From IMG/VR virus record IMGVR_UViG_3300029258_002856: 64,000 bases of DNA. One strand, given 5' to 3'. Made by a program: the position numbers and the translations under genes. Below, piece by piece: positions 1 to 64,000 of this stretch; position 1 is the stretch's first letter, and each line of letters starts with the position of its first letter. The notes beneath the pieces were generated by a model. The model saw only the letters and a program-made list of their open reading frames with translations. It did no database searches and had not been told where the DNA came from. The DNA is from a virus.

Positions 1-694
1 TGTCGTCAATCATCTCCGCCTTGTTCTCGAAGAACTCCAGGATGTCGGGGTGGCACGGCTTCCGACCGCCCAGCGCATTGATGTCGACCTCCGTCGAGTG
101 GAAGAGGTCGGTGGCTGCGTGGTCCAGAAAGGACCGGGTGGTCGGTACGGCGAAGATGAACTTCAGCCGTCGCCGCAGCGCCGCGTTGTTCTCGATCTGC
201 GTGACCGTGTACTGTGCGGTGTTGGGGTTCATCATGGCCACCACCAGGGCGCTCTCCGGCAGGAAGTAGTTGAACATCTGCCGGTCCTCAATCATGCTGA
301 AGAACATCGAGATGGCGTGCTGCTGGCCCTGGTTGATTTCGTCGAACATGACGATGGCCTTCTCCCCCTCGGCGGGGAAGACCTCAGGCAGCTTGATTTT
401 GAAGAAGTCGACTCCCTTGGCGTCCTTGACGCTGGGGATGCCCGTCCCCATCAGACCGAAGTGCGCGGTCCGGATGTCACACACCCGGGCCTCTTCTTCC
501 TCAGCCAGTTGGTGCACGATCTGGGACTTGCCCATCCCGGCCTCTCCCACGATACACCAGACACCGCGAAAGGCCTTGTGCCGCATCGAGAAGCGGAGTT
601 GTTCCTTGATGTCGGCGATGCTCCCCGAGGGGATATCGTACAACTCGGTGTACGACATCTGTGCCTTTTCTTTTTCGTTGGTTCCAGTTGACAT
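1..694 (-). CDS. MoxR-like AAA+ ATPase (runs off the left edge; absent from the ORF track)
   Basis: Manual translation from ATG at 694, with AGGAGG upstream: MSTGTNEKEK...IVGEAGMGKS (Walker A)...IVMFDEINQ (Walker B)...AMMNP...NAALRRR (Arg finger). No stop before position 1. Confidence 0.8.
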   Translation of the reverse strand, partial: MSTGTNEKEKAQMSYTELYDIPSGSIADIKEQLRFSMRHKAFRGVWCIVGEAGMGKSQIVHQLAEEEEARVCDIRTAHFGLMGTGIPSVKDAKGVDFFKIKLPEVFPAEGEKAIVMFDEINQGQQHAISMFFSMIEDRQMFNYFLPESALVVAMMNPNTAQYTVTQIENNAALRRRLKFIFAVPTTRSFLDHAATDLFHSTEVDINALGGRKPCHPDILEFFENKAEMIDD

Positions 695-727
695 GTTTTC
701 CTCCTGCCTTTTAACTTAGGGGTTACG

Positions 728-2338
728 ATGCCGCGACTAAGCGCATGTTTGAGCGACGTTGCTGAGGCGTGGATACACCTCAACGGCCAACCCTTTCGTC
801 TTGACGACTGGCCGATGCACAAAGCGTTCTACGACGGACGCTATCCCCGTACCCTGATGAAGACGAGCCGCCAGGTCGGGAAGTCCACGACCCTGGCAAA
901 CTTCAGCATTACTGAGTGCAGTCTTATACCGCATTTTTCAACAATGTTCGTCACGCCTACACGGGAGCAAACAGTTCGTTTTTCCAACTCTAGAGTGCAG
1001 AAGACGATGCGGTATTCGCCGCGCATCAACAAATTCCTGCACCCTGACCTAGCTGACCGCGTATTTCACAAGCAGTTCACCAACGGTTCGGAGATGCTCT
1101 TCACCTACGCGTTGGACGACCCGGACCGGCTGCGTGGGCCTTCGACTGACCGCAATTTATATGATGAGGTTCAGGACCTTCTTTACGACCCGGTAGTGCT
1201 CGTCGGGAATGAAACACTGTCCGAGTCAGATTATCAATACGAAACTTACGCCGGGACTCCCAAGACGATGGAGAACACCATCCAGTACCTCTGGGAGTTG
1301 TCCACTCAGACAGAGTGGGTGATGAAGTGTGATTCCTGCGGTTCGTACCAGTATATCGATACGGAGAAGGCTCTCGGAAAGACTGGTCCTATCTGCCTCA
1401 AATGCAGCGCGTATCTCAATCCGCGCAACGGGCAGTGGATTGACATGAATCCCCCGGACGATGACGTACCGGACGAAGACGTGCTGCTCAAGGGCTTTCA
1501 CATCAGTCAGCTCATCATGCCGTCCAACGTGCCGCTCTCCATGAAGCATGACGCCAAATTGGAAGAGCGCGCCCTCAAACGTTGGAATCGTATTCTCCGC
1601 AAATACGAAGAGACTCCCAATCCCGCTACCTTCCGAAACGAGGTCCTGGGTGTCTCGGACGCCATTGGTACCCGGCTCATCAGCCTGGAGGAACTGCAAG
1701 CGTTATGCACCGGCAAAGAGCTTGTGCAATTTCCCAAAGACTCGGACTTCCTCGGCTACTCGATGCATGTCGCAGGCGTTGACTGGTCAGGGGGAGGGAC
1801 TACTGGCATCTCGCGCTCCGTCCTCTGGATTTGGGGCTTTCGGCCCGCAGACCAGAAGATGGTGTGCCGCTACTACAAGGTCTATCCTGGGACCAACCCC
1901 GTGCATGCCGTGGAAGAGATAGCGACCATCTGTAGCGGCTACCAAGTAGCTATGGTTGCTGGGGATGCGGGCGAGGGCGCACTCGCAAACGATTTACTCC
2001 GTAAAAGCCTCGGCCATCATCGAGTGACCCAGGTGCAATACGGGTCCCAATCTCGGGCGATGAAGTGGAACGGTCAGGACCGCTACAACGCTGACCGTAC
2101 CACGCTCATCGACAACTACTTCATGTTACTAAAAAAAGGAGCGGCCGAGTTAGGACCGCTCCATCAGATGCAAACCGCGATAGATGACATCCTCAATGAA
2201 TACGAGGAGGTCACCCACACGGGGAAGAAAGTATGGCGGCATTCGCCACAGAAACCTGACGACTGTTTGCACGCCGGTCTCTTCGGTTGGGTCGCGCTGA
2301 AGATTAAACAAAACGACATGAAGTTCTATCAGGAGTAG
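728..2338 (+). CDS. terL: Terminase large subunit (GpA-like)
   Basis: KTSRQVGKST Walker A, LYDEVQD Walker B, GTPK coupling motif, RNase H-like GVDW and DDCLHA motifs, internal CDSC/CLKC zinc ribbon. Confidence 0.85.
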   Translation: MPRLSACLSDVAEAWIHLNGQPFRLDDWPMHKAFYDGRYPRTLMKTSRQVGKSTTLANFSITECSLIPHFSTMFVTPTREQTVRFSNSRVQKTMRYSPRINKFLHPDLADRVFHKQFTNGSEMLFTYALDDPDRLRGPSTDRNLYDEVQDLLYDPVVLVGNETLSESDYQYETYAGTPKTMENTIQYLWELSTQTEWVMKCDSCGSYQYIDTEKALGKTGPICLKCSAYLNPRNGQWIDMNPPDDDVPDEDVLLKGFHISQLIMPSNVPLSMKHDAKLEERALKRWNRILRKYEETPNPATFRNEVLGVSDAIGTRLISLEELQALCTGKELVQFPKDSDFLGYSMHVAGVDWSGGGTTGISRSVLWIWGFRPADQKMVCRYYKVYPGTNPVHAVEEIATICSGYQVAMVAGDAGEGALANDLLRKSLGHHRVTQVQYGSQSRAMKWNGQDRYNADRTTLIDNYFMLLKKGAAELGPLHQMQTAIDDILNEYEEVTHTGKKVWRHSPQKPDDCLHAGLFGWVALKIKQNDMKFYQE

Positions 2339-2344
2339 TCTTCC

Positions 2345-2850
2345 TTGAGCGGTCTCTTTTGCGGACACCGCGCGAAGGAGCTGTTCACCGCTCCGGAGCT
2401 GTCCGCAAAACAACGCAGACAGTGAACGGAGGCATGTCCAGCGTCGAAGAGCTGCTCCGACAGCTCTGGTTCCTGGACATGGTGACGTGAGCCCATTCAG
2501 GGCTTTTCATGTGCGTTACGCGCATGGTTTTCCGGAATCGCCGGATCGAAGACTACAACTTCGTGGTCGCGTTGCTTGGTGGACTTCCTTCCTCAGACCT
2601 GGAGGAGGAAGAGAAGTCGCTACCGCAGGCGGCGAGTACTGCTCAGCAAGCCGAGGAGTACCGCTCAGGAACGTAGTCAGGATGTTGCATCCTTTTGTCA
2701 GCAAATGACTCCAACGCTGGTAGTTCGATTCGACAATGTGAGTGGAAATGACCTTCCACTCAGATTGGAAAATCGAATGGCGAAGCTGCCCCCGAGTTGG
2801 TTCTGTCAGATTACGGTTACCAGCTTAATCAAAGAACCACTCGGGTTAGG
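2345..2850 (-). ncRNA. Putative ~500-nt structured non-coding RNA (unclassified)
   Basis: Intergenic region between convergent terL and DNA polymerase with at least 8 perfect or near-perfect stems, e.g. 2357-2367/2400-2410, 2433-2441/2473-2481, 2739-2747/2754-2762, 2791-2804/2833-2845. G-U wobbles favour the minus strand. Confidence 0.55.
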
Positions 2851-2858
2851 ACCTGTTC

Positions 2859-5800
2859 TTATACCGTCACGAGCTGCTGGAATTCGGAGCGGATATCCTG
2901 CTCGATGTGTTCGTCTTCGTCACCCAGACGGTACTCTGGGTTCTCGGAAAGGTAGGACTCGACAGACGCTAGCTCCCCGTAGCTCGGGCCGACTTCCACG
3001 TCCCATTTGAAGGGGACCGGCATCCAGGGGTACTGCTCTCCCACACGCTTTACGCCGTATTCCTCGATGAAGTCCGGAACCTGTGAGATGTACTGCTTGG
3101 GGATTTCGAAGACCACAGAGTCGTGAACGGTGATGAGCATGCGTCCGTGGAAGTCTTGTTCCAGCGGGTCCATCAATTCGCAGAGTACCCCAAGAACCAC
3201 ATCAGATGACGTGCTCTGAATCTTGAAGTTGACGGCCTGGCGTTCGGCCTTGTTACGGAGGTGGAAGATGAGCCCCTTCAGGTTGAAGCGGCGGCGGCGA
3301 CCCAGAAAAGTCTCTACCGTCTCGAGGTGGCGTACCTGGTCCTTGGTGAGCCGGATGTAGTGCTTGATAGTAGGGAACATCTTGAAGAGGGTGTCGATGA
3401 TGACGTCTGCTTGCTCCTGGGGGATGCCCACGATGTAAGACACCTTTCGGGGACTCGCCCCGTAGAGGATGCCGAACACCACACGCTTGATGGTCTTGCG
3501 CAGTTTGCCCAGGCGCTTTCCGTACTCCGGGTCGGGTCCTGGGTTTTCCGGGGTGCCCTTGTAGTAGTCGCGTTTCTGGAAGTCCTCGTAGGACCATGCG
3601 TGCTCGTCGTCGATGCCGACAGTTTCCATCACAGCTTTCCGCATTATGGGTTCCACATCCTGCAACACCGTCGCAGGGTTGTAGACCATCGAAGCGAAGA
3701 AGCTGTGGGGGTCCATTCCGTCGTTCAGCGCCTTGATGAGATTGGGGTCCCGACTGTAGGCAGCGTAGATTCTAACCTCAGCGGCCTTGGCGTCCGCGTT
3801 GACGATGACCTCGGTTTCCGGGTCCGTAGGAATGAACATTTTCTTGAGGTTGTGCTTGCCGATGCGCACTGGGACATTCTGCATGTTCTCGTCGGAGCTG
3901 CTGAGACGGCCAGTCGAGGTCCCGGCAATGTGGAATGAGGTGTGCATCCGTCCGTCTTCCATGCTCAGAGTCTGGACGTTGGCGACGAACGTGTTTCGGG
4001 CTTTGCTAGTCGCTCGGAATTTGAGAACAGCTTTGGCAAAGGGGCATTCGAATTGCGTGACGAGGCTCCGCAAGAACGCTTGGTTCGTGGACTCAAGGCC
4101 GGTGCTGGTGTAGATAGGTTCCACCCTACCGCGGTAACAAATTGCTTCTTGGGTTTCCGGGTGCAGGTAGCCAGACGCGAACAGTATCTTGCGGAGGTGG
4201 GCGGTGCTCCCCGGATTAAAGGGGTCCTTGAGCACCTTCGGTGGAATCATCTCATTGAGAATCTGCCTGGACTGCCGCAAAGACTGGTCCATGTCGATGA
4301 TGAGCTCGTCAATATAGTCGTGGTCTGCGCGGATGCCCGTGGCTTCCATCCTGGCCAAGGCACGCGTCGCTGGAATCCCGCGCTTAATCATCAGCTGTCG
4401 AAGTGGATTCGGGTCTTTCACACCTGGACGAGCGATGGCACGCATGTACTTGTTCTTGGTCTTCCACAGTTCGTTACGCTTCTTGTAGAGGCGCTTGTTT
4501 TCCTCCGCCATGCGTCGCATCTGGATGATGGCAATCTGCCGGGTTACGTCGCCGTCGATAGCACCGTACTCGTTCAGCTGTTTGAGCGGTACGTATAGAA
4601 AACCATCGTCCTCTGCCAACTTCTTGGCGGCACCCCGCAGTTTGGATTTGGGAATGGTAGGTTTGACACCATCCGCTTCGTTTTTGAGCTGTTGCACCTG
4701 GGTCGGGGCTTCGAGCATGTTCAGAATGTCGTGGAGTTGGTCCTCGTATCCAGCGTACTTCGGGAGCATCAGCTTGGTGACATCCTTGAGGCTGTAGTAG
4801 CCCTTCTTATCTTCTTCAAGGAGGTGCTCACCTATCATCGTGTCCCAAGAAATGCGACGAATGTAGAAACCTTTACGCTCGAAGACTTTCAGGTCGTACT
4901 TGATGTTGTGGCCTACTTTGGGCTTGGAGCATGTTACCAGCTCGGCAATATACGGGCGCACGGCTTCCGGCTTCCAAGGAGTTTCCGGATGTTCATAGGG
5001 AATGGAGCACGCCTGCCCTTCTTCCCAGGAAGCCACGACGCTCAAGAGCTTGAGCTTTTGTCTATGGGGGTGCAGAGTGTTCGTTTCAGTGTCCAGAGAC
5101 AGCAGCACATGTCGAGGGTCTTTGCCTGGAGGTGCGTAGTTGATGATGAACTCGACGAGTTCCCGCACTTCTTTGGGCGATGAGGGAAAGATGTAGCTCT
5201 CAACTATCTGCTCCATGGGGACCACGGTCTGGACTATCTCTCCTTTCGAGAGTGCGTACGTTCCGTGGATGAAGTTTTCGACGTGGCGCTCCAGTACATT
5301 GACGTACCCGGACTTGGCCGCGAGCTGACGTTTCGATAATGACGGATAGATAAAAACGCGACGTCCTTGAACTTGCACCTCCAAGAATTTACCCTGCACT
5401 TCTTTGTACTTTCCGTACTTGACTCCGAGGGAGCGTAGGACAGCGGGGCCGAGGGCCAATACGGCGATGGGCCGGTGCTGGGGAGCGTGCTTCAGTAGTT
5501 CTCGGTGGAAGAGCGGTGAGCAGCAATCGCCCATTCGCTTGTTGGGTTTATCGATAGCGCAGCGGATGGCATAGGTATAACGCCCTTCTAGCCCCGCAAA
5601 CATCCGGTTGTGCTCTTTAAAGCGCGATACGGTTTGCCGGATGATGCGTTCGGTATCGAGAGACCATCCCTGGTGGTTATCCAGGTCTCCGGATGGCCCC
5701 ATGACGTGGGGAGACTCCGCGATGATGTAGTAGTCGGCGGGTGTATGGTCCGCACCGATGCCTTCGGTGTAATGTTTCTTGCGGTAAAGGGGGCACTCAG

Positions 5801-5924
5801 AACAGAGTGGGCCTTTCCAGGCCCTGGCACCGCAAAGATTGCAGTCTATGTAGTCGCTACCAGTCGACGTTGCTTCCGAAGTCTTCGTCGATGTCTGGTT
5901 CGTCGAGTGAGGGTTCTTCGGCAT
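2859..5924 (-). CDS. Family A DNA polymerase with N-terminal uracil-DNA-glycosylase-like domain and 3'-5' exonuclease
   Basis: Cys-rich UDG family-4-like N-terminus (IIAESP, AIRC, LALG). Exo motifs LDTET, GHNIKYD, YGAIDGD. Pol motifs A (DAKAAEVR), B (RKTIKRVVFGILYG) and C (TVHDSV). Confidence 0.92.
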   Translation of the reverse strand: MPKNPHSTNQTSTKTSEATSTGSDYIDCNLCGARAWKGPLCSECPLYRKKHYTEGIGADHTPADYYIIAESPHVMGPSGDLDNHQGWSLDTERIIRQTVSRFKEHNRMFAGLEGRYTYAIRCAIDKPNKRMGDCCSPLFHRELLKHAPQHRPIAVLALGPAVLRSLGVKYGKYKEVQGKFLEVQVQGRRVFIYPSLSKRQLAAKSGYVNVLERHVENFIHGTYALSKGEIVQTVVPMEQIVESYIFPSSPKEVRELVEFIINYAPPGKDPRHVLLSLDTETNTLHPHRQKLKLLSVVASWEEGQACSIPYEHPETPWKPEAVRPYIAELVTCSKPKVGHNIKYDLKVFERKGFYIRRISWDTMIGEHLLEEDKKGYYSLKDVTKLMLPKYAGYEDQLHDILNMLEAPTQVQQLKNEADGVKPTIPKSKLRGAAKKLAEDDGFLYVPLKQLNEYGAIDGDVTRQIAIIQMRRMAEENKRLYKKRNELWKTKNKYMRAIARPGVKDPNPLRQLMIKRGIPATRALARMEATGIRADHDYIDELIIDMDQSLRQSRQILNEMIPPKVLKDPFNPGSTAHLRKILFASGYLHPETQEAICYRGRVEPIYTSTGLESTNQAFLRSLVTQFECPFAKAVLKFRATSKARNTFVANVQTLSMEDGRMHTSFHIAGTSTGRLSSSDENMQNVPVRIGKHNLKKMFIPTDPETEVIVNADAKAAEVRIYAAYSRDPNLIKALNDGMDPHSFFASMVYNPATVLQDVEPIMRKAVMETVGIDDEHAWSYEDFQKRDYYKGTPENPGPDPEYGKRLGKLRKTIKRVVFGILYGASPRKVSYIVGIPQEQADVIIDTLFKMFPTIKHYIRLTKDQVRHLETVETFLGRRRRFNLKGLIFHLRNKAERQAVNFKIQSTSSDVVLGVLCELMDPLEQDFHGRMLITVHDSVVFEIPKQYISQVPDFIEEYGVKRVGEQYPWMPVPFKWDVEVGPSYGELASVESYLSENPEYRLGDEDEHIEQDIRSEFQQLVTV

Positions 5925-8900
5925 CGGGGGTATCCTCCGCTTTTTCTTCGGGTAAGTCTTGCGTGACGCGCAGCCAGCTGTCCGGTACTTTCAATACCAC
6001 GACGTTTTCTAACTTAACGCCCGCGCCCAGATAGGGTCCCACACGTTGGAGAATCCCAGATTCTTTGATTTCCTTCCTAGACAGCGCCATACGATGACGG
6101 CCGAGTGTGTCTTTCAACCGCTGTGAAGTAATGCCTTTATTGAGTAGGTGCGGCGGTAGAAGTCGGGGGATGACTTGTTCCACGAGGAACAACAGCAAGT
6201 TCTGCTGTGAGTCGTAATAAACTCCACACGCTCGGGAGTTAATCTCGGCGCGGCGCTCGCTATTTATCAGCATCTGTGAAACCGAGTAGCTGAGTTTGGT
6301 GTCGGGGTCCCACAAGTTGGAATTCTGGAGGAGAGCGTCGAGATATGTCTCGGACTCGGTAACGGAGCCCGCGACGGTTAGCACGTCTTCATGTTGTGCG
6401 GCGTAATCCCAGAAGAACTGCTTCCAATCTATATCGAGCATCTTGAACAATGCCATTACGGGGTAAAGGTTGGATGCGAATCGCCACTCCACATTGACGG
6501 GAAGTTCAGTGCGGAACTCCACGTACTCTTCCATGATTTCTTCAGAAAGTTTGCGGAGCTTTAGGGCGTGAGGATACATCCCTGTGCATAGGCCCCGACG
6601 CATTTGGTCCAGTTTTTCGCGGCCTAACTCCCGCATGATAGGAACGTCAGCGCGAGTCCGAAACTCGGTCTTATGCATCTCAATTTGTATCAGGCGATTC
6701 AGGTCCTGCGGTTTCTCCGCCGCGGTTATGGCGGCAAACAGAACGGGATGGCGTAGATGGAGTTTGATGGGGACACCGAGAGGCTGACCGACAACGCGCC
6801 GTACTTCACCGGTAATCATGGAGCGGTAGATTTCATATATCTGTTGAACCTGATGCCGGTTTTTACCGTCAAGTTCGAATTCGTCGAGGACCAGGAGACG
6901 AGAGTCGCCACTGGCTGCTTGAATGACGCCCTTGGCAGAGTAGCTCGTCCATCCGTTGGAGTGCTGGAGAAGTTGGATGTGGTCGAGGTTGTTCATGCCT
7001 GCGAACGACGCGAGAAGCGACGACTTACCCGAGTGTGTTTCTCCGGTGACGAAAAGCATCATGGGGTTCGGGAAAACATCCATGATGGGCATGAGCATGA
7101 TTATCGCTGCGAGGAACCGGGCAGTGATGTCGTGGTTTTTGAACCGGAACCCGCACTGGTAATACGTAACTATGTCCTCGTAGAGTTGTTTCAGGTCGAC
7201 ATCTTTACCCTGGTTGAGTGCGTCTAGGGTGAGACCGTGGGGAACCCAGCTTTCTGGCATCCCATGACTCAAGTCTCCGTTGAATACGATGCCTCGGTCG
7301 GAAGGACCCGCCAGCAACTCGTATGTCGGCTCGGGACCATCACGGTCGACGCGGAAAACGTCTCGACCACAGACAATATACTCCTTCGGGTCCGTGGCAT
7401 GTTCTCCCTGCCGCATGCAGTGATAGCCCTGATTCAACTTGGTAGCGAAGCGCGTATCAACTGCTCCTTGGGCGAGACTATTGACGGCTTCCTTCGTGTA
7501 CATCCGCAAGTTCTGATTGAGCTTGCGCATCCCGAGCCCTTCACTCTCGTCCGGTGGCGTGAGGAACGCCGGGAATCCCACGTTCTCTTTGGTAAATTCC
7601 ACGAGGTTGCCCGCGAGAGGTGCCAACTCCGAAGCAATGGACTGCTCGCTATCGAGCTTCACCGTAGTGAAGGTCTTGTTTATCTTGTGGAACAGGAGAA
7701 GATCGCGGCCATTGTCACGGGGGAGGGTCCCCACGACGAAGAAAATGTCCGACAGCGCCTCGCGTACTCGGAGGATGAAACCGAGTTCGTTGTCCTCCCG
7801 AGTTGTAATCTCGAGTTTGAGTATTCGCTCAGGTATTTGGGGGTAAGCTTCGGAGACGGCCTTGACGTAGGCCGCTTCTTCGAGTCTGTGTCGAAGGTAT
7901 CGTCCATGTTCGGATGCTTTCTCTATGAGAGCGCGATGGTCTTCCTGGTTTAGCCCGTCCAACTCATGGCGTGCGCGTTCGAATGCCCAGTTCCAGGGTG
8001 CTGTGAAATTGTCATCGCTCTTCTTCCAGATGGTTTCTTCAACTTTGGCAATCCCTAGCTGTTGGGTGTTAACCGCTTCGTCCAGGTCTCCGGCGGGGAG
8101 TAACTCGTCCCAACCGACGAACACACGGGTAGGCAGTTCTCGAATATTCTCGAGCCAACCCTGAACTACCGTATCTCCGCCCGCCTTCCCTTTCTTTGGG
8201 CTGTCGCCAATGAGGAATATCTTTTCAATCCCGGATTCCTTCAGCACCGGTTCAATATGTGCTGCACCTCCGAGACCTCCAGCGGAGACGATGGGGAAAT
8301 GGATGCTCCCTGACTTCATGAACTGAGCCATGACGGACATCGCGTCCATCTCGCCCTCGGTCACGTACACATAGTTGGAGCCTCCCGGCTTGAAGAAGGA
8401 CTTGTAGGCATCCCATCCAAGACCGTAGAGGCCGAGGTTTTCTTCGAAGTCGTCTTCGGGGATGGCGTAATCCTTGGAGCCGGAGACAGGTACCCGCAGC
8501 TTCAAGCGCCCGATTTCCTTTGGCGTCACATGGAGCGGCCAGATGATTGCACCGTTGAACTTGGTGTTGTTGTACGTAGCTTCGAGATAGACGGTGACGT
8601 CATCGGTCAAGTCTTCGGGTTTATCGCTAGTGGGGTTTGCGCGCCACGCCTTGAATCGGCGTTTGTACTGATTGGAGAGCACTTGCTGGAGATTCAGGAG
8701 CGGAGGCATGATGCCTACCGGTAGAGAACTTAGGACCGACTTGGGAACATGCCGTTGGTTTATCAGCCAATCTACCGCCTGATGCGCGTAGGGGTGCGCG
8801 GAGGAATTTGCCAAGGCGTCTACGAGGATGTCCCTAGCTGCACTGAAAATGGCGTTCTTGACGAGCTGGTTCTTGCGGCGTGCTTCGAGTTCGGCGGCAG

Positions 8901-9318
8901 CCTTCTTCGGCAGAAAGCTGAGGTTGTATTTTTCTTGTAAGAACTGGAGGGTCTCGGCTTCCGAGATACCCTTGGTTATAGCAATAAGTTCGACGGGATT
9001 CGAAGTGAAATAGCCACAACCAAAACACTTGGCAAAGCAGCGGTCATCTTCGTTGGGTCCAGAGTGGAGCCAGAAGGATGGAGTATGATCCGCATGGTCG
9101 GGATGCGGACACCGCCCTAGCAGCGTATTTCTCGCGTGTACTTGAAACGCGTTATTGGGTTTATGCTCTTGAAAGAGCGTCAGCCAGTCACGAACATCAA
9201 TCTGTCGCCAGATTTTTTTAAGCTGTTCCCGGCTGATTCCTTTCTTCTTTTTCCGTTTGGTCGACGACATCGGCATTTGTCCCCGAACTGAAGGCAGGAC
9301 ACTTCGACTTGTAGTCAC
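5857..9318 (-). CDS. DnaG-like primase fused to a P-loop helicase-like domain
   Basis: CHC2 zinc finger (CPHPDH...CFGC), TOPRIM (VTEGEMDAMS, IGD, DLDE), C-terminal GETHSGKSS Walker A and LVLDEFE Walker B. Confidence 0.8.
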   Translation of the reverse strand: MTTSRSVLPSVRGQMPMSSTKRKKKKGISREQLKKIWRQIDVRDWLTLFQEHKPNNAFQVHARNTLLGRCPHPDHADHTPSFWLHSGPNEDDRCFAKCFGCGYFTSNPVELIAITKGISEAETLQFLQEKYNLSFLPKKAAAELEARRKNQLVKNAIFSAARDILVDALANSSAHPYAHQAVDWLINQRHVPKSVLSSLPVGIMPPLLNLQQVLSNQYKRRFKAWRANPTSDKPEDLTDDVTVYLEATYNNTKFNGAIIWPLHVTPKEIGRLKLRVPVSGSKDYAIPEDDFEENLGLYGLGWDAYKSFFKPGGSNYVYVTEGEMDAMSVMAQFMKSGSIHFPIVSAGGLGGAAHIEPVLKESGIEKIFLIGDSPKKGKAGGDTVVQGWLENIRELPTRVFVGWDELLPAGDLDEAVNTQQLGIAKVEETIWKKSDDNFTAPWNWAFERARHELDGLNQEDHRALIEKASEHGRYLRHRLEEAAYVKAVSEAYPQIPERILKLEITTREDNELGFILRVREALSDIFFVVGTLPRDNGRDLLLFHKINKTFTTVKLDSEQSIASELAPLAGNLVEFTKENVGFPAFLTPPDESEGLGMRKLNQNLRMYTKEAVNSLAQGAVDTRFATKLNQGYHCMRQGEHATDPKEYIVCGRDVFRVDRDGPEPTYELLAGPSDRGIVFNGDLSHGMPESWVPHGLTLDALNQGKDVDLKQLYEDIVTYYQCGFRFKNHDITARFLAAIIMLMPIMDVFPNPMMLFVTGETHSGKSSLLASFAGMNNLDHIQLLQHSNGWTSYSAKGVIQAASGDSRLLVLDEFELDGKNRHQVQQIYEIYRSMITGEVRRVVGQPLGVPIKLHLRHPVLFAAITAAEKPQDLNRLIQIEMHKTEFRTRADVPIMRELGREKLDQMRRGLCTGMYPHALKLRKLSEEIMEEYVEFRTELPVNVEWRFASNLYPVMALFKMLDIDWKQFFWDYAAQHEDVLTVAGSVTESETYLDALLQNSNLWDPDTKLSYSVSQMLINSERRAEINSRACGVYYDSQQNLLLFLVEQVIPRLLPPHLLNKGITSQRLKDTLGRHRMALSRKEIKESGILQRVGPYLGAGVKLENVVVLKVPDSWLRVTQDLPEEKAEDTPDAEEPSLDEPDIDEDFGSNVDW

Positions 9319-10063
9319 ACCAGTCGCAGAGCCTGCTAGTTCTGTACACTGAGAAGTCAGTGCAGTCTTGGGTTGCTTCGTTCAAAAACGCAACGAACTT
9401 GTTCATCAAGGCAAGGACATCGGGCACATCAATGAACTTGCCCAGCTCTATCCGGTCAGATTTGAGCCAGTTCACACCGGACATAATCCGAGTGAGTTCT
9501 GGATGGTGCGCCTTCAGTAGAATCTGATAGGCGAGAAATTGTTTCGCGTAATACCTGAGCGTGCGTTCTCGGCCAGTCTTATGGTCGATGACGAGACCAT
9601 AGGGCTTAGAAGCAAACCGCACTGATATGTCTACCACTCCGCGGAGGAAGGCATTCTCGTTATCGAAGAAATTCTTAACGATGTTTCCTTCGAGGTCCAC
9701 CGCGAGTTTTTGTTCGAGCTTTGGTTCGTGGGTTCCATGCTTCTCGCAATAGAAACGGAACTTCCGCAGAAAGTGTTCCATCGCGGGGAGGAAGGCCCAC
9801 ATACGTTCTATCTCAGGAGAAGTTAGTTCGTACTCTTCAATAGCGAAGTCAATCGACTTGGAAACCGAGCGCCCACTCAAGGCGTATTCCAATGCCTTGT
9901 GGGCAGCTTTCCCGACGAGCGCATCCACGTTGGTTTTGCGCTTTTCCTTTACGACGTAAGCAAACCAGAATTTCTTAGGGCATTCTTTAGCGGTATCCGC
10001 CTTGCTCACCGACCAGGGGGCGTGTTCAAGAACGAATTGGGAGGGTTTGATGTCGGCGGTCAT
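9218..10063 (-). CDS. PD-(D/E)XK exonuclease, RecB/AddB/Cas4-like
   Basis: SVSK...CP N-terminal motif, GVVD, VIDHKTG, QFLAY, C-terminal CDWCDYKSKCP (4-Cys staple). Confidence 0.82.
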   Translation of the reverse strand: MTADIKPSQFVLEHAPWSVSKADTAKECPKKFWFAYVVKEKRKTNVDALVGKAAHKALEYALSGRSVSKSIDFAIEEYELTSPEIERMWAFLPAMEHFLRKFRFYCEKHGTHEPKLEQKLAVDLEGNIVKNFFDNENAFLRGVVDISVRFASKPYGLVIDHKTGRERTLRYYAKQFLAYQILLKAHHPELTRIMSGVNWLKSDRIELGKFIDVPDVLALMNKFVAFLNEATQDCTDFSVYRTSRLCDWCDYKSKCPAFSSGTNADVVDQTEKEERNQPGTA

Positions 10064-10079
10064 TGCGATACCTCTTTAG

Positions 10080-10113
10080 AAAAAAAGAGAGTGGGGCTAT
10101 TAACCCCACTCTC
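10080..10113 (-). terminator. Rho-independent terminator
   Basis: Perfect 10-bp stem GAGAGTGGGG/CCCCACTCTC (10087-10096/10104-10113) followed on the minus strand by a T-run, immediately downstream of the 10122-11183 gene. Confidence 0.8.
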
Positions 10114-10121
10114 AGTCGGTC

Positions 10122-11183
10122 CTACATATCCTCGGGCATGTCTTCCATGCTGCCGTACCCTTCGTCGTCCGAGTCGGTAGTCATTCCGGGTACATCCTCG
10201 TCGTCGAAGTCTTCCATTGCCCGAGCGGCCTGCCGATAGATGCGCGCAATGCCGGAGTAGATGAAGTCTCGCTCCGCCAGGGTGCACATCGCATCACAGA
10301 AGGGGTGGAGCTTTGTGTCCACCGTCTCGCCTTCGACAGGCTCGACTTGCATCACGTACCAGCGGCGGCTCTTGTCCTGTGAAGATTTCCGCTCTTCTGA
10401 TTTGATGCTGAACCACCGTGCCCATGGGACCTTGCCGCGCTTGACGAACTTCATCAGCTGCCGACCAGCAGGCTCGGAGGTGCGTTGGAAGCGCACCAGT
10501 ACAATGTCCTTCAAGTTTTGCGTGAGCATGAAGGCCATCACGTCGTTGGCGCACTCGTTGGGTTTGCCGTCTTTCCATGGCCGGTTGGGACAAGTATCGC
10601 AATCGCCGTAATGGGAGCCCTTGTGACGGTCCATGGAAGTGCACACCGGCATGCGCACGGCATTTTCCCCATCACGAGCGCCCCACATGGTTCGGCCTTC
10701 CCAGATGGCCAGAACCGCACCGATGAATTCCTTCCCCACGTTCTCTTTCGATGACATGTAGAACTGGCCGGGGATGGCAGTCTCGGGGCGGTTGGGGTCT
10801 GCTCCAGTTCCTTGGAACAAGCGGAGTTCCGTGAACTCCGGCTGGGTATTGGAAGAGAGAATCCCTTTCCGGTCAGGATTCATGCGTTGCATGATGTCCG
10901 AGATTGGGTCTTGCATCTCGTCGGGGAGCTTCCAGATGATGTCCCAGACTTTATCCTCGTTGAGCCCTTCGTGCTCAATCCGGAGGATTTTCTCTCCGTA
11001 TCGGTGGACAAATGATTCGTTGTTTTCTCCGTAGAGGGCTAGGAGCTTGGACCCACCAAACTCATCTGCCGTTTGGGCCAGTGCTTCGGCATTGGCCTCT
11101 TCTGTTTCGGTTTGTTCCTCCTGCTGCGGTTCTTCTTCCGGGACGGAATCGGGTTTGTCGTCTGCCTTTTTTGCTTTACTCAC
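10122..11183 (-). CDS. Hypothetical protein, possibly ssDNA-binding or annealing
   Basis: 353 aa, aromatic beta-rich core and very acidic C-terminal tail, located next to the exonuclease and primase. Function inferred from context only. Confidence 0.45.
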   Translation of the reverse strand: MSKAKKADDKPDSVPEEEPQQEEQTETEEANAEALAQTADEFGGSKLLALYGENNESFVHRYGEKILRIEHEGLNEDKVWDIIWKLPDEMQDPISDIMQRMNPDRKGILSSNTQPEFTELRLFQGTGADPNRPETAIPGQFYMSSKENVGKEFIGAVLAIWEGRTMWGARDGENAVRMPVCTSMDRHKGSHYGDCDTCPNRPWKDGKPNECANDVMAFMLTQNLKDIVLVRFQRTSEPAGRQLMKFVKRGKVPWARWFSIKSEERKSSQDKSRRWYVMQVEPVEGETVDTKLHPFCDAMCTLAERDFIYSGIARIYRQAARAMEDFDDEDVPGMTTDSDDEGYGSMEDMPEDM

Positions 11184-11299
11184 TTTTGCTTTCTCCTCTT
11201 ATTTCCGAGATGTTTCGGCAACTTGGGATAATAGCTCGGACTGCTTGCGCTGTCCAGACCTTTTGAGTACAGTCAGTGGTTAAGACAGGAGGCCTTACT

Positions 11300-12319
11300 A
11301 TGGACGACTTCTTCTCGGACCGAGTGTTCCGAGATTACTACGAAGACGTGGGCAAGCACCCTATCTTAACCGCTGCTGAAGAGAAAGCTCTACTGGTACG
11401 CTATAAAACGTGCCCTCATTGTAAACGACGTCTCCCTCATCGAGTACGTGTGCAGAACTGTCCTCGCTGCGCTACCGCCGCGCCGGAACGTAGCAACGGA
11501 CGCGTGTACGTATGCGAAAGATGTACGCTTCGATACGAAACGCACGTCAGTCCCAAGTACTGTCCGTCATGTGGTGCCGACCGCGATATGGAAGCGCGCA
11601 ACAAATTAATCGTTTCCAATTTGCGTTTCGTGATGACCACGGCACGCAAGATTACTAAGAATCCAATCCACGTCCAACGGCTCGTATCCGCAGGAAATCT
11701 GGGACTCATCATTGCAGTGGATAAGTTCGACCTAAGCAAGAAAACACGTTTCTTGACCTACGCCGCGTGGTGGATACGTAAGGAAATGATGGATGAGATA
11801 CACAACAGTCACCTGATACATATCCCTTCCCATAAGCAGAAAGCACATCGTCGGGCTCAGAAGTACGGAGTGTATGTCTGTAAACATTGTGACCTCCGAC
11901 TTGAGGACCCAGACATGCTCGACGCGAGTCTTAAACACCCATGCACGACGGGTACGCACGATTTCATGCTCGTCGACGAGAGTCCTTCCTTACATTCGTT
12001 TATGACCATCGACAACCTCCCAATTGCCGATGCCCATCAGAATATAGAAGAGACCACCATCGACTCCGACGTAGCGGGACTATTACACGCTGTGCTACAT
12101 CGGATACCCATCCGCGAGCGTGACCGGTTCATCATGATGCAATACTTCGACGTCGCCAAGGGCGAACGTCGCTCCCACAGTAAAAGTCTGCATCAGCTAG
12201 CCGCAATCACGGGCATCACGCCGGAGCGTGTGCGTCAGGTCAAGGAAGATGCCTTGAAATTCTTACGGCTGGAATTGGACCGGAAATGTGTGCGGAGTCT
12301 GTCGGACGTTTGCGCCTAG
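11300..12319 (+). CDS. Sigma70-family RNA polymerase sigma factor with zinc-ribbon insertions
   Basis: AGGAGG before ATG 11300. Region 1.2 YYEDVGKHPILTAAEE; region 2 SNLRFV...AGNLGLIIAVDKFD...RFLTYAAWWIR; region 4 SLHQLAAITGITPERVRQV. Confidence 0.9.
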   Translation: MDDFFSDRVFRDYYEDVGKHPILTAAEEKALLVRYKTCPHCKRRLPHRVRVQNCPRCATAAPERSNGRVYVCERCTLRYETHVSPKYCPSCGADRDMEARNKLIVSNLRFVMTTARKITKNPIHVQRLVSAGNLGLIIAVDKFDLSKKTRFLTYAAWWIRKEMMDEIHNSHLIHIPSHKQKAHRRAQKYGVYVCKHCDLRLEDPDMLDASLKHPCTTGTHDFMLVDESPSLHSFMTIDNLPIADAHQNIEETTIDSDVAGLLHAVLHRIPIRERDRFIMMQYFDVAKGERRSHSKSLHQLAAITGITPERVRQVKEDALKFLRLELDRKCVRSLSDVCA

Positions 12320-13239
12320 TCCTCGAACTCCATGATGCCCGCGGCTAGTTCGAGGCCCTGAAGGACGCCCTTGTAAAAGGCGTTCTTCTTGGGGCTGCGG
12401 GTCTTGACGCGGACACCCTCGTAGTAGTTGAGCAACTCGAGGGCCTTCGTCTTGCTGACCATGTTGAGTTCGTACTCGCCGTAGTCGGTGGTCTGGGGCT
12501 TGCGTCCGCTGCCGCTGCTGCTCTTGCCGGAGGCCGCTTTGCCTTTGCCCTTGCCCTTGCCGTCCTTGCCCTTGGCCTTCTTGGCTTCGGCCTTGGCCTT
12601 GGCTTTTTCCTCCTTGCGGTGCAAGTAGTGGGCGGTGACCTCTTCCAGGTCGGTGACGGTCATTCCCTCCAGGCATTTCTCGAAGAACTTCTCCTGGATG
12701 GTCATGTCTTCTTCTTCGTTCACGCGCAGAAGCTGGCGCGCGTGGCCGGGAGTGATTCTCTCATCCCGGAGGGCGCGCTGCATCTTGGCGGGCAGCTCGA
12801 AGAAGGACAGGTGCTGGCTGACGCTGCCCTCGGTCACGCCACAGGCGCGGGCGATTTCGCGGTTCTTCTTGCCGCTCTCGCTCAGCTCTTTGAAGACGCG
12901 AGCCTTCTCCATGGGGTTGTGGCCCTCCCGCTGGAGGTTGACCACGAGACTGTGGAGGTAGTCCTCCTCGGCCTTCCCGGTCTTCGGCGCGATACGGATG
13001 GTCTTGATTTTGAGGTCCTTCAACACCATGTAGCGCCGCCGCCCGTCCACGAGCAGGAACTTCCCACCCTTCTGCGGACGCACGAGCACTGGCGTCTGCT
13101 GGCCGCACTCCTTGATGGAAGTGGTCAGGTCTTTCAGACTCCCGGGCTTATCGCGGTTCCAGTATTCTGGCAGCACGATGTTTGCGAGGTCTGTTTCTGG
13201 GGGCACCGGTAGCGTGTTTTCGGTTTGTTTCTCCGACAT
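12316..13239 (-). CDS. parB: ParB/Spo0J-like protein
   Basis: GQQTPVLVR, LLVDGRRR (GxRR motif), ENLQR-like VNLQREGHNPMEKA, HTH EIARACGVTEGSVSQHL. Confidence 0.88.
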   Translation of the reverse strand: MSEKQTENTLPVPPETDLANIVLPEYWNRDKPGSLKDLTTSIKECGQQTPVLVRPQKGGKFLLVDGRRRYMVLKDLKIKTIRIAPKTGKAEEDYLHSLVVNLQREGHNPMEKARVFKELSESGKKNREIARACGVTEGSVSQHLSFFELPAKMQRALRDERITPGHARQLLRVNEEEDMTIQEKFFEKCLEGMTVTDLEEVTAHYLHRKEEKAKAKAEAKKAKGKDGKGKGKGKAASGKSSSGSGRKPQTTDYGEYELNMVSKTKALELLNYYEGVRVKTRSPKKNAFYKGVLQGLELAAGIMEFED

Positions 13240-13262
13240 TTTTGCTTCCTCCCTGTTGGGCT

Positions 13263-13562
13263 TTAGTCGTCGTCGGAATCGTACTCTAGTTCGTCTAGAA
13301 GTTTTTCTTTATCGATTAAGGTAAGGTCAAGTTCTTCAGGGGGAACACCCTCCAACACTTCTCCCAATGTGTGGAAGAGTTCCACGGAAAGGGGCTGAAG
13401 ACTCCGCGCGTCATTGTACACAATCATGTACAATGCACGGATAGTACGAAGCTGCTGTTCCGGGGGAACAGCTATTCTTCGAACGGCGCGGTTCCGCACA
13501 CCGGACATACTAGGACTCCCGTCTCGTCCTGGTTGCGAAGTTTGGCGTCGCATTTGGGACAT
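13263..13562 (-). CDS. Hypothetical protein (start uncertain, likely downstream of 13562)
   Basis: Protein-like acidic C-terminal half that fills the gap between co-directional genes. The 5' part overlaps the 13472-13627 ORF. Confidence 0.45.
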   Translation of the reverse strand: MSQMRRQTSQPGRDGSPSMSGVRNRAVRRIAVPPEQQLRTIRALYMIVYNDARSLQPLSVELFHTLGEVLEGVPPEELDLTLIDKEKLLDELEYDSDDD

Positions 13563-13627
13563 TTTGGCGTCTCGTCATCCGCAGTTTTCGGTTGCGTTTC
13601 CGCCTCCTCAACCCCGTACTTCTCCAT
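13472..13627 (-). CDS. 51-aa zinc-ribbon protein (below the ORF-track cutoff)
   Basis: MEKYGVEEAETQPKTADDETPKCPKCDAKLRNQDETGVLVCPVCGTAPFEE. The ATG overlaps the upstream stop (TAATG). Confidence 0.7.
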   Translation of the reverse strand: MEKYGVEEAETQPKTADDETPKCPKCDAKLRNQDETGVLVCPVCGTAPFEE

Positions 13628-14040
13628 TACTTCTCACCTCCTTCTCCCTCGGTCGGCCCGGGTTTCGGTTTCTTTTCCTTCCTCTTCGTCTTCTTCTCGG
13701 ATGGAGTACGTTCCAACCGGGCACAGATATCGTCGATGAGGTCACGTACCCGCGGCTTGCAACCGCGATGTCGCTTGGCGTTTTGCGGGTTCTCGCACAG
13801 GTTGTCGAGGGTGTCGACTTGGAACTTTTCGGGGTCGTCCCCGAGACGATGGAGGATGATGACCTCCGGGTTCACCTTCACGTCGAGCTTCTCGGCGTAG
13901 GCCTCCAAGTCAGCAATGGCAGAGGTCTTGACCTCATCTTCCTCGATGAGTTCTTGGGCCTCCGCCATGGTCACTTCGAGTGTTTTCGTCTTGGCACAAC
14001 GACCACACTCACGGTCCACTCGCATTTTCGTTGTTCCCAT
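13627..14040 (-). CDS. Hypothetical Cys-containing protein
   Basis: Start placed at MGTTK (14040), just after the amidase stop, with GGAG upstream. CGRC plus two further Cys; basic tail. Confidence 0.65.
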   Translation of the reverse strand: MGTTKMRVDRECGRCAKTKTLEVTMAEAQELIEEDEVKTSAIADLEAYAEKLDVKVNPEVIILHRLGDDPEKFQVDTLDNLCENPQNAKRHRGCKPRVRDLIDDICARLERTPSEKKTKRKEKKPKPGPTEGEGGEK

Positions 14041-14044
14041 ACTC

Positions 14045-15208
14045 TCACGCTCCTTGCTGCGTTGCTTCGATCCGCTTACACGTAGCGGGTCCGGGGATAC
14101 CATCCATCGTGATTTGGTCTTCGTAGTGTCGCTTGTTCCAATCGGCCTGGAATCGCTTCACCGCCTCGCGGGTCTTCGGTCCGAACTTGCCGTCCACCTC
14201 GAGCGGGTATCCCAAAGCCGACAAAGTAGACTGAACGTCACTGGTGCTCCAATTGATATCGTCATCGGCGTCATCGTCGTGTGTGGGCTCACCGTGCCCG
14301 TACTCAGGATTCTCCTCTTCTTCGTCGATGTCGTCGACCTCTACGATGTCACCTATAACATCGAGGGTCTCTTCGTAGTGCTGAATGAACGCGTATTCCG
14401 TAACCGGCAGCCGGTCGAAAGCGGCTTCGTTCACGTCTTCGAAGGGCCAGAGTGGCCCCATGTCCGGCTTACCCGCACGCCATTCTTGGTGCTGTGTCAT
14501 CCGGCTGGCGTGAAGTTTACCCTGTAAAGCTGTGATGACGATGCGCTTCAGAATGATGCAGTTCTCAATCTGGTCGACGGTGAACGGTTGCATCACGGAA
14601 TGCCCCCGGAAGGGAGCGTCCAATCTGACGGGGGGAAGCTCTTTTACCAAATTTTCTGGCAAAGGTTTGGTGTATTTGTTCGGCCAGTAACACCACTTGT
14701 CCTTGTGCTGGCGCAAGCCTCCCGCGTTGACCATCTCGATGGAAATGGAGTCGTTATTCCGTTTTGGCTCATGCCAGGACTTGTGCATGAGGGGAACGAT
14801 GTAGAACGGGAGCCCGTGGTGCGGCATCACGAAGTGCGTAGACGCACCGTTGTACTTCCCGTTGTCCTTCTTTTTTGCGCTGAACCAGTTCAAGGTCGAC
14901 CAGGCCGAAATGCCGGTGGTGAAGTGGTCGGTCCACCAGAGTTCATCCCGCTTCTTGAGGACGTTCTGGTTGCACTGCTTAGTGGGGTAGTACGCCGCAA
15001 GGTTCTTATTCTTCGCCAGAATCCTCGCATGTGAATCAATGAAGAGTGCGTTGAGACATTCGCACGCTTCATCTGGGCTAAGAGGGATGCCTTTGCGCAC
15101 CTTGTCCCAGATCGTTTCGACGAGAGCCTTTGCGGCCTTCTTTTCCTTCTTCACGAGGTCCCAGAATTTCTTCTGCGCCATGGATGTGTAGTTGGTGAGT
15201 TCCGTCAT
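14045..15208 (-). CDS. N-acetylmuramoyl-L-alanine amidase (Amidase_2) with C-terminal peptidoglycan-binding domain
   Basis: HFTT, STHFV, SWH...NNDSISIEMVN, HQEW...D zinc-amidase motifs. C-terminal VQSTLSALGY...DGKFGPKTREAVKRFQ...DGIPGPAT (PG_binding_1). Confidence 0.88.
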   Translation of the reverse strand: MTELTNYTSMAQKKFWDLVKKEKKAAKALVETIWDKVRKGIPLSPDEACECLNALFIDSHARILAKNKNLAAYYPTKQCNQNVLKKRDELWWTDHFTTGISAWSTLNWFSAKKKDNGKYNGASTHFVMPHHGLPFYIVPLMHKSWHEPKRNNDSISIEMVNAGGLRQHKDKWCYWPNKYTKPLPENLVKELPPVRLDAPFRGHSVMQPFTVDQIENCIILKRIVITALQGKLHASRMTQHQEWRAGKPDMGPLWPFEDVNEAAFDRLPVTEYAFIQHYEETLDVIGDIVEVDDIDEEEENPEYGHGEPTHDDDADDDINWSTSDVQSTLSALGYPLEVDGKFGPKTREAVKRFQADWNKRHYEDQITMDGIPGPATCKRIEATQQGA

Positions 15209-16164
15209 TTTGGCCCCCTACAGCGGCTGTAGTACCCACAGAATTTTTCAGTGCACACCCAGGAAGTAGGGTCGCACCGCGGAAAGATACCCTTTTTGAT
15301 GTAGTCGACTACTTCTTCCACGTCTTCGACCAACACCCGTTTATCGGTCACGTCACGTCTTGACTTTAACGGTTCGTAGCGTGTTCCGGTTTTCTGGTCA
15401 AGGAGCAAGTCGACACGAACACGGTCAGTGTTCTCAACGATGGCGTAAAACGTGAGTTGGGGTGCGTGACGTACTTTTTGTGGGGGCCATTTGCGCCCTG
15501 TCAACTTCAAGTCGGAGACAACTTCAATCCTCGGCGGATTCTCGGGGTCGTCATCAACGGTCAGCTCATCCTCTTCTACGCTATCCACCAAGTCGATGAA
15601 ACCTCGAACCGGCACTACTCCGATTTTGACCGCGAAGGCGTGCTCCACTTTGACGGGGCGTATCTTGGGAACTGCGTCTTGGTAGTAGGTCCGGAATGTG
15701 TAGAGGGTGCGGTCTTTCAAGAGTCCCAAATCGGTGCTCTTCTCGTCTTCCGCAAGTTCCACGTCTTCGATTTCTGTGTCGTACGCATCCGCCACGCTCT
15801 GCGTGGCATCTTCGAGGGGCAACGGCTCTCCGTGCTCAATGGTATGTTTGTGCGTGACCTCGGCCCCCTTATGCACTGCGCGACCGCGGGCCGCGGCAAT
15901 ACCAGGAGCCGAAATCAGGTTCTGGACGTACCGATAGGAGTACTGCCGGGGGCAGCGCCGGTACATGTCGAACTGTGAGGGGGACAGGACTCCTCGAGGA
16001 ATATCGGGGTCCGTAAAGTCAGGGGGGTAGTTGAATTTACTCTCGTAGTCTTTTCCCATGTCAATCCTCGTCGCCGAACTCGGTCCCAGGAGGGGGTGGT
16101 TCGTGACTTTCGGTGGGTCCGAGGGGCCGTACTCCGGGAACACCCGCGCGTGCCAGGTCTTCAC
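15205..16164 (-). CDS. Second PD-(D/E)XK nuclease, RecB-like
   Basis: LSPSQFDMYRRCPRQY, GRAVH, RGFIDLVD, SDLKLT, PQLTFY, C-terminal C..C..FCGY..RC. Confidence 0.8.
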   Translation of the reverse strand: MKTWHARVFPEYGPSDPPKVTNHPLLGPSSATRIDMGKDYESKFNYPPDFTDPDIPRGVLSPSQFDMYRRCPRQYSYRYVQNLISAPGIAAARGRAVHKGAEVTHKHTIEHGEPLPLEDATQSVADAYDTEIEDVELAEDEKSTDLGLLKDRTLYTFRTYYQDAVPKIRPVKVEHAFAVKIGVVPVRGFIDLVDSVEEDELTVDDDPENPPRIEVVSDLKLTGRKWPPQKVRHAPQLTFYAIVENTDRVRVDLLLDQKTGTRYEPLKSRRDVTDKRVLVEDVEEVVDYIKKGIFPRCDPTSWVCTEKFCGYYSRCRGPK

Positions 16165-16444
16165 TCTGCCCCAGGATGCTCCCCATAGAGGGGCTATCGT
16201 CGCTGACCTCGTGAGAGGGGCGAATTCCTAGCTCTTCAGTCTCAGAAGTCTCAATGGTTCGAACTTGTAGGGAATCGGTAGCAGTGGGCTTTGGCGCTAC
16301 CTGTGCCATTTCGCCAACACGCACATTCTTAATGGTGACGTAGAACGGACGTGTCTTGATTTCGATGTCTTCTTCTTTTAATTCGTACCCGAGACCTTTA
16401 CTCAGTAAAGCTAGGAGCTCCTTCTTCTCCAGTTTGATTTCCAT
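16061..16444 (-). CDS. Hypothetical protein
   Basis: GAGGG before the ATG, co-directional, protein-like N-terminus. The 3' end overlaps the next gene by about 100 nt. Confidence 0.55.
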   Translation of the reverse strand: MEIKLEKKELLALLSKGLGYELKEEDIEIKTRPFYVTIKNVRVGEMAQVAPKPTATDSLQVRTIETSETEELGIRPSHEVSDDSPSMGSILGQSEDLARAGVPGVRPLGPTESHEPPPPGTEFGDED

Positions 16445-18494
16445 TGTTCCCTCGTCGCTGCGTAGGCTTGATGAGCCCCGGTCGAGTAACGATGCGACCC
16501 ATCGCAGGGGTTAATATACACCCTTTAGTCCACGGTTGAATACCCTTTTCAAAACATTTTTCGTGTTTATCACAGAAAAGGCAGTTTATATCCTTCGTTA
16601 ACGTTTTTGCGATGTCTTTACGCCGGTCTAAAGCCGCAAGTTGTTGCCGCTCTAAAGACCCGCGTGCCAGCAAACGATACACCATTACCCGTGAGGTCTG
16701 CCCTAGACGGTAGTTACGTCCCCGCGATTGTTCCCAGTCTTCAAGCTCCCAGGTGCGGCTGTAGTATATCGTGTACGCGGCGGCAGTGAGAGTGATAGCG
16801 ATACCCGTGGATATCTGTGCCAGGTAAACGCGACAGTTTTTCTCCTCCTGAAATTCTTTTTTGTAGACGTGAACCTTTCCCGAATTCTTTCCGTCCACTC
16901 GGACGTGTCCCCATTTTTTCTTTCGCAACAGCGCCTGGATGTCGTCGAGTTCGGCCTCGTAAACCGCCCAGACGATGACCTTGTTTCCCTCTTCGCTCAG
17001 GATGTCCGTGAGCAGCTCCTCTAACGCTTTCAGTTTCGGGTTGCTTGGAAACCGGAGGGTCTCTCGCGCGCCCCAGTTCTTCAGCTCGTCTTTCTTGTGA
17101 CAGAGGGGGGTTCCTGGGTGAATCTTGTTGACGACACAATCGTTCAGGGTTTCGCAGTCGTCACAGACGTTCATCTCCTTGGGAGAATAGAGGAAACCAC
17201 TACATATTTGTAAGAGCTTCGTGATGCGGATGGCGCTGTTGTGTAGCTCGAGAGGTTCTGCGTTGTGGCGCTCTATCTGCATATCCGTAATGGCGGTGTT
17301 GTAGGCTTGCATCTGCTCGGAGGACAATTCGAACTTGATATTCTGGTCGAAAATGCCAGGGAGACCTTCGAGTTCTTGTTCACTGGAGACTTCGCGTAAC
17401 CGTCTGTTTAGGACGTGGAGGTTCTTATACCCGATAACTATCTTGTCGTTTCGAGGCGAAACTTCTGTATAAGTCTGCCCGAACGTCTTCCAGTTTTCCG
17501 GGAAGATGTACCGGGCGAGGGCCTTCATCTGGGGGAACATATCCCGAGGGTCGCCGAGAGTGATGGTGCCGGTCAGCCACACTCGACGCGGTAACAGTGT
17601 CGCTAGCTTCAGGACTGCGCGTGTTCTCTTGCTCCGGATGGATTTGAAACGGTGTGACTCGTCCGCAATCAGAAGTTCAATCGGCAAATCACTCAGCCAC
17701 TGGATGTCATTCCCCACGAGGAGGCGTACCTCTTCGTCTATCTCTCTGGTTTTACGCCCCCGTATCCATTCTTGGGCCAGACGAGCTTGAAGTTTGCGGC
17801 TATTTGTACGCCGTAAAGCTTTTTGTAGTTTCGGGGTTGGGTAGAATTTTGCCTTCTCGAAGAGTTCTGCGGCCTCTCGGTAAAGGGTGGGGGTGCCGTA
17901 GCGCGCGGCCACATCGTAGGAGACTATGAAGATGTCTACGTCTGACTGGTCGGCTAGCACATCGAGTTTGGCCTGGGCGGAGGAGCCCAACATCTGAGCG
18001 GTGCTGAGAGTCCCTTCCGTGTGCATCTGTGTCTCTTCTGCCCAGTTCATGATAGCCACGACCGGACAGAGCACGAGGGCTCGAGCCTTGAGGATGTCAA
18101 CGGCGTCGACAGCGACTTTCGTTTTGCCAGTACCCATGGCCCAACGGAGCACCCAGCGGTGATTATAGAGTATCTCCGCTAGCCCTCTTTTTTGGTGTTC
18201 GAGGGTCGAATCCTTGTACGGACCTTTGAACTCGTAGGCTTCAACGAATTCCGTTTTCTCCTCTAAAGTTCCAACGCTCGCAATCCACTCGGCGGCTTTA
18301 GCCGTAAACGTTCCTTCTTTATGGACAACTTCAATATCGTGTAGTACTTTTTCGAGAAACGGTGGGTAAGCCGGAAAGAACCAACAGCGAGTTTTCTTGT
18401 CGTACGTTGCCCCATACACACGGAACCACTCGGCGTCACTTCGCTGCACCCGGAAGAGCGGGATTTTGTTTACGAAAACTGTGTCGATTTCCAC
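16398..18494 (-). CDS. SNF2-family helicase
   Basis: AMGTGKT (motif I), LLIADESH (II), LTGT (III), KVIVW (IV), GIAITLT (V), QSRGRNYRLGQ (VI). Cys-rich insert. GTG start with AGGAG. Confidence 0.88.
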   Translation of the reverse strand: MEIDTVFVNKIPLFRVQRSDAEWFRVYGATYDKKTRCWFFPAYPPFLEKVLHDIEVVHKEGTFTAKAAEWIASVGTLEEKTEFVEAYEFKGPYKDSTLEHQKRGLAEILYNHRWVLRWAMGTGKTKVAVDAVDILKARALVLCPVVAIMNWAEETQMHTEGTLSTAQMLGSSAQAKLDVLADQSDVDIFIVSYDVAARYGTPTLYREAAELFEKAKFYPTPKLQKALRRTNSRKLQARLAQEWIRGRKTREIDEEVRLLVGNDIQWLSDLPIELLIADESHRFKSIRSKRTRAVLKLATLLPRRVWLTGTITLGDPRDMFPQMKALARYIFPENWKTFGQTYTEVSPRNDKIVIGYKNLHVLNRRLREVSSEQELEGLPGIFDQNIKFELSSEQMQAYNTAITDMQIERHNAEPLELHNSAIRITKLLQICSGFLYSPKEMNVCDDCETLNDCVVNKIHPGTPLCHKKDELKNWGARETLRFPSNPKLKALEELLTDILSEEGNKVIVWAVYEAELDDIQALLRKKKWGHVRVDGKNSGKVHVYKKEFQEEKNCRVYLAQISTGIAITLTAAAYTIYYSRTWELEDWEQSRGRNYRLGQTSRVMVYRLLARGSLERQQLAALDRRKDIAKTLTKDINCLFCDKHEKCFEKGIQPWTKGCILTPAMGRIVTRPGLIKPTQRRGNNGNQTGEEGAPSFTE

Positions 18495-18517
18495 GACTGG
18501 CTCCTGTATCCTATGAT
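18489..18517 (+). promoter_or_regulatory. Sigma70-like promoter (portal operon)
   Basis: TTCCAC-N17-TATGAT, preceded by CC like other members of the motif family. Confidence 0.5.
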
Positions 18518-18553
18518 TTGATGACGAGGTTGTTCACGTAAGGAGACCCTACG

Positions 18554-20290
18554 ATGACGACGGGATACAATATCGTTGACCCTTTCCTTTATGGGAAGCA
18601 GGGCGCGACGCACTCCAACCCGTATTACACATACAGTCAACTCTACAGCCCTAAACGGCTTCGAGATTTGTTCAAGTGGTGTGAATATCTGTTCTACAAC
18701 AGCTCTCACATTTACGCCGCCCTTCGGAAGTTTGGTGAGTATCCCATCACTGAGGTTACCTACGATACGACGAATGACGCCCTAAAGCAAAAGCACAAGG
18801 TACTTCTTCAGAAAGTCATCCGTATCCGCGAACTCCTGATAAAGGCGACCCTCGACAAATTCGTTTATGGAAACGCCTTCATCTCAATGTATCAGCCCTT
18901 TGTGCGGTACCTACGATGCCCGCACTGTTCTACGCTGACGAACATCCAGCACGTCAACTACAAATTTAGCGTTCGGAATTTGCACTTCTCCTACACCTGT
19001 CGGGCATGCGGTACCGCTGTGCGCGCCAAAGAGAAGGATGTCGAAGATCGAAAGTTGATGCTCAGTCGGAATATCAACTTCATCCGGTGGGACCCCAAGA
19101 AGATGGACATCGACCACAATCCGATGACGGGTGAGTCGGTGTACTACTACGAGATTCCGCAGTCGGTCATCCAGCGCGTTAACGACGGGCACAAGACTCT
19201 CATTGATACATTGCCTATGGGCTTCTTGAAAGCCATCAAGAAGAACAAACCATTCCGGTTTGCACCAGATGCGGTCTTCCACATGAAGATAGGTGGCCCT
19301 GCTGGAATCAACCCGCAGTGGGGTTTGCCCCCGCTTATCACGGCGTTGCAGCTCTTCCACTATACGGCGGTGCTTCGTAAAGCAAACGAGGCTATCGCGT
19401 TGGAATACCTTGTACCATTTAGAATCATACATCCCGCACAACAGAGCGGGAACGCGGACCCCGTACAGCAAATCAGTCTCGAGAACTGGCGCGACGAAAT
19501 GGCGCGCAACTTTAAGATGTGGCGTAAAGACCCTCTACACACGATGTGGGCACCGATTCCCGTCGGAATGACCCAAGTAGGGGGTCAGGGACGCGCGTTA
19601 CTCACTCTGGGGGAAGTCCAAGAGGCCGAGAAGAACATCGTTGCCGCTCTTGGCATCCCGATTGAGTTCCTTTACGGGGGTCTCACGAAGAGCGGGATGG
19701 AAGCAACCCTCCGTCTCATTGAAAATCAGCTCGAAACCCACGTCAACGACCTCAAGGACTTGCTCCAGTGGGTGGACGATAGCTGCTCGAAATTCCTTGG
19801 TTGGGAAAAAATACCGGTGAGCCTCACCAAGTTCCGAATGGTGGACGACTACAACAAGCAGGGAATGATGCTTCAGCTCTGGCAACAGGGTAAAGAGGGC
19901 GGTCCTCAAGTCGTTTCGGACACCACAATGGCTGAACTCAATGATATCGACCTCTCGCAAGAAGAGGAACGCATTAAGCAAGAAACGCTCGATGCCTACC
20001 GGCGTCAACGTGAACTCAATGCCGAACTCCAAAAGTTACAGAACAACCTCGCAGAAAAGGCTTTGCAGGAAGCTCAGAGCGGTGGGAACGCCACCAACCA
20101 GCAGCAAATCATCGGGCAGGCGGATATGATTGTACAGGAGCTTGCGCAGATGGACGAAGGAATGCGCAGGAGCAGGCTGCATGAGCTTCAGGTATCTGAC
20201 CAAGTGCTTTACGCCGTAGTGATACAGCGGTGGGAACAATACCAAACAAGCATGACTCAGGAAGCCAAATCCAGCATGAGGATGGGCTAG
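18554..20290 (+). CDS. Portal protein (probable)
   Basis: 578 aa, first gene of the virion block. Portal-like segments: IYAALRK, DKFVYGNAF, WGLPPL, IVAALGIPIEFLYG, SDTT. Coiled-coil C-terminus; CPHC/CRAC insert. Confidence 0.7.
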   Translation: MTTGYNIVDPFLYGKQGATHSNPYYTYSQLYSPKRLRDLFKWCEYLFYNSSHIYAALRKFGEYPITEVTYDTTNDALKQKHKVLLQKVIRIRELLIKATLDKFVYGNAFISMYQPFVRYLRCPHCSTLTNIQHVNYKFSVRNLHFSYTCRACGTAVRAKEKDVEDRKLMLSRNINFIRWDPKKMDIDHNPMTGESVYYYEIPQSVIQRVNDGHKTLIDTLPMGFLKAIKKNKPFRFAPDAVFHMKIGGPAGINPQWGLPPLITALQLFHYTAVLRKANEAIALEYLVPFRIIHPAQQSGNADPVQQISLENWRDEMARNFKMWRKDPLHTMWAPIPVGMTQVGGQGRALLTLGEVQEAEKNIVAALGIPIEFLYGGLTKSGMEATLRLIENQLETHVNDLKDLLQWVDDSCSKFLGWEKIPVSLTKFRMVDDYNKQGMMLQLWQQGKEGGPQVVSDTTMAELNDIDLSQEEERIKQETLDAYRRQRELNAELQKLQNNLAEKALQEAQSGGNATNQQQIIGQADMIVQELAQMDEGMRRSRLHELQVSDQVLYAVVIQRWEQYQTSMTQEAKSSMRMG

Positions 20291-20824
20291 ATGCAAGACA
20301 AAGAGAAAGACTTCCTCTCGACGGTATCCGAGGCCGGGGACCCTATTGTTGAATCCTCCGAAGAACTCGATAACCCGAGCGTGTTTGCGAAACAAGAGAA
20401 TCCGTTCGTTAAGCCCGGAGAAAAGGGGGGCGGCCCACGCTTGAACTACCGCGCACACTCCCGTGTTTTCACTATCTGGCGCGACTGGGAAACCTGTTCC
20501 CGCTGCAAGGACGAGCTAAAGAGCGGGTCTTTGCAACTTCCCAAGAGCGGGGATTACACTTGTCCTCATGTGCAGAACGGGGAGTTCAAAGAAGTGATGG
20601 ACGAAATTCTCTCTGGTAAATCGTTAATGGACCGACGGGAGTATTTCTATACCGATAGCGGTGCCCGTTGTGTTCATTTAACGTGGCTCACTCCCGACCA
20701 GGAAACAGTAGAGCGCCTCAAGAAAGCCGAAGCGTACAAGGAAGAACACGGGGTTTGGCCTCCCAATCTCAAGAAAGCTTTCGAGGACCCGGTAGAGGCC
20801 AAAAAAAGGGCAGTGGAGAGCTAG
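20291..20824 (+). CDS. Hypothetical protein
   Basis: Starts directly after the portal stop; CSRC...CPH motif. Confidence 0.65.
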   Translation: MQDKEKDFLSTVSEAGDPIVESSEELDNPSVFAKQENPFVKPGEKGGGPRLNYRAHSRVFTIWRDWETCSRCKDELKSGSLQLPKSGDYTCPHVQNGEFKEVMDEILSGKSLMDRREYFYTDSGARCVHLTWLTPDQETVERLKKAEAYKEEHGVWPPNLKKAFEDPVEAKKRAVES

Positions 20825-20845
20825 CGCTAAGCCTCTCCACTACCA

Positions 20846-20982
20846 GGACTCGCCGAAGGAGGTCAGCGTAACGGCGCTACAAGAACGCCAGCAGCACGAC
20901 GAATGGTCTGATTACCATTGCCGCGGCACCTCCCTCGGATTTACAGTCCGAATTCCATATGGGCCTCCTTTCGTCCGAGTCC
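20846..20982. ncRNA. Putative ~137-nt multi-branched structured element
   Basis: Closing stem GGACTCG/CGAGTCC extended by GAAGGAGG/CCTCCTTTC. Inner hairpins GGCG/CGCC, AATGGT/ACCATT and TCGGA/TCCGA. Confidence 0.45.
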
Positions 20983-21005
20983 TTGCATTCTTATACCATT
21001 AAGCC

Positions 21006-21035
21006 TTTACGTCTTCGTATCTCATCTCCTATACT
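21006..21035 (+). promoter_or_regulatory. Sigma70-like promoter for the RNAP operon
   Basis: TTTACG-N18-TATACT (CC-TATACT-T), 25 nt before the ATG at 21060, which has GGAGG. Confidence 0.55.
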
Positions 21036-21059
21036 TCATTTGACTTTTGGAGGAACTCG

Positions 21060-24000
21060 ATGCCCGAACTTACGCCCATTCTGGTGGACCCAGAGACCCG
21101 GCGCGACATGATTCGTGTCAAGGTCTTAGAGGGGTTGAAAGAGTCGTTTCCCCTCAAGGCCCGGAACCGCACTATCGAAGTCGATAACCTCGAAGTCGAT
21201 ACGAAAGAATTCTCATCGACAGACCAGAAGAATGCTCTCTTGCGGGGGGACTCCCTCTTCGAGCGCGTGAAAGGGACGGTTCGTCTCCGCGACAACAAGG
21301 GGAAGGTACTGAGCGAGGCATCGAACTTTACGCTAGCTCGCGTCCCATGGTTCACCCCACGCCACACCCTCATCGTAGGCGGCAACGAGTACTCCATTTC
21401 CAACATGGTGCGTCCGAAGCCCGGCGTGTACGCACGAAAGCGTGCCAATGGGATTCTGGAAGCGAACTTCAACGTCGTGGGCGGCGCGAACTTCAACGTG
21501 AGTATGGACCCCGAAAAGGGTGAACCGCAACTCGAGTACGGCGCGACGAAGGTACCCCTTTACCCCGTATTGCGGAGGGCCGGGGTCAGCCACGAGCGTA
21601 TCTCGAAAGCGTGGGGGAAGCAGCTGGCCGAAGCGAACTTCAAGAAGCTGTGGAAAAACTCGGGACGCACTATCGACAAGCTCTACGGGAAAGTCATTCC
21701 CGAGTACCGGCGCACTGCCGGTGCGGATACCGAGGCGAAGACGCGGGAAATATTTGCGCGTTACGCCGAAGCGAAGATGGACCCCGACGTCAACCGTCAG
21801 ACCCTCGGCAAGGGATACCGGGAAGTAACCCCCGACAGCCTGTTAGACGCCTCGGGGAAAGTCTTGCGCATCTTCAAGAACGCGGACGAGATTGACGACC
21901 GGGATAACCTGGACTTCAAGTCCTTCCACTCCGTCGATGATTTCTTCAAAGAGCGTATCAAACTGGACGCACGAGAGATTGCGCGGAAGGCAGCAATCAA
22001 GTCCGAGTCGACTCCGGACGTGAAGCGTATCATCCCCCCTGGTCCGTTTACATCTGGCCTCGTGAAGTTCATCAATAGCTCCCAGCTTGCGTCAGTTCCT
22101 ACGCAGACGAATCCCATGGAGCTCATTGACTCCGCGGTGCGCGTCACTTCCCTCGGGGAGGGTGGCATCTCGAGTGAGCGTGCGATTCCCATGGAAGCAC
22201 GACAGGTACATGTCACCCAGATGGGAGCGTTGGACCCTATACGCACTCCTGAGTCTTTCCGGGCCGGGATCGATGTCCGCGCCGCGATGATGGCAAAGCG
22301 CGATGCGCGTGGAAACATCTACGTGCCCGTGCTGGACGCGAAAACGCGCCGGGGTAAGTACATCCGCGCAGGGGATTTGCAACGCTCGGTCGTCGCTTTT
22401 CCGGGACAACAGTTGAGGGGACAAGTAGAAGCCCTTGATAACGGTGAAATCAAACGCCTTGCAGCGTCGCGGGTTCAGTACCAGATTCCACATGCTTCGG
22501 CACTCTATAGCCCCGCGACAAACCTGGTGCCGTTCCTCGAATCAGCACAAGGTAACCGGGCCATCATGGGTTCGAAGATGCAGGTTCAGGCCCTCTCTCT
22601 GGTGGGCCGAGAAGCTCCCATGGTCCAGGTCAAGTCGCAGACGGGGCCTACCTTCGAGCGCATCATGGGTGGGGTCATTAACCCAGTCTCCCCGGTGTCT
22701 GGGGTGGTCAAGAAAATCGACAAGGACTACATCTACGTCCAACCGGACGGCGAGAAGACCGGAGCCAAGGGCAACAAGTATGTAAAGATTCCGTATGAAA
22801 CCAACTTTCCTCTCGCAGCCAAAACGTACCTTGACCACAAACTTGGAGTACAGAAAGGTGACAAGGTTTCTGCGGGTCAGCGCTTGGGCGAGTCCAACTT
22901 CACGGATAACGGGGTCCTGGCGCTGGGCAAGAATCTGCGCGTAGGCTTCATGGCTTATGACGGGGCGAACTCCAACGATGCCGTAGTCGTCAGTGAGGGC
23001 GGCGCGAAAAAGCTCACGTCCGAGCGCATGTACAAAATCGTGGTCCCTCGAGACCCGGACTTGACATTCAGCCGGGACAAGCACCGCACTTACTATGGAC
23101 ACGGATATACCAAGGACCAATACAAGCCTATCGATAAAGAAGGCGTGATTGCGCCGGGTACGCAGATTAATCCAGGTGACCCCCTCGTCATGGGACTTCG
23201 CAAGACACAGCTCACCGCGGATGACGTACTTCTTGGACGGCTGCACAAGTCACTGGCGCGTCCGTTCCGTGAGAACGTACATGATTGGGACCATGACCAC
23301 CCTGGCGAAGTCGTGGACGTCGTGAAGACGCCCAAGCGAATCGCCATTACTGTCAAGACACGAGAACCTGCTGGCATCGGAGACAAGGTTGCTGGGCGCT
23401 ACGGCAATAAAGGGGTCATCTCGCAAATCGTTCCCGACGACCAGATGGTGCGAGACGAGAAGGATAGGCCTATCGACATCCTGATGACTCCCGCCGGGGT
23501 GGTATCTCGTATCAACCCGAGTCAGATTATCGAGACTGCCGTGGGGAAGGTCGCGGAGAAGACCGGAAAGCCGATTGCCGTAGAGAACTTCTCTGGGCGC
23601 AACAACGTTCAATGGGCCAAGGATTTACTCAAGAAACACGGACTCAAAGACAAGGAAACGGTGTACGACCCGCGTACCGGGCGCAAGATTCCCGGGGTGC
23701 TTGTTGGGCGGCAATATATCATGAAGCTCTTCAAGTCCACGGACACCAACTACTCAGCACGGGGCATCGAGAATTACGACGTAAACCAGCAACCAGCTAA
23801 GGGGGGTACTCAGAGCGCCAAGGTGCTGGGTCGTATGGAGTTCGACGCGCTCCTCTCCCATGGAGCACGGAACGTCTTACGAGAAGCCGCAACTCTGAAG
23901 AGCCAAAAGAATGACGAGTGGTGGCGCAACATGCAGCTCGGATACCCTACGCCACCTCCAAAGACCACTTTCGCTACTGACAAGTTCCTTACGATGCTTA

Positions 24001-25412
24001 CCGGGGCCGGAGTGCGCGTCGACCGGGAGAAGAACCAGCTTGCACTTGCCCCTCTCACGGACGCGGACACCTTGAAGCTCTCCTCAGGAGAAATCAAGGA
24101 CGCCAAGTTGGTGCGTGCCAAGGACTTGAAGCCCGAGCGTGGCGGACTCTTCGACCCCGCAGTTACCGGGGGCGTTCGCGGAGGAAAATGGTCCCACGTC
24201 GCTTTAGCGGAGCCGGTGGTCAACCCCGTATTCCGTGACCCTGTTCGACGTCTCCTGGGGATGACTAACTCCCAACTAGACCAGGCTATCCGGGAGAAGG
24301 GTGCGCGGCACATCAAGCGCGAACTCGGAAAGCTGGACCTGGATACCAGGGAAAAAGAACTCTACAAATCTCTCCGGGGACGTAAAGGTTCTGCGCTGGA
24401 TAACGATGTCAAGCAGCTCAAATATATCAAGGCTCTCAAGAAGCAGGGCCTCACTCCAGGTGACGCCTACGTCATTTCCAAAGTGCCAGTGGTGCCCCCA
24501 GTAGTGCGCCCAATCCTTCCCGGTAAAGGCGGCCAGGAACTCATCTACGGGGACATCAACCCTCTCTACCGCGACCTCGTGTACTTGAACAACCAGTTCA
24601 AAGATGTCAAGCAGTCCAAGCTGCTGCCCGACGAAGAGCAGCGTTTACGGCCTGCGTTGCAACAAGCAGTCGGGGCAGTTTACGGGGTAAATGACCCTAT
24701 CACTGCCAAGTCCAAAGCGCGGGGGCACAAGGGGTTCCTCACATATATCTCCGGTAAGGGAAGTCCCAAGTTCGGGTACTTCCACTCTAAACTCATGCGC
24801 CGTACACAGGACGTATCTGGCCGCGGCACCATTGTTCCCGATGTAACGCTCGGCATGGATGAAGTGGGCCTCCCTGAAGATATGCTGTGGTCCATGTACG
24901 GGAAATTCACCACCAAACGTCTGGTGGAGAAGGGTTACCAACCTCTTCAGGCCCAGCAGATGATTCAGGAGAAACATCCGGCTGCGCGAGAGGCGATGCT
25001 GCGAGAGGCCAAAGATAGGCCGGTGATGATTAACCGGGCTCCTACTCTTCACCGCTACAACATGATTGGGGCGTACGCCAGACCGATTCCGGGCAAGACC
25101 ATTCGGGTCAATCCGTTCCTTGAGAAAGGAATGAACGCGGACTACGACGGCGATACGATGATGGTTCATGTGCCGGTGCAGTCCAAAGCTGTTGACGATG
25201 TGAAGAAGATGACGCTCTCCAACTTACTCTTCGGAGACAAGTCCCGGGATGAGCTCATGGTCTTCCCGCAGCACGAAGCCATCATGGGTATCGCACATGC
25301 ATCTGAGCAGGATTCCGGAGGCGTAGTTAAAAAATTTAAGACTCGGGGTGAAGCGATGAAGGCGTACCATGAAGGTAAAATTGGATTAGGGACGCGAGTG
25401 AAAATAGGTTAG
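21060..25412 (+). CDS. rpoB-rpoC: Multisubunit RNA polymerase: beta subunit fused to the N-terminal half of beta-prime
   Basis: Beta motifs: GNRAIMGSKMQVQA, GDKVAGRYGNKGVIS, DILMTPAGVVSRINPSQ, YIMKL, QQPAKGG, GRMEFDALLSHGA. Beta-prime motifs: GGLFDP, WSHVALAEPV, VPVVPPVVRP, NRAPTLHR and catalytic NADYDGD. Confidence 0.95.
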   Translation: MPELTPILVDPETRRDMIRVKVLEGLKESFPLKARNRTIEVDNLEVDTKEFSSTDQKNALLRGDSLFERVKGTVRLRDNKGKVLSEASNFTLARVPWFTPRHTLIVGGNEYSISNMVRPKPGVYARKRANGILEANFNVVGGANFNVSMDPEKGEPQLEYGATKVPLYPVLRRAGVSHERISKAWGKQLAEANFKKLWKNSGRTIDKLYGKVIPEYRRTAGADTEAKTREIFARYAEAKMDPDVNRQTLGKGYREVTPDSLLDASGKVLRIFKNADEIDDRDNLDFKSFHSVDDFFKERIKLDAREIARKAAIKSESTPDVKRIIPPGPFTSGLVKFINSSQLASVPTQTNPMELIDSAVRVTSLGEGGISSERAIPMEARQVHVTQMGALDPIRTPESFRAGIDVRAAMMAKRDARGNIYVPVLDAKTRRGKYIRAGDLQRSVVAFPGQQLRGQVEALDNGEIKRLAASRVQYQIPHASALYSPATNLVPFLESAQGNRAIMGSKMQVQALSLVGREAPMVQVKSQTGPTFERIMGGVINPVSPVSGVVKKIDKDYIYVQPDGEKTGAKGNKYVKIPYETNFPLAAKTYLDHKLGVQKGDKVSAGQRLGESNFTDNGVLALGKNLRVGFMAYDGANSNDAVVVSEGGAKKLTSERMYKIVVPRDPDLTFSRDKHRTYYGHGYTKDQYKPIDKEGVIAPGTQINPGDPLVMGLRKTQLTADDVLLGRLHKSLARPFRENVHDWDHDHPGEVVDVVKTPKRIAITVKTREPAGIGDKVAGRYGNKGVISQIVPDDQMVRDEKDRPIDILMTPAGVVSRINPSQIIETAVGKVAEKTGKPIAVENFSGRNNVQWAKDLLKKHGLKDKETVYDPRTGRKIPGVLVGRQYIMKLFKSTDTNYSARGIENYDVNQQPAKGGTQSAKVLGRMEFDALLSHGARNVLREAATLKSQKNDEWWRNMQLGYPTPPPKTTFATDKFLTMLTGAGVRVDREKNQLALAPLTDADTLKLSSGEIKDAKLVRAKDLKPERGGLFDPAVTGGVRGGKWSHVALAEPVVNPVFRDPVRRLLGMTNSQLDQAIREKGARHIKRELGKLDLDTREKELYKSLRGRKGSALDNDVKQLKYIKALKKQGLTPGDAYVISKVPVVPPVVRPILPGKGGQELIYGDINPLYRDLVYLNNQFKDVKQSKLLPDEEQRLRPALQQAVGAVYGVNDPITAKSKARGHKGFLTYISGKGSPKFGYFHSKLMRRTQDVSGRGTIVPDVTLGMDEVGLPEDMLWSMYGKFTTKRLVEKGYQPLQAQQMIQEKHPAAREAMLREAKDRPVMINRAPTLHRYNMIGAYARPIPGKTIRVNPFLEKGMNADYDGDTMMVHVPVQSKAVDDVKKMTLSNLLFGDKSRDELMVFPQHEAIMGIAHASEQDSGGVVKKFKTRGEAMKAYHEGKIGLGTRVKIG

Positions 25413-26909
25413 ATGCCTTACGCCTCACCAGCACAACGCGCCGCAGTCTGGGCCAAACGCAATGCGCAAGCAGTCCTGACTTCGGGAAACCCTGTCACCA
25501 AGCAGGAAGTGCACGATTACTACTCTAACCCGGTCATTAAGCAGCGTGTCTTGGCAGCCCTGGCAAACCGGGACCTTTTGGCAATCCAGTCAAGAAGCCC
25601 GGATGAGCAAATCGTCAGGCGCTACCGCAAGAAGAATGAGCCCATTCGTGTTGAGAACCCCGAGGACCTCGACTGGTATTCCTCTCGACGCTACACCGAG
25701 TTCCATCCTACGGTCGGGGAGAAGACGGATGAGGTCTGGGTGGATATCGACCCGGGCAAAAACAAGAATACCGAGGACACCAAGGGTCCTACAAAATTTG
25801 TCTATGACCTCCTACGCACCATCCCCGCAGTCAAAGCCGTTGAGCTGGCGTTTTCTGGTGGGCGGGGATTTCATGTGCGTGGAAAACTAGATAAGCCTCG
25901 ACCGACCAATGAAGCCCGTGGAATGCTCCAGGAGTATCTGAAACAGCTCCCTGAACGGCATACGGAACTCACGCTCAAGACGCCGAGGCCAGATGAGATT
26001 CGGTTGGATGTCTCTACCTTGCACCCAAAAGGCTCTATCCGGGCTCCGTATTCTCTCAACGCAGAGACGGGTCTCGTAGCAGTACCGCTCGTTCCATCTC
26101 AGCTCGAGAAGTTCAACCCGCAGAAAGATGCGACACCACAAACGGTGTTGGGCAAGACCGAGTTCGCTCCCGGTATCCCTCAAGAGCGAAAAACATACCC
26201 CCTCCCCGATTTCAAGCGACCGAAAACTTGGACTCTCGCAATCCAAGAACACGATGCGCAACGGGCCGGGAAGCATTGGGACCTTCGCCTCGTCGACCCT
26301 CGAACAACGCATGCCCACTCCTGGGCAGTGCCAAAGGCGCAGTTCCCGCAAGGCAATAGCCCGCTTCTGGCGGTACAGACTCCGACACATACGGCGAGGT
26401 ACGCTCTCACCTTCGGGGAACGCAAACCCAAGGAGATTCGGAAGGGGTATGGAAAGGGCGTCGTTCAAATTTTGCACAAGGAACCTGTAAAGGTCTTGTC
26501 GTCTTCGCCCGATAAAATTAAATTTGAGAGAGACGTGGACGGAAATCCGGAGAGGTACATGCTGTTCAAGTCAAAAGAAAATTCATGGTTGATGCGCCGA
26601 ATCAAAGAAGCGGGGCGTGCAGCTATGCTCAAGAAGTTGGGCGTCGACAAGAGTAAATTCGTGGGCAAGAAACCCTCTAACACCGAGCTGGAAACCCCAA
26701 TGGATGTCGAGGATGAGGGGCTCCCGGCAGGACAGCTTGCTCGTGCCCTCTCGGATATACCGACGGCTGCGGGGCGAGAGAACCGTGATGCTCAAGGCAC
26801 TGATGATGTGGAGGGACGCCTCAACCGCACGACGACTTGGACTGAGCCTGACCACATCCCGATTGACTACGCTCAGGGTCCGTCGCCGGTTATGCCGGGG
26901 AAATTCTAA
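25413..26909 (+). CDS. ligD: LigD-like protein: primase-polymerase (PolDom) plus 3'-phosphoesterase domain, no ligase domain
   Basis: AEP motifs EFHPT, WVDIDPG, FSGGRGFHV, RLDVS...APYSL...VAVPL. PE motifs IQEHDAQRAGKHWDLRL, SWAVPK, LAVQTPTH...Y, GYGKGVV. No KxDG ligase motif. Confidence 0.85.
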   Translation: MPYASPAQRAAVWAKRNAQAVLTSGNPVTKQEVHDYYSNPVIKQRVLAALANRDLLAIQSRSPDEQIVRRYRKKNEPIRVENPEDLDWYSSRRYTEFHPTVGEKTDEVWVDIDPGKNKNTEDTKGPTKFVYDLLRTIPAVKAVELAFSGGRGFHVRGKLDKPRPTNEARGMLQEYLKQLPERHTELTLKTPRPDEIRLDVSTLHPKGSIRAPYSLNAETGLVAVPLVPSQLEKFNPQKDATPQTVLGKTEFAPGIPQERKTYPLPDFKRPKTWTLAIQEHDAQRAGKHWDLRLVDPRTTHAHSWAVPKAQFPQGNSPLLAVQTPTHTARYALTFGERKPKEIRKGYGKGVVQILHKEPVKVLSSSPDKIKFERDVDGNPERYMLFKSKENSWLMRRIKEAGRAAMLKKLGVDKSKFVGKKPSNTELETPMDVEDEGLPAGQLARALSDIPTAAGRENRDAQGTDDVEGRLNRTTTWTEPDHIPIDYAQGPSPVMPGKF

Positions 26910-28708
26910 TGGCTGAAGGTCAACCGTTCGGGCGCTGGCTCTTGAATACCCAGTTGCCTTCTGGGTTCAAGGTCAACTCCCCCGTGGGAAAGAAGCGCCT
27001 CAACCAAATGATGAATGACCTGGCGCGCAAGGACCCTACGCAATACACCACGACTATTGCAGGCCTTAAACGTCTAGGCGATGAGCTTGCGACGCAGGAA
27101 GGCCTCTCCATCGGGCTGGATGACATCGAGCCTGAATACCGGAAACGGGATGCGCAGATGCGTCCCTTCCGTCAGAAGTTTCAGGCGGCACGTACAACCG
27201 CACAGAAGCGCCAGATACTGGAGCAGCTCCACGGAAAAATTACTGATGCCGCCATGAAGCACCGCGGGAGTCTCACGCAGCAAGTACAGAGCGGTGCTCG
27301 CGGTTCTCCCACTCAGTACATGAAGATTGTCGGTAGCCCGGTATACGCTCGGGATGCCAATGGAAAAGTTACTCCTTGGCTCATCCCACGTTCCTACAGT
27401 GAAGGGTTATCGGCTGCTGACTACTGGGCTGCGGGCAACGAAGCTATCTCGGATACCATCAAGTCGAGCACTGCGGTGTCCGAGCCCGGAGAGCTGTCCA
27501 AGATTCTCATTAACAACATGAACGATATCGTGGTGACCGAACAGGATTGCGGAACGGTCAATGGTATCCTCATGGACCCCAAAAACCCCGATGTTCAAGA
27601 CCGTTATCTGGCTCGCAGTGAAGGGGGAGTGCGGAAAGACACCCTCATCAGTCCACAGGTGCAAGCCCGACTGGCCAAGAGCAAGAAGAAAATCCTGGTG
27701 CGTTCGCCGATGACTTGTGAGGCCGGTGATGGGGTCTGCCAGAAGTGCCAGGGTCTCAATGAGCGCGGGAACCTTCACACAGTAGGCACCAATGTTGGCA
27801 TCCGAGCAGCCCAGGCCATGGCGGAACCGCTCACCCAGTTCGCCCTCAATGCGAAGCATGGTGTTCGTACGGCCAAGAGCGACCGCTTGCAAGTTCACGG
27901 CATGCAGGGCTTTCGCCAGATGACAGAATCACCTCGGCAGTTCATGAACAAGGCGACCCTGGCAGGGGAAGAAGGGAAGGTCACGAAGATTGAGAAGGCC
28001 CCGCAAGGAGGACATTTCGTCTACGTCGGCAGCACCAAACATTACGTGACTCCCAACATCAACGTTGTGGCCAAGGTGGGACAGAAGGTCGAACGCGGAG
28101 ACGCGCTGAGCGGTGGGATACCCAAGCCAGATGAGGTGGTAGCCTTCAAAGGTTTGGGAGCTGGACGTCGATATATGGTCGATACGTTGAAGGAACTCTA
28201 CAAGAACCAAGGACGTAATCTCGACCAACGACACTTCGAGCTGTTGGCCAAAGGCGAACTCAATCACGTACGTATCGTGGATGACCCAGGTAGGAACTTC
28301 ATTCCCGGCGATATTGTAGATTACAATCACTTCCGTTCGATTTTACGGGGTAATACGAAGACTCTTCCATTGACGCAAGCGCGCGGGGAGACCCTCGGGA
28401 AAGAGCACCTCCACTTCTCCGCCGGGACTCGTGTGACTCCTTCGGTGGAGCGGGCACTCCACAAAGAGAAAATCAAGGATGTCATCATTGCACCCCGGGC
28501 TCCTGAGGTTGAGTTTGTGATGAAGCCCGCTACTAGAGCCCCGCTTCTTAACCCAGATTGGATGGCTCGTTTGGCGCACCGGAACCTGAAGACAACGCTT
28601 CAACAAGCTGCGCACTTTGGTGATGTTACGAATGTCCACGGAACAAATCCCATCCCGGCCTATGTTTTTGGCGTAGAATTTGGGCAGGGAGAAGAGGGAC
28701 GATACTGA
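26909..28708 (+). CDS. rpoC: RNA polymerase beta-prime, C-terminal half
   Basis: SIGLDDI, SGARGS, SYSEGLS, bridge helix ending VTEQDCG, RSPMTCE...VCQKCQG zinc site, trigger loop VGIRAAQAMAEPLTQFAL, RHFELL. Confidence 0.93.
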   Translation: MAEGQPFGRWLLNTQLPSGFKVNSPVGKKRLNQMMNDLARKDPTQYTTTIAGLKRLGDELATQEGLSIGLDDIEPEYRKRDAQMRPFRQKFQAARTTAQKRQILEQLHGKITDAAMKHRGSLTQQVQSGARGSPTQYMKIVGSPVYARDANGKVTPWLIPRSYSEGLSAADYWAAGNEAISDTIKSSTAVSEPGELSKILINNMNDIVVTEQDCGTVNGILMDPKNPDVQDRYLARSEGGVRKDTLISPQVQARLAKSKKKILVRSPMTCEAGDGVCQKCQGLNERGNLHTVGTNVGIRAAQAMAEPLTQFALNAKHGVRTAKSDRLQVHGMQGFRQMTESPRQFMNKATLAGEEGKVTKIEKAPQGGHFVYVGSTKHYVTPNINVVAKVGQKVERGDALSGGIPKPDEVVAFKGLGAGRRYMVDTLKELYKNQGRNLDQRHFELLAKGELNHVRIVDDPGRNFIPGDIVDYNHFRSILRGNTKTLPLTQARGETLGKEHLHFSAGTRVTPSVERALHKEKIKDVIIAPRAPEVEFVMKPATRAPLLNPDWMARLAHRNLKTTLQQAAHFGDVTNVHGTNPIPAYVFGVEFGQGEEGRY

Positions 28709-29256
28709 TGTCGAATTTCGAAGCAGGCTACAACGCTACACTAGCCTCTCTGGGAATAACCAAGGAGGCTCGCATCTGGCCCGCACTTCGAGGATTCGGG
28801 CAGAGGTTCGCCAAAAACTTCAAGCAAATTGCCGTTGGGAGTCCCCTCCAGGCCACGAAAGAAATCATGGCTGGGAAGGCTCTGAAGCCCGGAGGACTTA
28901 TTCGAGCGGGATTCGACCCCGGAAAAGGCAAGATGGGACTTCTGATGGGTGGCCTCTTCTACGGGCTCCCGGCCTATCAAGCGTACAAGGTATATAAGAG
29001 CGATGCTCCGAACAAGGCTGAAGAAATCGGCAAGATTCTCGGGGGGACCGCTGCTGGCCTGGGGACCTGGCGTGCTTACGGGATGTTGGGGTCTATGTTG
29101 GCGACGCCAATAGGCGAGCGTCTCGGTGGGGCAGCAGGACGATTAGGACAAACGCTGGCCGGAAAACCTGTTCCGAAAGAAGCCCCGCCCCCTCCGCCTC
29201 CCCGCACAGGGATGTTGCCAGCGCAACCTCAATATGGGATGTACCCCTATTACTAG
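28708..29256 (+). CDS. Gly-rich hydrophobic protein, putative internal head/ejection protein
   Basis: Coupled to rpoC-C (TGATG). Short leader ending TKEA, two Gly-rich hydrophobic segments, Pro-rich tail. Confidence 0.6.
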   Translation: MSNFEAGYNATLASLGITKEARIWPALRGFGQRFAKNFKQIAVGSPLQATKEIMAGKALKPGGLIRAGFDPGKGKMGLLMGGLFYGLPAYQAYKVYKSDAPNKAEEIGKILGGTAAGLGTWRAYGMLGSMLATPIGERLGGAAGRLGQTLAGKPVPKEAPPPPPPRTGMLPAQPQYGMYPYY

Positions 29257-29270
29257 GGGTTGGGTTTTTT
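29243..29270 (+). terminator. Rho-independent terminator of the RNAP operon
   Basis: ACCCCTA-TTAC-TAGGGGT followed by TGGGTTTTTT, overlapping the stop codon. Confidence 0.6.
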
Positions 29271-29288
29271 ACAAAGGCGGCATATACT
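29260..29288 (+). promoter_or_regulatory. Sigma70-like promoter
   Basis: TTGGGT-N17-TATACT, 49 nt upstream of the 29337 start. Confidence 0.55.
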
Positions 29289-29336
29289 TCACGGTGAGTT
29301 TTAACCGATCACCGGTCAAAAAGGAGAGGTAGACAA

Positions 29337-29888
29337 ATGAATCACCAGCAACTTCTTGAGCAAGTCAAGTTGGCTTACGCTTACGGCGCAAGCGTGGCGC
29401 TTCAGGAAGCTGGCGTGGACCAGGCTACTGCGGAGCAGGCCGGGATCAAGCTGGCTGAGGAAGCCGTTACCCAAGAGAAGCGAGCCGAAGAAGACGAAGA
29501 GGGTATCCACCCGGCGCTCCTGGCTCTCCTGGGTGCCGGTGGCGGCGCGGCCCTCGGCGCAGGCGCGGGGGGACTCGTCGGCAAGCTGACGGGTAAGAAC
29601 CTGCTTTCACGGGGCATGCGGCCACTAGGTAAGGCCGTTGACCGTCTCGGTGGTCCCGCGAATGTGCCCAGCGTACCGTCTGGCGGCCTCATCGACACCA
29701 AGAAACTCCAAGCGTTGCAAGAGGCGGCACAACTGTCACCGAAGGAGCAGCTGGCGAACAAGCTGCACGACCTCCTGATGGGTGCGGGTCGCATGGGCTC
29801 CATTCGTGGCAGTGCGGCGGCGGGCGCGGGAATGGGCGGTGTCGCGGGTGGTACGGCGGGCGGCTTGCTCGGCGGATTGCAGGACTAA
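29337..29888 (+). CDS. Glycine-zipper-like protein, putative internal virion protein
   Basis: GGAG RBS; GAGGGAALGAGAGGLVG and GAGMGGVAGGTAGGLLGG segments after K-x-A motifs. Confidence 0.65.
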   Translation: MNHQQLLEQVKLAYAYGASVALQEAGVDQATAEQAGIKLAEEAVTQEKRAEEDEEGIHPALLALLGAGGGAALGAGAGGLVGKLTGKNLLSRGMRPLGKAVDRLGGPANVPSVPSGGLIDTKKLQALQEAAQLSPKEQLANKLHDLLMGAGRMGSIRGSAAAGAGMGGVAGGTAGGLLGGLQD

Positions 29889-29905
29889 GGGCGGCTAAAG
29901 AGGAG

Positions 29906-30940
29906 TTGAAAATGCATATTTTCAAACGAGCACACTTCCGCGGAATGCTCCACGAGCTTCAGCGACGGGGCTACGTCACGCTTCCGTCTGAGAAGATTGC
30001 GGAGGAAGTGGCGGATGCAGTAGCCGATGAGTACGAGGACGAAGTGATTCCCCCGGTTACTGATGAGTCGGGCTTGACGGAAGATGAGGCTGCGGAAGCC
30101 GTCAATAAGCTTGTCGAAGTCGCCGAAGTCATCGCGGAGAAGTCCGGTGCTGCTGTCGACCCGGCCTACCAGCAGAAGGTCGCGTCGGTTACCACCGATG
30201 AGATGTACAAAGAGGCCGCATCCCAGGCCGCCATCTCTCTCATCGAGAAGGCCGCATTGGAAGGACCCATTATCCCCGGGCAGAAGCCCCCGGAGGATGG
30301 GCTCGACGCCACCAACGAGGCGCAAGTCGACGCGACGGACAACCCCTCGGCGGAGGTCATTGTCCCGAAGGGTGAGTCCTCGATGGACGCCACCCCCGGC
30401 GCGGTGGGACATGAGGCAATCCGTCCAGACCAGCCCGGGGCTAATGACGGTGATACTCCCGTGGAGGTAGCCGATGTGAAAGTCTCGTCCGTCGATGCCC
30501 TCCTGGCTAAACTCGGCATGGGAGCTAGCACCATGGCCGCCCCCTCTCCGGCGGGCGATGGTTCTCCCGGAGCTGCCGGGGGGAAGGGCGATGGGCGCAA
30601 GGACCTCGAGACCAACCTCGGGATGGGCAAGGACATGATTGTCCCGCAGGGGGATACCAAGCAGACTCCTCCGGCAGTCCCGGTGCCCCTCAAGAGTGCT
30701 CCGGCAGCTGCGGGCGTGGACATCACGCAGAAGGACAAGCCGCAGACTGACGTGCAAGCCGACATCAGTAAGGCGGCGTCTCTTCTTCTGAAGACCGAAC
30801 GTGGGCGTGCCATCCTGAAGAAGATTGGCGAAGAGCTCAAGGAAGATGAGGAAGAAGAGAAGAAGAAGGACGACGAAGAGAAGGCCGCTGCTGAAATCCT
30901 TCGTCGTGCTCTGGGCCACGCCTCCCAAGCCGTCAGTTAA
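29906..30940 (+). CDS. Acidic Ala/Pro-rich head-associated protein (scaffold-like)
   Basis: 344 aa, biased codons, many K-x-A motifs. Start is probably ATG 29912 or TTG 29906 after GAGGAG. Confidence 0.6.
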   Translation: MKMHIFKRAHFRGMLHELQRRGYVTLPSEKIAEEVADAVADEYEDEVIPPVTDESGLTEDEAAEAVNKLVEVAEVIAEKSGAAVDPAYQQKVASVTTDEMYKEAASQAAISLIEKAALEGPIIPGQKPPEDGLDATNEAQVDATDNPSAEVIVPKGESSMDATPGAVGHEAIRPDQPGANDGDTPVEVADVKVSSVDALLAKLGMGASTMAAPSPAGDGSPGAAGGKGDGRKDLETNLGMGKDMIVPQGDTKQTPPAVPVPLKSAPAAAGVDITQKDKPQTDVQADISKAASLLLKTERGRAILKKIGEELKEDEEEEKKKDDEEKAAAEILRRALGHASQAVS

Positions 30941-30943
30941 GAC

Positions 30944-30972
30944 TTTCCTCCCTAAAATCTCCACAGTATAAT
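30944..30972 (+). promoter_or_regulatory. Sigma70-like promoter
   Basis: TTTCCT-N17-TATAAT, 39 nt upstream of 31011. Confidence 0.55.
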
Positions 30973-31010
30973 TCATTTCGACTACCCTACTGTAAAGGGA
31001 GGATTTACGT

Positions 31011-33662
31011 ATGCCTGGAATGTCAATGTCACCGAACGTAAACGCCTACGGCGAAGTGCCAGCAGCAGAGCAGGCCGAAGAGCTGTTCAAGCAGGAGTTC
31101 GCGAAGGCAGCGTGGGCGGTAATCCTGTCGAAGTTCCCGGACCTCTCACCTTCAGTGGTGACGTTCAAAATTCTGGAGACTGACGCAGAGACCGGCAAGG
31201 GTGTTGGCGCGTTCATCCTCCTCTATGAGCAAAAACCTATCTACATCCCTGTGGTGATGGTAGACAGCAAGCTCAAACCCCTGGAGATGTTCTACTACAA
31301 AGAGATGAACATCTTCCTGCCGCTCTCTAAGACCTGGCTGGAGGAAGTCTCCAAAATGAGTTTGGATGAGATGGGACGCGGGGAGGACATTCCAGACAGT
31401 GTTCCCCGGGACGTCAACATCCGGGACCTCGTGATGCCCCCGTACACGCAGAGTGGGCGCGTGGGGTTGGCGCATGACCTGGAGCACGGAGCACAAGCGC
31501 TGTTCAAAGAGGCTGAGAACCAGGAGGTGGAGATACACCCCCGGTTCCTTCACGCCATTCGCCGTGCGCCGAAGGTGGCCCTCGACGGCATCAAGGTGGC
31601 GTTCCAGCACAATCCCGCACTACTCCAGAAGATTGCCAAGGTTTACGGAGTAAAAGAACTGACTGCTGCCATCACTGAGGGCTACCAGAAGGCGCACATG
31701 TCTTCGCAGCTCCAAGAGAAGGTGGCGTCGGTACGAGAAGGTGCGCTCGAAGTTTTCACCAAAGAGGCCTCTTCGGACCGACTCCGTGAAGTGTTTGGAC
31801 CCAAGGCCGGTGAAGCCTTCATGGAAATTCTCACCAAGGGTTACGCCGTACAGGACACCCGGCACGTGAAGCACGCGGCCATTTCGGTGAAACTCGAGAC
31901 CGAGGCGAAGCTCCAGGCTCCTGGCCCTGCGCCGGGGTGGTTCAAGCTGTTCTTCGTGGATGGTCCAGCCGGGAACTACCTGGTCATCCCCCACCCGAAG
32001 CGGTCGGAGAAGTATGTCGGGAACGGCGACTACTACTACACTGGCAGTGACTACCGCAACTTCGACAGCTTCAACAAGGAGCCCGCCCTCGTCGTGGACG
32101 TCAATGGCAAAGAGGCATGGCTGGCCAAGGGCGTCTTGGGGATTCCTATTTACGAGGAGGGAGACGTCAACCAGACAAAGCTCTGGAAGATGCTCAATGC
32201 TGCGGGGAAGGGTGACACTCCGCGTCCTTACTCCTATGGCTTTTTCATCTACGCCGGTCCGCAGGGGGTTCAAGCTACGGAACCCATCGACGTTCGTCAG
32301 GTGACGGATACCGGGGACGGGCGTGTTCGTATTCAATCGGATTTTGGGCCGAAGTTCATCTGGGACACGGACCCCACGCGGCACACCATCGACCACGCCA
32401 TGAACGGCGAGTTTGTTTTTTTGCCCAAGAACACCAAGTGGGTGGAAATCGGAAAGGTGCCCGAGGAAGCGAATAAACGGGACTTCGAGAAGATGCGGGA
32501 TGTCCGGCGTCTAGCTAGCCAGCATCGTCGTGAGACTCTGCTGAGTGACCCGAAGCTCATCTTTCGGTGGATGAACCAGATTCTTCAGGAGAGCGGAGCC
32601 AAGAAGGTCAACGTCAAACGCGCAGGGGAAGACCTGTGGTGGATTGAAGGTGACTCGAAGCCCTACACTCTGGACGTAGCCATCGACAAAGTTGCTCGGG
32701 AGTACGATGTCACCACGGATGCGGCGCTCGACGTACTGAAGGAAGCTCAGCACCTTGGGGTGGCCGAGGCGTACATCGTTGACCATGCATCGGGACGAAA
32801 AGTTCAAGAGTCGTTCCAGAAGCACGCGCAACCACCAGGACAGGTGGGTGCGGAGATTCCGATGCCTCCGGGTCCGCAAGCAGGACCGCCTCCGGGCGGC
32901 ATGCCTGCCCCTCCTGGAGACCCGAGCATGGCGGGAATGGCCCCTCCTCCGATGCCTACCTCTCCGATGACACCCACGGACCTGGCTATCGCCGAGGTAG
33001 TGGACAACCTGCGCGAGCAAAACAATATGCAAATGCAGCAAGCGCAGGACCACATGATGATGCAGCAACAGCAGATGCAGATGGAGGCGGAAAACAACGA
33101 CCGCCTCATCGGTGTCCTCGAGGGTATTCAACAACGGTCACAAGAAATCTCGGCGGCTACCGGAGGCATGATTCCTGCGGGGGCAGAACAAGCTCCAGCA
33201 CAGGCAGCGCAGATGCTCGCCCCTATCCCGCCCGAAGAACCCCCTCCCCCTCCGCAACCAGTGATGGATGAGGCTGGGGCAGAAGTCACCCCCGACATGG
33301 TGGCGCAGCAAATCAACCCCTCGATGATTGAAGATGCCGAGGCTCTTCAGAACGAGGGGGTCTTCGACACTGCGGCGATTGCAATGTTGGCCGCAGCACC
33401 GGTACTCCAAGATATCGTCTCTTCTTACATCCCCAACCTGGAGAAGTGTCTGGACAACGTGGGACGTATTCTCCTCACCCTTTGGATGCGGGAGGAAGAG
33501 ACCAAAGAAGCCATCGGGGATGAAGCATTCATCGTCCTGGAGGACAAGCTCCGTACTGTCTTCAAGAACCTGGGCGATACCATTCTCGAAATCAACCGCA
33601 ACGCGGTGAGCACCGAGGACTCTGCACAGGAAATGTCGCAGATGCTTGCTGACCAGCAGTAA
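31011..33662 (+). CDS. Large hypothetical head-region protein
   Basis: 883 aa with GGAGG RBS. Globular N-terminus and a Pro/Gln/Met-rich low-complexity C-terminal third flanked by K-x-A motifs. Confidence 0.7.
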   Translation: MPGMSMSPNVNAYGEVPAAEQAEELFKQEFAKAAWAVILSKFPDLSPSVVTFKILETDAETGKGVGAFILLYEQKPIYIPVVMVDSKLKPLEMFYYKEMNIFLPLSKTWLEEVSKMSLDEMGRGEDIPDSVPRDVNIRDLVMPPYTQSGRVGLAHDLEHGAQALFKEAENQEVEIHPRFLHAIRRAPKVALDGIKVAFQHNPALLQKIAKVYGVKELTAAITEGYQKAHMSSQLQEKVASVREGALEVFTKEASSDRLREVFGPKAGEAFMEILTKGYAVQDTRHVKHAAISVKLETEAKLQAPGPAPGWFKLFFVDGPAGNYLVIPHPKRSEKYVGNGDYYYTGSDYRNFDSFNKEPALVVDVNGKEAWLAKGVLGIPIYEEGDVNQTKLWKMLNAAGKGDTPRPYSYGFFIYAGPQGVQATEPIDVRQVTDTGDGRVRIQSDFGPKFIWDTDPTRHTIDHAMNGEFVFLPKNTKWVEIGKVPEEANKRDFEKMRDVRRLASQHRRETLLSDPKLIFRWMNQILQESGAKKVNVKRAGEDLWWIEGDSKPYTLDVAIDKVAREYDVTTDAALDVLKEAQHLGVAEAYIVDHASGRKVQESFQKHAQPPGQVGAEIPMPPGPQAGPPPGGMPAPPGDPSMAGMAPPPMPTSPMTPTDLAIAEVVDNLREQNNMQMQQAQDHMMMQQQQMQMEAENNDRLIGVLEGIQQRSQEISAATGGMIPAGAEQAPAQAAQMLAPIPPEEPPPPPQPVMDEAGAEVTPDMVAQQINPSMIEDAEALQNEGVFDTAAIAMLAAAPVLQDIVSSYIPNLEKCLDNVGRILLTLWMREEETKEAIGDEAFIVLEDKLRTVFKNLGDTILEINRNAVSTEDSAQEMSQMLADQQ

Positions 33663-34360
33663 TGAAGCGTTGCGTCCCAGACCGCAAGTGGAAGATGGTC
33701 ATGGCGGCTGTTGCGAAGAAGTCTCGGCCAAAAGATTCGCAGCTTGCGAAGGTCTATGACTTCCTCGCGGAGGAGAAAGACGACGACCGTGTTGAGTACG
33801 TGGTGTCCCTCCTCGATTCACCTATGGCCCGGGACCGCATCGTTGCTTTCTTCTTGAGCGGGGCGACCCTCCCGGAAATCAGCAAGAGCCTGTGGATTCC
33901 GATTGAGGTGCTGGAGCTTTTCCAATGGCTCTATGTCAACAAGGACGAATTTCGGCATAAGCTCGAGATCTATCAGTATGCTCAGGAGTACATGCGGAAC
34001 GTCTGCGAAGAGGAGAACGCGGAGTGGCTGAAACTTGGTCTTGAGATTGGACCCCTCGCTCTTATCTACAAACATCTCCACGGTCACGAGAATCTCCCCA
34101 TCGATGCGCGGATGCTTACCCGGGAGATGATTAACCAGGCGTTTCATCTGAGCATGCTGGCTCGGGGCAATCAAATTACTTCTTCCGTTGCGAAAGAGGC
34201 CTACAAGTGGATGGGTAGCGCCTCCCGCATGGCCCTTTCGTACGATAAGCTTGGTTTGGATGACACGGCGGAGGATGAAGCCCTGGTTGCTATCGAGCGT
34301 CGGAAGATGACCCGAACTCCGGAGGAGGCAGAGGTTCCTCCGGATACGATTCTGCACTGA
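33662..34360 (+). CDS. Hypothetical protein
   Basis: Translationally coupled (TAATG); helical, with an HTH-like segment ATLPEISKSLWIPIEVL. Confidence 0.7.
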   Translation: MKRCVPDRKWKMVMAAVAKKSRPKDSQLAKVYDFLAEEKDDDRVEYVVSLLDSPMARDRIVAFFLSGATLPEISKSLWIPIEVLELFQWLYVNKDEFRHKLEIYQYAQEYMRNVCEEENAEWLKLGLEIGPLALIYKHLHGHENLPIDARMLTREMINQAFHLSMLARGNQITSSVAKEAYKWMGSASRMALSYDKLGLDDTAEDEALVAIERRKMTRTPEEAEVPPDTILH

Positions 34361-34373
34361 AAGGACGAGACGA

Positions 34374-35246
34374 ATGTGGCAGCGCAAACAATACGATAAC
34401 GCGGCATTGGAGATTGCGAAGAACTACGTTGCGGCGGATGGCCAGTGCAGTATCGAAGACTTAGCTACGAAGGTGGCCAACGACAACAACCTGAACCCCG
34501 ACGGCATCCGTACCCTGGTGCGGCTGGCTAATGTCTGCGCATTCCAGGAACTCTTCGACAAGAAGGCCGGAGACGAGGACCGGATGGTGGAGTTCAAATT
34601 GGGAGACGCGGAACTCGTCATCAGCAAGCTGCATGAGGATGCCCGGGAGAAAGTGGCCTCTGCTCCTGCTCCGACTGCCCCCAACTACAATCGACACTTG
34701 GACTACTTTGGGGAGTTCGAGAAGGTCGCCAATGGTGATGAGGAGGAAGAGGGAGAAGAGGTTGAGGAGCTTGCCGAGGAAGAGTTGAAGGAAGAGCAGA
34801 AGGCCGATGGGCCGGTGGTGGACAAGCAGAAGACCAAGAAGCTCTTCGAAGCCGCGACGGAGAAGCTCGAGGGAGAGAAGAAAGAGGCGCAGTATGCGTG
34901 GCTGCGGAACATGGAGAACGCAGCCCAATCCGTCCGCGTCCTTTCCGGAACCTCTTCTTTTGGTGACATGTCAACCTTCGAGAAAGATGCCGTGTGTTCC
35001 GTGGGAGAGGACATCATCCCAGAGCTGCGTGCCCTCAACTACATGGTCGGCGGTAGTCTCGACGCTCCGCTCTTCGGGGGGGAGAAAATTGCGTCGGTGC
35101 ACAACACTCATGTAGTGCTCCCTCTCACGTCGGAAAAGAAGAATGTGTGCACCGTCTTGAAGAATGCGAGTCAAGCTCGCTACAATTCTAAGGAATGCGA
35201 CCGCGGTTTGGTTTTACTGCGTAAAGGGCTGTCGGAATGCCAATAA
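34374..35246 (+). CDS. Hypothetical head-region protein
   Basis: 290 aa, acidic linker, several EK(V/I)A motifs. Confidence 0.7.
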   Translation: MWQRKQYDNAALEIAKNYVAADGQCSIEDLATKVANDNNLNPDGIRTLVRLANVCAFQELFDKKAGDEDRMVEFKLGDAELVISKLHEDAREKVASAPAPTAPNYNRHLDYFGEFEKVANGDEEEEGEEVEELAEEELKEEQKADGPVVDKQKTKKLFEAATEKLEGEKKEAQYAWLRNMENAAQSVRVLSGTSSFGDMSTFEKDAVCSVGEDIIPELRALNYMVGGSLDAPLFGGEKIASVHNTHVVLPLTSEKKNVCTVLKNASQARYNSKECDRGLVLLRKGLSECQ

Positions 35247-35875
35247 TCGGTAACCTCACGGCCAAGGGAATGCTCGGGACCGCGCTGCGTCACCCGGCAC
35301 TTCTCCTTGCGCTCGGTGGAGGAGCCGTAGTAGCGTCTAACCTCAGACAACAGGGCCGTGAATTGGAGAGCGAAATCATGAAAAACCGTCTAGGCGCACC
35401 TGGGGCGAAATTCGTTTACGCGGAGTTCGACAACTTCGCGGGACGTAAACGACACCTGGCGGAGAAGTTGGCGTTCTCCAAGGAGGCGGATGAGACGGCG
35501 GTGGGGGACGTCATCGTCAAGGGGTTAGCTGGAGGTGCCGCCGGAGAATCTGTTCGGGGTCTCCGGGATGTGGTAGGCGGCGCGGCCCGCAAAGTTAAGG
35601 ACCGTCTCGTTCTTGAACCACGCCGAGAAAAAATTCTGGAGCAAATCCTTACGGACGACCCGACAGTTTCTGCTTACGAGGAAGAGAGTCCTGGATCGGC
35701 GGCCCAGGCGTACAGCTCCATGAAGCGTGTTGCTCCAGAACTCAGCACTGACCCCAACGTTGTTCTCTCCTATCTCCGGGAGGCAGCACAGACGGGCGGC
35801 AGTACCAACTACATGACCATCAAACAGCTAGCGGAAACCGAAGCCGCAATCAATAAGGCAAAGGGGAGAGGTTAA
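35237..35875 (+). CDS. Hypothetical protein with hydrophobic N-terminal helix
   Basis: LLLALGGGAVVA segment; internal SKEA motif splits the protein in two. Confidence 0.65.
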   Translation: MPIIGNLTAKGMLGTALRHPALLLALGGGAVVASNLRQQGRELESEIMKNRLGAPGAKFVYAEFDNFAGRKRHLAEKLAFSKEADETAVGDVIVKGLAGGAAGESVRGLRDVVGGAARKVKDRLVLEPRREKILEQILTDDPTVSAYEEESPGSAAQAYSSMKRVAPELSTDPNVVLSYLREAAQTGGSTNYMTIKQLAETEAAINKAKGRG

Positions 35876-35876
35876 G

Positions 35877-36095
35877 ATGTCCATGGAAAAACTGGCAGCA
35901 CTGGTTCCTGAGCAAGTCAAGGAAGCCGTTACCTCTCACCAGAATCACCGGCTCCTCATGGCTCGGACAGGTCTTGATGAGGTCACTCTTCAAAAGCTGG
36001 GAGCGTACATTGGAGGTCGCGTAGCTGCACGGCGTGCACGCTGGCGTCCGGTCTTTGACGGGTTCCGAGCTTTGAAGAACCTGCGGAGGTCATAA
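35877..36095 (+). CDS. Small hypothetical protein
   Basis: GGAGAGG RBS; coupled to the next gene. Confidence 0.6.
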   Translation: MSMEKLAALVPEQVKEAVTSHQNHRLLMARTGLDEVTLQKLGAYIGGRVAARRARWRPVFDGFRALKNLRRS

Positions 36096-36499
36096 TGCGT
36101 GCTCTTGCTGCGGAAATTTCGCACACGCTGAGACAGCGTGCGAAGCTGGAGAAAATTGCGGCGGACACGGAGTCGGCAGGCGTCAGCTACGAAGCCCAGA
36201 AGGGTAGTGTTGATGTTTGCAACCGCCTTTACGGCGTACTCCAGAAAGAAGCGTCTTTCAAAGGTGATGGGAAAGACGACCTTCGTTTCTGCGAACTCAT
36301 CACCAAGATGGCGAGTGCTCTTGGGAAAGAGAAGCCTTCCGCGGAGACTCAGCTCAAGTTGGCGGGTGCGGTGATGGTTGATTTGGCGCTTCAGCGCGCG
36401 CTCAATGACGACATCCCCTACGCAGAGAAGACTAAACTGGCCGCGCAGCAGCTTTACGGGCGGGAATACCTCGCGGACTTGCTCACCGGAGTTCTGTAG
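36095..36499 (+). CDS. Hypothetical protein
   Basis: TAATG coupling upstream and TAGTG coupling downstream. Confidence 0.65.
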   Translation: MRALAAEISHTLRQRAKLEKIAADTESAGVSYEAQKGSVDVCNRLYGVLQKEASFKGDGKDDLRFCELITKMASALGKEKPSAETQLKLAGAVMVDLALQRALNDDIPYAEKTKLAAQQLYGREYLADLLTGVL

Positions 36500-38580
36500 T
36501 GGATAAGATTATCCGACTCGAGTCACACTTCCCGCAGACGGGAGAGTTGACGGTACAGCCTGTTCTCCTCTGGGCGAACAACCGCCCGTGTGTTGAGTCG
36601 ATAACTAAGCACGCCAGCGTCGGTCACGCCTACTTCAGGACGATACAGCCGATGCCGGGGCACTCCATCGTGTACGTGCTCGCAGTAAGCAACTGGGAGC
36701 ACTACGGGGAAAACCGTAACGGCGATGGCTTCCCGGAATTCCCGTACAAGGACCACGAGACTCCTCCTTGGATTGCTCCGGAGGACGTGCTCCCACTTCA
36801 CTACAAAACGTTCGAGCAGTTTGGACATAACTACCGTCACCATGCCAACAAGGACCCGAAGAAGGCCGTTGGTAAAGTGATGAAGGCGTTCTGGAATCCC
36901 AGCATGCACCGCGTGGAGCTGCTGGTTGATTTGGAGGACGAGAAAGCTCCGGACCTGGCTGAGCGCATTGCGAACGGGGAGTATCCCCCCGTAAGCATGG
37001 GTACGAAGGTCCCGTACGATGTTTGCACCATCTGCGGCAACCGTGCACCTACCCGAGCACAGTACTGCGACCACTTGAAGTTCCAGATGCGCGAAGTCAT
37101 CAACGGGATGAAGGTGGCGGCCCTCAACCCTCGACCGAAATTTTTTGATATCTCCTGGGTGTTCCGTCCTGCGGACCCAACGGCTTTCATGATGAAGAAA
37201 GTTGCGGAAGACGCGCCCTACGAGTTACTGAGTGGTTCCCAGGCTGGGGATTACCTGGGCGAGATGCAAGAGCGCAAGTTGGCCGCGCATAAGCTGGCGG
37301 TCATCGACAAAGTAGTCCAAGGCCTCCCCGTTGACGCGAAGACTGACGGTATCGATCCCGCGCAGTTGAACAACGTGCGGGGAATGCGCACCATCGTCAT
37401 CATCGCAGGGCAGAACACGCCTTCGTTCCCGGACAATCTACTTCAGAACCTGGCGACGCAGCCTCTCAACCGGGTGCTGTCTTCTCTCTACGCTTCGGGA
37501 ATGACGCTCAACACTCCCGAGTTGATGAAGATTGTCGCGTGCAACGCTGCCCCGGGAATGAAGGTGCCTGAGCGAGCACTCGATAACGGAGTAGCGTTAC
37601 AGCGCAGCATTATCGAACTGTTCGGCGACGCGCCCCAACTTCTCGACAAGTTCGACAAGAGCGCGGCTCTCGACGTGGGTGTAGCGCACATAGACAACGC
37701 TATCATAGACCTTCTTACTCCGTACCGGGAAAAGCGTGCTGGGATTTCCGAGTACCTCAAGCGCCGTCTTGTTCCCGAGAAGTATCGAGAGGAGACCCCC
37801 TATACGTCCCAAATGACAATCACGGACCCGGCCACAGGCTTCACCTACGGGACCACTCGAGGTGCTGCCATCCGGGCGCACGACGAAATAGCCAAACGGA
37901 ACCTCTACAAAGTTCTGGGTGGTGGTGCACTTCTCGGTGGTGCATACAAGCTCCTCTCTACCGGACTGCGACGTGCAGGTTACGGGAAGCTTCGACCCCT
38001 TGCGGGACTCGCGCTTGGTGCTCTTGGGGCCTATCACTGGCCGTCGATGGGGGCGCACTACATGACAGACCAGGGTATTCCGGTTCCTATCACCACGGAG
38101 CTTGCAAAGGTGGGAGCCTTCAACCCCAAGTCCATCGCTCTGCCCCTCTTCGGAACCTTGGGGACTATGGCGCTTCTCGCTCACGACTACGGGTCGCGGA
38201 TGGAGCAAGGTATCCCGATGGGGCACCCGTACCTGCCACTCTCCCGGCGCATACTCGACAAAGTAGAGGCGTTCGCACAAGAACATCCGCTGTTGGCTAC
38301 TGGGATTGGGACGCTGGCACTCCATCGTTTGGGGAAGACGCGACCTTTACAGTTTCTGGGAAAAACGGTAATCCCTAAAGCTACAGATGTTGCACAACGA
38401 GGAATGAGTTCAGTGAAGGACCGCGCTTCTGCGGCGATGAAAGCTTTGGCAGGAGGAGAAACCAAATTGTCGGCGTACATGGAAGACTTGATTCCTGAAC
38501 CGACGGACACGGTGATGCTCCCCGAAGTGGACATTGACAAAGTAGCGGAACGCGTCGGATTTTTGATTGTCGAGGGGTAG
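36499..38580 (+). CDS. Prohead maturation protease (HK97/assemblin-like fold) with long C-terminal extension
   Basis: His (YRHHANKD), Ser (PPVSMGT) and FDISWVFRPADPTA, matching the HK97-type EvSlV..PA motif. CTIC...CDH insert. C-terminal Gly-rich hydrophobic segments. Confidence 0.72.
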   Translation: MDKIIRLESHFPQTGELTVQPVLLWANNRPCVESITKHASVGHAYFRTIQPMPGHSIVYVLAVSNWEHYGENRNGDGFPEFPYKDHETPPWIAPEDVLPLHYKTFEQFGHNYRHHANKDPKKAVGKVMKAFWNPSMHRVELLVDLEDEKAPDLAERIANGEYPPVSMGTKVPYDVCTICGNRAPTRAQYCDHLKFQMREVINGMKVAALNPRPKFFDISWVFRPADPTAFMMKKVAEDAPYELLSGSQAGDYLGEMQERKLAAHKLAVIDKVVQGLPVDAKTDGIDPAQLNNVRGMRTIVIIAGQNTPSFPDNLLQNLATQPLNRVLSSLYASGMTLNTPELMKIVACNAAPGMKVPERALDNGVALQRSIIELFGDAPQLLDKFDKSAALDVGVAHIDNAIIDLLTPYREKRAGISEYLKRRLVPEKYREETPYTSQMTITDPATGFTYGTTRGAAIRAHDEIAKRNLYKVLGGGALLGGAYKLLSTGLRRAGYGKLRPLAGLALGALGAYHWPSMGAHYMTDQGIPVPITTELAKVGAFNPKSIALPLFGTLGTMALLAHDYGSRMEQGIPMGHPYLPLSRRILDKVEAFAQEHPLLATGIGTLALHRLGKTRPLQFLGKTVIPKATDVAQRGMSSVKDRASAAMKALAGGETKLSAYMEDLIPEPTDTVMLPEVDIDKVAERVGFLIVEG

Positions 38581-38581
38581 T

Positions 38582-38613
38582 CCTTGTAGAACAAACGTTT
38601 GCACCCTATTATT
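38582..38613 (+). promoter_or_regulatory. Late promoter motif (capsid operon)
   Basis: CCTTGTAG-N12-CACCCTATTATT, the same layout as 51725-51756 (TTGTAG-N17-TAT.AT/CT). Confidence 0.7.
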
Positions 38614-38644
38614 GGTTGCGAACAACAAAGCGAGGTAGACTGTC

Positions 38645-39337
38645 ATGGCAACTTTGGACCAACTTCTGGGTGATATCGAAAACGCGGAGAAAACCGCAAG
38701 CGCGCAAGCCGACCCCAAAACCGGGGACCAGGCTGCGGCTCAAACGGCCCTCAAGGATGTTCTCGACGAGGCCCAACAGAGCAAGACCGCTTCGGCGGGA
38801 GGCTCCGAGGACCCGGTGGATGCGCTCATGAAAATGGCCGAAGAGCTTGTCGAGTCTGAGAAGGAAGCCGAAGTCGTGCTGGCCGCGCAATGTGGTCGCG
38901 CCTTCGGGGACGCCTTCCTGGAGCAGATTGCTTCGGCGGACGCGGCGGCCAAGGTCGCGGCGGCACAGTACTCCACTGGCGTCTCCGACCCGCAAATCAG
39001 CGATGCGCAGGCTGCGGATATGCTCAAGCAGGCTGCGGCCACGGGCTATGAGCGTGTCCAGCGCCAGCTGGCCCCGGCCAACGACCTCGAGGAGGTCGTC
39101 AAGGTGGCTGCCGCCCAAGGTCAGGAAGAAGAGCTGCTCAAGCTGGCCGCGCAGGAAGGCTACGACGCTGCGGTTGCGGCAATGCAGAAGGAAGCAGCTC
39201 CGACCTTTGACACCGGTCAGCAGCAGGCGTTGCAAGAAGTTCATGATGTCTGTGCGGCCGAGTTCATGAAGGGTGCGCAGGAAGTTGCCATGTTCGCCAA
39301 CCGTGCGGAAGCGGCGCGGCAACAGCAACAGAGGTAA
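38645..39337 (+). CDS. Ala-rich scaffolding-like protein
   Basis: Helical, Ala/Gln/Glu-rich, upstream of the capsid gene, with about 8 K-x-A motifs. Confidence 0.6.
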   Translation: MATLDQLLGDIENAEKTASAQADPKTGDQAAAQTALKDVLDEAQQSKTASAGGSEDPVDALMKMAEELVESEKEAEVVLAAQCGRAFGDAFLEQIASADAAAKVAAAQYSTGVSDPQISDAQAADMLKQAAATGYERVQRQLAPANDLEEVVKVAAAQGQEEELLKLAAQEGYDAAVAAMQKEAAPTFDTGQQQALQEVHDVCAAEFMKGAQEVAMFANRAEAARQQQQR

Positions 39338-39340
39338 CCC

Positions 39341-39466
39341 ATGTACGACGCGGCAACGCGCAAGCAGTACGAGAAGCTCCTCAAGACCGCGATGGAGAGT
39401 CTCGCTCCGCGTTACGGAGTAAAACTCCCCGCGCCAAAGAAGAGCAAGGATAAGCGGGATGCCTAG
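39341..39466 (+). CDS. 41-aa basic protein (not in the ORF track)
   Basis: GAGG RBS; MYDAATRKQYEKLLKTAMESLAPRYGVKLPAPKKSKDKRDA; fills the operon gap. Confidence 0.55.
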   Translation: MYDAATRKQYEKLLKTAMESLAPRYGVKLPAPKKSKDKRDA

Positions 39467-39683
39467 ACTACCGGATGTGAACACCCTTATTCGGCGTGTC
39501 AAGAAGCTGGCTACGACTTCACCGCCAGAAGCCGAGAAGACTGCGGCTCCCGCCGAGAATTTCACCACGGATGTTGCCAAGGACCTGGCCAAGTTCGCGC
39601 AACGGTTGCGGACCCAGCCGGACTCGGGCGATGTAACCTATAACGACGTGCTGTCGTTTGGACGAGGGTTGCTAGACCGATGA
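39459..39683 (+). CDS. Small hypothetical protein
   Basis: Overlapping start and stop with both neighbours; EKTAAP motif. Confidence 0.6.
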   Translation: MPRLPDVNTLIRRVKKLATTSPPEAEKTAAPAENFTTDVAKDLAKFAQRLRTQPDSGDVTYNDVLSFGRGLLDR

Positions 39684-39850
39684 TGACACGAGAAGAAGGC
39701 TTGAAGCTTGCCGAGAGGATGCGAAACCTCGCCGCAGAATATCGGAAAGACGATGCCAAAAAGAAACAGGAGAAGACCGTGAAGTGCGCACAGGTTCTCA
39801 CTGTTGCTCGTGGCGTGTCAGCGTTCAAGAAAATCCTGGCTGGAGGATAG
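39680..39850 (+). CDS. 56-aa hypothetical protein (not in the ORF track)
   Basis: ATGA overlap; MMTREEGLKLAERMRNLAAEYRKDDAKKKQEKTVKCAQVLTVARGVSAFKKILAGG. Confidence 0.6.
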   Translation: MMTREEGLKLAERMRNLAAEYRKDDAKKKQEKTVKCAQVLTVARGVSAFKKILAGG

Positions 39851-39855
39851 TCACC

Positions 39856-40197
39856 ATGGCGCAAGTAACGAATGAAGAAGCGGCCCTGGTTTTGGAGAAG
39901 GCCGCGGAGTTCATTGAGTCTCTCGTTTCCGAGCGGGAGAAGGAGGCTCAAGCGGCGCGGACCAAACGTGCCAGTGCTCTTGCGGAGTCTATCGCTCAAG
40001 CCACGGGCGAAGAGCTCGAAGCTGAGGTTGTCGAGAAGATTGCGGACCTCCCCGAGGTTGCGGGTATCTTCGACAAGCTCGCAGGGTCCGGACTCGTGGA
40101 TTCCATGGGGGGTCCCGAAGAGGACAAAGTAGTCAAGACTGCTTCTGGTAGCCTGTCGCCGGAAGACCAGAAGTTCTTGGATTGGGTAAACGGCTAA
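39856..40197 (+). CDS. Scaffold-like helical protein
   Basis: Start at MAQVTNEE after GGAGG; acidic coiled coil with VKTASG near the C-terminus. Confidence 0.65.
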   Translation: MAQVTNEEAALVLEKAAEFIESLVSEREKEAQAARTKRASALAESIAQATGEELEAEVVEKIADLPEVAGIFDKLAGSGLVDSMGGPEEDKVVKTASGSLSPEDQKFLDWVNG

Positions 40198-40213
40198 GTA
40201 GGAGGGATGCGCA

Positions 40214-40726
40214 ATGACATTGCTCAACTCGAAGTTTGATGTCGACACGCACGATCCTCACGCTTGCGCGCTTGCAAGTTTGATGCTCGTGCTCGACGTC
40301 AAGAATCCCCCCGCGCCGAGTGCCAGCGGTACTCCCACTCCCGGGAATATCGGGCCTGGTTCCATCGTCATCATGGACACCGACGGGAAAGCGATTTTGG
40401 CGGACAACGACGACGCCAAGACCAATGCTCCCGCGATGTTCTTCGTGGCGGTGGACGGTGACCAAGACCTCGACGGTGCCTTCGTGCACAAAATCACTTG
40501 CATCCAGGGTGGGTGCGAGATGACCGTCGAGAACTACGTCACTGGTGCATACCAGCCCGGAGACCTCCTGACGTGTGGGCATGCTGGTGGCTCTTCAGTG
40601 GGGCAGTGGCGTAAGGCTGCGTCTGGCGAACAGATTTACGGCGTTGTCGGTCCTCGGGGCCTCGACACCGTGAACAACACGCTCGACGTGTTTCTCCCCC
40701 AGGGTATTTCCCCGGCGGTGCCATAG
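40214..40726 (+). CDS. Putative capsid decoration/cement protein
   Basis: Beta-rich 170-aa protein immediately before the capsid gene, with strongly biased codons. Confidence 0.5.
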   Translation: MTLLNSKFDVDTHDPHACALASLMLVLDVKNPPAPSASGTPTPGNIGPGSIVIMDTDGKAILADNDDAKTNAPAMFFVAVDGDQDLDGAFVHKITCIQGGCEMTVENYVTGAYQPGDLLTCGHAGGSSVGQWRKAASGEQIYGVVGPRGLDTVNNTLDVFLPQGISPAVP

Positions 40727-40736
40727 GAGGTAAGCC

Positions 40737-41657
40737 ATGACACAGCAATACATGGTTGAAAACCCCGAGGTTACCGCGCAGTACGTCAACTCGAACTTCG
40801 TCCGGAAGATCGAGGAAGGGCGTACCAAGGAAGCCGAGGCGGAGAGTTCGGCGTTCATCCGCGACAAGCTGCGCCAGGAGGCTGCCGTCCGCGAACTTAT
40901 CATCCCGCAGGGAATCTCCGAGGAAGAGATTGACCGGGACGAGTTTACGGACCAGCCGAAGAAGATCGTGGACAAGGAGCCCGACTCGGTGGCCACGTTC
41001 GTGCAGTTCCAGGGCACGGGCCGTCGCACCTGGTTCCGCGGCAAGCGGTACGCCGTGTACTTCGGCAAAGTGGAGTCGCAACGCTTCACCAAGTCGAAGT
41101 TCGAGCTGATGACGTACACCAGCGACATTCGCAAGATTCTTTCGGACAACTCCGTCAAGGACATGGCGGACGAGGAAGACAAGAAATTCTACGAGCTGGT
41201 GAACGACATCATCGTGGCGGCTGCGGGCGCGCAGACCACGACCGGCCCGTTCCAGAGCGCGACGTTCAAGGCTGCTATGCAGTCCCTGCTGGACCGTCGT
41301 CGCCCGGTGGGCAAGCTCCTCATGACGAAATCCCGCTACATGGACGCCATCGACCTTCCGGCGACTACGGTCGGTGACGTGATTGCTCAGCGGCACTTCG
41401 ATGAGGGCATCGAGGCTTCCCAGAAGCTGTGGGGTCTCCCCGTGGTGACCACCATCAAGTCCGACATCTATCCGGGGAACAAGGCGTGGGTCTTCTCTCC
41501 GCAGATGCCGAACAACTTCCTGGGGAACTTCTTCCTGTTGCAGGACGCTACCCTGTACATCAAGCAGGAAGCCGACATCATTTCGTTCTGGAGCTACGAG
41601 GCTCTGGGCATTGGTATCGGCAACCGGCTGTCGATGCAGGAAATCACCTTCCCGTAG
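40737..41657 (+). CDS. Major capsid protein (probable HK97 fold)
   Basis: 306 aa, strong GGAGGT RBS, extreme GC3 bias. Position after protease/scaffold genes and before neck genes. LWGLPVV motif near the C-terminus. Confidence 0.72.
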   Translation: MTQQYMVENPEVTAQYVNSNFVRKIEEGRTKEAEAESSAFIRDKLRQEAAVRELIIPQGISEEEIDRDEFTDQPKKIVDKEPDSVATFVQFQGTGRRTWFRGKRYAVYFGKVESQRFTKSKFELMTYTSDIRKILSDNSVKDMADEEDKKFYELVNDIIVAAAGAQTTTGPFQSATFKAAMQSLLDRRRPVGKLLMTKSRYMDAIDLPATTVGDVIAQRHFDEGIEASQKLWGLPVVTTIKSDIYPGNKAWVFSPQMPNNFLGNFFLLQDATLYIKQEADIISFWSYEALGIGIGNRLSMQEITFP

Positions 41658-41679
41658 GAAGTGAGGAGGCGCGGCTGTC

Positions 41680-42192
41680 ATGATGAAGAAGCTACGCAAT
41701 ACATCGGGTAAGCGTCTGAACTTCCCCATCCGGGGGAGTGACGGAAAGCGTCTGCGTTTCGAAGTCGGCGAGGAAAAATTCGTCACTGCTGCCACGGTCA
41801 AGCATCCCGCCGTGTCCACGTACATCGGCAAGGGGCTTCAGCTGGTGGAGGACGACTCGTCAACAGCGCCGAAGACAAAAGAGCTGGAAGTGGAAGCACC
41901 TCCTGCTCCTCCAAAGACCCCGGAACCTGAACCAACCTCGGAGAACGAGCCGAGCACGGATGAGGAGCCGGGTGATACTGAGGAACCGGCCGATGCAAAG
42001 AACGCAGTGACGGATGACCTTCGGGAGCTGTACCTTTCGGCACCCGGAATCACCGATGAGAATGTCGATGCGATTCTCGAGGCGTTCCCGACGGTAGCTG
42101 CTATCGCCGACGCCAGCCGCGACATCCTGGTTGAGGCCGGGGTGACTCTCTCGTACGCGAAGCGTCTCCGCAACTGGGCTCGCTCCCAGTAA
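41680..42192 (+). CDS. Protein with acidic Pro-rich linker and C-terminal helix-hairpin-helix-like domain
   Basis: SAPGITDENVDAILEAFPTVAAIADASRDIL..AGV resembles tandem HhH motifs. Confidence 0.55.
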   Translation: MMKKLRNTSGKRLNFPIRGSDGKRLRFEVGEEKFVTAATVKHPAVSTYIGKGLQLVEDDSSTAPKTKELEVEAPPAPPKTPEPEPTSENEPSTDEEPGDTEEPADAKNAVTDDLRELYLSAPGITDENVDAILEAFPTVAAIADASRDILVEAGVTLSYAKRLRNWARSQ

Positions 42193-42197
42193 GTTCC

Positions 42198-42226
42198 TTT
42201 TCCACACACGTCTCTTCCCCTACAAT
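42198..42226 (+). promoter_or_regulatory. Late promoter motif
   Basis: TTTTCC-N17-TACAAT (CCC-TACAAT-T), 34 nt before 42260. Confidence 0.55.
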
Positions 42227-42259
42227 TAGGTAGTTCTACACTCCTGTAAGGAGCTCAAT

Positions 42260-42529
42260 ATGTCTGTAGCTGTAGACCACAATTTTCCGCACGATGGCGA
42301 CATGTTAATCGTGAATGCATCGGGTGATCCGATAGAGGGTGTAGTTATTCGAATATTTGAACATACGAAGTTCTTTCAGAATGACGTGGATACCTGGGTG
42401 GGAGAAACCATCACCGATGCTAATGGAGAGTGGGTCGACCCCATCTATCTGCCGGAAGCACAAAACTGGGTCGTGCATTTCCAAAAGGCCGCGGAGTATG
42501 GCCCAGACCACGTGGAGATTACGACGTAA
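42260..42529 (+). CDS. Small beta-sandwich protein (prealbumin/carboxypeptidase-regulatory-like)
   Basis: GDPIEGVVIRIF...ETITDANGEW pattern. Confidence 0.55.
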   Translation: MSVAVDHNFPHDGDMLIVNASGDPIEGVVIRIFEHTKFFQNDVDTWVGETITDANGEWVDPIYLPEAQNWVVHFQKAAEYGPDHVEITT

Positions 42530-43056
42530 TGTACTCGGCGTTGCTGGTGGGGGCGGGTATCCTCATCATCATCCTCGTGGTGATGTTTCATTTTCGCATG
42601 CTCCTCTACCGTCATACCCAACTCGTGAAAAAGAAGGATAGCATCCCGCCGCCAGTTGAAGACGGAAATTTGGAGAAGCTCCAAGAGCTGACCTCGAAGC
42701 TTGAAAAGAGGGATAGCGCCCTTTACAAGAGTGACTTCCGGTTCAAGGCAGTGGCGGACATCGCGTTCTGTGGGATATTCATCCATAAAGATGGGGTCGT
42801 GGCCTTTGCTAACGAGACCTTTGCAGAGTTGGTAGGCCTTTCAGTCGGAGAAGTAGTAGGCCGCGATTGCATGGATTGGGTGCACACCGAAGACGTCTTC
42901 AAGGTGGAGAACCACATCCAGCAGAACACCCAACGGGCAATCCACATTCGATTGAAAACTTTCCGGGGGGTCTATGAGCGCGTACGAACCCGGGGGCAGA
43001 ACATTTACTACCCGGGAATCGGAGACTGTCGTATTGTAGCTGTAGCGGAGCTGTGA
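42529..43056 (+). CDS. Membrane-anchored PAS-domain protein
   Basis: ATG overlaps the upstream TAA. N-terminal TM ALLVGAGILIIILVVMF, coiled coil, then RFKAVADIAFCGIFIHKDGVVAFANETFAELVG...VVGRDCMDWVHTED. Confidence 0.75.
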   Translation: MYSALLVGAGILIIILVVMFHFRMLLYRHTQLVKKKDSIPPPVEDGNLEKLQELTSKLEKRDSALYKSDFRFKAVADIAFCGIFIHKDGVVAFANETFAELVGLSVGEVVGRDCMDWVHTEDVFKVENHIQQNTQRAIHIRLKTFRGVYERVRTRGQNIYYPGIGDCRIVAVAEL

Positions 43057-43057
43057 C

Positions 43058-43315
43058 ATGGGTGATGGGCGCGAACTGACTGGACCTGTTGACCTCAACC
43101 CCGAGAGTTGGGGCGCGTGGAGACACCACATTCTCAAGGAGATAAAACGCCTTGGTGAACGCCAGGAAGCACTTAACACAACTCTGACTAAAATTCATAT
43201 TGAGCTTGCGATGCTCAAAGTGAAGTCCGGGATATGGGGCTTGATTGGTGGGGCGATACCCGTCATCATTGGTCTCGTATTTTTCGTTTTGAAAATCTGG
43301 ACCAAAGCAGAGTGA
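43058..43315 (+). CDS. Holin-like protein (XhlA-like layout)
   Basis: Short coiled coil followed by a single C-terminal TM, IWGLIGGAIPVIIGLVFFVL. Confidence 0.5.
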   Translation: MGDGRELTGPVDLNPESWGAWRHHILKEIKRLGERQEALNTTLTKIHIELAMLKVKSGIWGLIGGAIPVIIGLVFFVLKIWTKAE

Positions 43316-43322
43316 GGGAGCC

Positions 43323-43790
43323 ATGGAAATCATCGTAGGGAACAACCCAATCGCCGTTCGGCAGGAACTCCTTGCCGCACAACAACTCCTCGGCGATGCC
43401 CCAGAGCTTTCGGGGACCGCGCTGGTCATCGTGGCCAACGACGGGGAGATTTACAAATACGGCGATGAGAGCACGCAGGCAGTAGTCGCGGGGGATAAGG
43501 GCGGCGAATTTGCTTTCGGGTTATCCGAAGCCGTGTTGCTCCTGGAAGTTCACGCAGAGCTTGGAAGTGGAAGTGTCATCACCGTCAAGGTAGTTGACTC
43601 AGATGACGCACATCCGAGGGTAGAACTTGTGGGACAATCCGGAGACGGGAAGTCTTACCGCTTTTCCGCCCTCGACAAGGTGTACTTACTCCCGGGCCAG
43701 AAGCTTGTTGTGGAAGAAACTACTTCGGGCGTACCAACGGCGGGAGATAAGTACGTCACCGTGTACGTCGCTAAGCAACGGGCATACTAA
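43323..43790 (+). CDS. Hypothetical virion protein
   Basis: GAGGGAG RBS, beta-rich, coupled to the next gene. Confidence 0.6.
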   Translation: MEIIVGNNPIAVRQELLAAQQLLGDAPELSGTALVIVANDGEIYKYGDESTQAVVAGDKGGEFAFGLSEAVLLLEVHAELGSGSVITVKVVDSDDAHPRVELVGQSGDGKSYRFSALDKVYLLPGQKLVVEETTSGVPTAGDKYVTVYVAKQRAY

Positions 43791-44263
43791 TGGCAGTCAC
43801 GCTAATCCAGAACCGGGTGCCGTTGACTACCGACGACATCCGCGCGTTCTTGCGTGACCAGCCGAAGTACAACCCTCTTTTGCTCGACGGGATTGAGTTT
43901 ACCGACGACGATATCACTAAAGCTATCGGCTTGGCAGTTGCCAAATACGATGCGCTAACGCCCATCAGCCAATCTCCCCGGAGCGGGGAAACTCTCAACG
44001 AGTACGTGCTGCTCTGTGGCGTGTGCGCCATCTTGATGCGCTCGGAGGGTAATCGCCAGCTCCGGAATCAGGTGACCGCACAGGACGGCAACATCGCTCC
44101 GGTCGGACTTGACGAGAAGCAAGCGCTCTACTCCCAGTGGGCGGATTACTACCAGAAGGAGTTCGACTTCCACGCACGTCAAATCAAGACTCAGATAAAC
44201 CTCGAGTCATGCTACGGAGGCTTCAGCTCCGGCTACCGGTACATTGGTAGGTACACCGTATGA
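43790..44263 (+). CDS. Putative head-tail adaptor
   Basis: Helical 157-aa protein after the capsid module; DIRAFLRD...FTDDDI pattern. Confidence 0.5.
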   Translation: MAVTLIQNRVPLTTDDIRAFLRDQPKYNPLLLDGIEFTDDDITKAIGLAVAKYDALTPISQSPRSGETLNEYVLLCGVCAILMRSEGNRQLRNQVTAQDGNIAPVGLDEKQALYSQWADYYQKEFDFHARQIKTQINLESCYGGFSSGYRYIGRYTV

Positions 44264-45147
44264 CGCATGGGACTCCCCATTCGGTCGTGGCGCATAAACA
44301 GTTCTCCCCTGTGGAGACGCGTAATGCTCCTTTGCGCATTGCGTACACCCGCAAGTACATCATGTGGCCGAGGCGCGTATTTTTGCAGTGGTTAATCAGG
44401 AATCCGAAGCCCGCCACAAATTTCCAATTCCAAGTTTATCGGTCGGGAAGTCCCGAAGGTGAGTGGGAGCACATCGGTGTCGACCTCGATGATGTTTACT
44501 ACTTCGTCGATGAGGACTTCGCCGGGGACGCTGAATCCCCCGACCTTTTTTCCATCTTGCGTACTCTCTACTACAAAGTCACGGTGGTGGGCTCCGACAG
44601 CAGCACTGCGGAAGTCATCGAGAACACCGGTCCTTGGCTAGATAGACGTCGTGCGGGTCTCCATCGAAAGCTCGTACGGGATGCTCATCGCGCCCTGCAA
44701 GTTGCCAACGGTACTGAAGTAGCAGTCTTTAAAAAGCGCCGATGGGGAGAACTCTGTGACTGCCTGTCCTCCACAGGACAACCCACACAGTCGCACTGTT
44801 CCACGTGCTACGGAACTAAGTATAAGGGAGGCTACTGGAATCCCGTCTACACCTACGCATGGCGCGGGACACGACCGGTAAGTGTTCAGGCCGCTCTTCA
44901 AGGGGAAGTGGAAATACGCAAGATAAACGTGATAATGCCGAATGTCCCCCAGGTTGAGCCGGGAGACTTCTTGGCCTTCTTACGTGATGGTAGGCGTTAC
45001 ACCGTAAAGGAAGCATTGCCGACACAGATACATAACGTGGATGTGCACCAGGAGTTGGTGGTCTCGGAACTGAACCCCTCCTCCGTGGAGTTTGGATTGG
45101 ACATCGGTCCTTGGGAAGACCCTTGCTGGTGGGTGACCAATGAGTAA
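44260..45147 (+). CDS. Putative neck/head-closure protein
   Basis: CDC...CSTCYGT..GG zinc motif followed by a beta-rich VEPGDF...RRYTV segment. Confidence 0.5.
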   Translation: MTHGTPHSVVAHKQFSPVETRNAPLRIAYTRKYIMWPRRVFLQWLIRNPKPATNFQFQVYRSGSPEGEWEHIGVDLDDVYYFVDEDFAGDAESPDLFSILRTLYYKVTVVGSDSSTAEVIENTGPWLDRRRAGLHRKLVRDAHRALQVANGTEVAVFKKRRWGELCDCLSSTGQPTQSHCSTCYGTKYKGGYWNPVYTYAWRGTRPVSVQAALQGEVEIRKINVIMPNVPQVEPGDFLAFLRDGRRYTVKEALPTQIHNVDVHQELVVSELNPSSVEFGLDIGPWEDPCWWVTNE

Positions 45148-45880
45148 CGGCGGCTGTAGAATCATAACGACGCCCGACGATTGGCGCGGCCAACCCCTTC
45201 CGATACTCGAGGGGGAGAGCCCCCTTATTGCTCCTGGTACTCCTCTGGCAGTCATCGGTCTCTTCATGGCGGCAATCCGCTATCGCTTTACGGATCCCGG
45301 AAATGGTGAACCGCTGCCCTGGTACTGGGACATTGAGTTGACTCCCGAAAGCGAGTGCGAGGAGCCCGTGGACAACCGACAGAAGCTCCTCGTCGAAGCC
45401 GGATTCAACGTTGATTCTTCCTCTCGAAATTATCGCCCCGCTATTTATGTTGACCGCAATGGAGACGTTATTGCGACGAAGGTGGTTCTCGACAACCGTG
45501 CGGGCCAAGACCTTCCCAGTACCGAGAAGGCCTACTTTGCTCTGGCAGAATTTCCCCTCTTGATTGAATGCGATTCCGAGACGCCCGCAGAGTCTGCCAT
45601 CTTGGCGGACACGGTATGGTTTTTTCTTTTGGCTACCCGGGATGTGTATCGGGAGAACTTCGGACTCTACAACATCAGCGAGCCGACTCTAGGTCCTACC
45701 CGCCATGCGGAGTACGACAAAGAAATCTGGCAGACGACTATTCAATTCACTGTTCAGATTGAATTGCGGTGGGGCACTCGTCCGATTGCACCTCTCCTCC
45801 GGGACATTGCGGCGAAGATTCAAGACAGCGGCAACCCCGACGTATACTACCACCAGATAGCACTACGCGAATTCAGATGA
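45140..45880 (+). CDS. Putative tail terminator/completion protein
   Basis: Directly upstream of the sheath gene; YRPAIYV and FTVQI patterns. Confidence 0.45.
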   Translation: MSNGGCRIITTPDDWRGQPLPILEGESPLIAPGTPLAVIGLFMAAIRYRFTDPGNGEPLPWYWDIELTPESECEEPVDNRQKLLVEAGFNVDSSSRNYRPAIYVDRNGDVIATKVVLDNRAGQDLPSTEKAYFALAEFPLLIECDSETPAESAILADTVWFFLLATRDVYRENFGLYNISEPTLGPTRHAEYDKEIWQTTIQFTVQIELRWGTRPIAPLLRDIAAKIQDSGNPDVYYHQIALREFR

Positions 45881-45883
45881 GGA

Positions 45884-45893
45884 CCCTATAATT
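45884..45893 (+). promoter_or_regulatory. Late promoter -10 element
   Basis: CCCTATAATT, 41 nt upstream of the sheath ATG. No clear -35. Confidence 0.5.
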
Positions 45894-45932
45894 GGTCAGC
45901 GTTGAACGAAAATGACATCAAGGAGTTGACTC

Positions 45933-48707
45933 ATGGCGGTACAGCGACCAAACGTTCTTGTTTTTCAGGAGTACCAGACCATCTCGGTAGCTCCGGACAT
46001 CCCCGACTTGAACGTTCTTATCGTCGGTCCTTGCTATCAGCTTCTGGACTACCTGGACGATAAAGACGACATCTACGCGGCGGACTACGGTACGCTGGAC
46101 CAGTCGATGGCGGACTACGGGACTCCAGACCCAGTAGTTATCACTTCGCCACCGGACATCGAGGCCGGTGCTATCCTGGATTCGGAAAGCGTGAAGATTT
46201 TCTTCGATGAACTCCGCGCTGTACTCCTCCGTAACTCCAGTCCCGGTGTCGACGACGCAACCTTCTTCGCCGGGGACAACCTCTTCCTGGCCTGGAACGG
46301 GACCACAGGTGTGCACTTCGGTGTGGCCGGTGTCGAACCCGGGGACAAGCTCATCACGGAGAGTGGCCCTTCGTCGGCGGACTACATCAAGACCGTCAAG
46401 GCGTTGGCATACAAGCTCTGGGACCAGGGGGGCGGCGGTACCACTGTCGACTTCCAGGCTGCCGGAGTCGTAGCCGGGGACACCCTCGAGATTTTCGACG
46501 ACCAGGCTACCAACTCCCGCAACGGTACCTATCCCATCAAGGGTATCTGGCAGCAGGGCAACCCCCTGACGGAAGAGGCTACCGCGGTCGAGGTCGAAGG
46601 CGGTGCCCTCCTGGTCGGGCAGGTTGATGAGTGTCACATCCGGGTGACCTCTGCCGGGGGTACGGTCAAGATCGATACCTCCGACGACCCCAGCCCCTCG
46701 ACGCACCGCGTTGAACTGGGGGATTGGTGCCATGCTCGGATGACCACGGACTTCGGAACCGACAACCATGCTTCAGACCGCGACTGGCGTGTGGAGCGTG
46801 AGCTGGATGACATCGAGATTGACGACAGCTACGTGACCGTGGAGGGACAGGTCGTCACCGTCGATGAGCTCGGTACCGGGGTTGAGGTTGAGGTGAACGA
46901 GACGCTGGGCAACAAACCGGTGTCGTTTGCCGAAGTCTACATGGAGTACCGGGCTCTCCGTCAGGACCTCCAGCGCGTTATCGAAATCGATTCGGACCGG
47001 GCGATGGAAGATACGCTCGGGAAGCTCGACGCTCGCAATCCGCTGTACGTGGGGGCCTTCCTCGCTGCGCAGAACACCACGACTCCCGTGAAGGTTTACG
47101 GCGTTAAGTCGGATGACCTCTCGGGCTACAACGACTTCATCGACCGCATCAGCGCCGAGCGTGAAGTCTACGCCATCGTCCCCCTCACCTACGAGACCAG
47201 TGTTCTGGGCGTCTTGAAGGTGATGGCGGAGAACTACGCCGACCCGACCTACGTGCTGGACAACGGCATCCGGCAGAAGTTCCGGGTCATCCTCGGAGCG
47301 GTGGACCTTGTTACCCAGCAGTACGTCACCGCTGAGACAGGTGGGGCGTCCACCCAGCAGATTGCGACCCCCGCGCCGACCGGGAAGAAGACCCTTACCG
47401 TGGCCCCGGTGGACGGTGGAGGCCCCGTCGACCCGGGCTTCGATACGTTGCCGATGGTCCCGGGCCAGAAGGTACTCATCACCGATGTCGGTGGCGCTAC
47501 GACTTACGGCCCGTACACCGTGGCACATGTGAACGCCAGCGACATACTCGAGACGGACGAGGCGCTCAACGCAGCCATCGTCTCGGGGCTCGCGCTCTCA
47601 GCGGCGGGTGACAAGATCGAAGTATTCGAGGCGGACGGGACCACGCTGGTGACCTCCATCGAGGTCGGAGTGGCGGGCATCCTGTCCATTACTTTCACGG
47701 GGACGGACCTCGACCAGCTCTACAACACGCTCTACTGCCCGACTGCCACCTTCATCGATGACGGTATTATCCCCGGCGACATCGTGCAGATTCCGGAAGA
47801 CCCGGACAGCAACATCAGCTGGGACAACTACCAGTCATGGGTGGTTGCGTCTGTCGATTCCCAGACCCGACTCACCATCGTCAACAACGGGACGAACTCC
47901 TCGACGGTGGCGAACGAGCTTCCGCACCTCATCAAGAGGGATGGAACTCCAGTGGACCGGGACGTCACCAACGGTCAAATCTGGTTCCGGGTGCAGCGGA
48001 ACATGACCAAGAGCGAGCAGGTAACCTATATGGTTCAGGTCGCGCAGAGCTTCAGCAGCAAGCGCGTCGTGCTCGCCTACCCGGACGAGATCGATGTCAC
48101 GGACCTGGTGGACGGCAGCAAGGACCGCGGTACGGGGACCACTCCGGTGGCTGCGGACGCTCAGCCCGGGTACTACCTGGCGTGCTGCATCGGCGGTCAG
48201 ACTGCTGGTCAGCCCCCGCAACAGGGCTTCACGAATCTGGGCATCAACGGGGTCGACCGCATCTACAACTCGAGCGAATATTTCACCGAGGCTCAGCTCA
48301 CGGACCTGTCCAACGGCGGCGTGTACGTCTTCGTGCAAGACAACCCCGACGCGCTCCCCTACTCCATCCACGAGGTCACCACAGATGTGCTGGCGCTGGA
48401 GACGGGCGAGTACATGGTGGTGAAGGACTTCGACTTCGTTGCCTGGACGTTCCTCGACACGCTCTATCCGTTCATCGGACGGTGGAACATCAACAAGGAC
48501 ACCCTGGAATTCATCCGCAAGGCACTGTACGCGACGATTGCCAACCTGCAATCCCGCTACGTAGCGCGCATCGGCGCTCCGCTCATCGGGGCTACGGTGG
48601 ATGACGTGTTCCAGGCGACGGAACTCAGCAAGGACCGCGTGGAAGCGTACGTGAGCGTGGACTTGCCGATGACCTTGAACATCATCGGACTGCACTTGGT
48701 GGCGTAA
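45933..48707 (+). CDS. Contractile tail sheath protein with large insertion domains
   Basis: 924 aa. N-terminal RPNVLVFQE; C-terminal sheath-like YAIVPL, RVVLAYPD, YYLAC.IGG, QQGFTN, LSNGGVYVF, FIGRWNI, V.LPMTLN.I. Confidence 0.75.
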   Translation: MAVQRPNVLVFQEYQTISVAPDIPDLNVLIVGPCYQLLDYLDDKDDIYAADYGTLDQSMADYGTPDPVVITSPPDIEAGAILDSESVKIFFDELRAVLLRNSSPGVDDATFFAGDNLFLAWNGTTGVHFGVAGVEPGDKLITESGPSSADYIKTVKALAYKLWDQGGGGTTVDFQAAGVVAGDTLEIFDDQATNSRNGTYPIKGIWQQGNPLTEEATAVEVEGGALLVGQVDECHIRVTSAGGTVKIDTSDDPSPSTHRVELGDWCHARMTTDFGTDNHASDRDWRVERELDDIEIDDSYVTVEGQVVTVDELGTGVEVEVNETLGNKPVSFAEVYMEYRALRQDLQRVIEIDSDRAMEDTLGKLDARNPLYVGAFLAAQNTTTPVKVYGVKSDDLSGYNDFIDRISAEREVYAIVPLTYETSVLGVLKVMAENYADPTYVLDNGIRQKFRVILGAVDLVTQQYVTAETGGASTQQIATPAPTGKKTLTVAPVDGGGPVDPGFDTLPMVPGQKVLITDVGGATTYGPYTVAHVNASDILETDEALNAAIVSGLALSAAGDKIEVFEADGTTLVTSIEVGVAGILSITFTGTDLDQLYNTLYCPTATFIDDGIIPGDIVQIPEDPDSNISWDNYQSWVVASVDSQTRLTIVNNGTNSSTVANELPHLIKRDGTPVDRDVTNGQIWFRVQRNMTKSEQVTYMVQVAQSFSSKRVVLAYPDEIDVTDLVDGSKDRGTGTTPVAADAQPGYYLACCIGGQTAGQPPQQGFTNLGINGVDRIYNSSEYFTEAQLTDLSNGGVYVFVQDNPDALPYSIHEVTTDVLALETGEYMVVKDFDFVAWTFLDTLYPFIGRWNINKDTLEFIRKALYATIANLQSRYVARIGAPLIGATVDDVFQATELSKDRVEAYVSVDLPMTLNIIGLHLVA

Positions 48708-49342
48708 TGCACGACCTTTTCACCAAGCTGGGAGAAGCCTACGCGTTGAAAACGTGTGGGTATTCTCCTGCCCAGGTGAAGCAGGCCTTCATGCTCCGTG
48801 GGCTGACAGAAGCAGACGCTGATGGGCTGGTGAAGGAAGCGTGGTGGGGTGCCCTGGCTAAAGGGCTAGCTCGCGGGGCGGGGATGCTCGCTAAAGCCGT
48901 TGGCCGGGGTGGGGCAAAAGCCGTGGCTAAGGGTGCACCGTCGTTGAGTAAAATCAAACCCCTGGCGCAAGGTGCGGGAAAGATAGTACCGACGGCTAAG
49001 GGTGCACCGTCGGTGTTGACCTCCATGTCGACCATGCAGCGTACCGCAGGCCCACAGTCCAAGATGCTCCGTGGGATGTTACAGGGCGGCAAGTGGAGTC
49101 AGCGGGCTGGAGGAATGCTTCAGCGCGGGGGGCAAGCACTGAGCAGTGCCATGTCCGGGATGGCTCAAGCACCAGGACGTACGCTGTGGCGTGGAGGCGG
49201 GAACTTCATGCGTGGTATGATGTTCTCACCCCAGGCACGGGGAGTTGGCGGCGCTCTAGGAAAGGGAGTGTCCGCTTATTCGATGGGAAGCATGCTGCTG
49301 CCAGCGGGACAACCGCAAATGCCGCAGCCGCGTTACTACTAG
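48707..49342 (+). CDS. Gly-rich basic protein with K-x-A leader, putative internal virion protein
   Basis: Leader ends VKEA before WWGALAKG. A 19-bp direct repeat (48925-48943, 48994-49012) encodes AKGAPS twice. Confidence 0.6.
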   Translation: MHDLFTKLGEAYALKTCGYSPAQVKQAFMLRGLTEADADGLVKEAWWGALAKGLARGAGMLAKAVGRGGAKAVAKGAPSLSKIKPLAQGAGKIVPTAKGAPSVLTSMSTMQRTAGPQSKMLRGMLQGGKWSQRAGGMLQRGGQALSSAMSGMAQAPGRTLWRGGGNFMRGMMFSPQARGVGGALGKGVSAYSMGSMLLPAGQPQMPQPRYY

Positions 49343-49354
49343 GAGGATGCGAGG

Positions 49355-50107
49355 ATGACTCTCGGAATTACCAAAGGCGTAACCACCTGGGACTCGCAGC
49401 GCCACAACGTCGAACGACACATGGACAACGCTGCGTACACCTCGGCGCACCCTGATGATACGCTTGTCCTGGCGGGACCTCCCCGGTTTGATGACGTGAA
49501 GCAGGAAGACGTCAGCGGCTGGGCAAGCCTCCTGGCAATCGGAATGCTCCAGACGTTCCAGGTGACAAGCCAAAAGCCTACGCAGCCAATGGCCGCGATT
49601 GGTTCGGGTCGCTCGTTCTTCGTGAGCGGGAAGAGCCAGACCACATGGCGAATCGGGCGGCTCTTCACCAACGGGCGAAACCTGCTGCGAGTGCTCTACC
49701 ACAACGCAGTAGCCGGAGATGTCCCGGTCGAGAAGTTCGACGACCCACCGGTCCCCATCCCTGAAGGTCGGAACCTCACGAACTTCTACATCAACTTGGA
49801 CTCTGAGCTGTACTACGTGCCGTTCGGACTCGGGGTGATGTTCAAGGACAAGATTCATGACATCCTCGGTGCGTTTTACGCTGAGTTGTGCATGATTAAC
49901 ACCTACACCCTTGGCTTCACCGCCGGTCAGAACATGATTATGGAGGACGTGGGCGGCATGTGCGACCGGCTGTACCCGTTCGTACCGAGCGTCATCATCG
50001 GGGACCGCGTGGACCGCGTGACGGTGGATACCGTCATCGGCTTCGTAGGTGGCGACCCGACCGTCTCCGATTCCTTCGTCGACAACACCATCACTGACCA
50101 GCTCTAG
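49355..50107 (+). CDS. Tail tube protein (probable)
   Basis: AGGAGG RBS, beta-rich 250 aa after the sheath: IGMLQTFQVTSQKP...IGSGRSFF. Confidence 0.6.
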   Translation: MTLGITKGVTTWDSQRHNVERHMDNAAYTSAHPDDTLVLAGPPRFDDVKQEDVSGWASLLAIGMLQTFQVTSQKPTQPMAAIGSGRSFFVSGKSQTTWRIGRLFTNGRNLLRVLYHNAVAGDVPVEKFDDPPVPIPEGRNLTNFYINLDSELYYVPFGLGVMFKDKIHDILGAFYAELCMINTYTLGFTAGQNMIMEDVGGMCDRLYPFVPSVIIGDRVDRVTVDTVIGFVGGDPTVSDSFVDNTITDQL

Positions 50108-50140
50108 TTCTTCCCGGAGCTTCATGGTAATCTTTTCGCC

Positions 50141-51724
50141 ATGACTAACGGCTCCGACGACTACCAACGACTTCTACGTCTCAGCGGTGTAGCCGCCTCC
50201 GGTAACATCTACCCGCGTAGTGGAAGTGTCCTTGGTATCGTGGATTCCTACGACGATGCCACAAAAACGTACGTAGTCATTACTCAGGGCTCCAAGCTCG
50301 ACCCTGCCGATAGAGGACGGCGCAAGCACGAGGGTGTTCCTCGGATGACACAGGAGCCCGGGGATAACTCGGTACTCCCGGCCGATACCAACGTCGTCAT
50401 CGACTATTCTCTGGGTATCCCGGTCATCAAGGGTGTCATCGCCGCGAGTGCTAGCAAGTACATCACGGACGGGGCTCCCGACATAGCACCCCGCGTGGCA
50501 GGCCGCGACCCCGCAGACACCAGCTCTTCTTTTGGCCCGCAGTCCGGGTACTATCGTTCTCCTTCGGACCCGGTAGGACTCTTTACGGGCGACTGGTGTC
50601 GCGCCTCTCCAGACGGGAACTTCATCGCAGCTTTACGCGGTAAACTCTGCAAGGTGTTCGGCAATGAACAAGCCCAAGTCATCGTCTCGGGACTGCATAA
50701 TCTTGTACGGACAGTATGTGAGAATTACCAGCACTTCAGCAGCTTCGGCGAACTACGAATCGAAAACAACAACGGGCGCGTCAATCTTTCTTTCCGGGGG
50801 GCCGCTGACCAGCTCAACGAATCTGGTGGTGACCTCGAAAACTGGACGTTCCACCTCGACATCGGGGACAAGGGCCAGCTCTTCAATATGCGCATCACGT
50901 CGGCGGATGGCCGAATTGAACAGGCGCAGTTCAAGATTACGCCTGACGGGGAGGTCCGGCTCTTTGGCAAGACCGGCTTCGTTTTTCAGACGCCAGGGCG
51001 CAAATCCGAAACTATAGGTGGAGATTCCGTCACTCGCATTACGGGTGGGCGCAGGATGCTGGTCGAACAGACGGAGACCAAACAGGTTCGTGGGTCACGC
51101 GCCACTACCGTCAACGAGTCGGACTATGAGGTCGTAGGTAACGACCAGTCCGTGTCCATCAACCGAAACCAGACGCTGAGCGTGGGAGGCCAATTTACTG
51201 GACAGGTGTCGGGCGGCTCTCCCCTCGAAGCCAAGCCTACTAATGTCGCGTACAACATGCGCGTCTTGAATGGCAGTTACCAGCTCATCATCGGGGACAT
51301 CCTCTCGGGAGCGAATCCTCTTGCGTACGCCAGCTACCATCTCTTCGTGAACAACGGCCATGTTATCATCGGAGAAGACCCCCAGCACCCAGCTTCCGGA
51401 CTAGGAGGAGTATGTTCCGTCAATCTCAACACTCTCAGTCCGGGCTCGATTGGACTAGGGTGTATCGTACCTAGTGCAGGTCCGTTTCTCGGTAATGGCC
51501 CTGCGGCAAATTTCAATCCGCAGACTGACAGTGCGATGCTCTACAACAAATGGTTGGCATTTGCCAACACGCTGATTCAGCTACTGGACTCGCACATTCA
51601 CCAGACAGCATGGGGTCCTTCGCTTCCGGCGGAGGTACCACCTGGGACACAACAAGGGTTCAAAGCGGCCTTGTCCGGCTTGACAGCGCCGGTCAAAAGT
51701 ATCCGGGTTTTCATAGGGGCTTGA
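50141..51724 (+). CDS. Putative baseplate central spike (gp5/VgrG-like)
   Basis: OB-like N-terminus, beta-helix-like repeats (ETIGGDSVTRITGG...VVGNDQSVSINRNQTLSVGG), C-terminal H-x-H (SHIH). Confidence 0.55.
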   Translation: MTNGSDDYQRLLRLSGVAASGNIYPRSGSVLGIVDSYDDATKTYVVITQGSKLDPADRGRRKHEGVPRMTQEPGDNSVLPADTNVVIDYSLGIPVIKGVIAASASKYITDGAPDIAPRVAGRDPADTSSSFGPQSGYYRSPSDPVGLFTGDWCRASPDGNFIAALRGKLCKVFGNEQAQVIVSGLHNLVRTVCENYQHFSSFGELRIENNNGRVNLSFRGAADQLNESGGDLENWTFHLDIGDKGQLFNMRITSADGRIEQAQFKITPDGEVRLFGKTGFVFQTPGRKSETIGGDSVTRITGGRRMLVEQTETKQVRGSRATTVNESDYEVVGNDQSVSINRNQTLSVGGQFTGQVSGGSPLEAKPTNVAYNMRVLNGSYQLIIGDILSGANPLAYASYHLFVNNGHVIIGEDPQHPASGLGGVCSVNLNTLSPGSIGLGCIVPSAGPFLGNGPAANFNPQTDSAMLYNKWLAFANTLIQLLDSHIHQTAWGPSLPAEVPPGTQQGFKAALSGLTAPVKSIRVFIGA

Positions 51725-51756
51725 CCTTGTAGTTCCCTGAGGGGCACCCTATACTT
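51725..51756 (+). promoter_or_regulatory. Late promoter motif
   Basis: CCTTGTAG-N12-CACCCTATACTT, matching 38582-38613. Confidence 0.7.
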
Positions 51757-51795
51757 CCTGTGGCGTTTGAACCGTAAACAATTGGAGGGTTTGAG

Positions 51796-52629
51796 ATGCC
51801 CAAACTCATCATCATGGCGAAAGAAAAAGGCGACGTCATCGTCCAAGACCCGTTCCCGGCAGAAGGTCTGCTCACGCTGACCATCCCCAAGGGGACCTCC
51901 AAGGAGCTGGTTGTCAGCAAGGGGCAGCATCAGCGGATGAAGTACCAGCTGGCGGCGCTTGAGCTCAACGGCATGCTCACGTATGACGTGGAGTTCGAGG
52001 ACTTCGACACCCGGTCGGAGAACGCGGACTTGGAAGGCCTGCCCAACATCGACTACGTGACCACCAACACGGTCGCGGTAGCGGGGCAGACGGGAATCGA
52101 CATGTTCGGGCCGAACATCCAGGGCGAGAATGAGTTCGCGTCCCTGGTCATCGGCGACGCCGCATACCCGGACCGCTCCATCGAGGTCACCGCGCTGTTG
52201 CCCGGATATCAGGGCAACGAAATCAGCGTGGAGGTCGTCGACACGGGTGGTGGTGGCCTGAGCGTGGCTGTCGCAGCCAAAAAAATCACCGTCGACCAGG
52301 GAGGCTCGGGCTCCGATGCGACGACCGTGAAGGCGGCCATCGACGGGTACGCTGCGGCGGCAGCCCTCGTGACCACCGCACTGCTCGGAACGGGCGGCGA
52401 TGTCGTTGCGACGCAGGACGAGGCCTACCTGGAGGGTGGTCTCGGTGCGGGTATCTTCATCACCTGTGGGGGCTTCCCGTGCACCATCACGGCGGTTGAC
52501 CTCACCGTCTCGCCTCCGAAAATCACGTTCGACGTCCCGGCGCTGGCACCCATCGTCGCCTCACAGATGGTGGCACTCCAGCTGCGGTCAGGCGCGAAGC
52601 TCTACACGCTCTCGCTGCCCACGGTCTAA
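51796..52629 (+). CDS. Abundant structural protein with a sheath-domain-like beta module
   Basis: GGAGGG RBS and strong GC3 bias; IEVTALLPGYQGNEISVEVVD segment. Confidence 0.6.
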   Translation: MPKLIIMAKEKGDVIVQDPFPAEGLLTLTIPKGTSKELVVSKGQHQRMKYQLAALELNGMLTYDVEFEDFDTRSENADLEGLPNIDYVTTNTVAVAGQTGIDMFGPNIQGENEFASLVIGDAAYPDRSIEVTALLPGYQGNEISVEVVDTGGGGLSVAVAAKKITVDQGGSGSDATTVKAAIDGYAAAAALVTTALLGTGGDVVATQDEAYLEGGLGAGIFITCGGFPCTITAVDLTVSPPKITFDVPALAPIVASQMVALQLRSGAKLYTLSLPTV

Positions 52630-52670
52630 GAGCTAAAAGAACCGTTGTTCCCGGTTCTTCTTGCTGCGGG

Positions 52671-52705
52671 CTCTGGCCCCCCTTCTCGGGGGGCTAGAGT
52701 TTTTT
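52671..52705 (+). terminator. Rho-independent terminator between convergent genes
   Basis: CTCTGGCCCCCC-TTCTC-GGGGGGCTAGAG followed by TTTTTT. Confidence 0.8.
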
Positions 52706-53397
52706 TAGACCAGACCTCGATGGCTGGCTACCGCCTCGAACTCCTCGAGCTTGTCGCTCGCCACACTCACTCCCACCCGTAAGGCCGGTGTAGGGTACCG
52801 GTACCGCTTCCGGTTCTCGTCAATGAACAATTTCTTGGTCCAGTAGTGTTTTCGGGTGATGCTCTTGTAGTTGGCGTCCCTCACCGCCAGGACGGAATCT
52901 ATCAGCTCTCCCGTTGATAGCTTGCGGATGTGGACCACCTCCCCTTCCGCGTTCATCCAGCGGTCGATGTCATCCACGAACTCCCAATCCTCTACGGCGT
53001 AAACGTATTTGGACTCTTCTTCGACGGGTTCCTGGGCCGGTGGTGCAGGGTCCTGTTGTCGCTGGTACTCAACTCTCAACTCATCGAGCCAGGAATAGAA
53101 CTTGCACTTCTGTTCGAGCCCGGGGGGCTTAATGAACAACTCCTCCATGTCCAGTTCCGGGATGTCGCGTGGGTCCTTCCCGTCTTCCAGCGCATCTCGG
53201 ATATCACCGCACATCTCCTTGCACTTCTTCCGACCGCAGATAGGGAGGAAGTACGACGCGCCATCTTCACGGGGAGCCACAAGTTCTGCTTTGGCGTCTC
53301 CCTGGCACGTCTGTACTTCCCCCTTTATCTCCCGCCGAACACAACACATCTGGTACTTGATGACATCCAGGTACAGATAGTGACTACGGTCAACCAT
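52705..53397 (-). CDS. Hypothetical Cys-containing protein
   Basis: Start at MVDRSH (53397) after AGGAGG. Confidence 0.7.
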   Translation of the reverse strand: MVDRSHYLYLDVIKYQMCCVRREIKGEVQTCQGDAKAELVAPREDGASYFLPICGRKKCKEMCGDIRDALEDGKDPRDIPELDMEELFIKPPGLEQKCKFYSWLDELRVEYQRQQDPAPPAQEPVEEESKYVYAVEDWEFVDDIDRWMNAEGEVVHIRKLSTGELIDSVLAVRDANYKSITRKHYWTKKLFIDENRKRYRYPTPALRVGVSVASDKLEEFEAVASHRGLV

Positions 53398-53451
53398 GTT
53401 CCCTCCTAGCAAAAAGAGAGCGACGAATGTCACTCTCTCCCGACCGGGACC

Positions 53452-53904
53452 CTAGCCGGTCTTGCGCTGCTTGTCGGCCTCGATCTGCTCCCGGAGCTGC
53501 TTCTCCTTGGCGTACTCCTTGGACGCCTCGAAGATGTACTTGGCGAACTCCGGGTCCGAGGCGAAGAGCTCGAGGACGGCGACGTTGGTGTCCTCCCCGG
53601 CGACCTCTTCCAGGTCGCTGAGGATCTTCTCCATCGCCTTCTCGTTGCGGTCCTTCAGCTCCTTCTGCGCCTTCTCGTACGAGGTCGGCAGCTTGACGAC
53701 GTTGTACTCCGTCGCGTTCTTGTCGGCCTGGAGCTTGGAGTCGGCCCGGACCGCGTGCTGCCGCTCGACGTACGTGCCGCTGGCGGTCTTCACGAGGTCG
53801 TCCTTCTTCCGACCGCGACGCCCGAGAGCGAACCCTCCGGCCCCCGCGCCCACCGCTGTGGCCAACACGCCACCGACGATTGCGAGTACTTTTCCTGCGC
53901 CCAT
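53452..53904 (-). CDS. N-terminally membrane-anchored coiled-coil protein
   Basis: Start MGAGKVLAIV after AGGAGG; Gly-rich TM followed by RRGRKK; near-exclusive GC3 codons. Confidence 0.75.
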   Translation of the reverse strand: MGAGKVLAIVGGVLATAVGAGAGGFALGRRGRKKDDLVKTASGTYVERQHAVRADSKLQADKNATEYNVVKLPTSYEKAQKELKDRNEKAMEKILSDLEEVAGEDTNVAVLELFASDPEFAKYIFEASKEYAKEKQLREQIEADKQRKTG

Positions 53905-54003
53905 GTCACACCTCCTGTATTGCCCGCAGAATTGCGGGTCTTTTTGGGTAGCGGAACCGCTTCCCTGTAGCCTATTTTCTTCTACCAAATTGCACTGTCG
54001 TTT

Positions 54004-54186
54004 TTAGCTACTTTTTCGCTTTGTGCTTAGTCGAGTGACGTTTGACCCCCGAGAGGACCCGTCGCCTATCTGTTTCTTTCCTACTGTCTCGTCCACTGCG
54101 ATTGTTGCTGCTTCCTTTAATGCTTCGGCGATTGCTACTTTTCCGGCGGCTATCAAAACCCGTTTAAGTGCGTCTCGCCAATCCAT
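54004..54186 (-). CDS. 60-aa hypothetical protein
   Basis: AGGAG RBS; amphipathic N-terminal helix. Confidence 0.6.
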   Translation of the reverse strand: MDWRDALKRVLIAAGKVAIAEALKEAATIAVDETVGKKQIGDGSSRGSNVTRLSTKRKSS

Positions 54187-54223
54187 TGTGTGCGACTCCT
54201 TTCTTTGTTATCGTTTTGGGGCT

Positions 54224-54472
54224 ATGTGGACGAAGGATGTAAAACCAGGAAGAGACCTGGAACACCTGGGGCTGATAACAGCCCGTTTGGCGCGTATTGT
54301 TTTATACCAAAAAATCGCTCGGGGTGAGGCTCAGCTGCGCGCTGCGGGCATCGATGCGAAGCTCTTGACGGCCTTCCGGGCGGCTGCCTTGAAAGAAGTA
54401 CGCTTGAAACGCAAGCCCGTCCGCGTTTCTCCTGACGTAGTATTTACTAGCAGGGGAAAGATGGACTTCTGA
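54224..54472 (+). CDS. Basic hypothetical protein
   Basis: Start MWTKDV within the longer track ORF; abuts the 54474 gene. Confidence 0.45.
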   Translation: MWTKDVKPGRDLEHLGLITARLARIVLYQKIARGEAQLRAAGIDAKLLTAFRAAALKEVRLKRKPVRVSPDVVFTSRGKMDF

Positions 54473-54473
54473 G

Positions 54474-55172
54474 ATGACCATAACGATTGAACAAGGCCAG
54501 GAGACGGCCTTCATAATGGCCGGGAAGATGCGTCCGCGCTACTCCGAGGCCGACCGTTTCTATGGTGCGCACCTCGACCGGTATCTCGGCGATACCCCCC
54601 GTAATATCGCCGTCTCTCACATCTTGCGAATCAACCCACGTCTCCATCGCATCCCCCGGTACCGAAAGGGATATGTCCGGGGCTTCATGCGCGCGACCAT
54701 CGAAGCTGCTCGGGAAGCCGGGGTCGAGTGGGACAAGCTCAAGGACCCCAACCTCTGTGCCTACGTCTGGTTGCGCTACTTCAACAAAGAATCTCTTGAA
54801 CTCTACCAGAACAACGAAGGCATCTTCTCCTCCTATGGGGAGGAATTTTGGAGGTGTGCATACCTCCTCGATGCCATCGGGGAGTCCGCATTCAGCTACT
54901 TCTGGGCTAAGGCCGCTCCCACCTCCGCAACTCTCGACGTCTACTCGGAGCTGCTTTACGCAGTAAACTCCAACAAGAAACAATTCGGGGATGTCACCGC
55001 CCAGCAGATGAAGGTGCTTGTGTTCAAGGAGTGTGAGTTCGTCTTCCAATTGGCTAAGATTATTGCAGGACGTATCCAGTCTGCTGGGCCAGGGAAAGAA
55101 CCCATTCCGCCAACCGCAGATATTTCGACGTTCTTTACACAGGGGAAGGTGACACGTGGCGAACGTCGGTGA
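54474..55172 (+). CDS. Hypothetical protein
   Basis: 232 aa, aromatic-rich, co-directional with the next gene. Confidence 0.65.
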   Translation: MTITIEQGQETAFIMAGKMRPRYSEADRFYGAHLDRYLGDTPRNIAVSHILRINPRLHRIPRYRKGYVRGFMRATIEAAREAGVEWDKLKDPNLCAYVWLRYFNKESLELYQNNEGIFSSYGEEFWRCAYLLDAIGESAFSYFWAKAAPTSATLDVYSELLYAVNSNKKQFGDVTAQQMKVLVFKECEFVFQLAKIIAGRIQSAGPGKEPIPPTADISTFFTQGKVTRGERR

Positions 55173-56907
55173 GTGGGGAAAACTTGAGCTTACGGTTCCG
55201 GACTTCAGTGCTCTGGACCCGCTCCTGGAGTTCATTGACCAGCTCAAAGAACTGCTGAAGAAGTTCGCGGACCTCCTCGACGCGTTGCTCACCTTCCTGG
55301 CGGGAATCCTCGATCCTTTGGCGACGCTCATCCAGAAGCTCATCGACAAGCTCAAAGAGCTAGTTGAAAGTTTCTTGGAAGACCTGGGGGCGTACACTAT
55401 TTTGATTCCGAGCGGGAAGCGCTTTATGACTACCTTCATGGGTCTCGGAGACGTCACTCCCCCCGTGAGCACCCACCTCTTCCCCGAGGGGCCGGACCTC
55501 AACGACCCCAACCTCACGCCCGAAGAGCAAGAGTTCCTCATCAACATGAACCGCTACAACGGCGGTAACCCGGCGTTCTACCGTACGGTGTTGGACTCCA
55601 TCCACGATAAGGGGGACCGCAACCGTCCGCAGTTCACCAGCGCCAACGATTGGATTGGCGGCTTGGTGATGATGCTCGGGACGAACATCGACCCCTTCGG
55701 ATTCCTGGACGACTTGTGGTCGCTCAAGGGACTCTTCGGAAGCCTCTTCGACTCCACGTACGTGACTACCATCCCCACTGCTAAGGGTCTCACCGCTGAA
55801 GCTCTCACCCGGCCCAGCACTTCGGGTGGAAAGTTCACGGCGCTGCTGTCGTGGGAGACCATGGACACGCCCTTTGCGCGACTTCCTGACCTGGGCAACA
55901 CGGTGTTGGTGCCGGAGCGTCAGGCGCTCATCATGGTCAAGAACGACATCTCGGCGGCCACAGCCTCCAACGTTGTTCAGCTCATGGGCACCCGGGAGTT
56001 GACCGAGGGCCTGGAGTTCGGCAACGCCAAGGTCATCTACGAAGGCGTCTTCGATATCACGAAAGTCAGCCACCTCTACGAAATACCGGACGCAGACCCC
56101 GACGATACGTACTACTTCGCCCTGGCCTACAAGAACCGCGTCTGGCGCTCTGACGAGAACTGGACGGTCGACCCTGGTTATGCACTTGGCTATTGGGACA
56201 CTTCCAACATCGCGCGTCTCGTGCCGTTCCCGGTGCTGCCAGGCAGCACGCCACCCGACTGGATACGGACGCCCTCCTTCGGGGATATGTTCCCGGACCT
56301 CGCCTACTTCCTGCGTCGTTTGCTCGGAGTAATCGAGGACTACGCGAATCGCCTCCTCGCAGTCAACGACCTCTGGAAGAAGTACGTAGAGTTCCTTCGC
56401 GCCGAAGTCGACCGCTACGAGGCTCTCGTCAACGAGATTCTCGACCGCATCAAGCGCCTCACTGAGATGCTGAAGCTGCCCAACGCGACCGGCGGTGTGT
56501 ATGCTCGAGTTTTCAAAGGCGTGGGTGGCAACCAGTTCTTTCTCTCGGACCTTGCCACGTCCCTGTCGCGTTCGTACCCTAATGCTCCCCCCTTCCACCG
56601 GGGAGACGAGTACGTGATGGGCATCATCATGCTGGCCGGAGGGAACGAGGCCCTGGTCGATAGCTTCGTGGGACTGCTGTCTCTGCTCTTCGGCATCGGC
56701 TCGTTTGACGAAGACAACCTGATGGGCTCTATCGGTGACGCACTTACCGCGGCAGAGGCTAAATGCTTCGGCGATGACTTCAGCGTCATCGAATGTGTGG
56801 ACGAGCAGTTCACCGAAAGTCTGGACGAGGCTGTCGTATCGTGTTCTACTCCTACACGTACGGCAACAGAGTTCGGAGACGACCTTTCACCTCTGGAGGT
56901 TTCCTAG
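55156..56907 (+). CDS. Hypothetical protein, possibly baseplate or structural
   Basis: 583 aa, GTG start, amphipathic helical ends around a beta-rich core, GC3-biased. Confidence 0.65.
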   Translation: MANVGEWGKLELTVPDFSALDPLLEFIDQLKELLKKFADLLDALLTFLAGILDPLATLIQKLIDKLKELVESFLEDLGAYTILIPSGKRFMTTFMGLGDVTPPVSTHLFPEGPDLNDPNLTPEEQEFLINMNRYNGGNPAFYRTVLDSIHDKGDRNRPQFTSANDWIGGLVMMLGTNIDPFGFLDDLWSLKGLFGSLFDSTYVTTIPTAKGLTAEALTRPSTSGGKFTALLSWETMDTPFARLPDLGNTVLVPERQALIMVKNDISAATASNVVQLMGTRELTEGLEFGNAKVIYEGVFDITKVSHLYEIPDADPDDTYYFALAYKNRVWRSDENWTVDPGYALGYWDTSNIARLVPFPVLPGSTPPDWIRTPSFGDMFPDLAYFLRRLLGVIEDYANRLLAVNDLWKKYVEFLRAEVDRYEALVNEILDRIKRLTEMLKLPNATGGVYARVFKGVGGNQFFLSDLATSLSRSYPNAPPFHRGDEYVMGIIMLAGGNEALVDSFVGLLSLLFGIGSFDEDNLMGSIGDALTAAEAKCFGDDFSVIECVDEQFTESLDEAVVSCSTPTRTATEFGDDLSPLEVS

Positions 56908-57167
56908 TGGCAATACTGAAAGACTTTCGCTGCATCAAGTGCAACACCTTCGAAGAGCAGCTCGTGAGTGACAACTCCGAAGCGCGGTGCTCTTCTTGTG
57001 GGGGCGAGATGGAACGAGTCCTCACCGCTGCTCCCAAACAGTTCCATGTGATTGTCCCGACCCATCCGGGAGCGAAGGCAAATAAAGCGGGCTACATCCA
57101 TTCCCATGGCGATAAGCCCGCAACCAAGATACAATCTGGTTACGGAGGTGCGCAGGGACCTAAATAA
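56907..57167 (+). CDS. FmdB-family zinc-ribbon protein
   Basis: GTG start after GGAGG; DFRCIKC...RCSSCGGEMERVLTA. Confidence 0.75.
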   Translation: MAILKDFRCIKCNTFEEQLVSDNSEARCSSCGGEMERVLTAAPKQFHVIVPTHPGAKANKAGYIHSHGDKPATKIQSGYGGAQGPK

Positions 57168-57264
57168 ACTGGACACCCCGCAACATGGATGAGGGTGTGC
57201 CGCGCACGGCGGGGTGTCCATCGACAGGAGGTGTGCACGCACACACTCTTTCTTTTACCTCTGC

Positions 57265-57293
57265 TTTCGTTCAATTTCTGAGTGAACTATACT
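57265..57293 (+). promoter_or_regulatory. Promoter motif, possibly giving a leaderless mRNA
   Basis: TTTCGT-N17-TATACT ending 8 nt before ATG 57301. Confidence 0.4.
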
Positions 57294-57300
57294 TGTATCG

Positions 57301-57939
57301 ATGCGTAACGGAATGCTGAAAAAAGAAGGCTTCGCGGTGTGGACGAGAGTCCCAGGGACTCCCTTCACGCTTCCGGGGTCGCTCACGGTCAAAGAACGTC
57401 TTCCTGGCATGGTGGACTGGGCACCGCGTGAAGTGGTCACTCGGGTTGCCAAGGGCCTTCGCAGTGGGGACGATGGGCCGGTGGAGCTTGCCGAAGCCGA
57501 AGCTCAACGGGGCCTCCCGCAACACGCCGGGGTCGGAGCAGTTGCTGGGACGACCCTCGGGTCCCTCCTCGGTAGACTGTTCGGAGGCCAAGCAGCTATC
57601 AAACCCTTCCAGGAAATAGGTCAGCGCGGTATCGGCAGCTCCACCCTCCGACAGCTCAAGAATCTTCCGGCCGCCATGAAGCTCCTTCCTATTCTGGGAG
57701 CCCTCGGTGGCGCGGGAGTGGGTGCTAAGGTCTGGGAGCGTGGGCAAGAGGGTCGCCGTCAACAGGCGCTGGACGTTTCCAAGGGCTTGCTGGCCGAGCG
57801 CATTTTGCAGTCCCAAGCAATCCAGGAAGCCCTCCGGTCCAACAACCCATACACGGCCCCCCTTTTACGGGGTATACCCATCACCTCGGCCTCGGCCCCC
57901 GTGCCGCATGTGATGCGCTACGGACACATAGGAGTCTGA
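57301..57939 (+). CDS. Gly-rich hydrophobic protein, putative ejection/membrane protein
   Basis: GVGAVAGTTLGSLLGRLFGG and ILGALGGAGVGA segments. Confidence 0.6.
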   Translation: MRNGMLKKEGFAVWTRVPGTPFTLPGSLTVKERLPGMVDWAPREVVTRVAKGLRSGDDGPVELAEAEAQRGLPQHAGVGAVAGTTLGSLLGRLFGGQAAIKPFQEIGQRGIGSSTLRQLKNLPAAMKLLPILGALGGAGVGAKVWERGQEGRRQQALDVSKGLLAERILQSQAIQEALRSNNPYTAPLLRGIPITSASAPVPHVMRYGHIGV

Positions 57940-57940
57940 C

Positions 57941-58321
57941 ATGGCAGGCGTCGCCAACATTACGGGCAAGATTGCGTTCATCCTCGGGGCACATGCCAAC
58001 GACAAAAACCCCGAAATCAACTTCAAGATGGAGGACCTCGCCTACGGGCCGTTGGGTGTTCATCATCTCGAGTGGGGGAGCGCGGTCACGGACGAAGACA
58101 TCCTCTACGGAACTATCACGGACGCCAAGGTGGTCTTCATCCGTTCCTACCAGGGCGGTGGCATCGTGAAAGTGAACGGCGGCACCGGCATCAAGATTGA
58201 CCCCCCGCCCACCGATGAGGACGGCGGTTGGTTCATCTTCGCCAACCCGAGTGGTGGAATTACATCGCTTACCGTGACAACTACCGGCGCGGCCAAGTTC
58301 GAGGCGATGCTTTTCCAGTAG
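57941..58321 (+). CDS. Small beta-rich structural protein
   Basis: AGGAG RBS and biased codons. Confidence 0.6.
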   Translation: MAGVANITGKIAFILGAHANDKNPEINFKMEDLAYGPLGVHHLEWGSAVTDEDILYGTITDAKVVFIRSYQGGGIVKVNGGTGIKIDPPPTDEDGGWFIFANPSGGITSLTVTTTGAAKFEAMLFQ

Positions 58322-58334
58322 GAGTGTAACGGGT

Positions 58335-59099
58335 ATGTACCGCGCAGTGGCAAAAATAGCGGAGACACCGGCTGGGATGACCTGGGGTGAGGCCTTGGGT
58401 GCCCGGAAGGAAATTCTGAAGCGTTTTCTACAGAAGGCGAAGACGCCAGCGGGAGCTGCGGCGCTCCTCGGAGCCCTCGGTGCAGCAGGCCTCGGGGTAA
58501 AAGCATACCGAGACGAAGTATCCAAGACCGGGGCTACGCTGCCCGATGCTACGGAAACTCCTGAGGCCCCCAAAGTTCCCAAACTTCCCGGGCCATCGGT
58601 AGCTTCCCCCGCAAAAATAAATGTTGCTCCGTTAGCGCCCCCGGGTGGCCCCACTGGAGGGGTCAACATCACGACGCCCAAACCGCCGGTCTCGGCGACT
58701 TCTCAAACCACAAAAACCAAGGAAGTAACTGCTTCCATCTTCGACGAGGGTATGGGTCCCCTCTTGGCCGGTGGCGCGGGTGGTGTGGGCGGATACCTGC
58801 TCGGCTCCAAGGTCATCAATCCGTTGCTGTATGCCAAGGAGCAGGACATCCTCAACAAAATCCGAACCGGCGAAAAAGTCGTAGCTGGTCTCCAGCGGTC
58901 CCAGAAGGTTGCTCCGTTCGTGGCCGGTGCCGTGAGCGCCCTTATCCTCGCTTCTCTCGCAGCCTACAAAGCGCGCCAAAATGAAAAACAGAAAATCGAG
59001 CGGCAACTCACGTGGGGACAGCTCCCAACTCCTACAGCTCCTGGGTCTGGCTTCAATCCTCTCGAGCAAATCCAGTTCGGGCAGGCCCCTATCTACTAG
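58335..59099 (+). CDS. Gly-rich hydrophobic protein with Pro-rich linker
   Basis: Three hydrophobic segments; AKIA and SKTG motifs. Confidence 0.6.
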   Translation: MYRAVAKIAETPAGMTWGEALGARKEILKRFLQKAKTPAGAAALLGALGAAGLGVKAYRDEVSKTGATLPDATETPEAPKVPKLPGPSVASPAKINVAPLAPPGGPTGGVNITTPKPPVSATSQTTKTKEVTASIFDEGMGPLLAGGAGGVGGYLLGSKVINPLLYAKEQDILNKIRTGEKVVAGLQRSQKVAPFVAGAVSALILASLAAYKARQNEKQKIERQLTWGQLPTPTAPGSGFNPLEQIQFGQAPIY

Positions 59100-59101
59100 C
59101 C

Positions 59102-59242
59102 ATGGGGATGCCGACCAGATACCGCACCCCGCGGAAGAACCTCTCTCCACGCAAGATAGATAAGAAGCATCTCCGGCGCTGGTTGAAGTATCGTCAGTTA
59201 CGGGGTAAAGCTGTCCGTCCTCCCAAGCAATTCGGTCATTAA
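59102..59242 (+). CDS. 46-aa highly basic peptide
   Basis: MGMPTRYRTPRKNLSPRKIDKKHLRRWLKYRQLRGKAVRPPKQFGH, starting 2 nt after the upstream stop. Confidence 0.5.
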   Translation: MGMPTRYRTPRKNLSPRKIDKKHLRRWLKYRQLRGKAVRPPKQFGH

Positions 59243-59374
59243 AAAACCCTCGCGTCTGTGGTAAAAGATTCTGTGTTGCCGATGGGCTCGCTCCAGATGC
59301 CCCCCCACATCCGACCGAGTTCACCGGCAACGTTTTTTCTTTGACAACCGATTGCAAGAAGACAGGAGGGAACA

Positions 59375-60034
59375 ATGCCCGAGGAAAAAGACCAGCCGGT
59401 CGAAGAGAAGTACCGAGAGTACACGCTGGACGAGTTACTGTTGCGGCGCAAGGAGCTTTCCGTCAAGGTCCAGCTCCGGCAGAAGCTGTTCAACACGCCG
59501 CACCTCTTCCAGGAGAACCTGCGGCGCACCTCGGCGCGCCACGAGGGCCTGGATGACATCATCGGCACGCTCCCGGTGATGGACCGCGTGCAGCTCGAGC
59601 ACGAGCTCAACTACTACTCGCAGAAGCTTCGCGAAGTCGACGAGGTGGTGCAGGGGGCGAACTTCAACGAAGAAGTCAACGGCCCGTCGTCCATCTTCGT
59701 GGACTTCTCCGAGGACATGAAGCTCGCCGGAGGCACCATCACCAAGAAGCTCGCGTCCTTCCTCACGCGACGCAAGACTCTCAACGACATCTGTCGGCGC
59801 GTCGACATCGAGGACTCGGAGCTGATTCACTCGGTCAACGAGCGTCTCGAGGCTACCGAGGGGACCGAGAAGCTCAAGGAGAAGTACGCGAAGAAGAAGG
59901 CCAGCGAGGTGCTCGCTCGGATGGAGCACTACCACACCCAGCTCCGCCTCTGCGACGAGCTGATTCACGAGGCCAATTGCGGCATCCGCCGCGGAGCCTC
60001 TCCTTCCCTTCTGGACGACTACCCAGTCGACTAG
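59375..60034 (+). CDS. Coiled-coil hypothetical protein
   Basis: AGGAGG RBS and very strong GC3 bias. Confidence 0.75.
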   Translation: MPEEKDQPVEEKYREYTLDELLLRRKELSVKVQLRQKLFNTPHLFQENLRRTSARHEGLDDIIGTLPVMDRVQLEHELNYYSQKLREVDEVVQGANFNEEVNGPSSIFVDFSEDMKLAGGTITKKLASFLTRRKTLNDICRRVDIEDSELIHSVNERLEATEGTEKLKEKYAKKKASEVLARMEHYHTQLRLCDELIHEANCGIRRGASPSLLDDYPVD

Positions 60035-60240
60035 TAGCTACGTCCCCCCGGGGGCGTTCTACATAGGACAAGCGGTGCGTGGAACAAGGGTTTGCTCGGC
60101 ACCCTAAGCCGTAGGCCGGTCCGGAGCGGTCATAGCAATTCATCTGCATCGAAGACGATGTATACCTCTCGACTGCTAATCGAGAACTGGACATTTAATC
60201 CAGAGAAAAAGTGGGTTTTCCGGGAGCCAAAAAACCGGAC

Positions 60241-60331
60241 GAACTCCGACTAGATGAATTCCGACCTTCCGACTAACCCTGATTACCCGAATACGCAGAA
60301 CAGCTGAACTTCGAGTAACAGAACTCCGACT
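60241..60331 (+). repeat. Short imperfect direct repeats (core TCCGAC)
   Basis: GAACTCCGACT 60241-60251, GAATTCCGACC 60256-60266, TTCCGACT 60267-60274, GAACTTCGAGT 60306-60316, GAACTCCGACT 60321-60331. Confidence 0.75.
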
Positions 60332-60363
60332 CACCACGTTCCGGCCGCTTTGTCCGTCTCTAT

Positions 60364-60399
60364 GCACTCTCTCCTTCACCGGGGGGAGTGCTCTTTTTT
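60364..60399 (+). terminator. Rho-independent terminator
   Basis: GCACTCTCTCC-TTCACC-GGGGGGAGTGC followed by TCTTTTTT. Confidence 0.75.
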
Positions 60400-60403
60400 C
60401 CTC

Positions 60404-60475
60404 TGGGGCATCGACCAGTGGCCAGGTCACGGGCTTTTGGTGCCCGCTACGAAGGTTCGAGTCCTTCTGCCCCAG
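60404..60475 (+). tRNA. tRNA-Gln (anticodon TTG)
   Basis: Acceptor TGGGGCA/TGCCCCA, D stem GACC/GGTC, anticodon stem CGGGC-TT TTG GT-GCCCG, T arm GAAGG-TTCGAGT-CCTTC. CCA not encoded (CCG). Confidence 0.95.
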
Positions 60476-60477
60476 CC

Positions 60478-60851
60478 GGATGCTAGAGCCTGGAGAGGCA
60501 ACCGTCAGCTAGCTGACCCAGGTTTGCTGAACAGGCCGGGGAGTAACTCCCCAAAGGGCACAGGAGTCGCCCCAACCGAAACACCTTGGAAGGAAGTCCT
60601 CTCACCGGGAGGCTCTACCCACTCGGACAATTAGCCATCCCGAGTGAGAAGGACCCCTTCCGGCGTACGCGTAGTAGCATCCATGCAGACGTCGGAACTC
60701 TCGCACCTCGAGGGTCGGGAAGTAACTTCCCACGAGACGCGCAGCAACTAACTGCGCTTGAACATTGGCGACAGCTTAGGCTGCGGAGAGGTCCGCTATG
60801 CTTCCCTACCTTGCCTCAGCTTCTGCCAAAGTAAACACAGTGACGTCTGCA
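60478..60851 (+). ncRNA. Putative two-domain structured RNA bracketed by tRNAs
   Basis: GGATGCTA/TAGCATCC (60478-60485/60675-60682) and TGCAGACGTC/GACGTCTGCA (60684-60693/60842-60851) close two multi-hairpin domains. Confidence 0.6.
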
Positions 60852-60854
60852 CCT

Positions 60855-60928
60855 GACTCCATCGTCTAGTCCGGTCAGGACACTGGCCTTTCACGCCAGT
60901 AACACGGGTTCAAATCCCGTTGGAGTCA
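60855..60928 (+). tRNA. tRNA-Glu (anticodon TTC)
   Basis: Acceptor GACTCCA/TGGAGTC, anticodon stem CTGGC-CT TTC AC-GCCAG, T arm ACGGG-TTCAAAT-CCCGT. CCA not encoded (CCG). Confidence 0.95.
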
Positions 60929-61108
60929 CCGCGGCAGTGGGTCATGGAAACGTCAGGCTGGGATGCGGAGCGGGACGGGTATACTGCCGCTCAGGGGTTT
61001 TCTTCTGTGCCCGTCCCCACCTTTCACGTTGGTCCGCGCTGGGTTTGGGACCTCGGAAACATAATACAATCCCGGTACACCCAGCACATTTCCCAACAGG
61101 AAAAACCA

Positions 61109-61504
61109 ATGGCCTACATAATCGGAGAACCAATCATCGAGGTCTGTGCCGGAGGGGTGCACGGGGGTACCCTCCTCCGTGTCCGCTTCCCGGTGAAAGA
61201 CACCCACGTAGATGAGATTCACTACCGGGGCTGCGAAATCGAACTTCACCCCGAACAACTCTGGATGTTGAACAAGGACGGGGTGCCCCCACGCTTTGCT
61301 CCAAAAGTTCTCCCCCCGATAGCAGTGACAGAAGACATGTACGGTGACACTCTTGTGCTCTCTGCTGACGTTGTTCATGAGGTCAAACAGCACCTCAATC
61401 GTCTAGGGCTCGTCCCGGAAGAAATGGACCAGCATGCCCTCCAAGAGATAAAGAACGCCGTTGCCGAGCGGCTCGTAAAAGAGAAGTACGGAGAGAAGAA
61501 ATGA
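61109..61504 (+). CDS. Hypothetical protein
   Basis: Start MAYIIGEP after AGGA; ATGA overlap with the next gene. Confidence 0.65.
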   Translation: MAYIIGEPIIEVCAGGVHGGTLLRVRFPVKDTHVDEIHYRGCEIELHPEQLWMLNKDGVPPRFAPKVLPPIAVTEDMYGDTLVLSADVVHEVKQHLNRLGLVPEEMDQHALQEIKNAVAERLVKEKYGEKK

Positions 61505-62010
61505 CCAAACACCTCAAGTATCTGAAGTATGTTCTCCGTCACAAATACTACGTGACGCTGGAGTGCTTCAAGGTCGGCCTCTATCTTCGTGGCGCACTCC
61601 ACGACATCAGCAAGTTCCACCCGAGTGAGTGGTTCCCCTACGCCGAATTCTTTTACGGCGTTAAACCGCAGAACATCCGGGATGAGACTGGCTACTACAA
61701 ACCCACGGACACGGGAGACGCGGACTTCGACTTCGCGTGGCTGCTCCACCAGAAGCGCAACGACCATCACTGGCAGTGGTGGGTACTCCCCGAGGACGAG
61801 GGCGGCGTGAAACTCGTGCCGATGTCGGTGGACGCCGTTGTCGAGATGCTCTGTGATTGGTGCGGCGCTAGCAGGGCGCAAGGACACGGCGGCTGGGAGG
61901 GCGTCTTCAAGTGGTACGAGAAGAATAAGGACAAGATGCAGCTCCATCCTGAGAGCAGGGAGAGGGTCGAAGAAATGCTTCGGCACATCAAGCTCCATGG
62001 CCAGTGGTAA
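61501..62010 (+). CDS. HD-like protein resembling DUF5662
   Basis: LRHKYYV, LHDISKF, AWLLHQKRNDHHWQWW, EMLCDWCGA. Confidence 0.7.
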   Translation: MTKHLKYLKYVLRHKYYVTLECFKVGLYLRGALHDISKFHPSEWFPYAEFFYGVKPQNIRDETGYYKPTDTGDADFDFAWLLHQKRNDHHWQWWVLPEDEGGVKLVPMSVDAVVEMLCDWCGASRAQGHGGWEGVFKWYEKNKDKMQLHPESRERVEEMLRHIKLHGQW

Positions 62011-62275
62011 CCAGCAAGATGCGATTCTAGCAATCAATTTTCACGACGACTTGATTGCTTATCTTGAAGAGAAGATGGTGGAGGGCGTAAATGTCTCGTT
62101 CATTGGAGAGAAGTTCTTGCAGCTCAACGGTGCGGTCCCGACGAAGACCTACCAGGAACTCATCTTCCCGGAAGTCTTGCGCATCGCACGAGACCATGGA
62201 TTCAAAGTAACGCGCGGCAGTAACCACAACATCCGGGCTGACTACGTGCGCATCGACCTGGTAGTGAGGTATTGA
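61997..62275 (+). CDS. Small protein, paralog 1 of 3
   Basis: YLEEKMVE...AVPTKTYQELIFPEVLRIARDHGF. Confidence 0.6.
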   Translation: MASGNQQDAILAINFHDDLIAYLEEKMVEGVNVSFIGEKFLQLNGAVPTKTYQELIFPEVLRIARDHGFKVTRGSNHNIRADYVRIDLVVRY

Positions 62276-62553
62276 CGATGATTGTCGCATTCCTCGAGGC
62301 GTACCTGACCGAGAAAGTAGTGGAGTTCGATATCTGGGCGCGCAAGGAGAAGGGCGGGGGTTGGGTTGTCGACCTCTATGCGGTGCCGTCGTCATTTTTC
62401 GAGGAAGTTCTCCGGCCCACAATGCAGGAGATAATCGAAGAACAAGGATTCAGGATGATGGTGTCTTTCCGTCATCCGTTGTTCGGAACCGAGGTGACCA
62501 GCATGCAGGTCGACGTTCTCCACCCTTCAGCACAGGAGCTTGGATATGTCTAA
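62272..62553 (+). CDS. Small protein, paralog 2 of 3
   Basis: YLTEKVVE...AVPSSFFEEVLRPTMQEIIEEQGF. Confidence 0.6.
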   Translation: MTMIVAFLEAYLTEKVVEFDIWARKEKGGGWVVDLYAVPSSFFEEVLRPTMQEIIEEQGFRMMVSFRHPLFGTEVTSMQVDVLHPSAQELGYV

Positions 62554-62830
62554 AGCCAGCTTCTATCCAATCACTCCTCGGGTCCAGAAGCTCTACGACT
62601 ACTTGGCTGAAAAGTTGATAGAATCCTTCTTCGAACGGAGAGTAGGAAACAACGGACTCCCCTACTACGTGGTACGGCTACGAATGATTCCCCAAGGCGC
62701 GTATGCTGACCTCATTTATCCGGAGGCTGAACGCCTCGCTCAAGACAACGGTTTGATGTTGGGGGGCGGTCCAACCTGCATCTGCAATGGCATAGTAACC
62801 TCTGCCGACTGGGTTATAATTCCCGCATGA
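62546..62830 (+). CDS. Small protein, paralog 3 of 3
   Basis: YLAEKLIE...MIPQGAYADLIYPEAERLAQDNGL. Confidence 0.6.
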   Translation: MSKASFYPITPRVQKLYDYLAEKLIESFFERRVGNNGLPYYVVRLRMIPQGAYADLIYPEAERLAQDNGLMLGGGPTCICNGIVTSADWVIIPA

Positions 62831-63219
62831 ATACAGCAAGCAAACACGTCATCGTCGAACTCTGGAACTGCAACACGGACTTTCTCGAGGACGGGGAGTA
62901 CATCGAGAAGTGCCTCCGCAGCATCGCCGCAGTCATCGACGTCACGCCAATCACCTACACACACCACAACTACGACCCGCAGGGGTACACGGGGATTCTC
63001 GTCATTGAAGAGTCCCACATCGTAATTCACACGTGGCCCGAACATCGCTATGCTACAGTGGATGTCTTCACCTGTGGGGAGAAAGACCCCAAGGTCGTGG
63101 GGCCGGTGCTGAAGGAGTTTTTCGAGGCCAAGGAAGCAGGCGTCCTCAGCCTGACCCGGGGCAACCGCAACGGTATCGGGATAGTGTGCCACCATGTGAA
63201 CGGGCACGGTTTTCTGTAG
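62827..63219 (+). CDS. speD: S-adenosylmethionine decarboxylase proenzyme (short prokaryotic type)
   Basis: KHVIVELWNC, PQGYTG, EESHIVIHTWPE (self-cleavage site E-S), YATVDVFTCG. Confidence 0.93.
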   Translation: MNTASKHVIVELWNCNTDFLEDGEYIEKCLRSIAAVIDVTPITYTHHNYDPQGYTGILVIEESHIVIHTWPEHRYATVDVFTCGEKDPKVVGPVLKEFFEAKEAGVLSLTRGNRNGIGIVCHHVNGHGFL

Positions 63220-63232
63220 AAAGGAACGCAGC

Positions 63233-63526
63233 ATGGCTACGGATACGGCAACCCGTCTTCTCTTGAAAGCAGAGGAGATGATAGAACTCGCACAGAAGAA
63301 CCACGTCGAGCGCAAAGGACGGGCGTGGAACAACCCCGAGCAGATTCGGCTGAGCATCGATGGTACCGAAGTCTTCTACATCGGCCCAGATGGAAACTGT
63401 CGAGTCGACGGGGAGTCTTGTGACGACCCCAAGAAAATCCTCGCAGCTATCCGCCGTTTCGTGGCTGTCGGCAAGGACCCCACCAAGCAGAACTTGATGC
63501 ACATGGCTCCGGCCGGAGAAGCGTAA
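63233..63526 (+). CDS. Hypothetical protein
   Basis: AAGGA RBS, co-directional. Confidence 0.65.
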   Translation: MATDTATRLLLKAEEMIELAQKNHVERKGRAWNNPEQIRLSIDGTEVFYIGPDGNCRVDGESCDDPKKILAAIRRFVAVGKDPTKQNLMHMAPAGEA

Positions 63527-63532
63527 CCCGTA

Positions 63533-63847
63533 ATGGACGCGGCGAAAGACAAGCTCTACCGCATCCTCGACGCCGCGCTCCAGTCCGAAGACATCGACCT
63601 CCGCGACAACGTGGTTTCCTACATTGGTCTGATAGAAGACCCCTACTTCCTTCCGCTGCTGCAAGAACACATCACTCACGAAGAAGTGGAGTGGCTGAAA
63701 AGTTACGCCGTAAAAGTCATCGAGTACCTGAAGGCTCGAGAGGCGGGCGTCGAGCCTCTCCCGCCTGGAGAGTCGGACCCGGAGGATACACTCGTGAAGA
63801 ACGTTGCCCGCTGGCGCAAGACGATGCGGGGGATAGGAGACAAATGA
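63533..63847 (+). CDS. Hypothetical protein with a HEAT-repeat-like helix pair
   Basis: LQSEDIDLRDNVVSYIGLIEDPYFLPLL...VEWLKSYAVKVI. Confidence 0.6.
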   Translation: MDAAKDKLYRILDAALQSEDIDLRDNVVSYIGLIEDPYFLPLLQEHITHEEVEWLKSYAVKVIEYLKAREAGVEPLPPGESDPEDTLVKNVARWRKTMRGIGDK

Positions 63848-63850
63848 CAG

Positions 63851-64000
63851 ATGGTTACCCCAGACCAGGTTATCAAACTGGTCTTCTCTCCCTCTGACAT
63901 AGCAACCGCCAAACGGAACGCCGGGAAAGCGTCTCTAGGTGGAGTATCGCGTGTACGGGAGGGGGAAGACCGCCAGTACGCTCTCGCAATTGACCAACTC
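63851..64000 (+). CDS. Hypothetical protein, truncated at the right edge
   Basis: AGGAG upstream; MVTPDQVIKLVFSPSDIATAKRNAGKASLGGVSRVREG... stays open to the window end. Confidence 0.55.
   Translation, partial: MVTPDQVIKLVFSPSDIATAKRNAGKASLGGVSRVREGEDRQYALAIDQL

Follow-up and report, generated by a model that had tools for sequence, protein, structure and literature searches.

A ligase-less LigD-type polymerase-phosphoesterase protein encoded between the two RNA polymerase genes of an uncultured phage

Why would a phage encode a repair-type enzyme between the two halves of its RNA polymerase (RNAP)? The question is raised by a 64,000-nt stretch of DNA (here called the window) from an uncultured phage of about 180 kb from marine and sediment samples, in which the gene for a 498-aa protein with LigD-type polymerase (PolDom) and 3'-phosphoesterase (PE) domains separates the two RNAP genes. 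LigD Pol and PE domains are known from bacterial and archaeal NHEJ; here they occur without a ligase and within the operon of a probable virion RNAP. A reading of the sequence alone knew of no description of this arrangement, and our literature search likewise found no published account of it and no repair enzyme between phage RNAP genes. Should the enzyme accompany the RNAP, it would repair or prepare the phage DNA on entry, when this is first transcribed, a step of which we also found no description.

The RNAP operon and its genomic position

The first gene (21060..25412, + strand) encodes a 1450-aa fusion of RNAP beta and the N-terminal half of beta' (beta/beta'N; Pfam Rpb2_6, 1.5e-45, and Rpb1_2, 3.3e-21; NCBIfam rpoB and rpoC N-half), in which RpoB domains 3/6/7 are joined to the RpoC N-half with the active-site motif NADYDGD (Pfam, PHROGs and NCBIfam). 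The C-terminal half of beta' (beta'C, 599 aa) is encoded at 26909..28708 (+; Pfam Rpb1_5, 2.2e-18; NCBIfam rpoC positions 553-1067). The catalytic modules of a bacterial-type RNAP are thus present, as seen from the matches to Rpb2_6, Rpb1_1, Rpb1_2 and Rpb1_5 and from the motif, which is of the NADFDGD type. These two genes are the only RNAP beta/beta' set of the genome, and the genome had no match to the RNAP alpha models PF01000 and PF01193, in agreement with the earlier description of this polymerase as alpha-less.

The 498-aa gene (25413-26909) fills the space between them completely. The first gene ends with GGT TAG, and the ATG of the 498-aa gene begins at the very next base (TAGATG junction); the last A of its TAA stop codon doubles as the A of the beta'C ATG at 26909 (TAATG junction). 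Re-checking of the open reading frames reproduced both junctions of the sequence-only reading exactly to the base, and with zero or negative spacing on both sides the proposed coupling of the middle gene to both RNAP halves stands and is translational. A fourth gene (28708..29256, +) follows, the ATG of which overlaps the beta'C TGA (ATGA overlap). It encodes a 182-aa Gly-rich protein with a GYxxxLxxLG helix motif at its N-terminus, for which our family searches gave no family match; genes for 174-200 aa occupy the same position in the related loci L004 and L005 and in an NCBI contig. The sequence-only reading had overlooked this fourth gene.

The operon had also been credited with its own promoter and terminator. 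An intrinsic terminator is present (29243..29270, +; a 7-bp GC-rich stem followed by a T-run), but it lies after the fourth gene and so closes a four-gene operon. The sigma-70-like promoter match at 21006-21035 does not exceed chance (3 found versus 4.8 expected). The recurring phage motif CCTATACTT lies 30 nt upstream of the operon, and we infer that CCTATACTTCA at 21028..21038 (+), about 30 nt 5' of the operon's first ATG, is a candidate phage promoter. TATACTTCA has two copies in the window compared with 0.12 expected, each just upstream of a gene, and genome-wide, eight of the 12 copies of TATACTT precede a gene start by 13-54 nt on the coding strand. Co-expression of the 498-aa protein with both RNAP genes is well supported.

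The operon is placed in the head module, with the portal gene before it and protease and capsid genes after it. The portal gene at the start of the module (18554..20290, +) matched the annotated portal of Salmonella phage Arash in tblastn (29% identity, E = 6e-83), and L004, L005 and L008 likewise have a 577-583-aa portal gene ahead of the RNAP operon. An SNF2-family helicase gene is located further upstream (16398..18494, - strand; Pfam SNF2-rel_dom, 1.6e-16). In Arash, a distant relative that is about 30% identical and has no PolDom-PE gene, the homologous RNAP was the most-detected virion protein by mass spectrometry, which listed 116 proteins (PMC10585845). Together with the head-module position, this dominance in Arash virions indirectly supports virion delivery. 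The virion RNAPs of large phages (phiKZ and AR9 vRNAP; Arash Gp206 and Gp216) are likewise of the beta/beta' type with a split beta', no alpha and a location among head genes; in Arash and Vibrio phage D181, however, the gap between the RNAP genes contains no repair enzyme and is occupied by unrelated genes, some of them on the opposite strand.

Domains and catalytic residues of the middle protein

The 498-aa protein had been recognised by its motifs as an AEP PolDom and PE protein without a ligase domain, and HMM searches confirmed this assignment. The PolDom (residues ~25-250; 25485..26162, +) matched Pfam PF21686 (LigD_Prim-Pol; 5.8e-16, residues 69-248, 59.3 bits versus a cut-off of 27.4), and the PE domain (residues ~271-397; 26223..26603, +) matched PF13298 (LigD_N; 9.6e-8). 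Both domains were found by Pfam and NCBIfam and in the AlphaFold model (pLDDT 84.6), and no ligase domain was found with Pfam or NCBIfam. In Foldseek, the PolDom model matched the M. tuberculosis (Mtb) LigD PolDom 2iry (TM 0.71 by target, E = 8e-13), and the PE model matched the archaeal PE 3p4h with a TM of 0.82. The closest sequence matches in the PDB were archaeal stand-alone NHEJ Pol and PE proteins, from Korarchaeum (PE, 3p4h; 8.6e-8, and 7e-14 in a profile search) and Methanocella paludicola (5dmu, 1e-3; 5dmp).

The catalytic residues proved not to be degenerate. Over 44 relatives with 41-62% identity, D111, D113, S148, G149, G152, D199 and R210 of the PolDom and Q278, H280, H288, D290, R292, H326 and Y330 of PE are invariant. 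In the PolDom, D111 and D113 correspond to motif I (Mtb Asp137 and Asp139), D199 to the motif III Asp (matched by pattern only), and S148 to the serine of motif II (Ser172...His178), where H154, six residues on, is Tyr in about one fifth of the relatives shown. The PE residues align in that order to P. aeruginosa (Pae) Q40, H42, H48, D50, R52, H84 and Y88. They include the Mn-binding triad (His42, His48 and Asp50; H280, H288 and D290 here), which also aligns to 3p4h, 3p43 and 3n9b, and the phosphate contacts Arg52, His84 and Tyr88 together with Gln40 (R292, H326, Y330 and Q278). These are the residues that define POL and PE in LigD (PMC8656161). Judged from these alignments, both catalytic centres of this ligase-less Pol and PE protein are intact.

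Two features deviate, or seem to deviate, from LigD. The Glu82 of PE, which is linked to, or needed for, 3'-phosphatase activity according to the LigD review (PMC8656161), has no equivalent in the alignment of the 44 relatives, where an invariant Pro324 takes its place (TPTH versus EDH). In the 5'-phosphate pocket, K30 of a TKxD..YY motif is nearly invariant, and the segment preceding it is variable or absent in most members. With the pocket residues placed at what we take to be Asn13, Lys16 and Lys26 of the Mtb sequence, the NHEJ-type pocket of the PolDom looks incomplete: conservation is limited to the Lys26-like K30, with the Asn13/Lys16 segment gone in most members.

The protein thus shares with bacterial DNA ligase D (M. 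tuberculosis, P. aeruginosa) both folds and the catalytic residues, i.e. the DxD, SxxxxxH and D motifs of POL and the His-His-Asp and Arg-His-Tyr set of PE, and its Pol-then-PE order is that of Mtb LigD. Besides the apparent loss of N13/K16 and the change at Glu82, it differs from LigD in having no ligase domain, in a shorter PolDom (~225 versus ~290 aa), in the lack of a Ku gene in the phage, in its location in a phage RNAP operon, and in the carrier peptide and tail attached to it. The archaeal Pol and PE proteins also have no covalently attached ligase, but each is a protein of one domain whose gene is accompanied by those of Ku and a ligase, whereas the phage domains are joined to one another and to the slot-protein termini and come without either. 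Mycobacterial Prim-PolC (6sa0, 5op0; Foldseek E = 3e-11) is another ligase-less LigD-like PolDom, which fills short gaps with ribonucleotides; in contrast to the phage protein, it is cellular, has no PE domain and works with LigC in excision repair.

The middle protein is a chimera with the termini of a slot protein

The catalytic module is flanked by two segments that belong to the space between the RNAP genes (the RNAP slot). The N-terminal carrier peptide (residues 1-17; 25413..25463, +) was identified by its MPYxSPAQR motif, a regular expression with a single match across all six frames of the phage's own genome. In related loci, this motif forms the N-terminus either of PolDom-PE or of a stand-alone small slot protein and is, with one exception, limited to the slot. 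The C-terminal carrier tail (residues 399-498 plus the stop codon overlapping the beta'C start; 26607..26909, +) comprises about 100 aa, most of them disordered or of low confidence, and contains conserved short motifs. When its iterated HMM was run on 84 loci, 61 had a match, one each and without exception within the slot; in 29 of these 61 the matching ORF is small and stands alone (81-268 aa, measured from stop to stop), and those loci have no PolDom-PE. In L010, the nearest relative of the window, PolDom-PE has been largely deleted or replaced and the tail retained. Since the tail HMM matches the slot only, the N-terminal motif is nearly confined to it and L010 keeps the tail alone, we concluded that the 498-aa protein is chimeric, with PolDom-PE inserted between the termini of a small protein native to the slot. 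In this phage family, the space between the two RNAP genes is the ancestral site of the small protein's gene. The chimeric origin had escaped the sequence-only reading.

How stable is the insertion? A gene of this type is kept between the RNAP genes in L004, L005 and one NCBI contig. The search with beta'C gave 78 loci, 26 of them with PolDom-PE in the slot. In the beta'C tree these loci form a clade (SH-aLRT 100); 31 of its 32 rows have the gene, which has stayed exactly in place during the divergence of beta'C to ~52% identity; the catalytic core and beta'C have mean identities of 49% and 60%, respectively, and are co-diverging. The expected synteny holds in a large clade, but not beyond it: PolDom-PE is absent from the sister clades and from four of the five complete sister genomes, and it is replaced in L010. 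From this absence and loss we conclude that the enzyme is an accessory, dispensable payload and not a part of the RNAP core.

Other lineages have other contents in the slot, the size of which ranges from 0.55 to 5.4 kb across clades. Variants of the enzyme are PolDom-HD-PE, PolDom-kinase-PE (with a P-loop kinase-like domain) and SNF2-PolDom-PE (fused in P0123 and P0132); in some relatives the SNF2 domain, which is that of the helicase gene upstream of the window's operon, takes the place of PolDom-PE, with SNF2 genes residing in the slot of L010 and L067, and ferritin/Dps-like, DUF5662 and Gly-zipper genes and small unrecognised ORFs occur as well. The L007 and L008 lineage has PolDom-x-PE forms without the N-terminal motif and without the tail, so the proposed tethering is not universal.

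Possible roles of the enzyme

For the activity, substrate, RNAP binding or tethering and packaging of the 498-aa protein we infer the following, to which we give close to an even chance: the chimera would be a 3'-end healing and short fill-in enzyme, carried by its slot-protein termini to the RNAP and/or the capsid. It is made, together with the phage's sole RNAP, from one four-gene operon in the head module. Most likely it would be Mn-dependent, with PE removing 3'-phosphates or extra 3'-ribonucleotides and the PolDom extending ends at breaks or gaps by a few (ribo)nucleotides. Its carrier termini may take it wherever the small slot protein goes, whether to the RNAP complex, into the capsid or to both places; the enzyme would thereby enter the host alongside the DNA and keep it intact and transcribable there, with a host ligase doing the final sealing. 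In favour of this reading we counted the domains and their conserved catalytic residues, the coupling, synteny and chimeric origin, the HD, P-loop kinase-like and SNF2 variants with further end-processing or remodelling domains, the genome's negative searches for ligase and Ku together with its separate DnaG-type primase, and the head-module position with the Arash virion data; against it we counted the dispensability of the gene, the L007/L008 forms without termini, the apparently incomplete 5'-phosphate pocket, the Glu82-to-Pro change and the distance to Arash, which lacks the gene and whose mass spectrometry listed 116 proteins. T4 encodes both an end-healing enzyme, polynucleotide kinase/phosphatase, and capsid-targeting sequences, short terminal peptides that load internal proteins into the head. 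These are functional analogies only, with no sequence or fold relation to the phage protein, whose targeting by its termini is putative.

A more general proposal, which we regard as possible but doubtful, makes the small slot protein a docking adaptor with an exchangeable payload site in its middle, so that modular co-injection of enzymes would be built into the RNAP operon. Its MPFKSxAQR peptide and the tail motifs GxxxALxxxG and RxxxRxTxW would dock onto either the virion RNAP or the inside of the capsid, and different lineages would load different nucleic-acid enzymes (PolDom-PE, SNF2-PolDom-PE or unrecognised modules of 200-400 aa) for delivery with the RNAP. Such a carrier-plus-payload architecture would offer a handle on how enzymes are loaded into virions or onto RNAP, and on what the small subunits that go unrecognised in phage multisubunit RNAPs do.

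Alternatively, the protein may be an independent accessory repair or counter-defence enzyme that acts on damaged phage DNA as a free cytoplasmic protein, outside both RNAP complex and virion, the RNAP gap being a permissive hot spot for late-expressed accessory genes. The highly variable slot content, the unrelated and partly opposite-strand gap genes of Arash and D181, the losses in L010 and the sister genomes, and the L007/L008 forms are all compatible with this; the in-frame fusion to both slot-protein termini in the window's clade, the tight RNAP junctions and the exact position kept despite the divergence of beta'C argue against it, and we consider it rather unlikely. Clearly less probable is an action on RNA 3' ends, i.e. 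healing or extension of ribonuclease-cut tRNAs or transcripts or of nascent RNA at stalled RNAP. The LigD PolDom does prefer rNTPs, and PE trims 3'-ribonucleotides and 3'-phosphates, but the substrates described for these domains are DNA ends and DNA primer strands (PMC8656161). Co-translation with an RNA polymerase, the apparently incomplete DNA 5'-phosphate pocket and the kinase-like and HD phosphohydrolase variants, usual partners in RNA end healing, would fit an RNA substrate; however, no Rnl1, Rnl2-type or RtcB ligase was detected in the genome, and SNF2 and Dps-like slot neighbours point to DNA.

The main idea of the sequence-only reading, that the enzyme heals or caps the ends of the incoming linear genome, here taken as processing of the termini for circularisation or protection by host Ku and a ligase, appears improbable. 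The domains are those of an NHEJ end-processing enzyme, IMG/VR gives direct terminal repeats for three out of five sister records, and mycobacteriophages Corndog and Omega carry their own Ku and use the host LigD. The search for Ku or a DNA ligase elsewhere in the phage genome came out negative, however: the 179-kb genome had no match to PF02735 (Ku) or to the ligase models PF01068, PF01653, PF09414, PF09511 and PF01139. Furthermore, the part of the pocket used for end synapsis (N13/K16) appears to be missing in most members, close relatives manage without the enzyme, and the genome record shows no end repeats. Least probable of all, and by our estimate very improbable, is a replicative primase or a replication-primer processing enzyme. 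Membership in the AEP superfamily, weak matches to PriS models and the automatic JGI name 'DNA primase' for several relatives suggest it, but in both sequence and fold the protein is closest to NHEJ PolDoms and not to PriS or PrimPol, and it lacks a zinc-finger or helicase module; the phage encodes a DnaG-type primase (phrog_47) separately, as well as a PolA polymerase, and the gene lies in the head module, not in the replication module, and is dispensable in relatives.

The end-healing enzyme that we favour comprises about 400 aa with two predicted activities and should be easy to express and to assay. A tblastn search of 50,697 phage records found no PolDom-PE; metagenomes yielded more than 100 protein clusters (90% identity) of the ligase-less enzyme, which came, where the context was checked, from phage contigs of about 170-190 kb.

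Layout of the RNA polymerase operon and its surroundings

The operon opens with the beta/beta'N gene (21060-25412, + strand, 1450 aa), which comprises RpoB domains 3, 6 and 7 and the N-terminal half of RpoC and contains the motif NADYDGD. Its TAG abuts the ATG of the middle gene (25413-26909, + strand, 498 aa) with zero bases between them, and the last A of the TAA of the middle gene is the first base of the ATG of beta'C (26909-28708, + strand, 599 aa), the C-terminal half of RpoC; both RNA polymerase (RNAP) assignments were obtained with Pfam, PHROGs and NCBIfam. The three reading frames and their junctions are as the sequence-only reading had described them, to the base. That reading had also proposed an own promoter and terminator and an operon end at 28708. 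A strong intrinsic terminator is present, but it lies at 29243-29270 (+ strand), after a fourth gene (28708-29256, + strand, 182 aa, Gly-rich) that overlaps the beta'C stop in an ATGA, so the end at 28708 was wrong. The sigma-70-like promoter match at 21006-21035 is no better than chance. A candidate phage-specific promoter, proposed from its recurrence in the genome, is CCTATACTT (TATACTT core) at 21028-21038 (+ strand), 30 nt upstream of the operon. Eight of the 12 genome copies of CCTATACTT or its core are on the coding strand, 13-54 nt before a gene start, and are followed by the first gene of the RNAP operon, by the next gene past it and by others (seven besides the operon). Sites of CCTATACTT in the window are at 21028-21038, 29281-29291, 51750 and 57288, and five more are in G000, the window's own genome. 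Co-transcription and translational coupling of the middle gene with the phage's only RNAP are well supported.

The source genome is a 179,063-bp IMG/VR virus record, rated complete by CheckV. According to the sequencing-run listing, the window DNA is present in sediment and seawater metagenomes; the runs listed were all DNA, with no RNA data set containing the locus among them. One beta/beta' set is encoded, and a profile search detected no RNAP alpha subunit in the 179,063 bp. The genome encodes a sigma factor (11276-12319; phrog_351, 1.4e-33), which the phage RNAP may therefore use, as well as a DnaG-type protein of 1153 aa (5857-9318; phrog_47), and thus a conventional primase. It also has genes for a large terminase and a family-A DNA polymerase, and a weak PHROG match marks a candidate major head protein. 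The portal is encoded by the 578-aa gene that precedes the operon (29% identity to that of the Salmonella phage Arash, E 6e-83), and a head-protease domain and the capsid gene are located downstream. This shows that the RNAP operon sits inside the head module.

A ligase-less polymerase-phosphoesterase kept in one clade

The middle protein matches LigD_Prim-Pol (59.3 bits, residues 69-248), the LigD-type primase-polymerase domain (PolDom), and LigD_N (32.6 bits), the LigD-type 3'-phosphoesterase domain (PE). Both scores exceed the Pfam thresholds, and no ligase domain was found in the protein with Pfam or NCBIfam; the HMM searches thus confirmed what had been read from motifs. Degeneration of the catalytic residues, which the sequence-only reading had considered, was not observed: among 44 aligned relatives, which share 41-62% identity with the window protein, PolDom residues D111, D113, S148, G149, G152, D199 and R210 and PE residues Q278, H280, H288, D290, R292, H326 and Y330 are invariant. 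Their LigD equivalents, assigned from the motifs and by alignment to solved PE structures, are listed as catalytic or substrate-binding in a structural review of LigD (PMC8656161). The AlphaFold model is confident for residues 20-400 (mean pLDDT 84.6), and its PolDom resembles the Mtb LigD polymerase domain (TM 0.71 by target) and its PE the archaeal and Pseudomonas PE domains (TM 0.62-0.82). Both domains are members of their families, and the analysis shows a predicted two-activity end-processing enzyme that is ligase-less and has intact catalytic residues.

Two departures from the LigD pattern are evident. Glu82 of the LigD PE is replaced by an invariant Pro in the phage protein, and the N-terminal part of the putative NHEJ 5'-phosphate pocket, mapped partly on the Mtb sequence, appears to be absent in most members. 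Taken whole, the protein is no LigD, and its assignment to an NHEJ system is unsupported. PHROGs and PADLOC hold no family for it. In the literature searched, no LigD-type Pol-PE enzyme is described from a phage RNAP operon, as the sequence-only reading had supposed, and a survey of jumbo-phage genomics makes no mention of LigD. The PolDom and PE domains themselves are well known; new are their fusion without a ligase, the constant location of the gene within a probable virion-RNAP operon and the carrier-and-payload construction described below.

PolDom-PE belongs to a large family, with matches at E<=1e-3 to 221 clusters of comparable length. Of these, the best 120 are 40-60% identical to it and nearly all contain Pol and PE, the longest contigs being 170-185 kb; clustering of the library at 50% identity left 98 representatives at E<=1e-30. 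Among more distant relatives (metagenomic proteins P0180, P0148, P0154 and P0156) are complete LigD proteins with all three domains (Lig-Pol-PE) and a protein of 1551 aa in which a 2H/Acb1-like phosphoesterase domain accompanies PolDom-PE. The gene lies between the RNAP genes in 26 of the 78 viral loci recovered by a beta'C profile and is missing there from the other 52. On the beta'C tree its carriers form a clade (SH-aLRT 100; gene present in 31 of 32 rows), and a second carrier branch (loci L007 and L008) has variants with inserted domains. Within the window's clade, synteny was kept in all contexts inspected, and divergence of the catalytic core has kept pace with that of beta'C (mean identity 49% versus 60%). 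PolDom-PE is absent genome-wide from four of five complete sister genomes. The nearest named phages, Arash and the Vibrio phages D181, D148 and D69 (beta'C 30-32% identical), have unrelated genes between the RNAP genes, and tblastn found no match to PolDom-PE in 50,697 phage records. Conserved synteny therefore holds for the clade and not for its sisters, and PolDom-PE is a long-kept accessory of one clade rather than a core RNAP component. One sister genome (G002), whose locus L039 lacks PolDom-PE between the RNAP genes, has a PE domain elsewhere (G002:C1:68212-68661, E 9.5e-20), within a 1281-aa ORF.

Chimeric construction on the termini of a small slot protein

The main new result is that the enzyme is built on the termini of a small protein resident in the slot between the RNAP genes. 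We built an HMM from the last ~100 aa of the family (the tail) and iterated it on every six-frame ORF of 84 loci. In 61 of them it matched exactly once, always between the RNAP genes: the tail is fused to PolDom-PE in 31 loci, comes after a short PE remnant in one (L010) and is a stand-alone small ORF (81-268 aa stop to stop) in 29 loci without the enzyme. Across the six frames of the window's own genome, the N-peptide MPYxSPAQR is present once; in related loci it is, with one exception, confined to the slot, where it starts PolDom-PE, a stand-alone tail-bearing small protein or other slot ORFs with a tail ORF behind them. These distributions indicate an ancestral slot protein consisting of the N-peptide, a GxxxALxxxG helix, an acidic segment and an RxxxRxTxW motif. 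In the clade of the window, this protein is split by PolDom-PE, with the N-peptide on one side and all its other parts on the other, and construction on these carrier termini is shown.

L010, the locus of the window's nearest relative (75% beta'C identity), has ~5 kb in place of PolDom and most of PE (4284-10001), encoding a 214-aa ORF, an SNF2 helicase, a DUF5662 protein, a Gly-zipper protein and a 451-aa protein without assignment. The last PE strands and the complete tail persist as an ORF directly before beta'C, showing that loss of the catalytic domains did not take the tail with it. A single stop codon separates this remnant from the 451-aa ORF, which shares its frame.

The stand-alone small protein gave no confident fold (AlphaFold pLDDT 49) and has no family in Pfam or PHROGs. 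For the tail alone, a word-based search matched just one close relative and an ESM Atlas search gave no usable match. Against the window's own genome, the tail HMM had one match at 5e-4 (a 69-aa ORF) and only weak ones to the N-termini of two downstream genes (E 0.5 and 5.6). Small genes before beta'C in Arash (gp215) and D181 (0269/0270), considered as kin of the slot protein, bear no relation visible by eye.

Possible function, delivery and other slot payloads

Tentatively, we favor a role in repairing phage DNA, although the odds are slightly against this reading as a whole. The enzyme would trim 3'-phosphates or 3'-ribonucleotides and, at breaks or gaps, extend the end by a few (ribo)nucleotides; a host ligase would do the sealing. 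Guided by its carrier termini, it would reach the RNAP, the inside of the capsid or both, and so would act on the phage DNA at or soon after injection. Virion delivery is indirectly supported by the Arash homologues of beta/beta'N and beta'C, the first and fifth most-detected virion proteins of that phage (PMC10585845), and by a short N-terminal helix motif. This amphipathic helix, [FY]xxG[YV]xxALxxLG or similar, opens the tail of PolDom-PE and several small phage proteins (28708-29256, 29337-29888 and 48707-49342 in the window; G000:C1:14778-14987 in its genome). The strict motif occurs four times, always in the first 45 residues, against 0.24 expected. The loose form G-x4-[LM]-x3-G-hydrophobic is not enriched overall (14 versus 11.4 expected), so that the enrichment concerns the stricter form and its N-terminal placement. 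These proteins may use the helix in common for docking or targeting.

A replicative primase is very improbable, and we rejected this reading because the phage has a separate DnaG-type primase and the PolDom fold is of the NHEJ type. That fold would suit processing of genome termini together with host Ku and ligase, which we consider quite improbable, and action on RNA ends is improbable as well. The sequence-only reading had left it to be seen whether Ku or a ligase is encoded elsewhere; genome-wide profile searches, whose positive controls mostly worked, detected no Ku, ATP- or NAD-dependent DNA ligase, Rnl1, Rnl2-type RNA ligase or RtcB. A free accessory enzyme for repair or counter-defence, residing in an insertion hot spot, is possible but doubtful. 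PolDom-HD-PE, PolDom-(P-loop kinase-like)-PE and PolDom-SNF2-PE also occupy the slot position and lack the carrier termini; SNF2 or ferritin/Dps-like genes stand alone there in other loci, and SNF2-PolDom-PE carries the tail, as does the window's enzyme.

What the slot payloads have in common is action on nucleic acids or their protection. Directly after beta/beta'N, sister clades have a ferritin/Dps-like gene, whose product is of a DNA-protecting type (~200 aa; L036:8503-9132 and L049:8394-9002; Pfam Ferritin, ~1e-11 to 1e-10). Longer RNAP ORFs occur in the loci L058, L059 (9968-13300), L060 (6360-9284) and L073 (3366-9077), where beta'C reaches up to 975-1111 aa stop to stop, with C-terminal extensions of ~400-500 aa, and beta/beta'N in one case 1903 aa. 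Additional accessory domains may have been fused to the RNAP in these loci.

Follow-up and report, generated by a model that had tools for sequence, protein, structure and literature searches.

Organization of the RNAP locus

The window, here the whole stretch of 64,000 nucleotides that was analyzed, belongs to the 179,063-bp (~179 kb) genome of an uncultured phage with a single set of RNA polymerase (RNAP) genes. Positions 21060-28708 are filled by three abutting open reading frames on the plus strand, P0001, P0002, and P0003 (Table 1). P0001 ends with the stop codon TAG at 25410-25412, which is immediately followed by the ATG of P0002, and the end of P0002 overlaps the start of P0003 as TAATG. 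An earlier sequence-only reading of this DNA had placed the gene for the C-terminal part of beta-prime second in the stretch; it is the third, with P0002 in between, a gene that had been overlooked. In most of the loci fetched from related phages, with split and fully fused polymerases alike, a portal homolog directly precedes the RNAP gene.

Table 1. Coordinates of the RNAP genes and associated features in the window
Feature	Position	Strand	Basis
Sigma-70 family factor, syntenic counterpart of Arash gp196	11276..12319	+	Sigma70_r2, r4
Portal gene homolog	18554..20290	+	tblastn match to Arash gp204 portal, 29% identity
Beta module of P0001 (residues 1-992)	21060..24035	+	Pfam Rpb2_3, Rpb2_6, Rpb2_7; Salmonella RpoB alignment
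Beta-prime N-terminal module of P0001 (residues 993-1450)	24036..25412	+	Pfam Rpb1_1, Rpb1_2
P0002, predicted LigD-like PrimPol and 3'-phosphoesterase, 498 aa	25413..26909	+	Pfam PF21686, PF13298
P0003, beta-prime C-terminal subunit, 599 aa	26909..28708	+	Pfam Rpb1_5, AlphaFold model

P0001 is a fusion of beta and the N-terminal part of beta-prime

P0001 (21060-25412, 1450 aa) encodes a complete beta subunit and the first third of beta-prime in one frame. The Pfam domains follow each other in the order Rpb2_3 (residues 348-411), Rpb2_6 (592-916, E 1.5e-45), and Rpb2_7 (923-950) for beta, then Rpb1_1 and Rpb1_2 for the N-terminal part of beta-prime, which bears out the earlier observation that beta reads through into beta-prime motifs up to NADYDGD. 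Beta is continuous over residues 1-992. The final residue of Salmonella RpoB aligns with residue 992, and the alignment places the junction at about residue 992/994 with no linker. The GRYGNKG motif is found at residue 779. The NADYDGD motif occupies residues 1359-1365 (25134-25154), with all three aspartates kept and a tyrosine replacing the phenylalanine, and is invariant in 10 relatives. The chain continues for 85 residues beyond this motif, rather than the about 70 estimated previously.

The beta-prime part of P0001 comprises a clamp that lacks the zinc ribbon, the clamp helices, and the catalytic double-psi barrel. In a phmmer search against the PDB, residues 1078-1449 align with E. coli beta-prime 178-550. 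The chain thus ends at the position of E. coli beta-prime 551, and the remainder of beta-prime is encoded by a separate gene 1.5 kb downstream. The clamp zinc ribbon, coordinated in E. coli by C70, C72, C85, and C88, has been cleanly deleted: alignment with the Salmonella and Staphylococcus beta-prime subunits leaves 32 gap columns after residue 1041, and among the 1450 residues of P0001 there is no cysteine at all. The sequence-only reading, too, had not recognized the zinc-binding cysteine set of the clamp.

P0003 and the position of the break in beta-prime

P0003 (AlphaFold model pLDDT 89) comprises the rim helices, the bridge helix, a trigger loop without the SI3 insert, the second zinc site, and the C-terminal part of the clamp. 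The only cysteines of the protein are C214, C270, C277, and C280. Comparison with the C-terminal halves of known beta-prime subunits gave VIA-align Z scores of 30-34 over about 500-535 aligned residues, with matches to residues 568-1374 of the E. coli protein, 556-1174 of the S. aureus protein, and 7-1228 of Synechococcus beta-prime-2. The top structural match was the cyanobacterial beta-prime-2, tied with others (Z 33.7 vs 33.4).

P0003 begins with MAEGQPFGRW, and hence with the PFGR segment noted earlier. In the alignment, its first residue corresponds to E. coli beta-prime 568 and its residue 18 to residue 7 of Synechococcus beta-prime-2. The break in the phage protein therefore lies at E. 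coli beta-prime 551/568, 11-17 residues, or one helix, upstream of the cyanobacterial break, as the sequence-only reading had suggested. The helix in question, QPFGRWLLNTQLP, is part of the C-terminal chain in the phage, whereas cyanobacterial beta-prime-2 starts only after it. The break interrupts a short loop at the surface, between conserved regions D and E.

The gene between the two RNAP chains

P0002 matches the LigD_Prim-Pol family PF21686 (residues 69-248, E 5.8e-16) and the LigD_N phosphoesterase family PF13298 (278-353, E 9.6e-8), and carries the motifs DIDP at residue 111, GGRGFH at 149, and HWDLRL at 288. It is predicted to be a ligase-less, LigD-like primase-polymerase with a 3'-phosphoesterase domain, lying outside the RNAP fold. 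About 24 relatives with at least 60% identity have the same gene in this position; it was not found there in more distant phages of the split clade. The gap between the two RNAP genes has probably since become a variable slot, filled by the LigD-like PrimPol/phosphoesterase gene in the subclade of the window phage.

Alpha, omega, and sigma factors

To our knowledge, all cellular multisubunit RNA polymerases assemble on an alpha-like dimer platform. The sequence-only reading had reported neither alpha nor omega in the window, and extension of the search to the whole 179,063-bp genome in six frames likewise gave no match to alpha (PF01000, PF01193) or omega (PF01192) at E <= 1. The same Pfam searches were positive in 14 of 14 control genomes; being profile-based, they could miss an assembly factor that has diverged strongly.

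The only Sigma70_r2 match in the whole genome is the gene at 11276-12319 (E 8e-13; r4 E 1e-4), whose best match in the Salmonella phage Arash is gp196, annotated as a sigma factor. A second sigma-like gene outside the window (G000:C1:106676-107143) is the ortholog of Arash gp10 (39% identity, E 4e-29). Because the sigma-docking clamp helices are retained and the genome has two sigma-like genes, promoters are probably recognized with the help of the phage's own sigma-70-type factors.

Distribution of the fused-and-split layout

P0001 matches 821 protein clusters, and in all 120 of the clusters listed the Rpb2 and Rpb1 domains are found in one chain. Relatives are encoded on 263 IMG/VR contigs. 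In each of 80 fetched IMG/VR loci (41-75% identity) beta and the N-terminal part of beta-prime form one match, and in all 63 loci that reach far enough the C-terminal part of beta-prime is a separate downstream match that starts at query residue 1-11 after a gap of 0.57-5.7 kb. Cultured phages have the same arrangement, with proteins of 1525 aa (gp206) and 606 aa (gp216) in Salmonella phage Arash and of 1527 and 609 aa in Vibrio phage D69. The fused-and-split layout is thus real and standard for a very large lineage of hundreds of related phages. The group consists mostly of uncultured tailed phages of roughly 170-200 kb, its cultured members being Arash and the Vibrio phages D69, D148, and D181.

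No published description of the layout was found; the Arash paper speaks only of beta and beta-prime and refers to neither a fusion nor a split (PMC10585845). Such genes are currently annotated simply as beta or as hypothetical protein.

Unsplit relatives and the order of events

Single-chain beta::beta-prime relatives of 1990-2170 aa occur in at least 550 IMG/VR contigs, and 21 of the best 150 representatives from the beta-prime-C search are such unbroken fusions. Among 80 loci of such relatives, 79 contain one ORF of 1990-2170 aa, or more if it carries an intein insertion, and as a rule a portal gene lies upstream. Three trees were rooted on bacteria and calculated with LG+G4 or FastTree; they contain no mReC sequence. 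The fused phage enzymes are recovered as one clade (support 100), and in all three trees the split forms, including those of the window phage and Arash, make up a single clade (support 99-100) that lies inside a grade formed by the full fusions. The break in beta-prime accordingly has a single origin. The split forms most likely derive from a single-chain beta::beta-prime ancestor, as the trees suggest, an order that is statistically insecure: backbone supports are only 88-92, and a tree with monophyletic full fusions was not rejected by an AU test (p = 0.225).

The reverse history, in which the split state is older and the unbroken chains of ~2050 aa arose by later gene joining, once or several times, is rather unlikely. 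With the AU result, the root could fall between the two layouts, and two full fusions, the sister pair L157 and L165 nearest to the split clade, have a deletion of ~45 aa across the break site, as expected after loss of an intergenic region and both gene ends. Other full fusions, however, keep the whole loop (...VRVAG-KNTTAGR...) without a scar, and the nested position of the split clade in three of three trees would require several independent re-joinings. Of the earlier proposal of a fused and resplit enzyme, the fusion is established, with no linker, and the later split is favored by the three trees, its order being unproven at p = 0.225.

A proposed two-chain enzyme and its probable packaging

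Taken together, the data are best read as a two-chain enzyme that is the sole RNAP core of the phage, lacks alpha and omega, depends on sigma, and is packaged in the virion, with one break in beta-prime and the normal layout of its group (estimated probability about 0.7). Chain 1 supplies all of beta and the first third of beta-prime, so that both double-psi barrels and the Mg-binding NADYDGD loop reside on one polypeptide, and chain 2 supplies the remaining beta-prime with the bridge helix, the trigger loop, and the second zinc site. The covalent tether between beta and beta-prime most likely takes over the assembly role of the alpha dimer, and lineage-specific inserts are deleted along with the clamp zinc ribbon.

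Packaging is suggested by the virion proteome of Arash, the one relative on which the analogy rests, at 36% identity. The spectral counts of gp206 (3516) and gp216 (1210) rank near the top for the Arash virion; gp206 has the top count, above the major capsid protein, and 100% coverage (PMC10585845). The sigma factor gp10 and the helicase gp217 were likewise detected in the virion (PMC10585845). As both RNAP proteins dominate this proteome, the enzyme is likely to be packaged, to depend on sigma, and to work without alpha. With Arash as a guide, the RNAP of the window phage is probably carried in the virion and injected, and would transcribe the early genes without the host polymerase.

It is unlikely that the protein is instead an ordinary, unpackaged intracellular RNAP for middle and late genes, in which case its location among the head genes and its high level in Arash particles would be incidental. 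The Arash authors themselves caution that abundant enzymes could contaminate a particle preparation, so that highly expressed enzymes may stay in purified particles (PMC10585845). In addition, gp196, the counterpart of the sigma gene in the window, is absent from the Arash virion table, and since the genome has one RNAP set, the same enzyme must serve the late genes too. On the other hand, the spectral count of gp206 exceeds that of the major capsid protein (PMC10585845); the RNAP gene stands right after the portal gene in most fetched loci, and the ortholog of the virion-detected gp10 is kept in the genome.

A further suggestion, put forward tentatively, is that this group has the smallest natural sigma-dependent bacterial-type RNAP, a core of two chains, or of one chain in sister phages, that would fold and function without alpha, omega, and clamp zinc ribbon and be delivered with the DNA by the virion. 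If so, the break in beta-prime would be functional. It might allow an enzyme of roughly 230 kDa to be packaged or ejected in two pieces, or might instead give an operon slot whose cargo, the PrimPol/3'-phosphoesterase in the window phage, is made in step and works with the polymerase.

A natural RNAP that is readily alignable with bacterial beta and beta-prime, has a sigma-70 partner, and yet does without alpha and omega would offer a tractable minimal system for studying how RNAP assembles and initiates, one far closer to E. coli RNAP than the phiKZ/AR9 polymerases are. One-chain, two-chain, and further-cut versions within one phage group amount to a natural experiment on which polymerase breaks are tolerated and on the reshaping of an essential gene by gene fission, inteins, and homing endonucleases. 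Arash, a cultured member growing on Salmonella Typhimurium, makes these questions directly testable.

Independence of the break

The break position differs from the cyanobacterial one and the nearest relatives are unsplit; the split therefore arose independently of that in cyanobacteria, in line with the sequence-only reading. Inheritance of the break from a cyanobacterial or plastid rpoC1/rpoC2 donor, or common descent with the phiKZ/AR9 split, is very improbable. All these breaks do follow the catalytic barrel and fall into the interval from conserved region D to region E (PMC7598289; PMC10895346), and a cyanobacterial beta-prime-2 is the best, though tied, structural match of P0003 (Z 33.7 vs 33.4). 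Yet the phage chain begins 11-17 residues earlier, including the helix QPFGRWLLNTQLP, lacks SI3, and has unsplit nearest relatives, and the presence of a sigma-70 homolog and an unsplit beta is unlike the phiKZ/AR9 enzymes. That the stop codon and intervening gene reflect an assembly or sequencing artefact, or that the locus is a decaying pseudogene, has nothing in its favor beyond the general possibility of such errors in metagenome assembly and is practically negligible, given three intact and tightly coupled ORFs, the same break residue in all fetched relatives reaching that far and in complete isolate genomes, and the proteome of Arash, in which two distinct proteins were detected at 100% and 89% coverage (PMC10585845).

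Comparison with known systems

The closest described systems are Arash (OQ632216; PMC10585845) and the Vibrio phages D69, D148, and D181, which share the beta::beta-prime-N fusion, the separate beta-prime-C, the upstream portal gene, the NADYDGD motif, and the absence of the zinc ribbon. The window phage has this Arash-like layout, with an ORF in the range of ~1450-1530 aa, a downstream beta-prime-C of ~600 aa on the same strand, and the portal gene upstream, and its RNAP matches that of Arash over the full length at 36% identity. Both the syntenic sigma factor gp196 and the second sigma factor gp10 of Arash have counterparts in its genome. The two RNAP genes are separated by nine genes in Arash, several of them on the other strand, by two small genes in D69, and by the one LigD-like gene in the window phage. 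The single-chain RNAPs of sister phages (~2050 aa, e.g., L087-L166; genomes up to about 199 kb) are 31-37% identical over the full length and share the junction, the zinc-ribbon deletion, and the portal synteny, but their beta-prime is unbroken and most have NADFDGD in place of NADYDGD.

In the rpoBC fusions of Helicobacter and Wolbachia and in engineered E. coli beta::beta-prime tethers, the C terminus of beta is likewise joined in frame to the N terminus of beta-prime, and full-length beta-prime, the alpha dimer, omega, and the zinc ribbon are all kept. In the window phage, by contrast, the fused beta-prime is itself split, and neither alpha nor omega is present. Assignment to the Helicobacter/Wolbachia type was rejected, as P0001 does not extend past E. 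coli beta-prime 551.

The RpoC1 (gamma) and RpoC2 subunits of cyanobacteria and plastids are also separated by a surface-exposed break after the catalytic barrel and before region E (PMC10895346). The phage break lies 11-17 residues upstream of theirs, SI3 is missing, and the N-terminal piece is fused to beta. An RpoC1-RpoC2-type split was rejected because the break residue differs and the N-terminal piece is no free gamma subunit. The phiKZ/AR9 RNAPs resemble the present enzyme in being phage-encoded, lacking alpha and omega, and having beta-prime cut after the double-psi barrel, and one of their sets is virion-packaged; they differ in that beta is in pieces, beta and beta-prime are not fused, and recognizable sigma-70 homologs are missing (PMC7598289). 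They are too diverged for ordinary alignment, whereas the window RNAP aligns readily with bacterial subunits. A non-canonical RNAP of the phiKZ/AR9 kind was rejected in view of the continuous beta and the sigma-70 homolog.

The mReC phages, the lineage to which the sequence-only reading had pointed, encode separate and unsplit beta (900-1100 aa) and beta-prime (1000-1400 aa) subunits (Weinheimer and Aylward 2020, PMC7481178); the tabulated gene layout differs from the fused-and-split one. Like the window phage, the mReC phages, Yersinia phage YerA41, and Cobetia phage Carin-5 are tailed, and their beta and beta-prime are compact, bacterial-like, and branch outside the two bacteria used. Carin-5 has the gene order sigma, beta-prime (1083 aa), and beta (927 aa); in YerA41, which retains the zinc ribbon, beta-prime has an independent break close to E. 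coli residue 636.

Organization of the RNA polymerase locus

The window comes from a single-contig IMG/VR virus record of 179,063 bp with a completeness rating of 100%, and covers bases 18993-82992 read on the reverse strand. The stretch 21060-28708 is filled gaplessly by three open reading frames. Their Pfam domains bear out the two RNA polymerase (RNAP) genes described in the sequence-only reading, i.e. a beta::beta-prime-N fusion (P0001) and a separate beta-prime-C subunit (P0003), but that reading had left the LigD-like gene P0002 between them unmentioned. P0002 is no part of the RNAP, and a Pfam search found no ligase domain in it. The ATG of P0002 directly follows the TAG of P0001 (25410-25415), and P0002 and P0003 overlap in the sequence TAATG (26907-26911). 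The whole genome holds one set of RNAP genes.

Coordinates and domain content of the RNAP genes and of sigma and helicase genes (window positions unless stated)
Feature	Position	Strand	Length	Domains and remarks
Sigma-70-family gene	11276-12319			in the window
SNF2-family helicase gene	16398-18494	-		SNF2-rel_dom (E 2e-16), Helicase_C; upstream of the portal gene
P0001, beta::beta-prime-N fusion	21060-25412	+	1450 aa	Rpb2_3, Rpb2_6 (E 1.5e-45), Rpb2_7, then in the same frame Rpb1_1 and Rpb1_2
P0002, LigD-like gene	25413-26909	+	498 aa	LigD primase-polymerase domain (E 5.8e-16), LigD 3'-phosphoesterase domain (E 9.6e-8)
P0003, beta-prime-C subunit	26909-28708	+	599 aa	Rpb1_5
Ortholog of Arash gp10, sigma-like	G000:C1 (whole-genome contig) 106676-107143	-		outside the window; 39% identity, E 4e-29

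Alignment with RpoB and RpoC of Salmonella and Staphylococcus placed the end of beta at P0001 residue 992 and the start of beta-prime, LALAPL, at residue 994, with no linker and with the beta-prime N terminus short by about 25 residues. The catalytic loop NADYDGD (P0001 residues 1359-1365) is unvarying across ten relatives. In the same bacterial alignment a gap of 32 columns following residue 1041 takes the place of the clamp zinc ribbon, and P0001 contains no cysteine in its 1450 residues; the zinc-binding cysteine set of the clamp, which could not be recognised on first inspection, is indeed missing. P0002 is likewise free of cysteine, and P0003 has exactly four (Cys-214, Cys-270, Cys-277, and Cys-280), at the position of the second beta-prime zinc site. 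Pfam profiles for alpha and omega gave no match at E <= 1 in the whole genome, the same profiles being positive in 14 of 14 control genomes. The absence of both subunits, originally stated for the window, thus holds genome-wide in this search.

The split layout is found throughout a phage lineage

No near-identical phage turned up when the 7.6-kb stretch was compared by megablast with 50,697 phage records. A protein search with P0001 matched 821 clusters, and in all 120 clusters listed, from contigs as long as about 196 kb, beta and beta-prime-N domains lie on one chain. Relatives were found on 263 IMG/VR contigs. The fusion was recovered in 80 of 80 fetched loci, either as a single match over residues 1-1450 or as two pieces around an inserted intein. 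In every sufficiently long locus (63 of 63) beta-prime-C is separate, downstream and on the same strand, with the match starting at query residue 1-11 and a distance of 0.57-5.7 kb, and in most of the 80 loci a portal gene lies upstream of the RNAP. The layout is also shared by two cultured phages, Salmonella phage Arash, where nine genes intervene between gp206 (1525 aa) and gp216 (606 aa), and Vibrio phage D69. Because of this recurrence in relatives and cultured members, an assembly artefact is excluded for practical purposes. The fused and split polymerase is real and lineage-wide, and the window is an ordinary member of the lineage.

Literature searches found no description of this RNAP fusion and split in phages, and the layout is apparently undescribed in print. 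In the Arash paper the two proteins appear as beta and beta-prime, with no mention of either a fusion or a split (PMC10585845). Weinheimer and Aylward list beta and beta-prime of their phages as separate, unsplit genes and mention fusion for crAssphage only (PMC7481178). The layout is not covered in a jumbo-phage RNAP review (PMC7598289) or in a 2026 jumbo-phage review.

Full-fusion relatives and the order of fusion and fission

An exhaustive search with P0003 returned 5103 relatives. The best 150 representatives included 126 free-standing beta-prime-C proteins and 21 unbroken beta::beta-prime chains of 2004-2090 aa, longer where inteins are present. At least 550 IMG/VR contigs encode unbroken chains, and in 79 of the 80 loci fetched in the search for them one open frame of 1990-2170 aa (longer with an intein) spans the whole; in most cases a homologous portal gene lies upstream of it. 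In the alignment, these full fusions have the same beta/beta-prime junction and the same zinc-ribbon deletion as the window's protein.

Three trees of concatenated beta and beta-prime were calculated, one with FastTree (51 rows) and two with IQ-TREE under LG+G4 (31 and 52 rows), rooted on two bacteria with the Yersinia phage YerA41 as a further outgroup in all three and the Cobetia phage Carin-5 in the 52-row tree. The fused phage enzymes formed one clade (support 100), and the split forms, including Arash and D69, another (support 99-100), which in all three trees was nested within a grade of full fusions. This nesting favors the order proposed in the sequence-only reading, in which fusion would have come first, followed by a single fission. 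The order is not proven: the backbone supports are 88-92, and monophyly of the full fusions was not rejected in an AU test (p = 0.225). In the nearest full fusions to the split clade (loci L157 and L165) a deletion of about 45 residues falls exactly on the break site, at the alignment position of residues ~1425-1460 of the window's protein; it may be the scar of a later re-joining or a loop deletion that arose independently. Taken as a whole, the earlier observation is confirmed and its interpretation supported, with fusion-first the favored but unproven order.

Genes between the two RNAP genes and other interruptions

A PrimPol/phosphoesterase gene in the space between the two RNAP genes is confined to the subclade to which the window belongs (about 24 loci at >=60% identity), and other relatives have different genes there, mostly unknown. 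The LigD-like gene in this slot is the feature specific to the window. Matches to the 3'-phosphoesterase part of P0002 also lie within a few kb of full-fusion RNAP genes, downstream in five loci (L102, L104, L112, L134, and L138) and upstream in two (L125 and L133), so the domain is a recurrent neighbor of the polymerase.

Inteins (Intein_splicing, LAGLIDADG_2/3) interrupt many homologs of both RNAP chains, for example P0004, P0053, P0124, and P0214, and bring them to 1780-2876 aa; the RNAP gene is a hotspot for selfish elements. In Vibrio phage D181 (OZ196140, 3483-8997) an insert of ~950 bp with a homing endonuclease gene cuts the fusion gene into ORFs of 514 and 1006 aa, and phage D148 apparently has the same cut. 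The insert is a recent illustration of the way in which additional breaks come about. By analogy, the split itself may have originated from a mobile element, a suggestion that draws all of its support from D181 and the many inteins. Since Pfam found no homing-endonuclease or intein domain in ten representative slot ORFs from relatives, of which one is ferritin-like and the rest have no Pfam match, such an origin stays conjectural.

Several homologs carry additional domains. In one subclade of fusion proteins (P0088-P0122, ~57% identity) an inorganic-pyrophosphatase-like domain sits in beta just before Rpb2_6, for example at residues 593-707 of P0090 and 719-817 of P0104 (Pfam InPase, E 8e-28 and 3e-52); P0104 also matches Pyrophosphatase. 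The window's P0001 is without this domain. If it is active, such a pyrophosphatase within a polymerase would be remarkable. Among the beta-prime-C homologs, P0125 has a C-terminal GNAT acetyltransferase domain (residues 613-720), and several others (P0244, P0251, and P0254) are extended at the C terminus by 400-800 aa to which Pfam gave no match.

Sigma factors and the virion

In Arash virion proteomics, gp206 has the top spectral count (3516, coverage 100%) and gp216 the fifth-highest (1210), and the sigma factor gp10 and the helicase gp217 were likewise detected (PMC10585845). The window's sigma gave weak generic matches only in tblastn against all phages; targeted searches in the Arash record showed that it corresponds to the syntenic gp196, which is absent from the Arash virion protein table. 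An ortholog of gp10 is encoded elsewhere in the genome (locus L180). The window's SNF2-family helicase gene occupies the position of the Arash helicases gp197c/gp198c. On the best reading, the enzyme would be a virion-delivered, sigma-dependent, two-chain core: the RNAP would be packaged in the virion and the core would pair with a phage sigma, and the covalent tether between beta and beta-prime would take over the role of the alpha platform.

Position of the break compared with other split polymerases

YerA41 differs from the window phage in that its beta-prime break lies elsewhere, near E. coli residue 636, where the alignment is weak. Its locus (4841-10905) encodes beta-prime in pieces of 556 and 518 aa, in the order beta-prime to beta. 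Its relative Carin-5 (4038-10863) has the same order, an intact beta-prime (1083 aa), and a sigma gene in front. The YerA41 fission is an independent and recent one in a different phage group.

P0001 ends at a point that corresponds in the alignments to residues 550-551 of E. coli/Salmonella beta-prime. Structural alignments of the P0003 AlphaFold model (pLDDT 89; Z 30-34) place its residue 1 at E. coli beta-prime 568, S. aureus 556, and M. tuberculosis 661-662. In the window phage the C-terminal chain includes the helix QPFGRWLLNTQLP (E. coli TTVGRAILWMIVP). Published accounts place the cyanobacterial junction merely "before region E", with no residue number (including PMC10895346). The cyanobacterial match starts only at P0003 residue 18, which falls on residue 7 in beta-prime-2 of Synechococcus 7942 and on residue 1 in the Synechocystis chain. 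From these start points, the phage break shares the inter-region between D and E with the cyanobacterial split but lies 11-17 residues earlier, slightly upstream as originally proposed.
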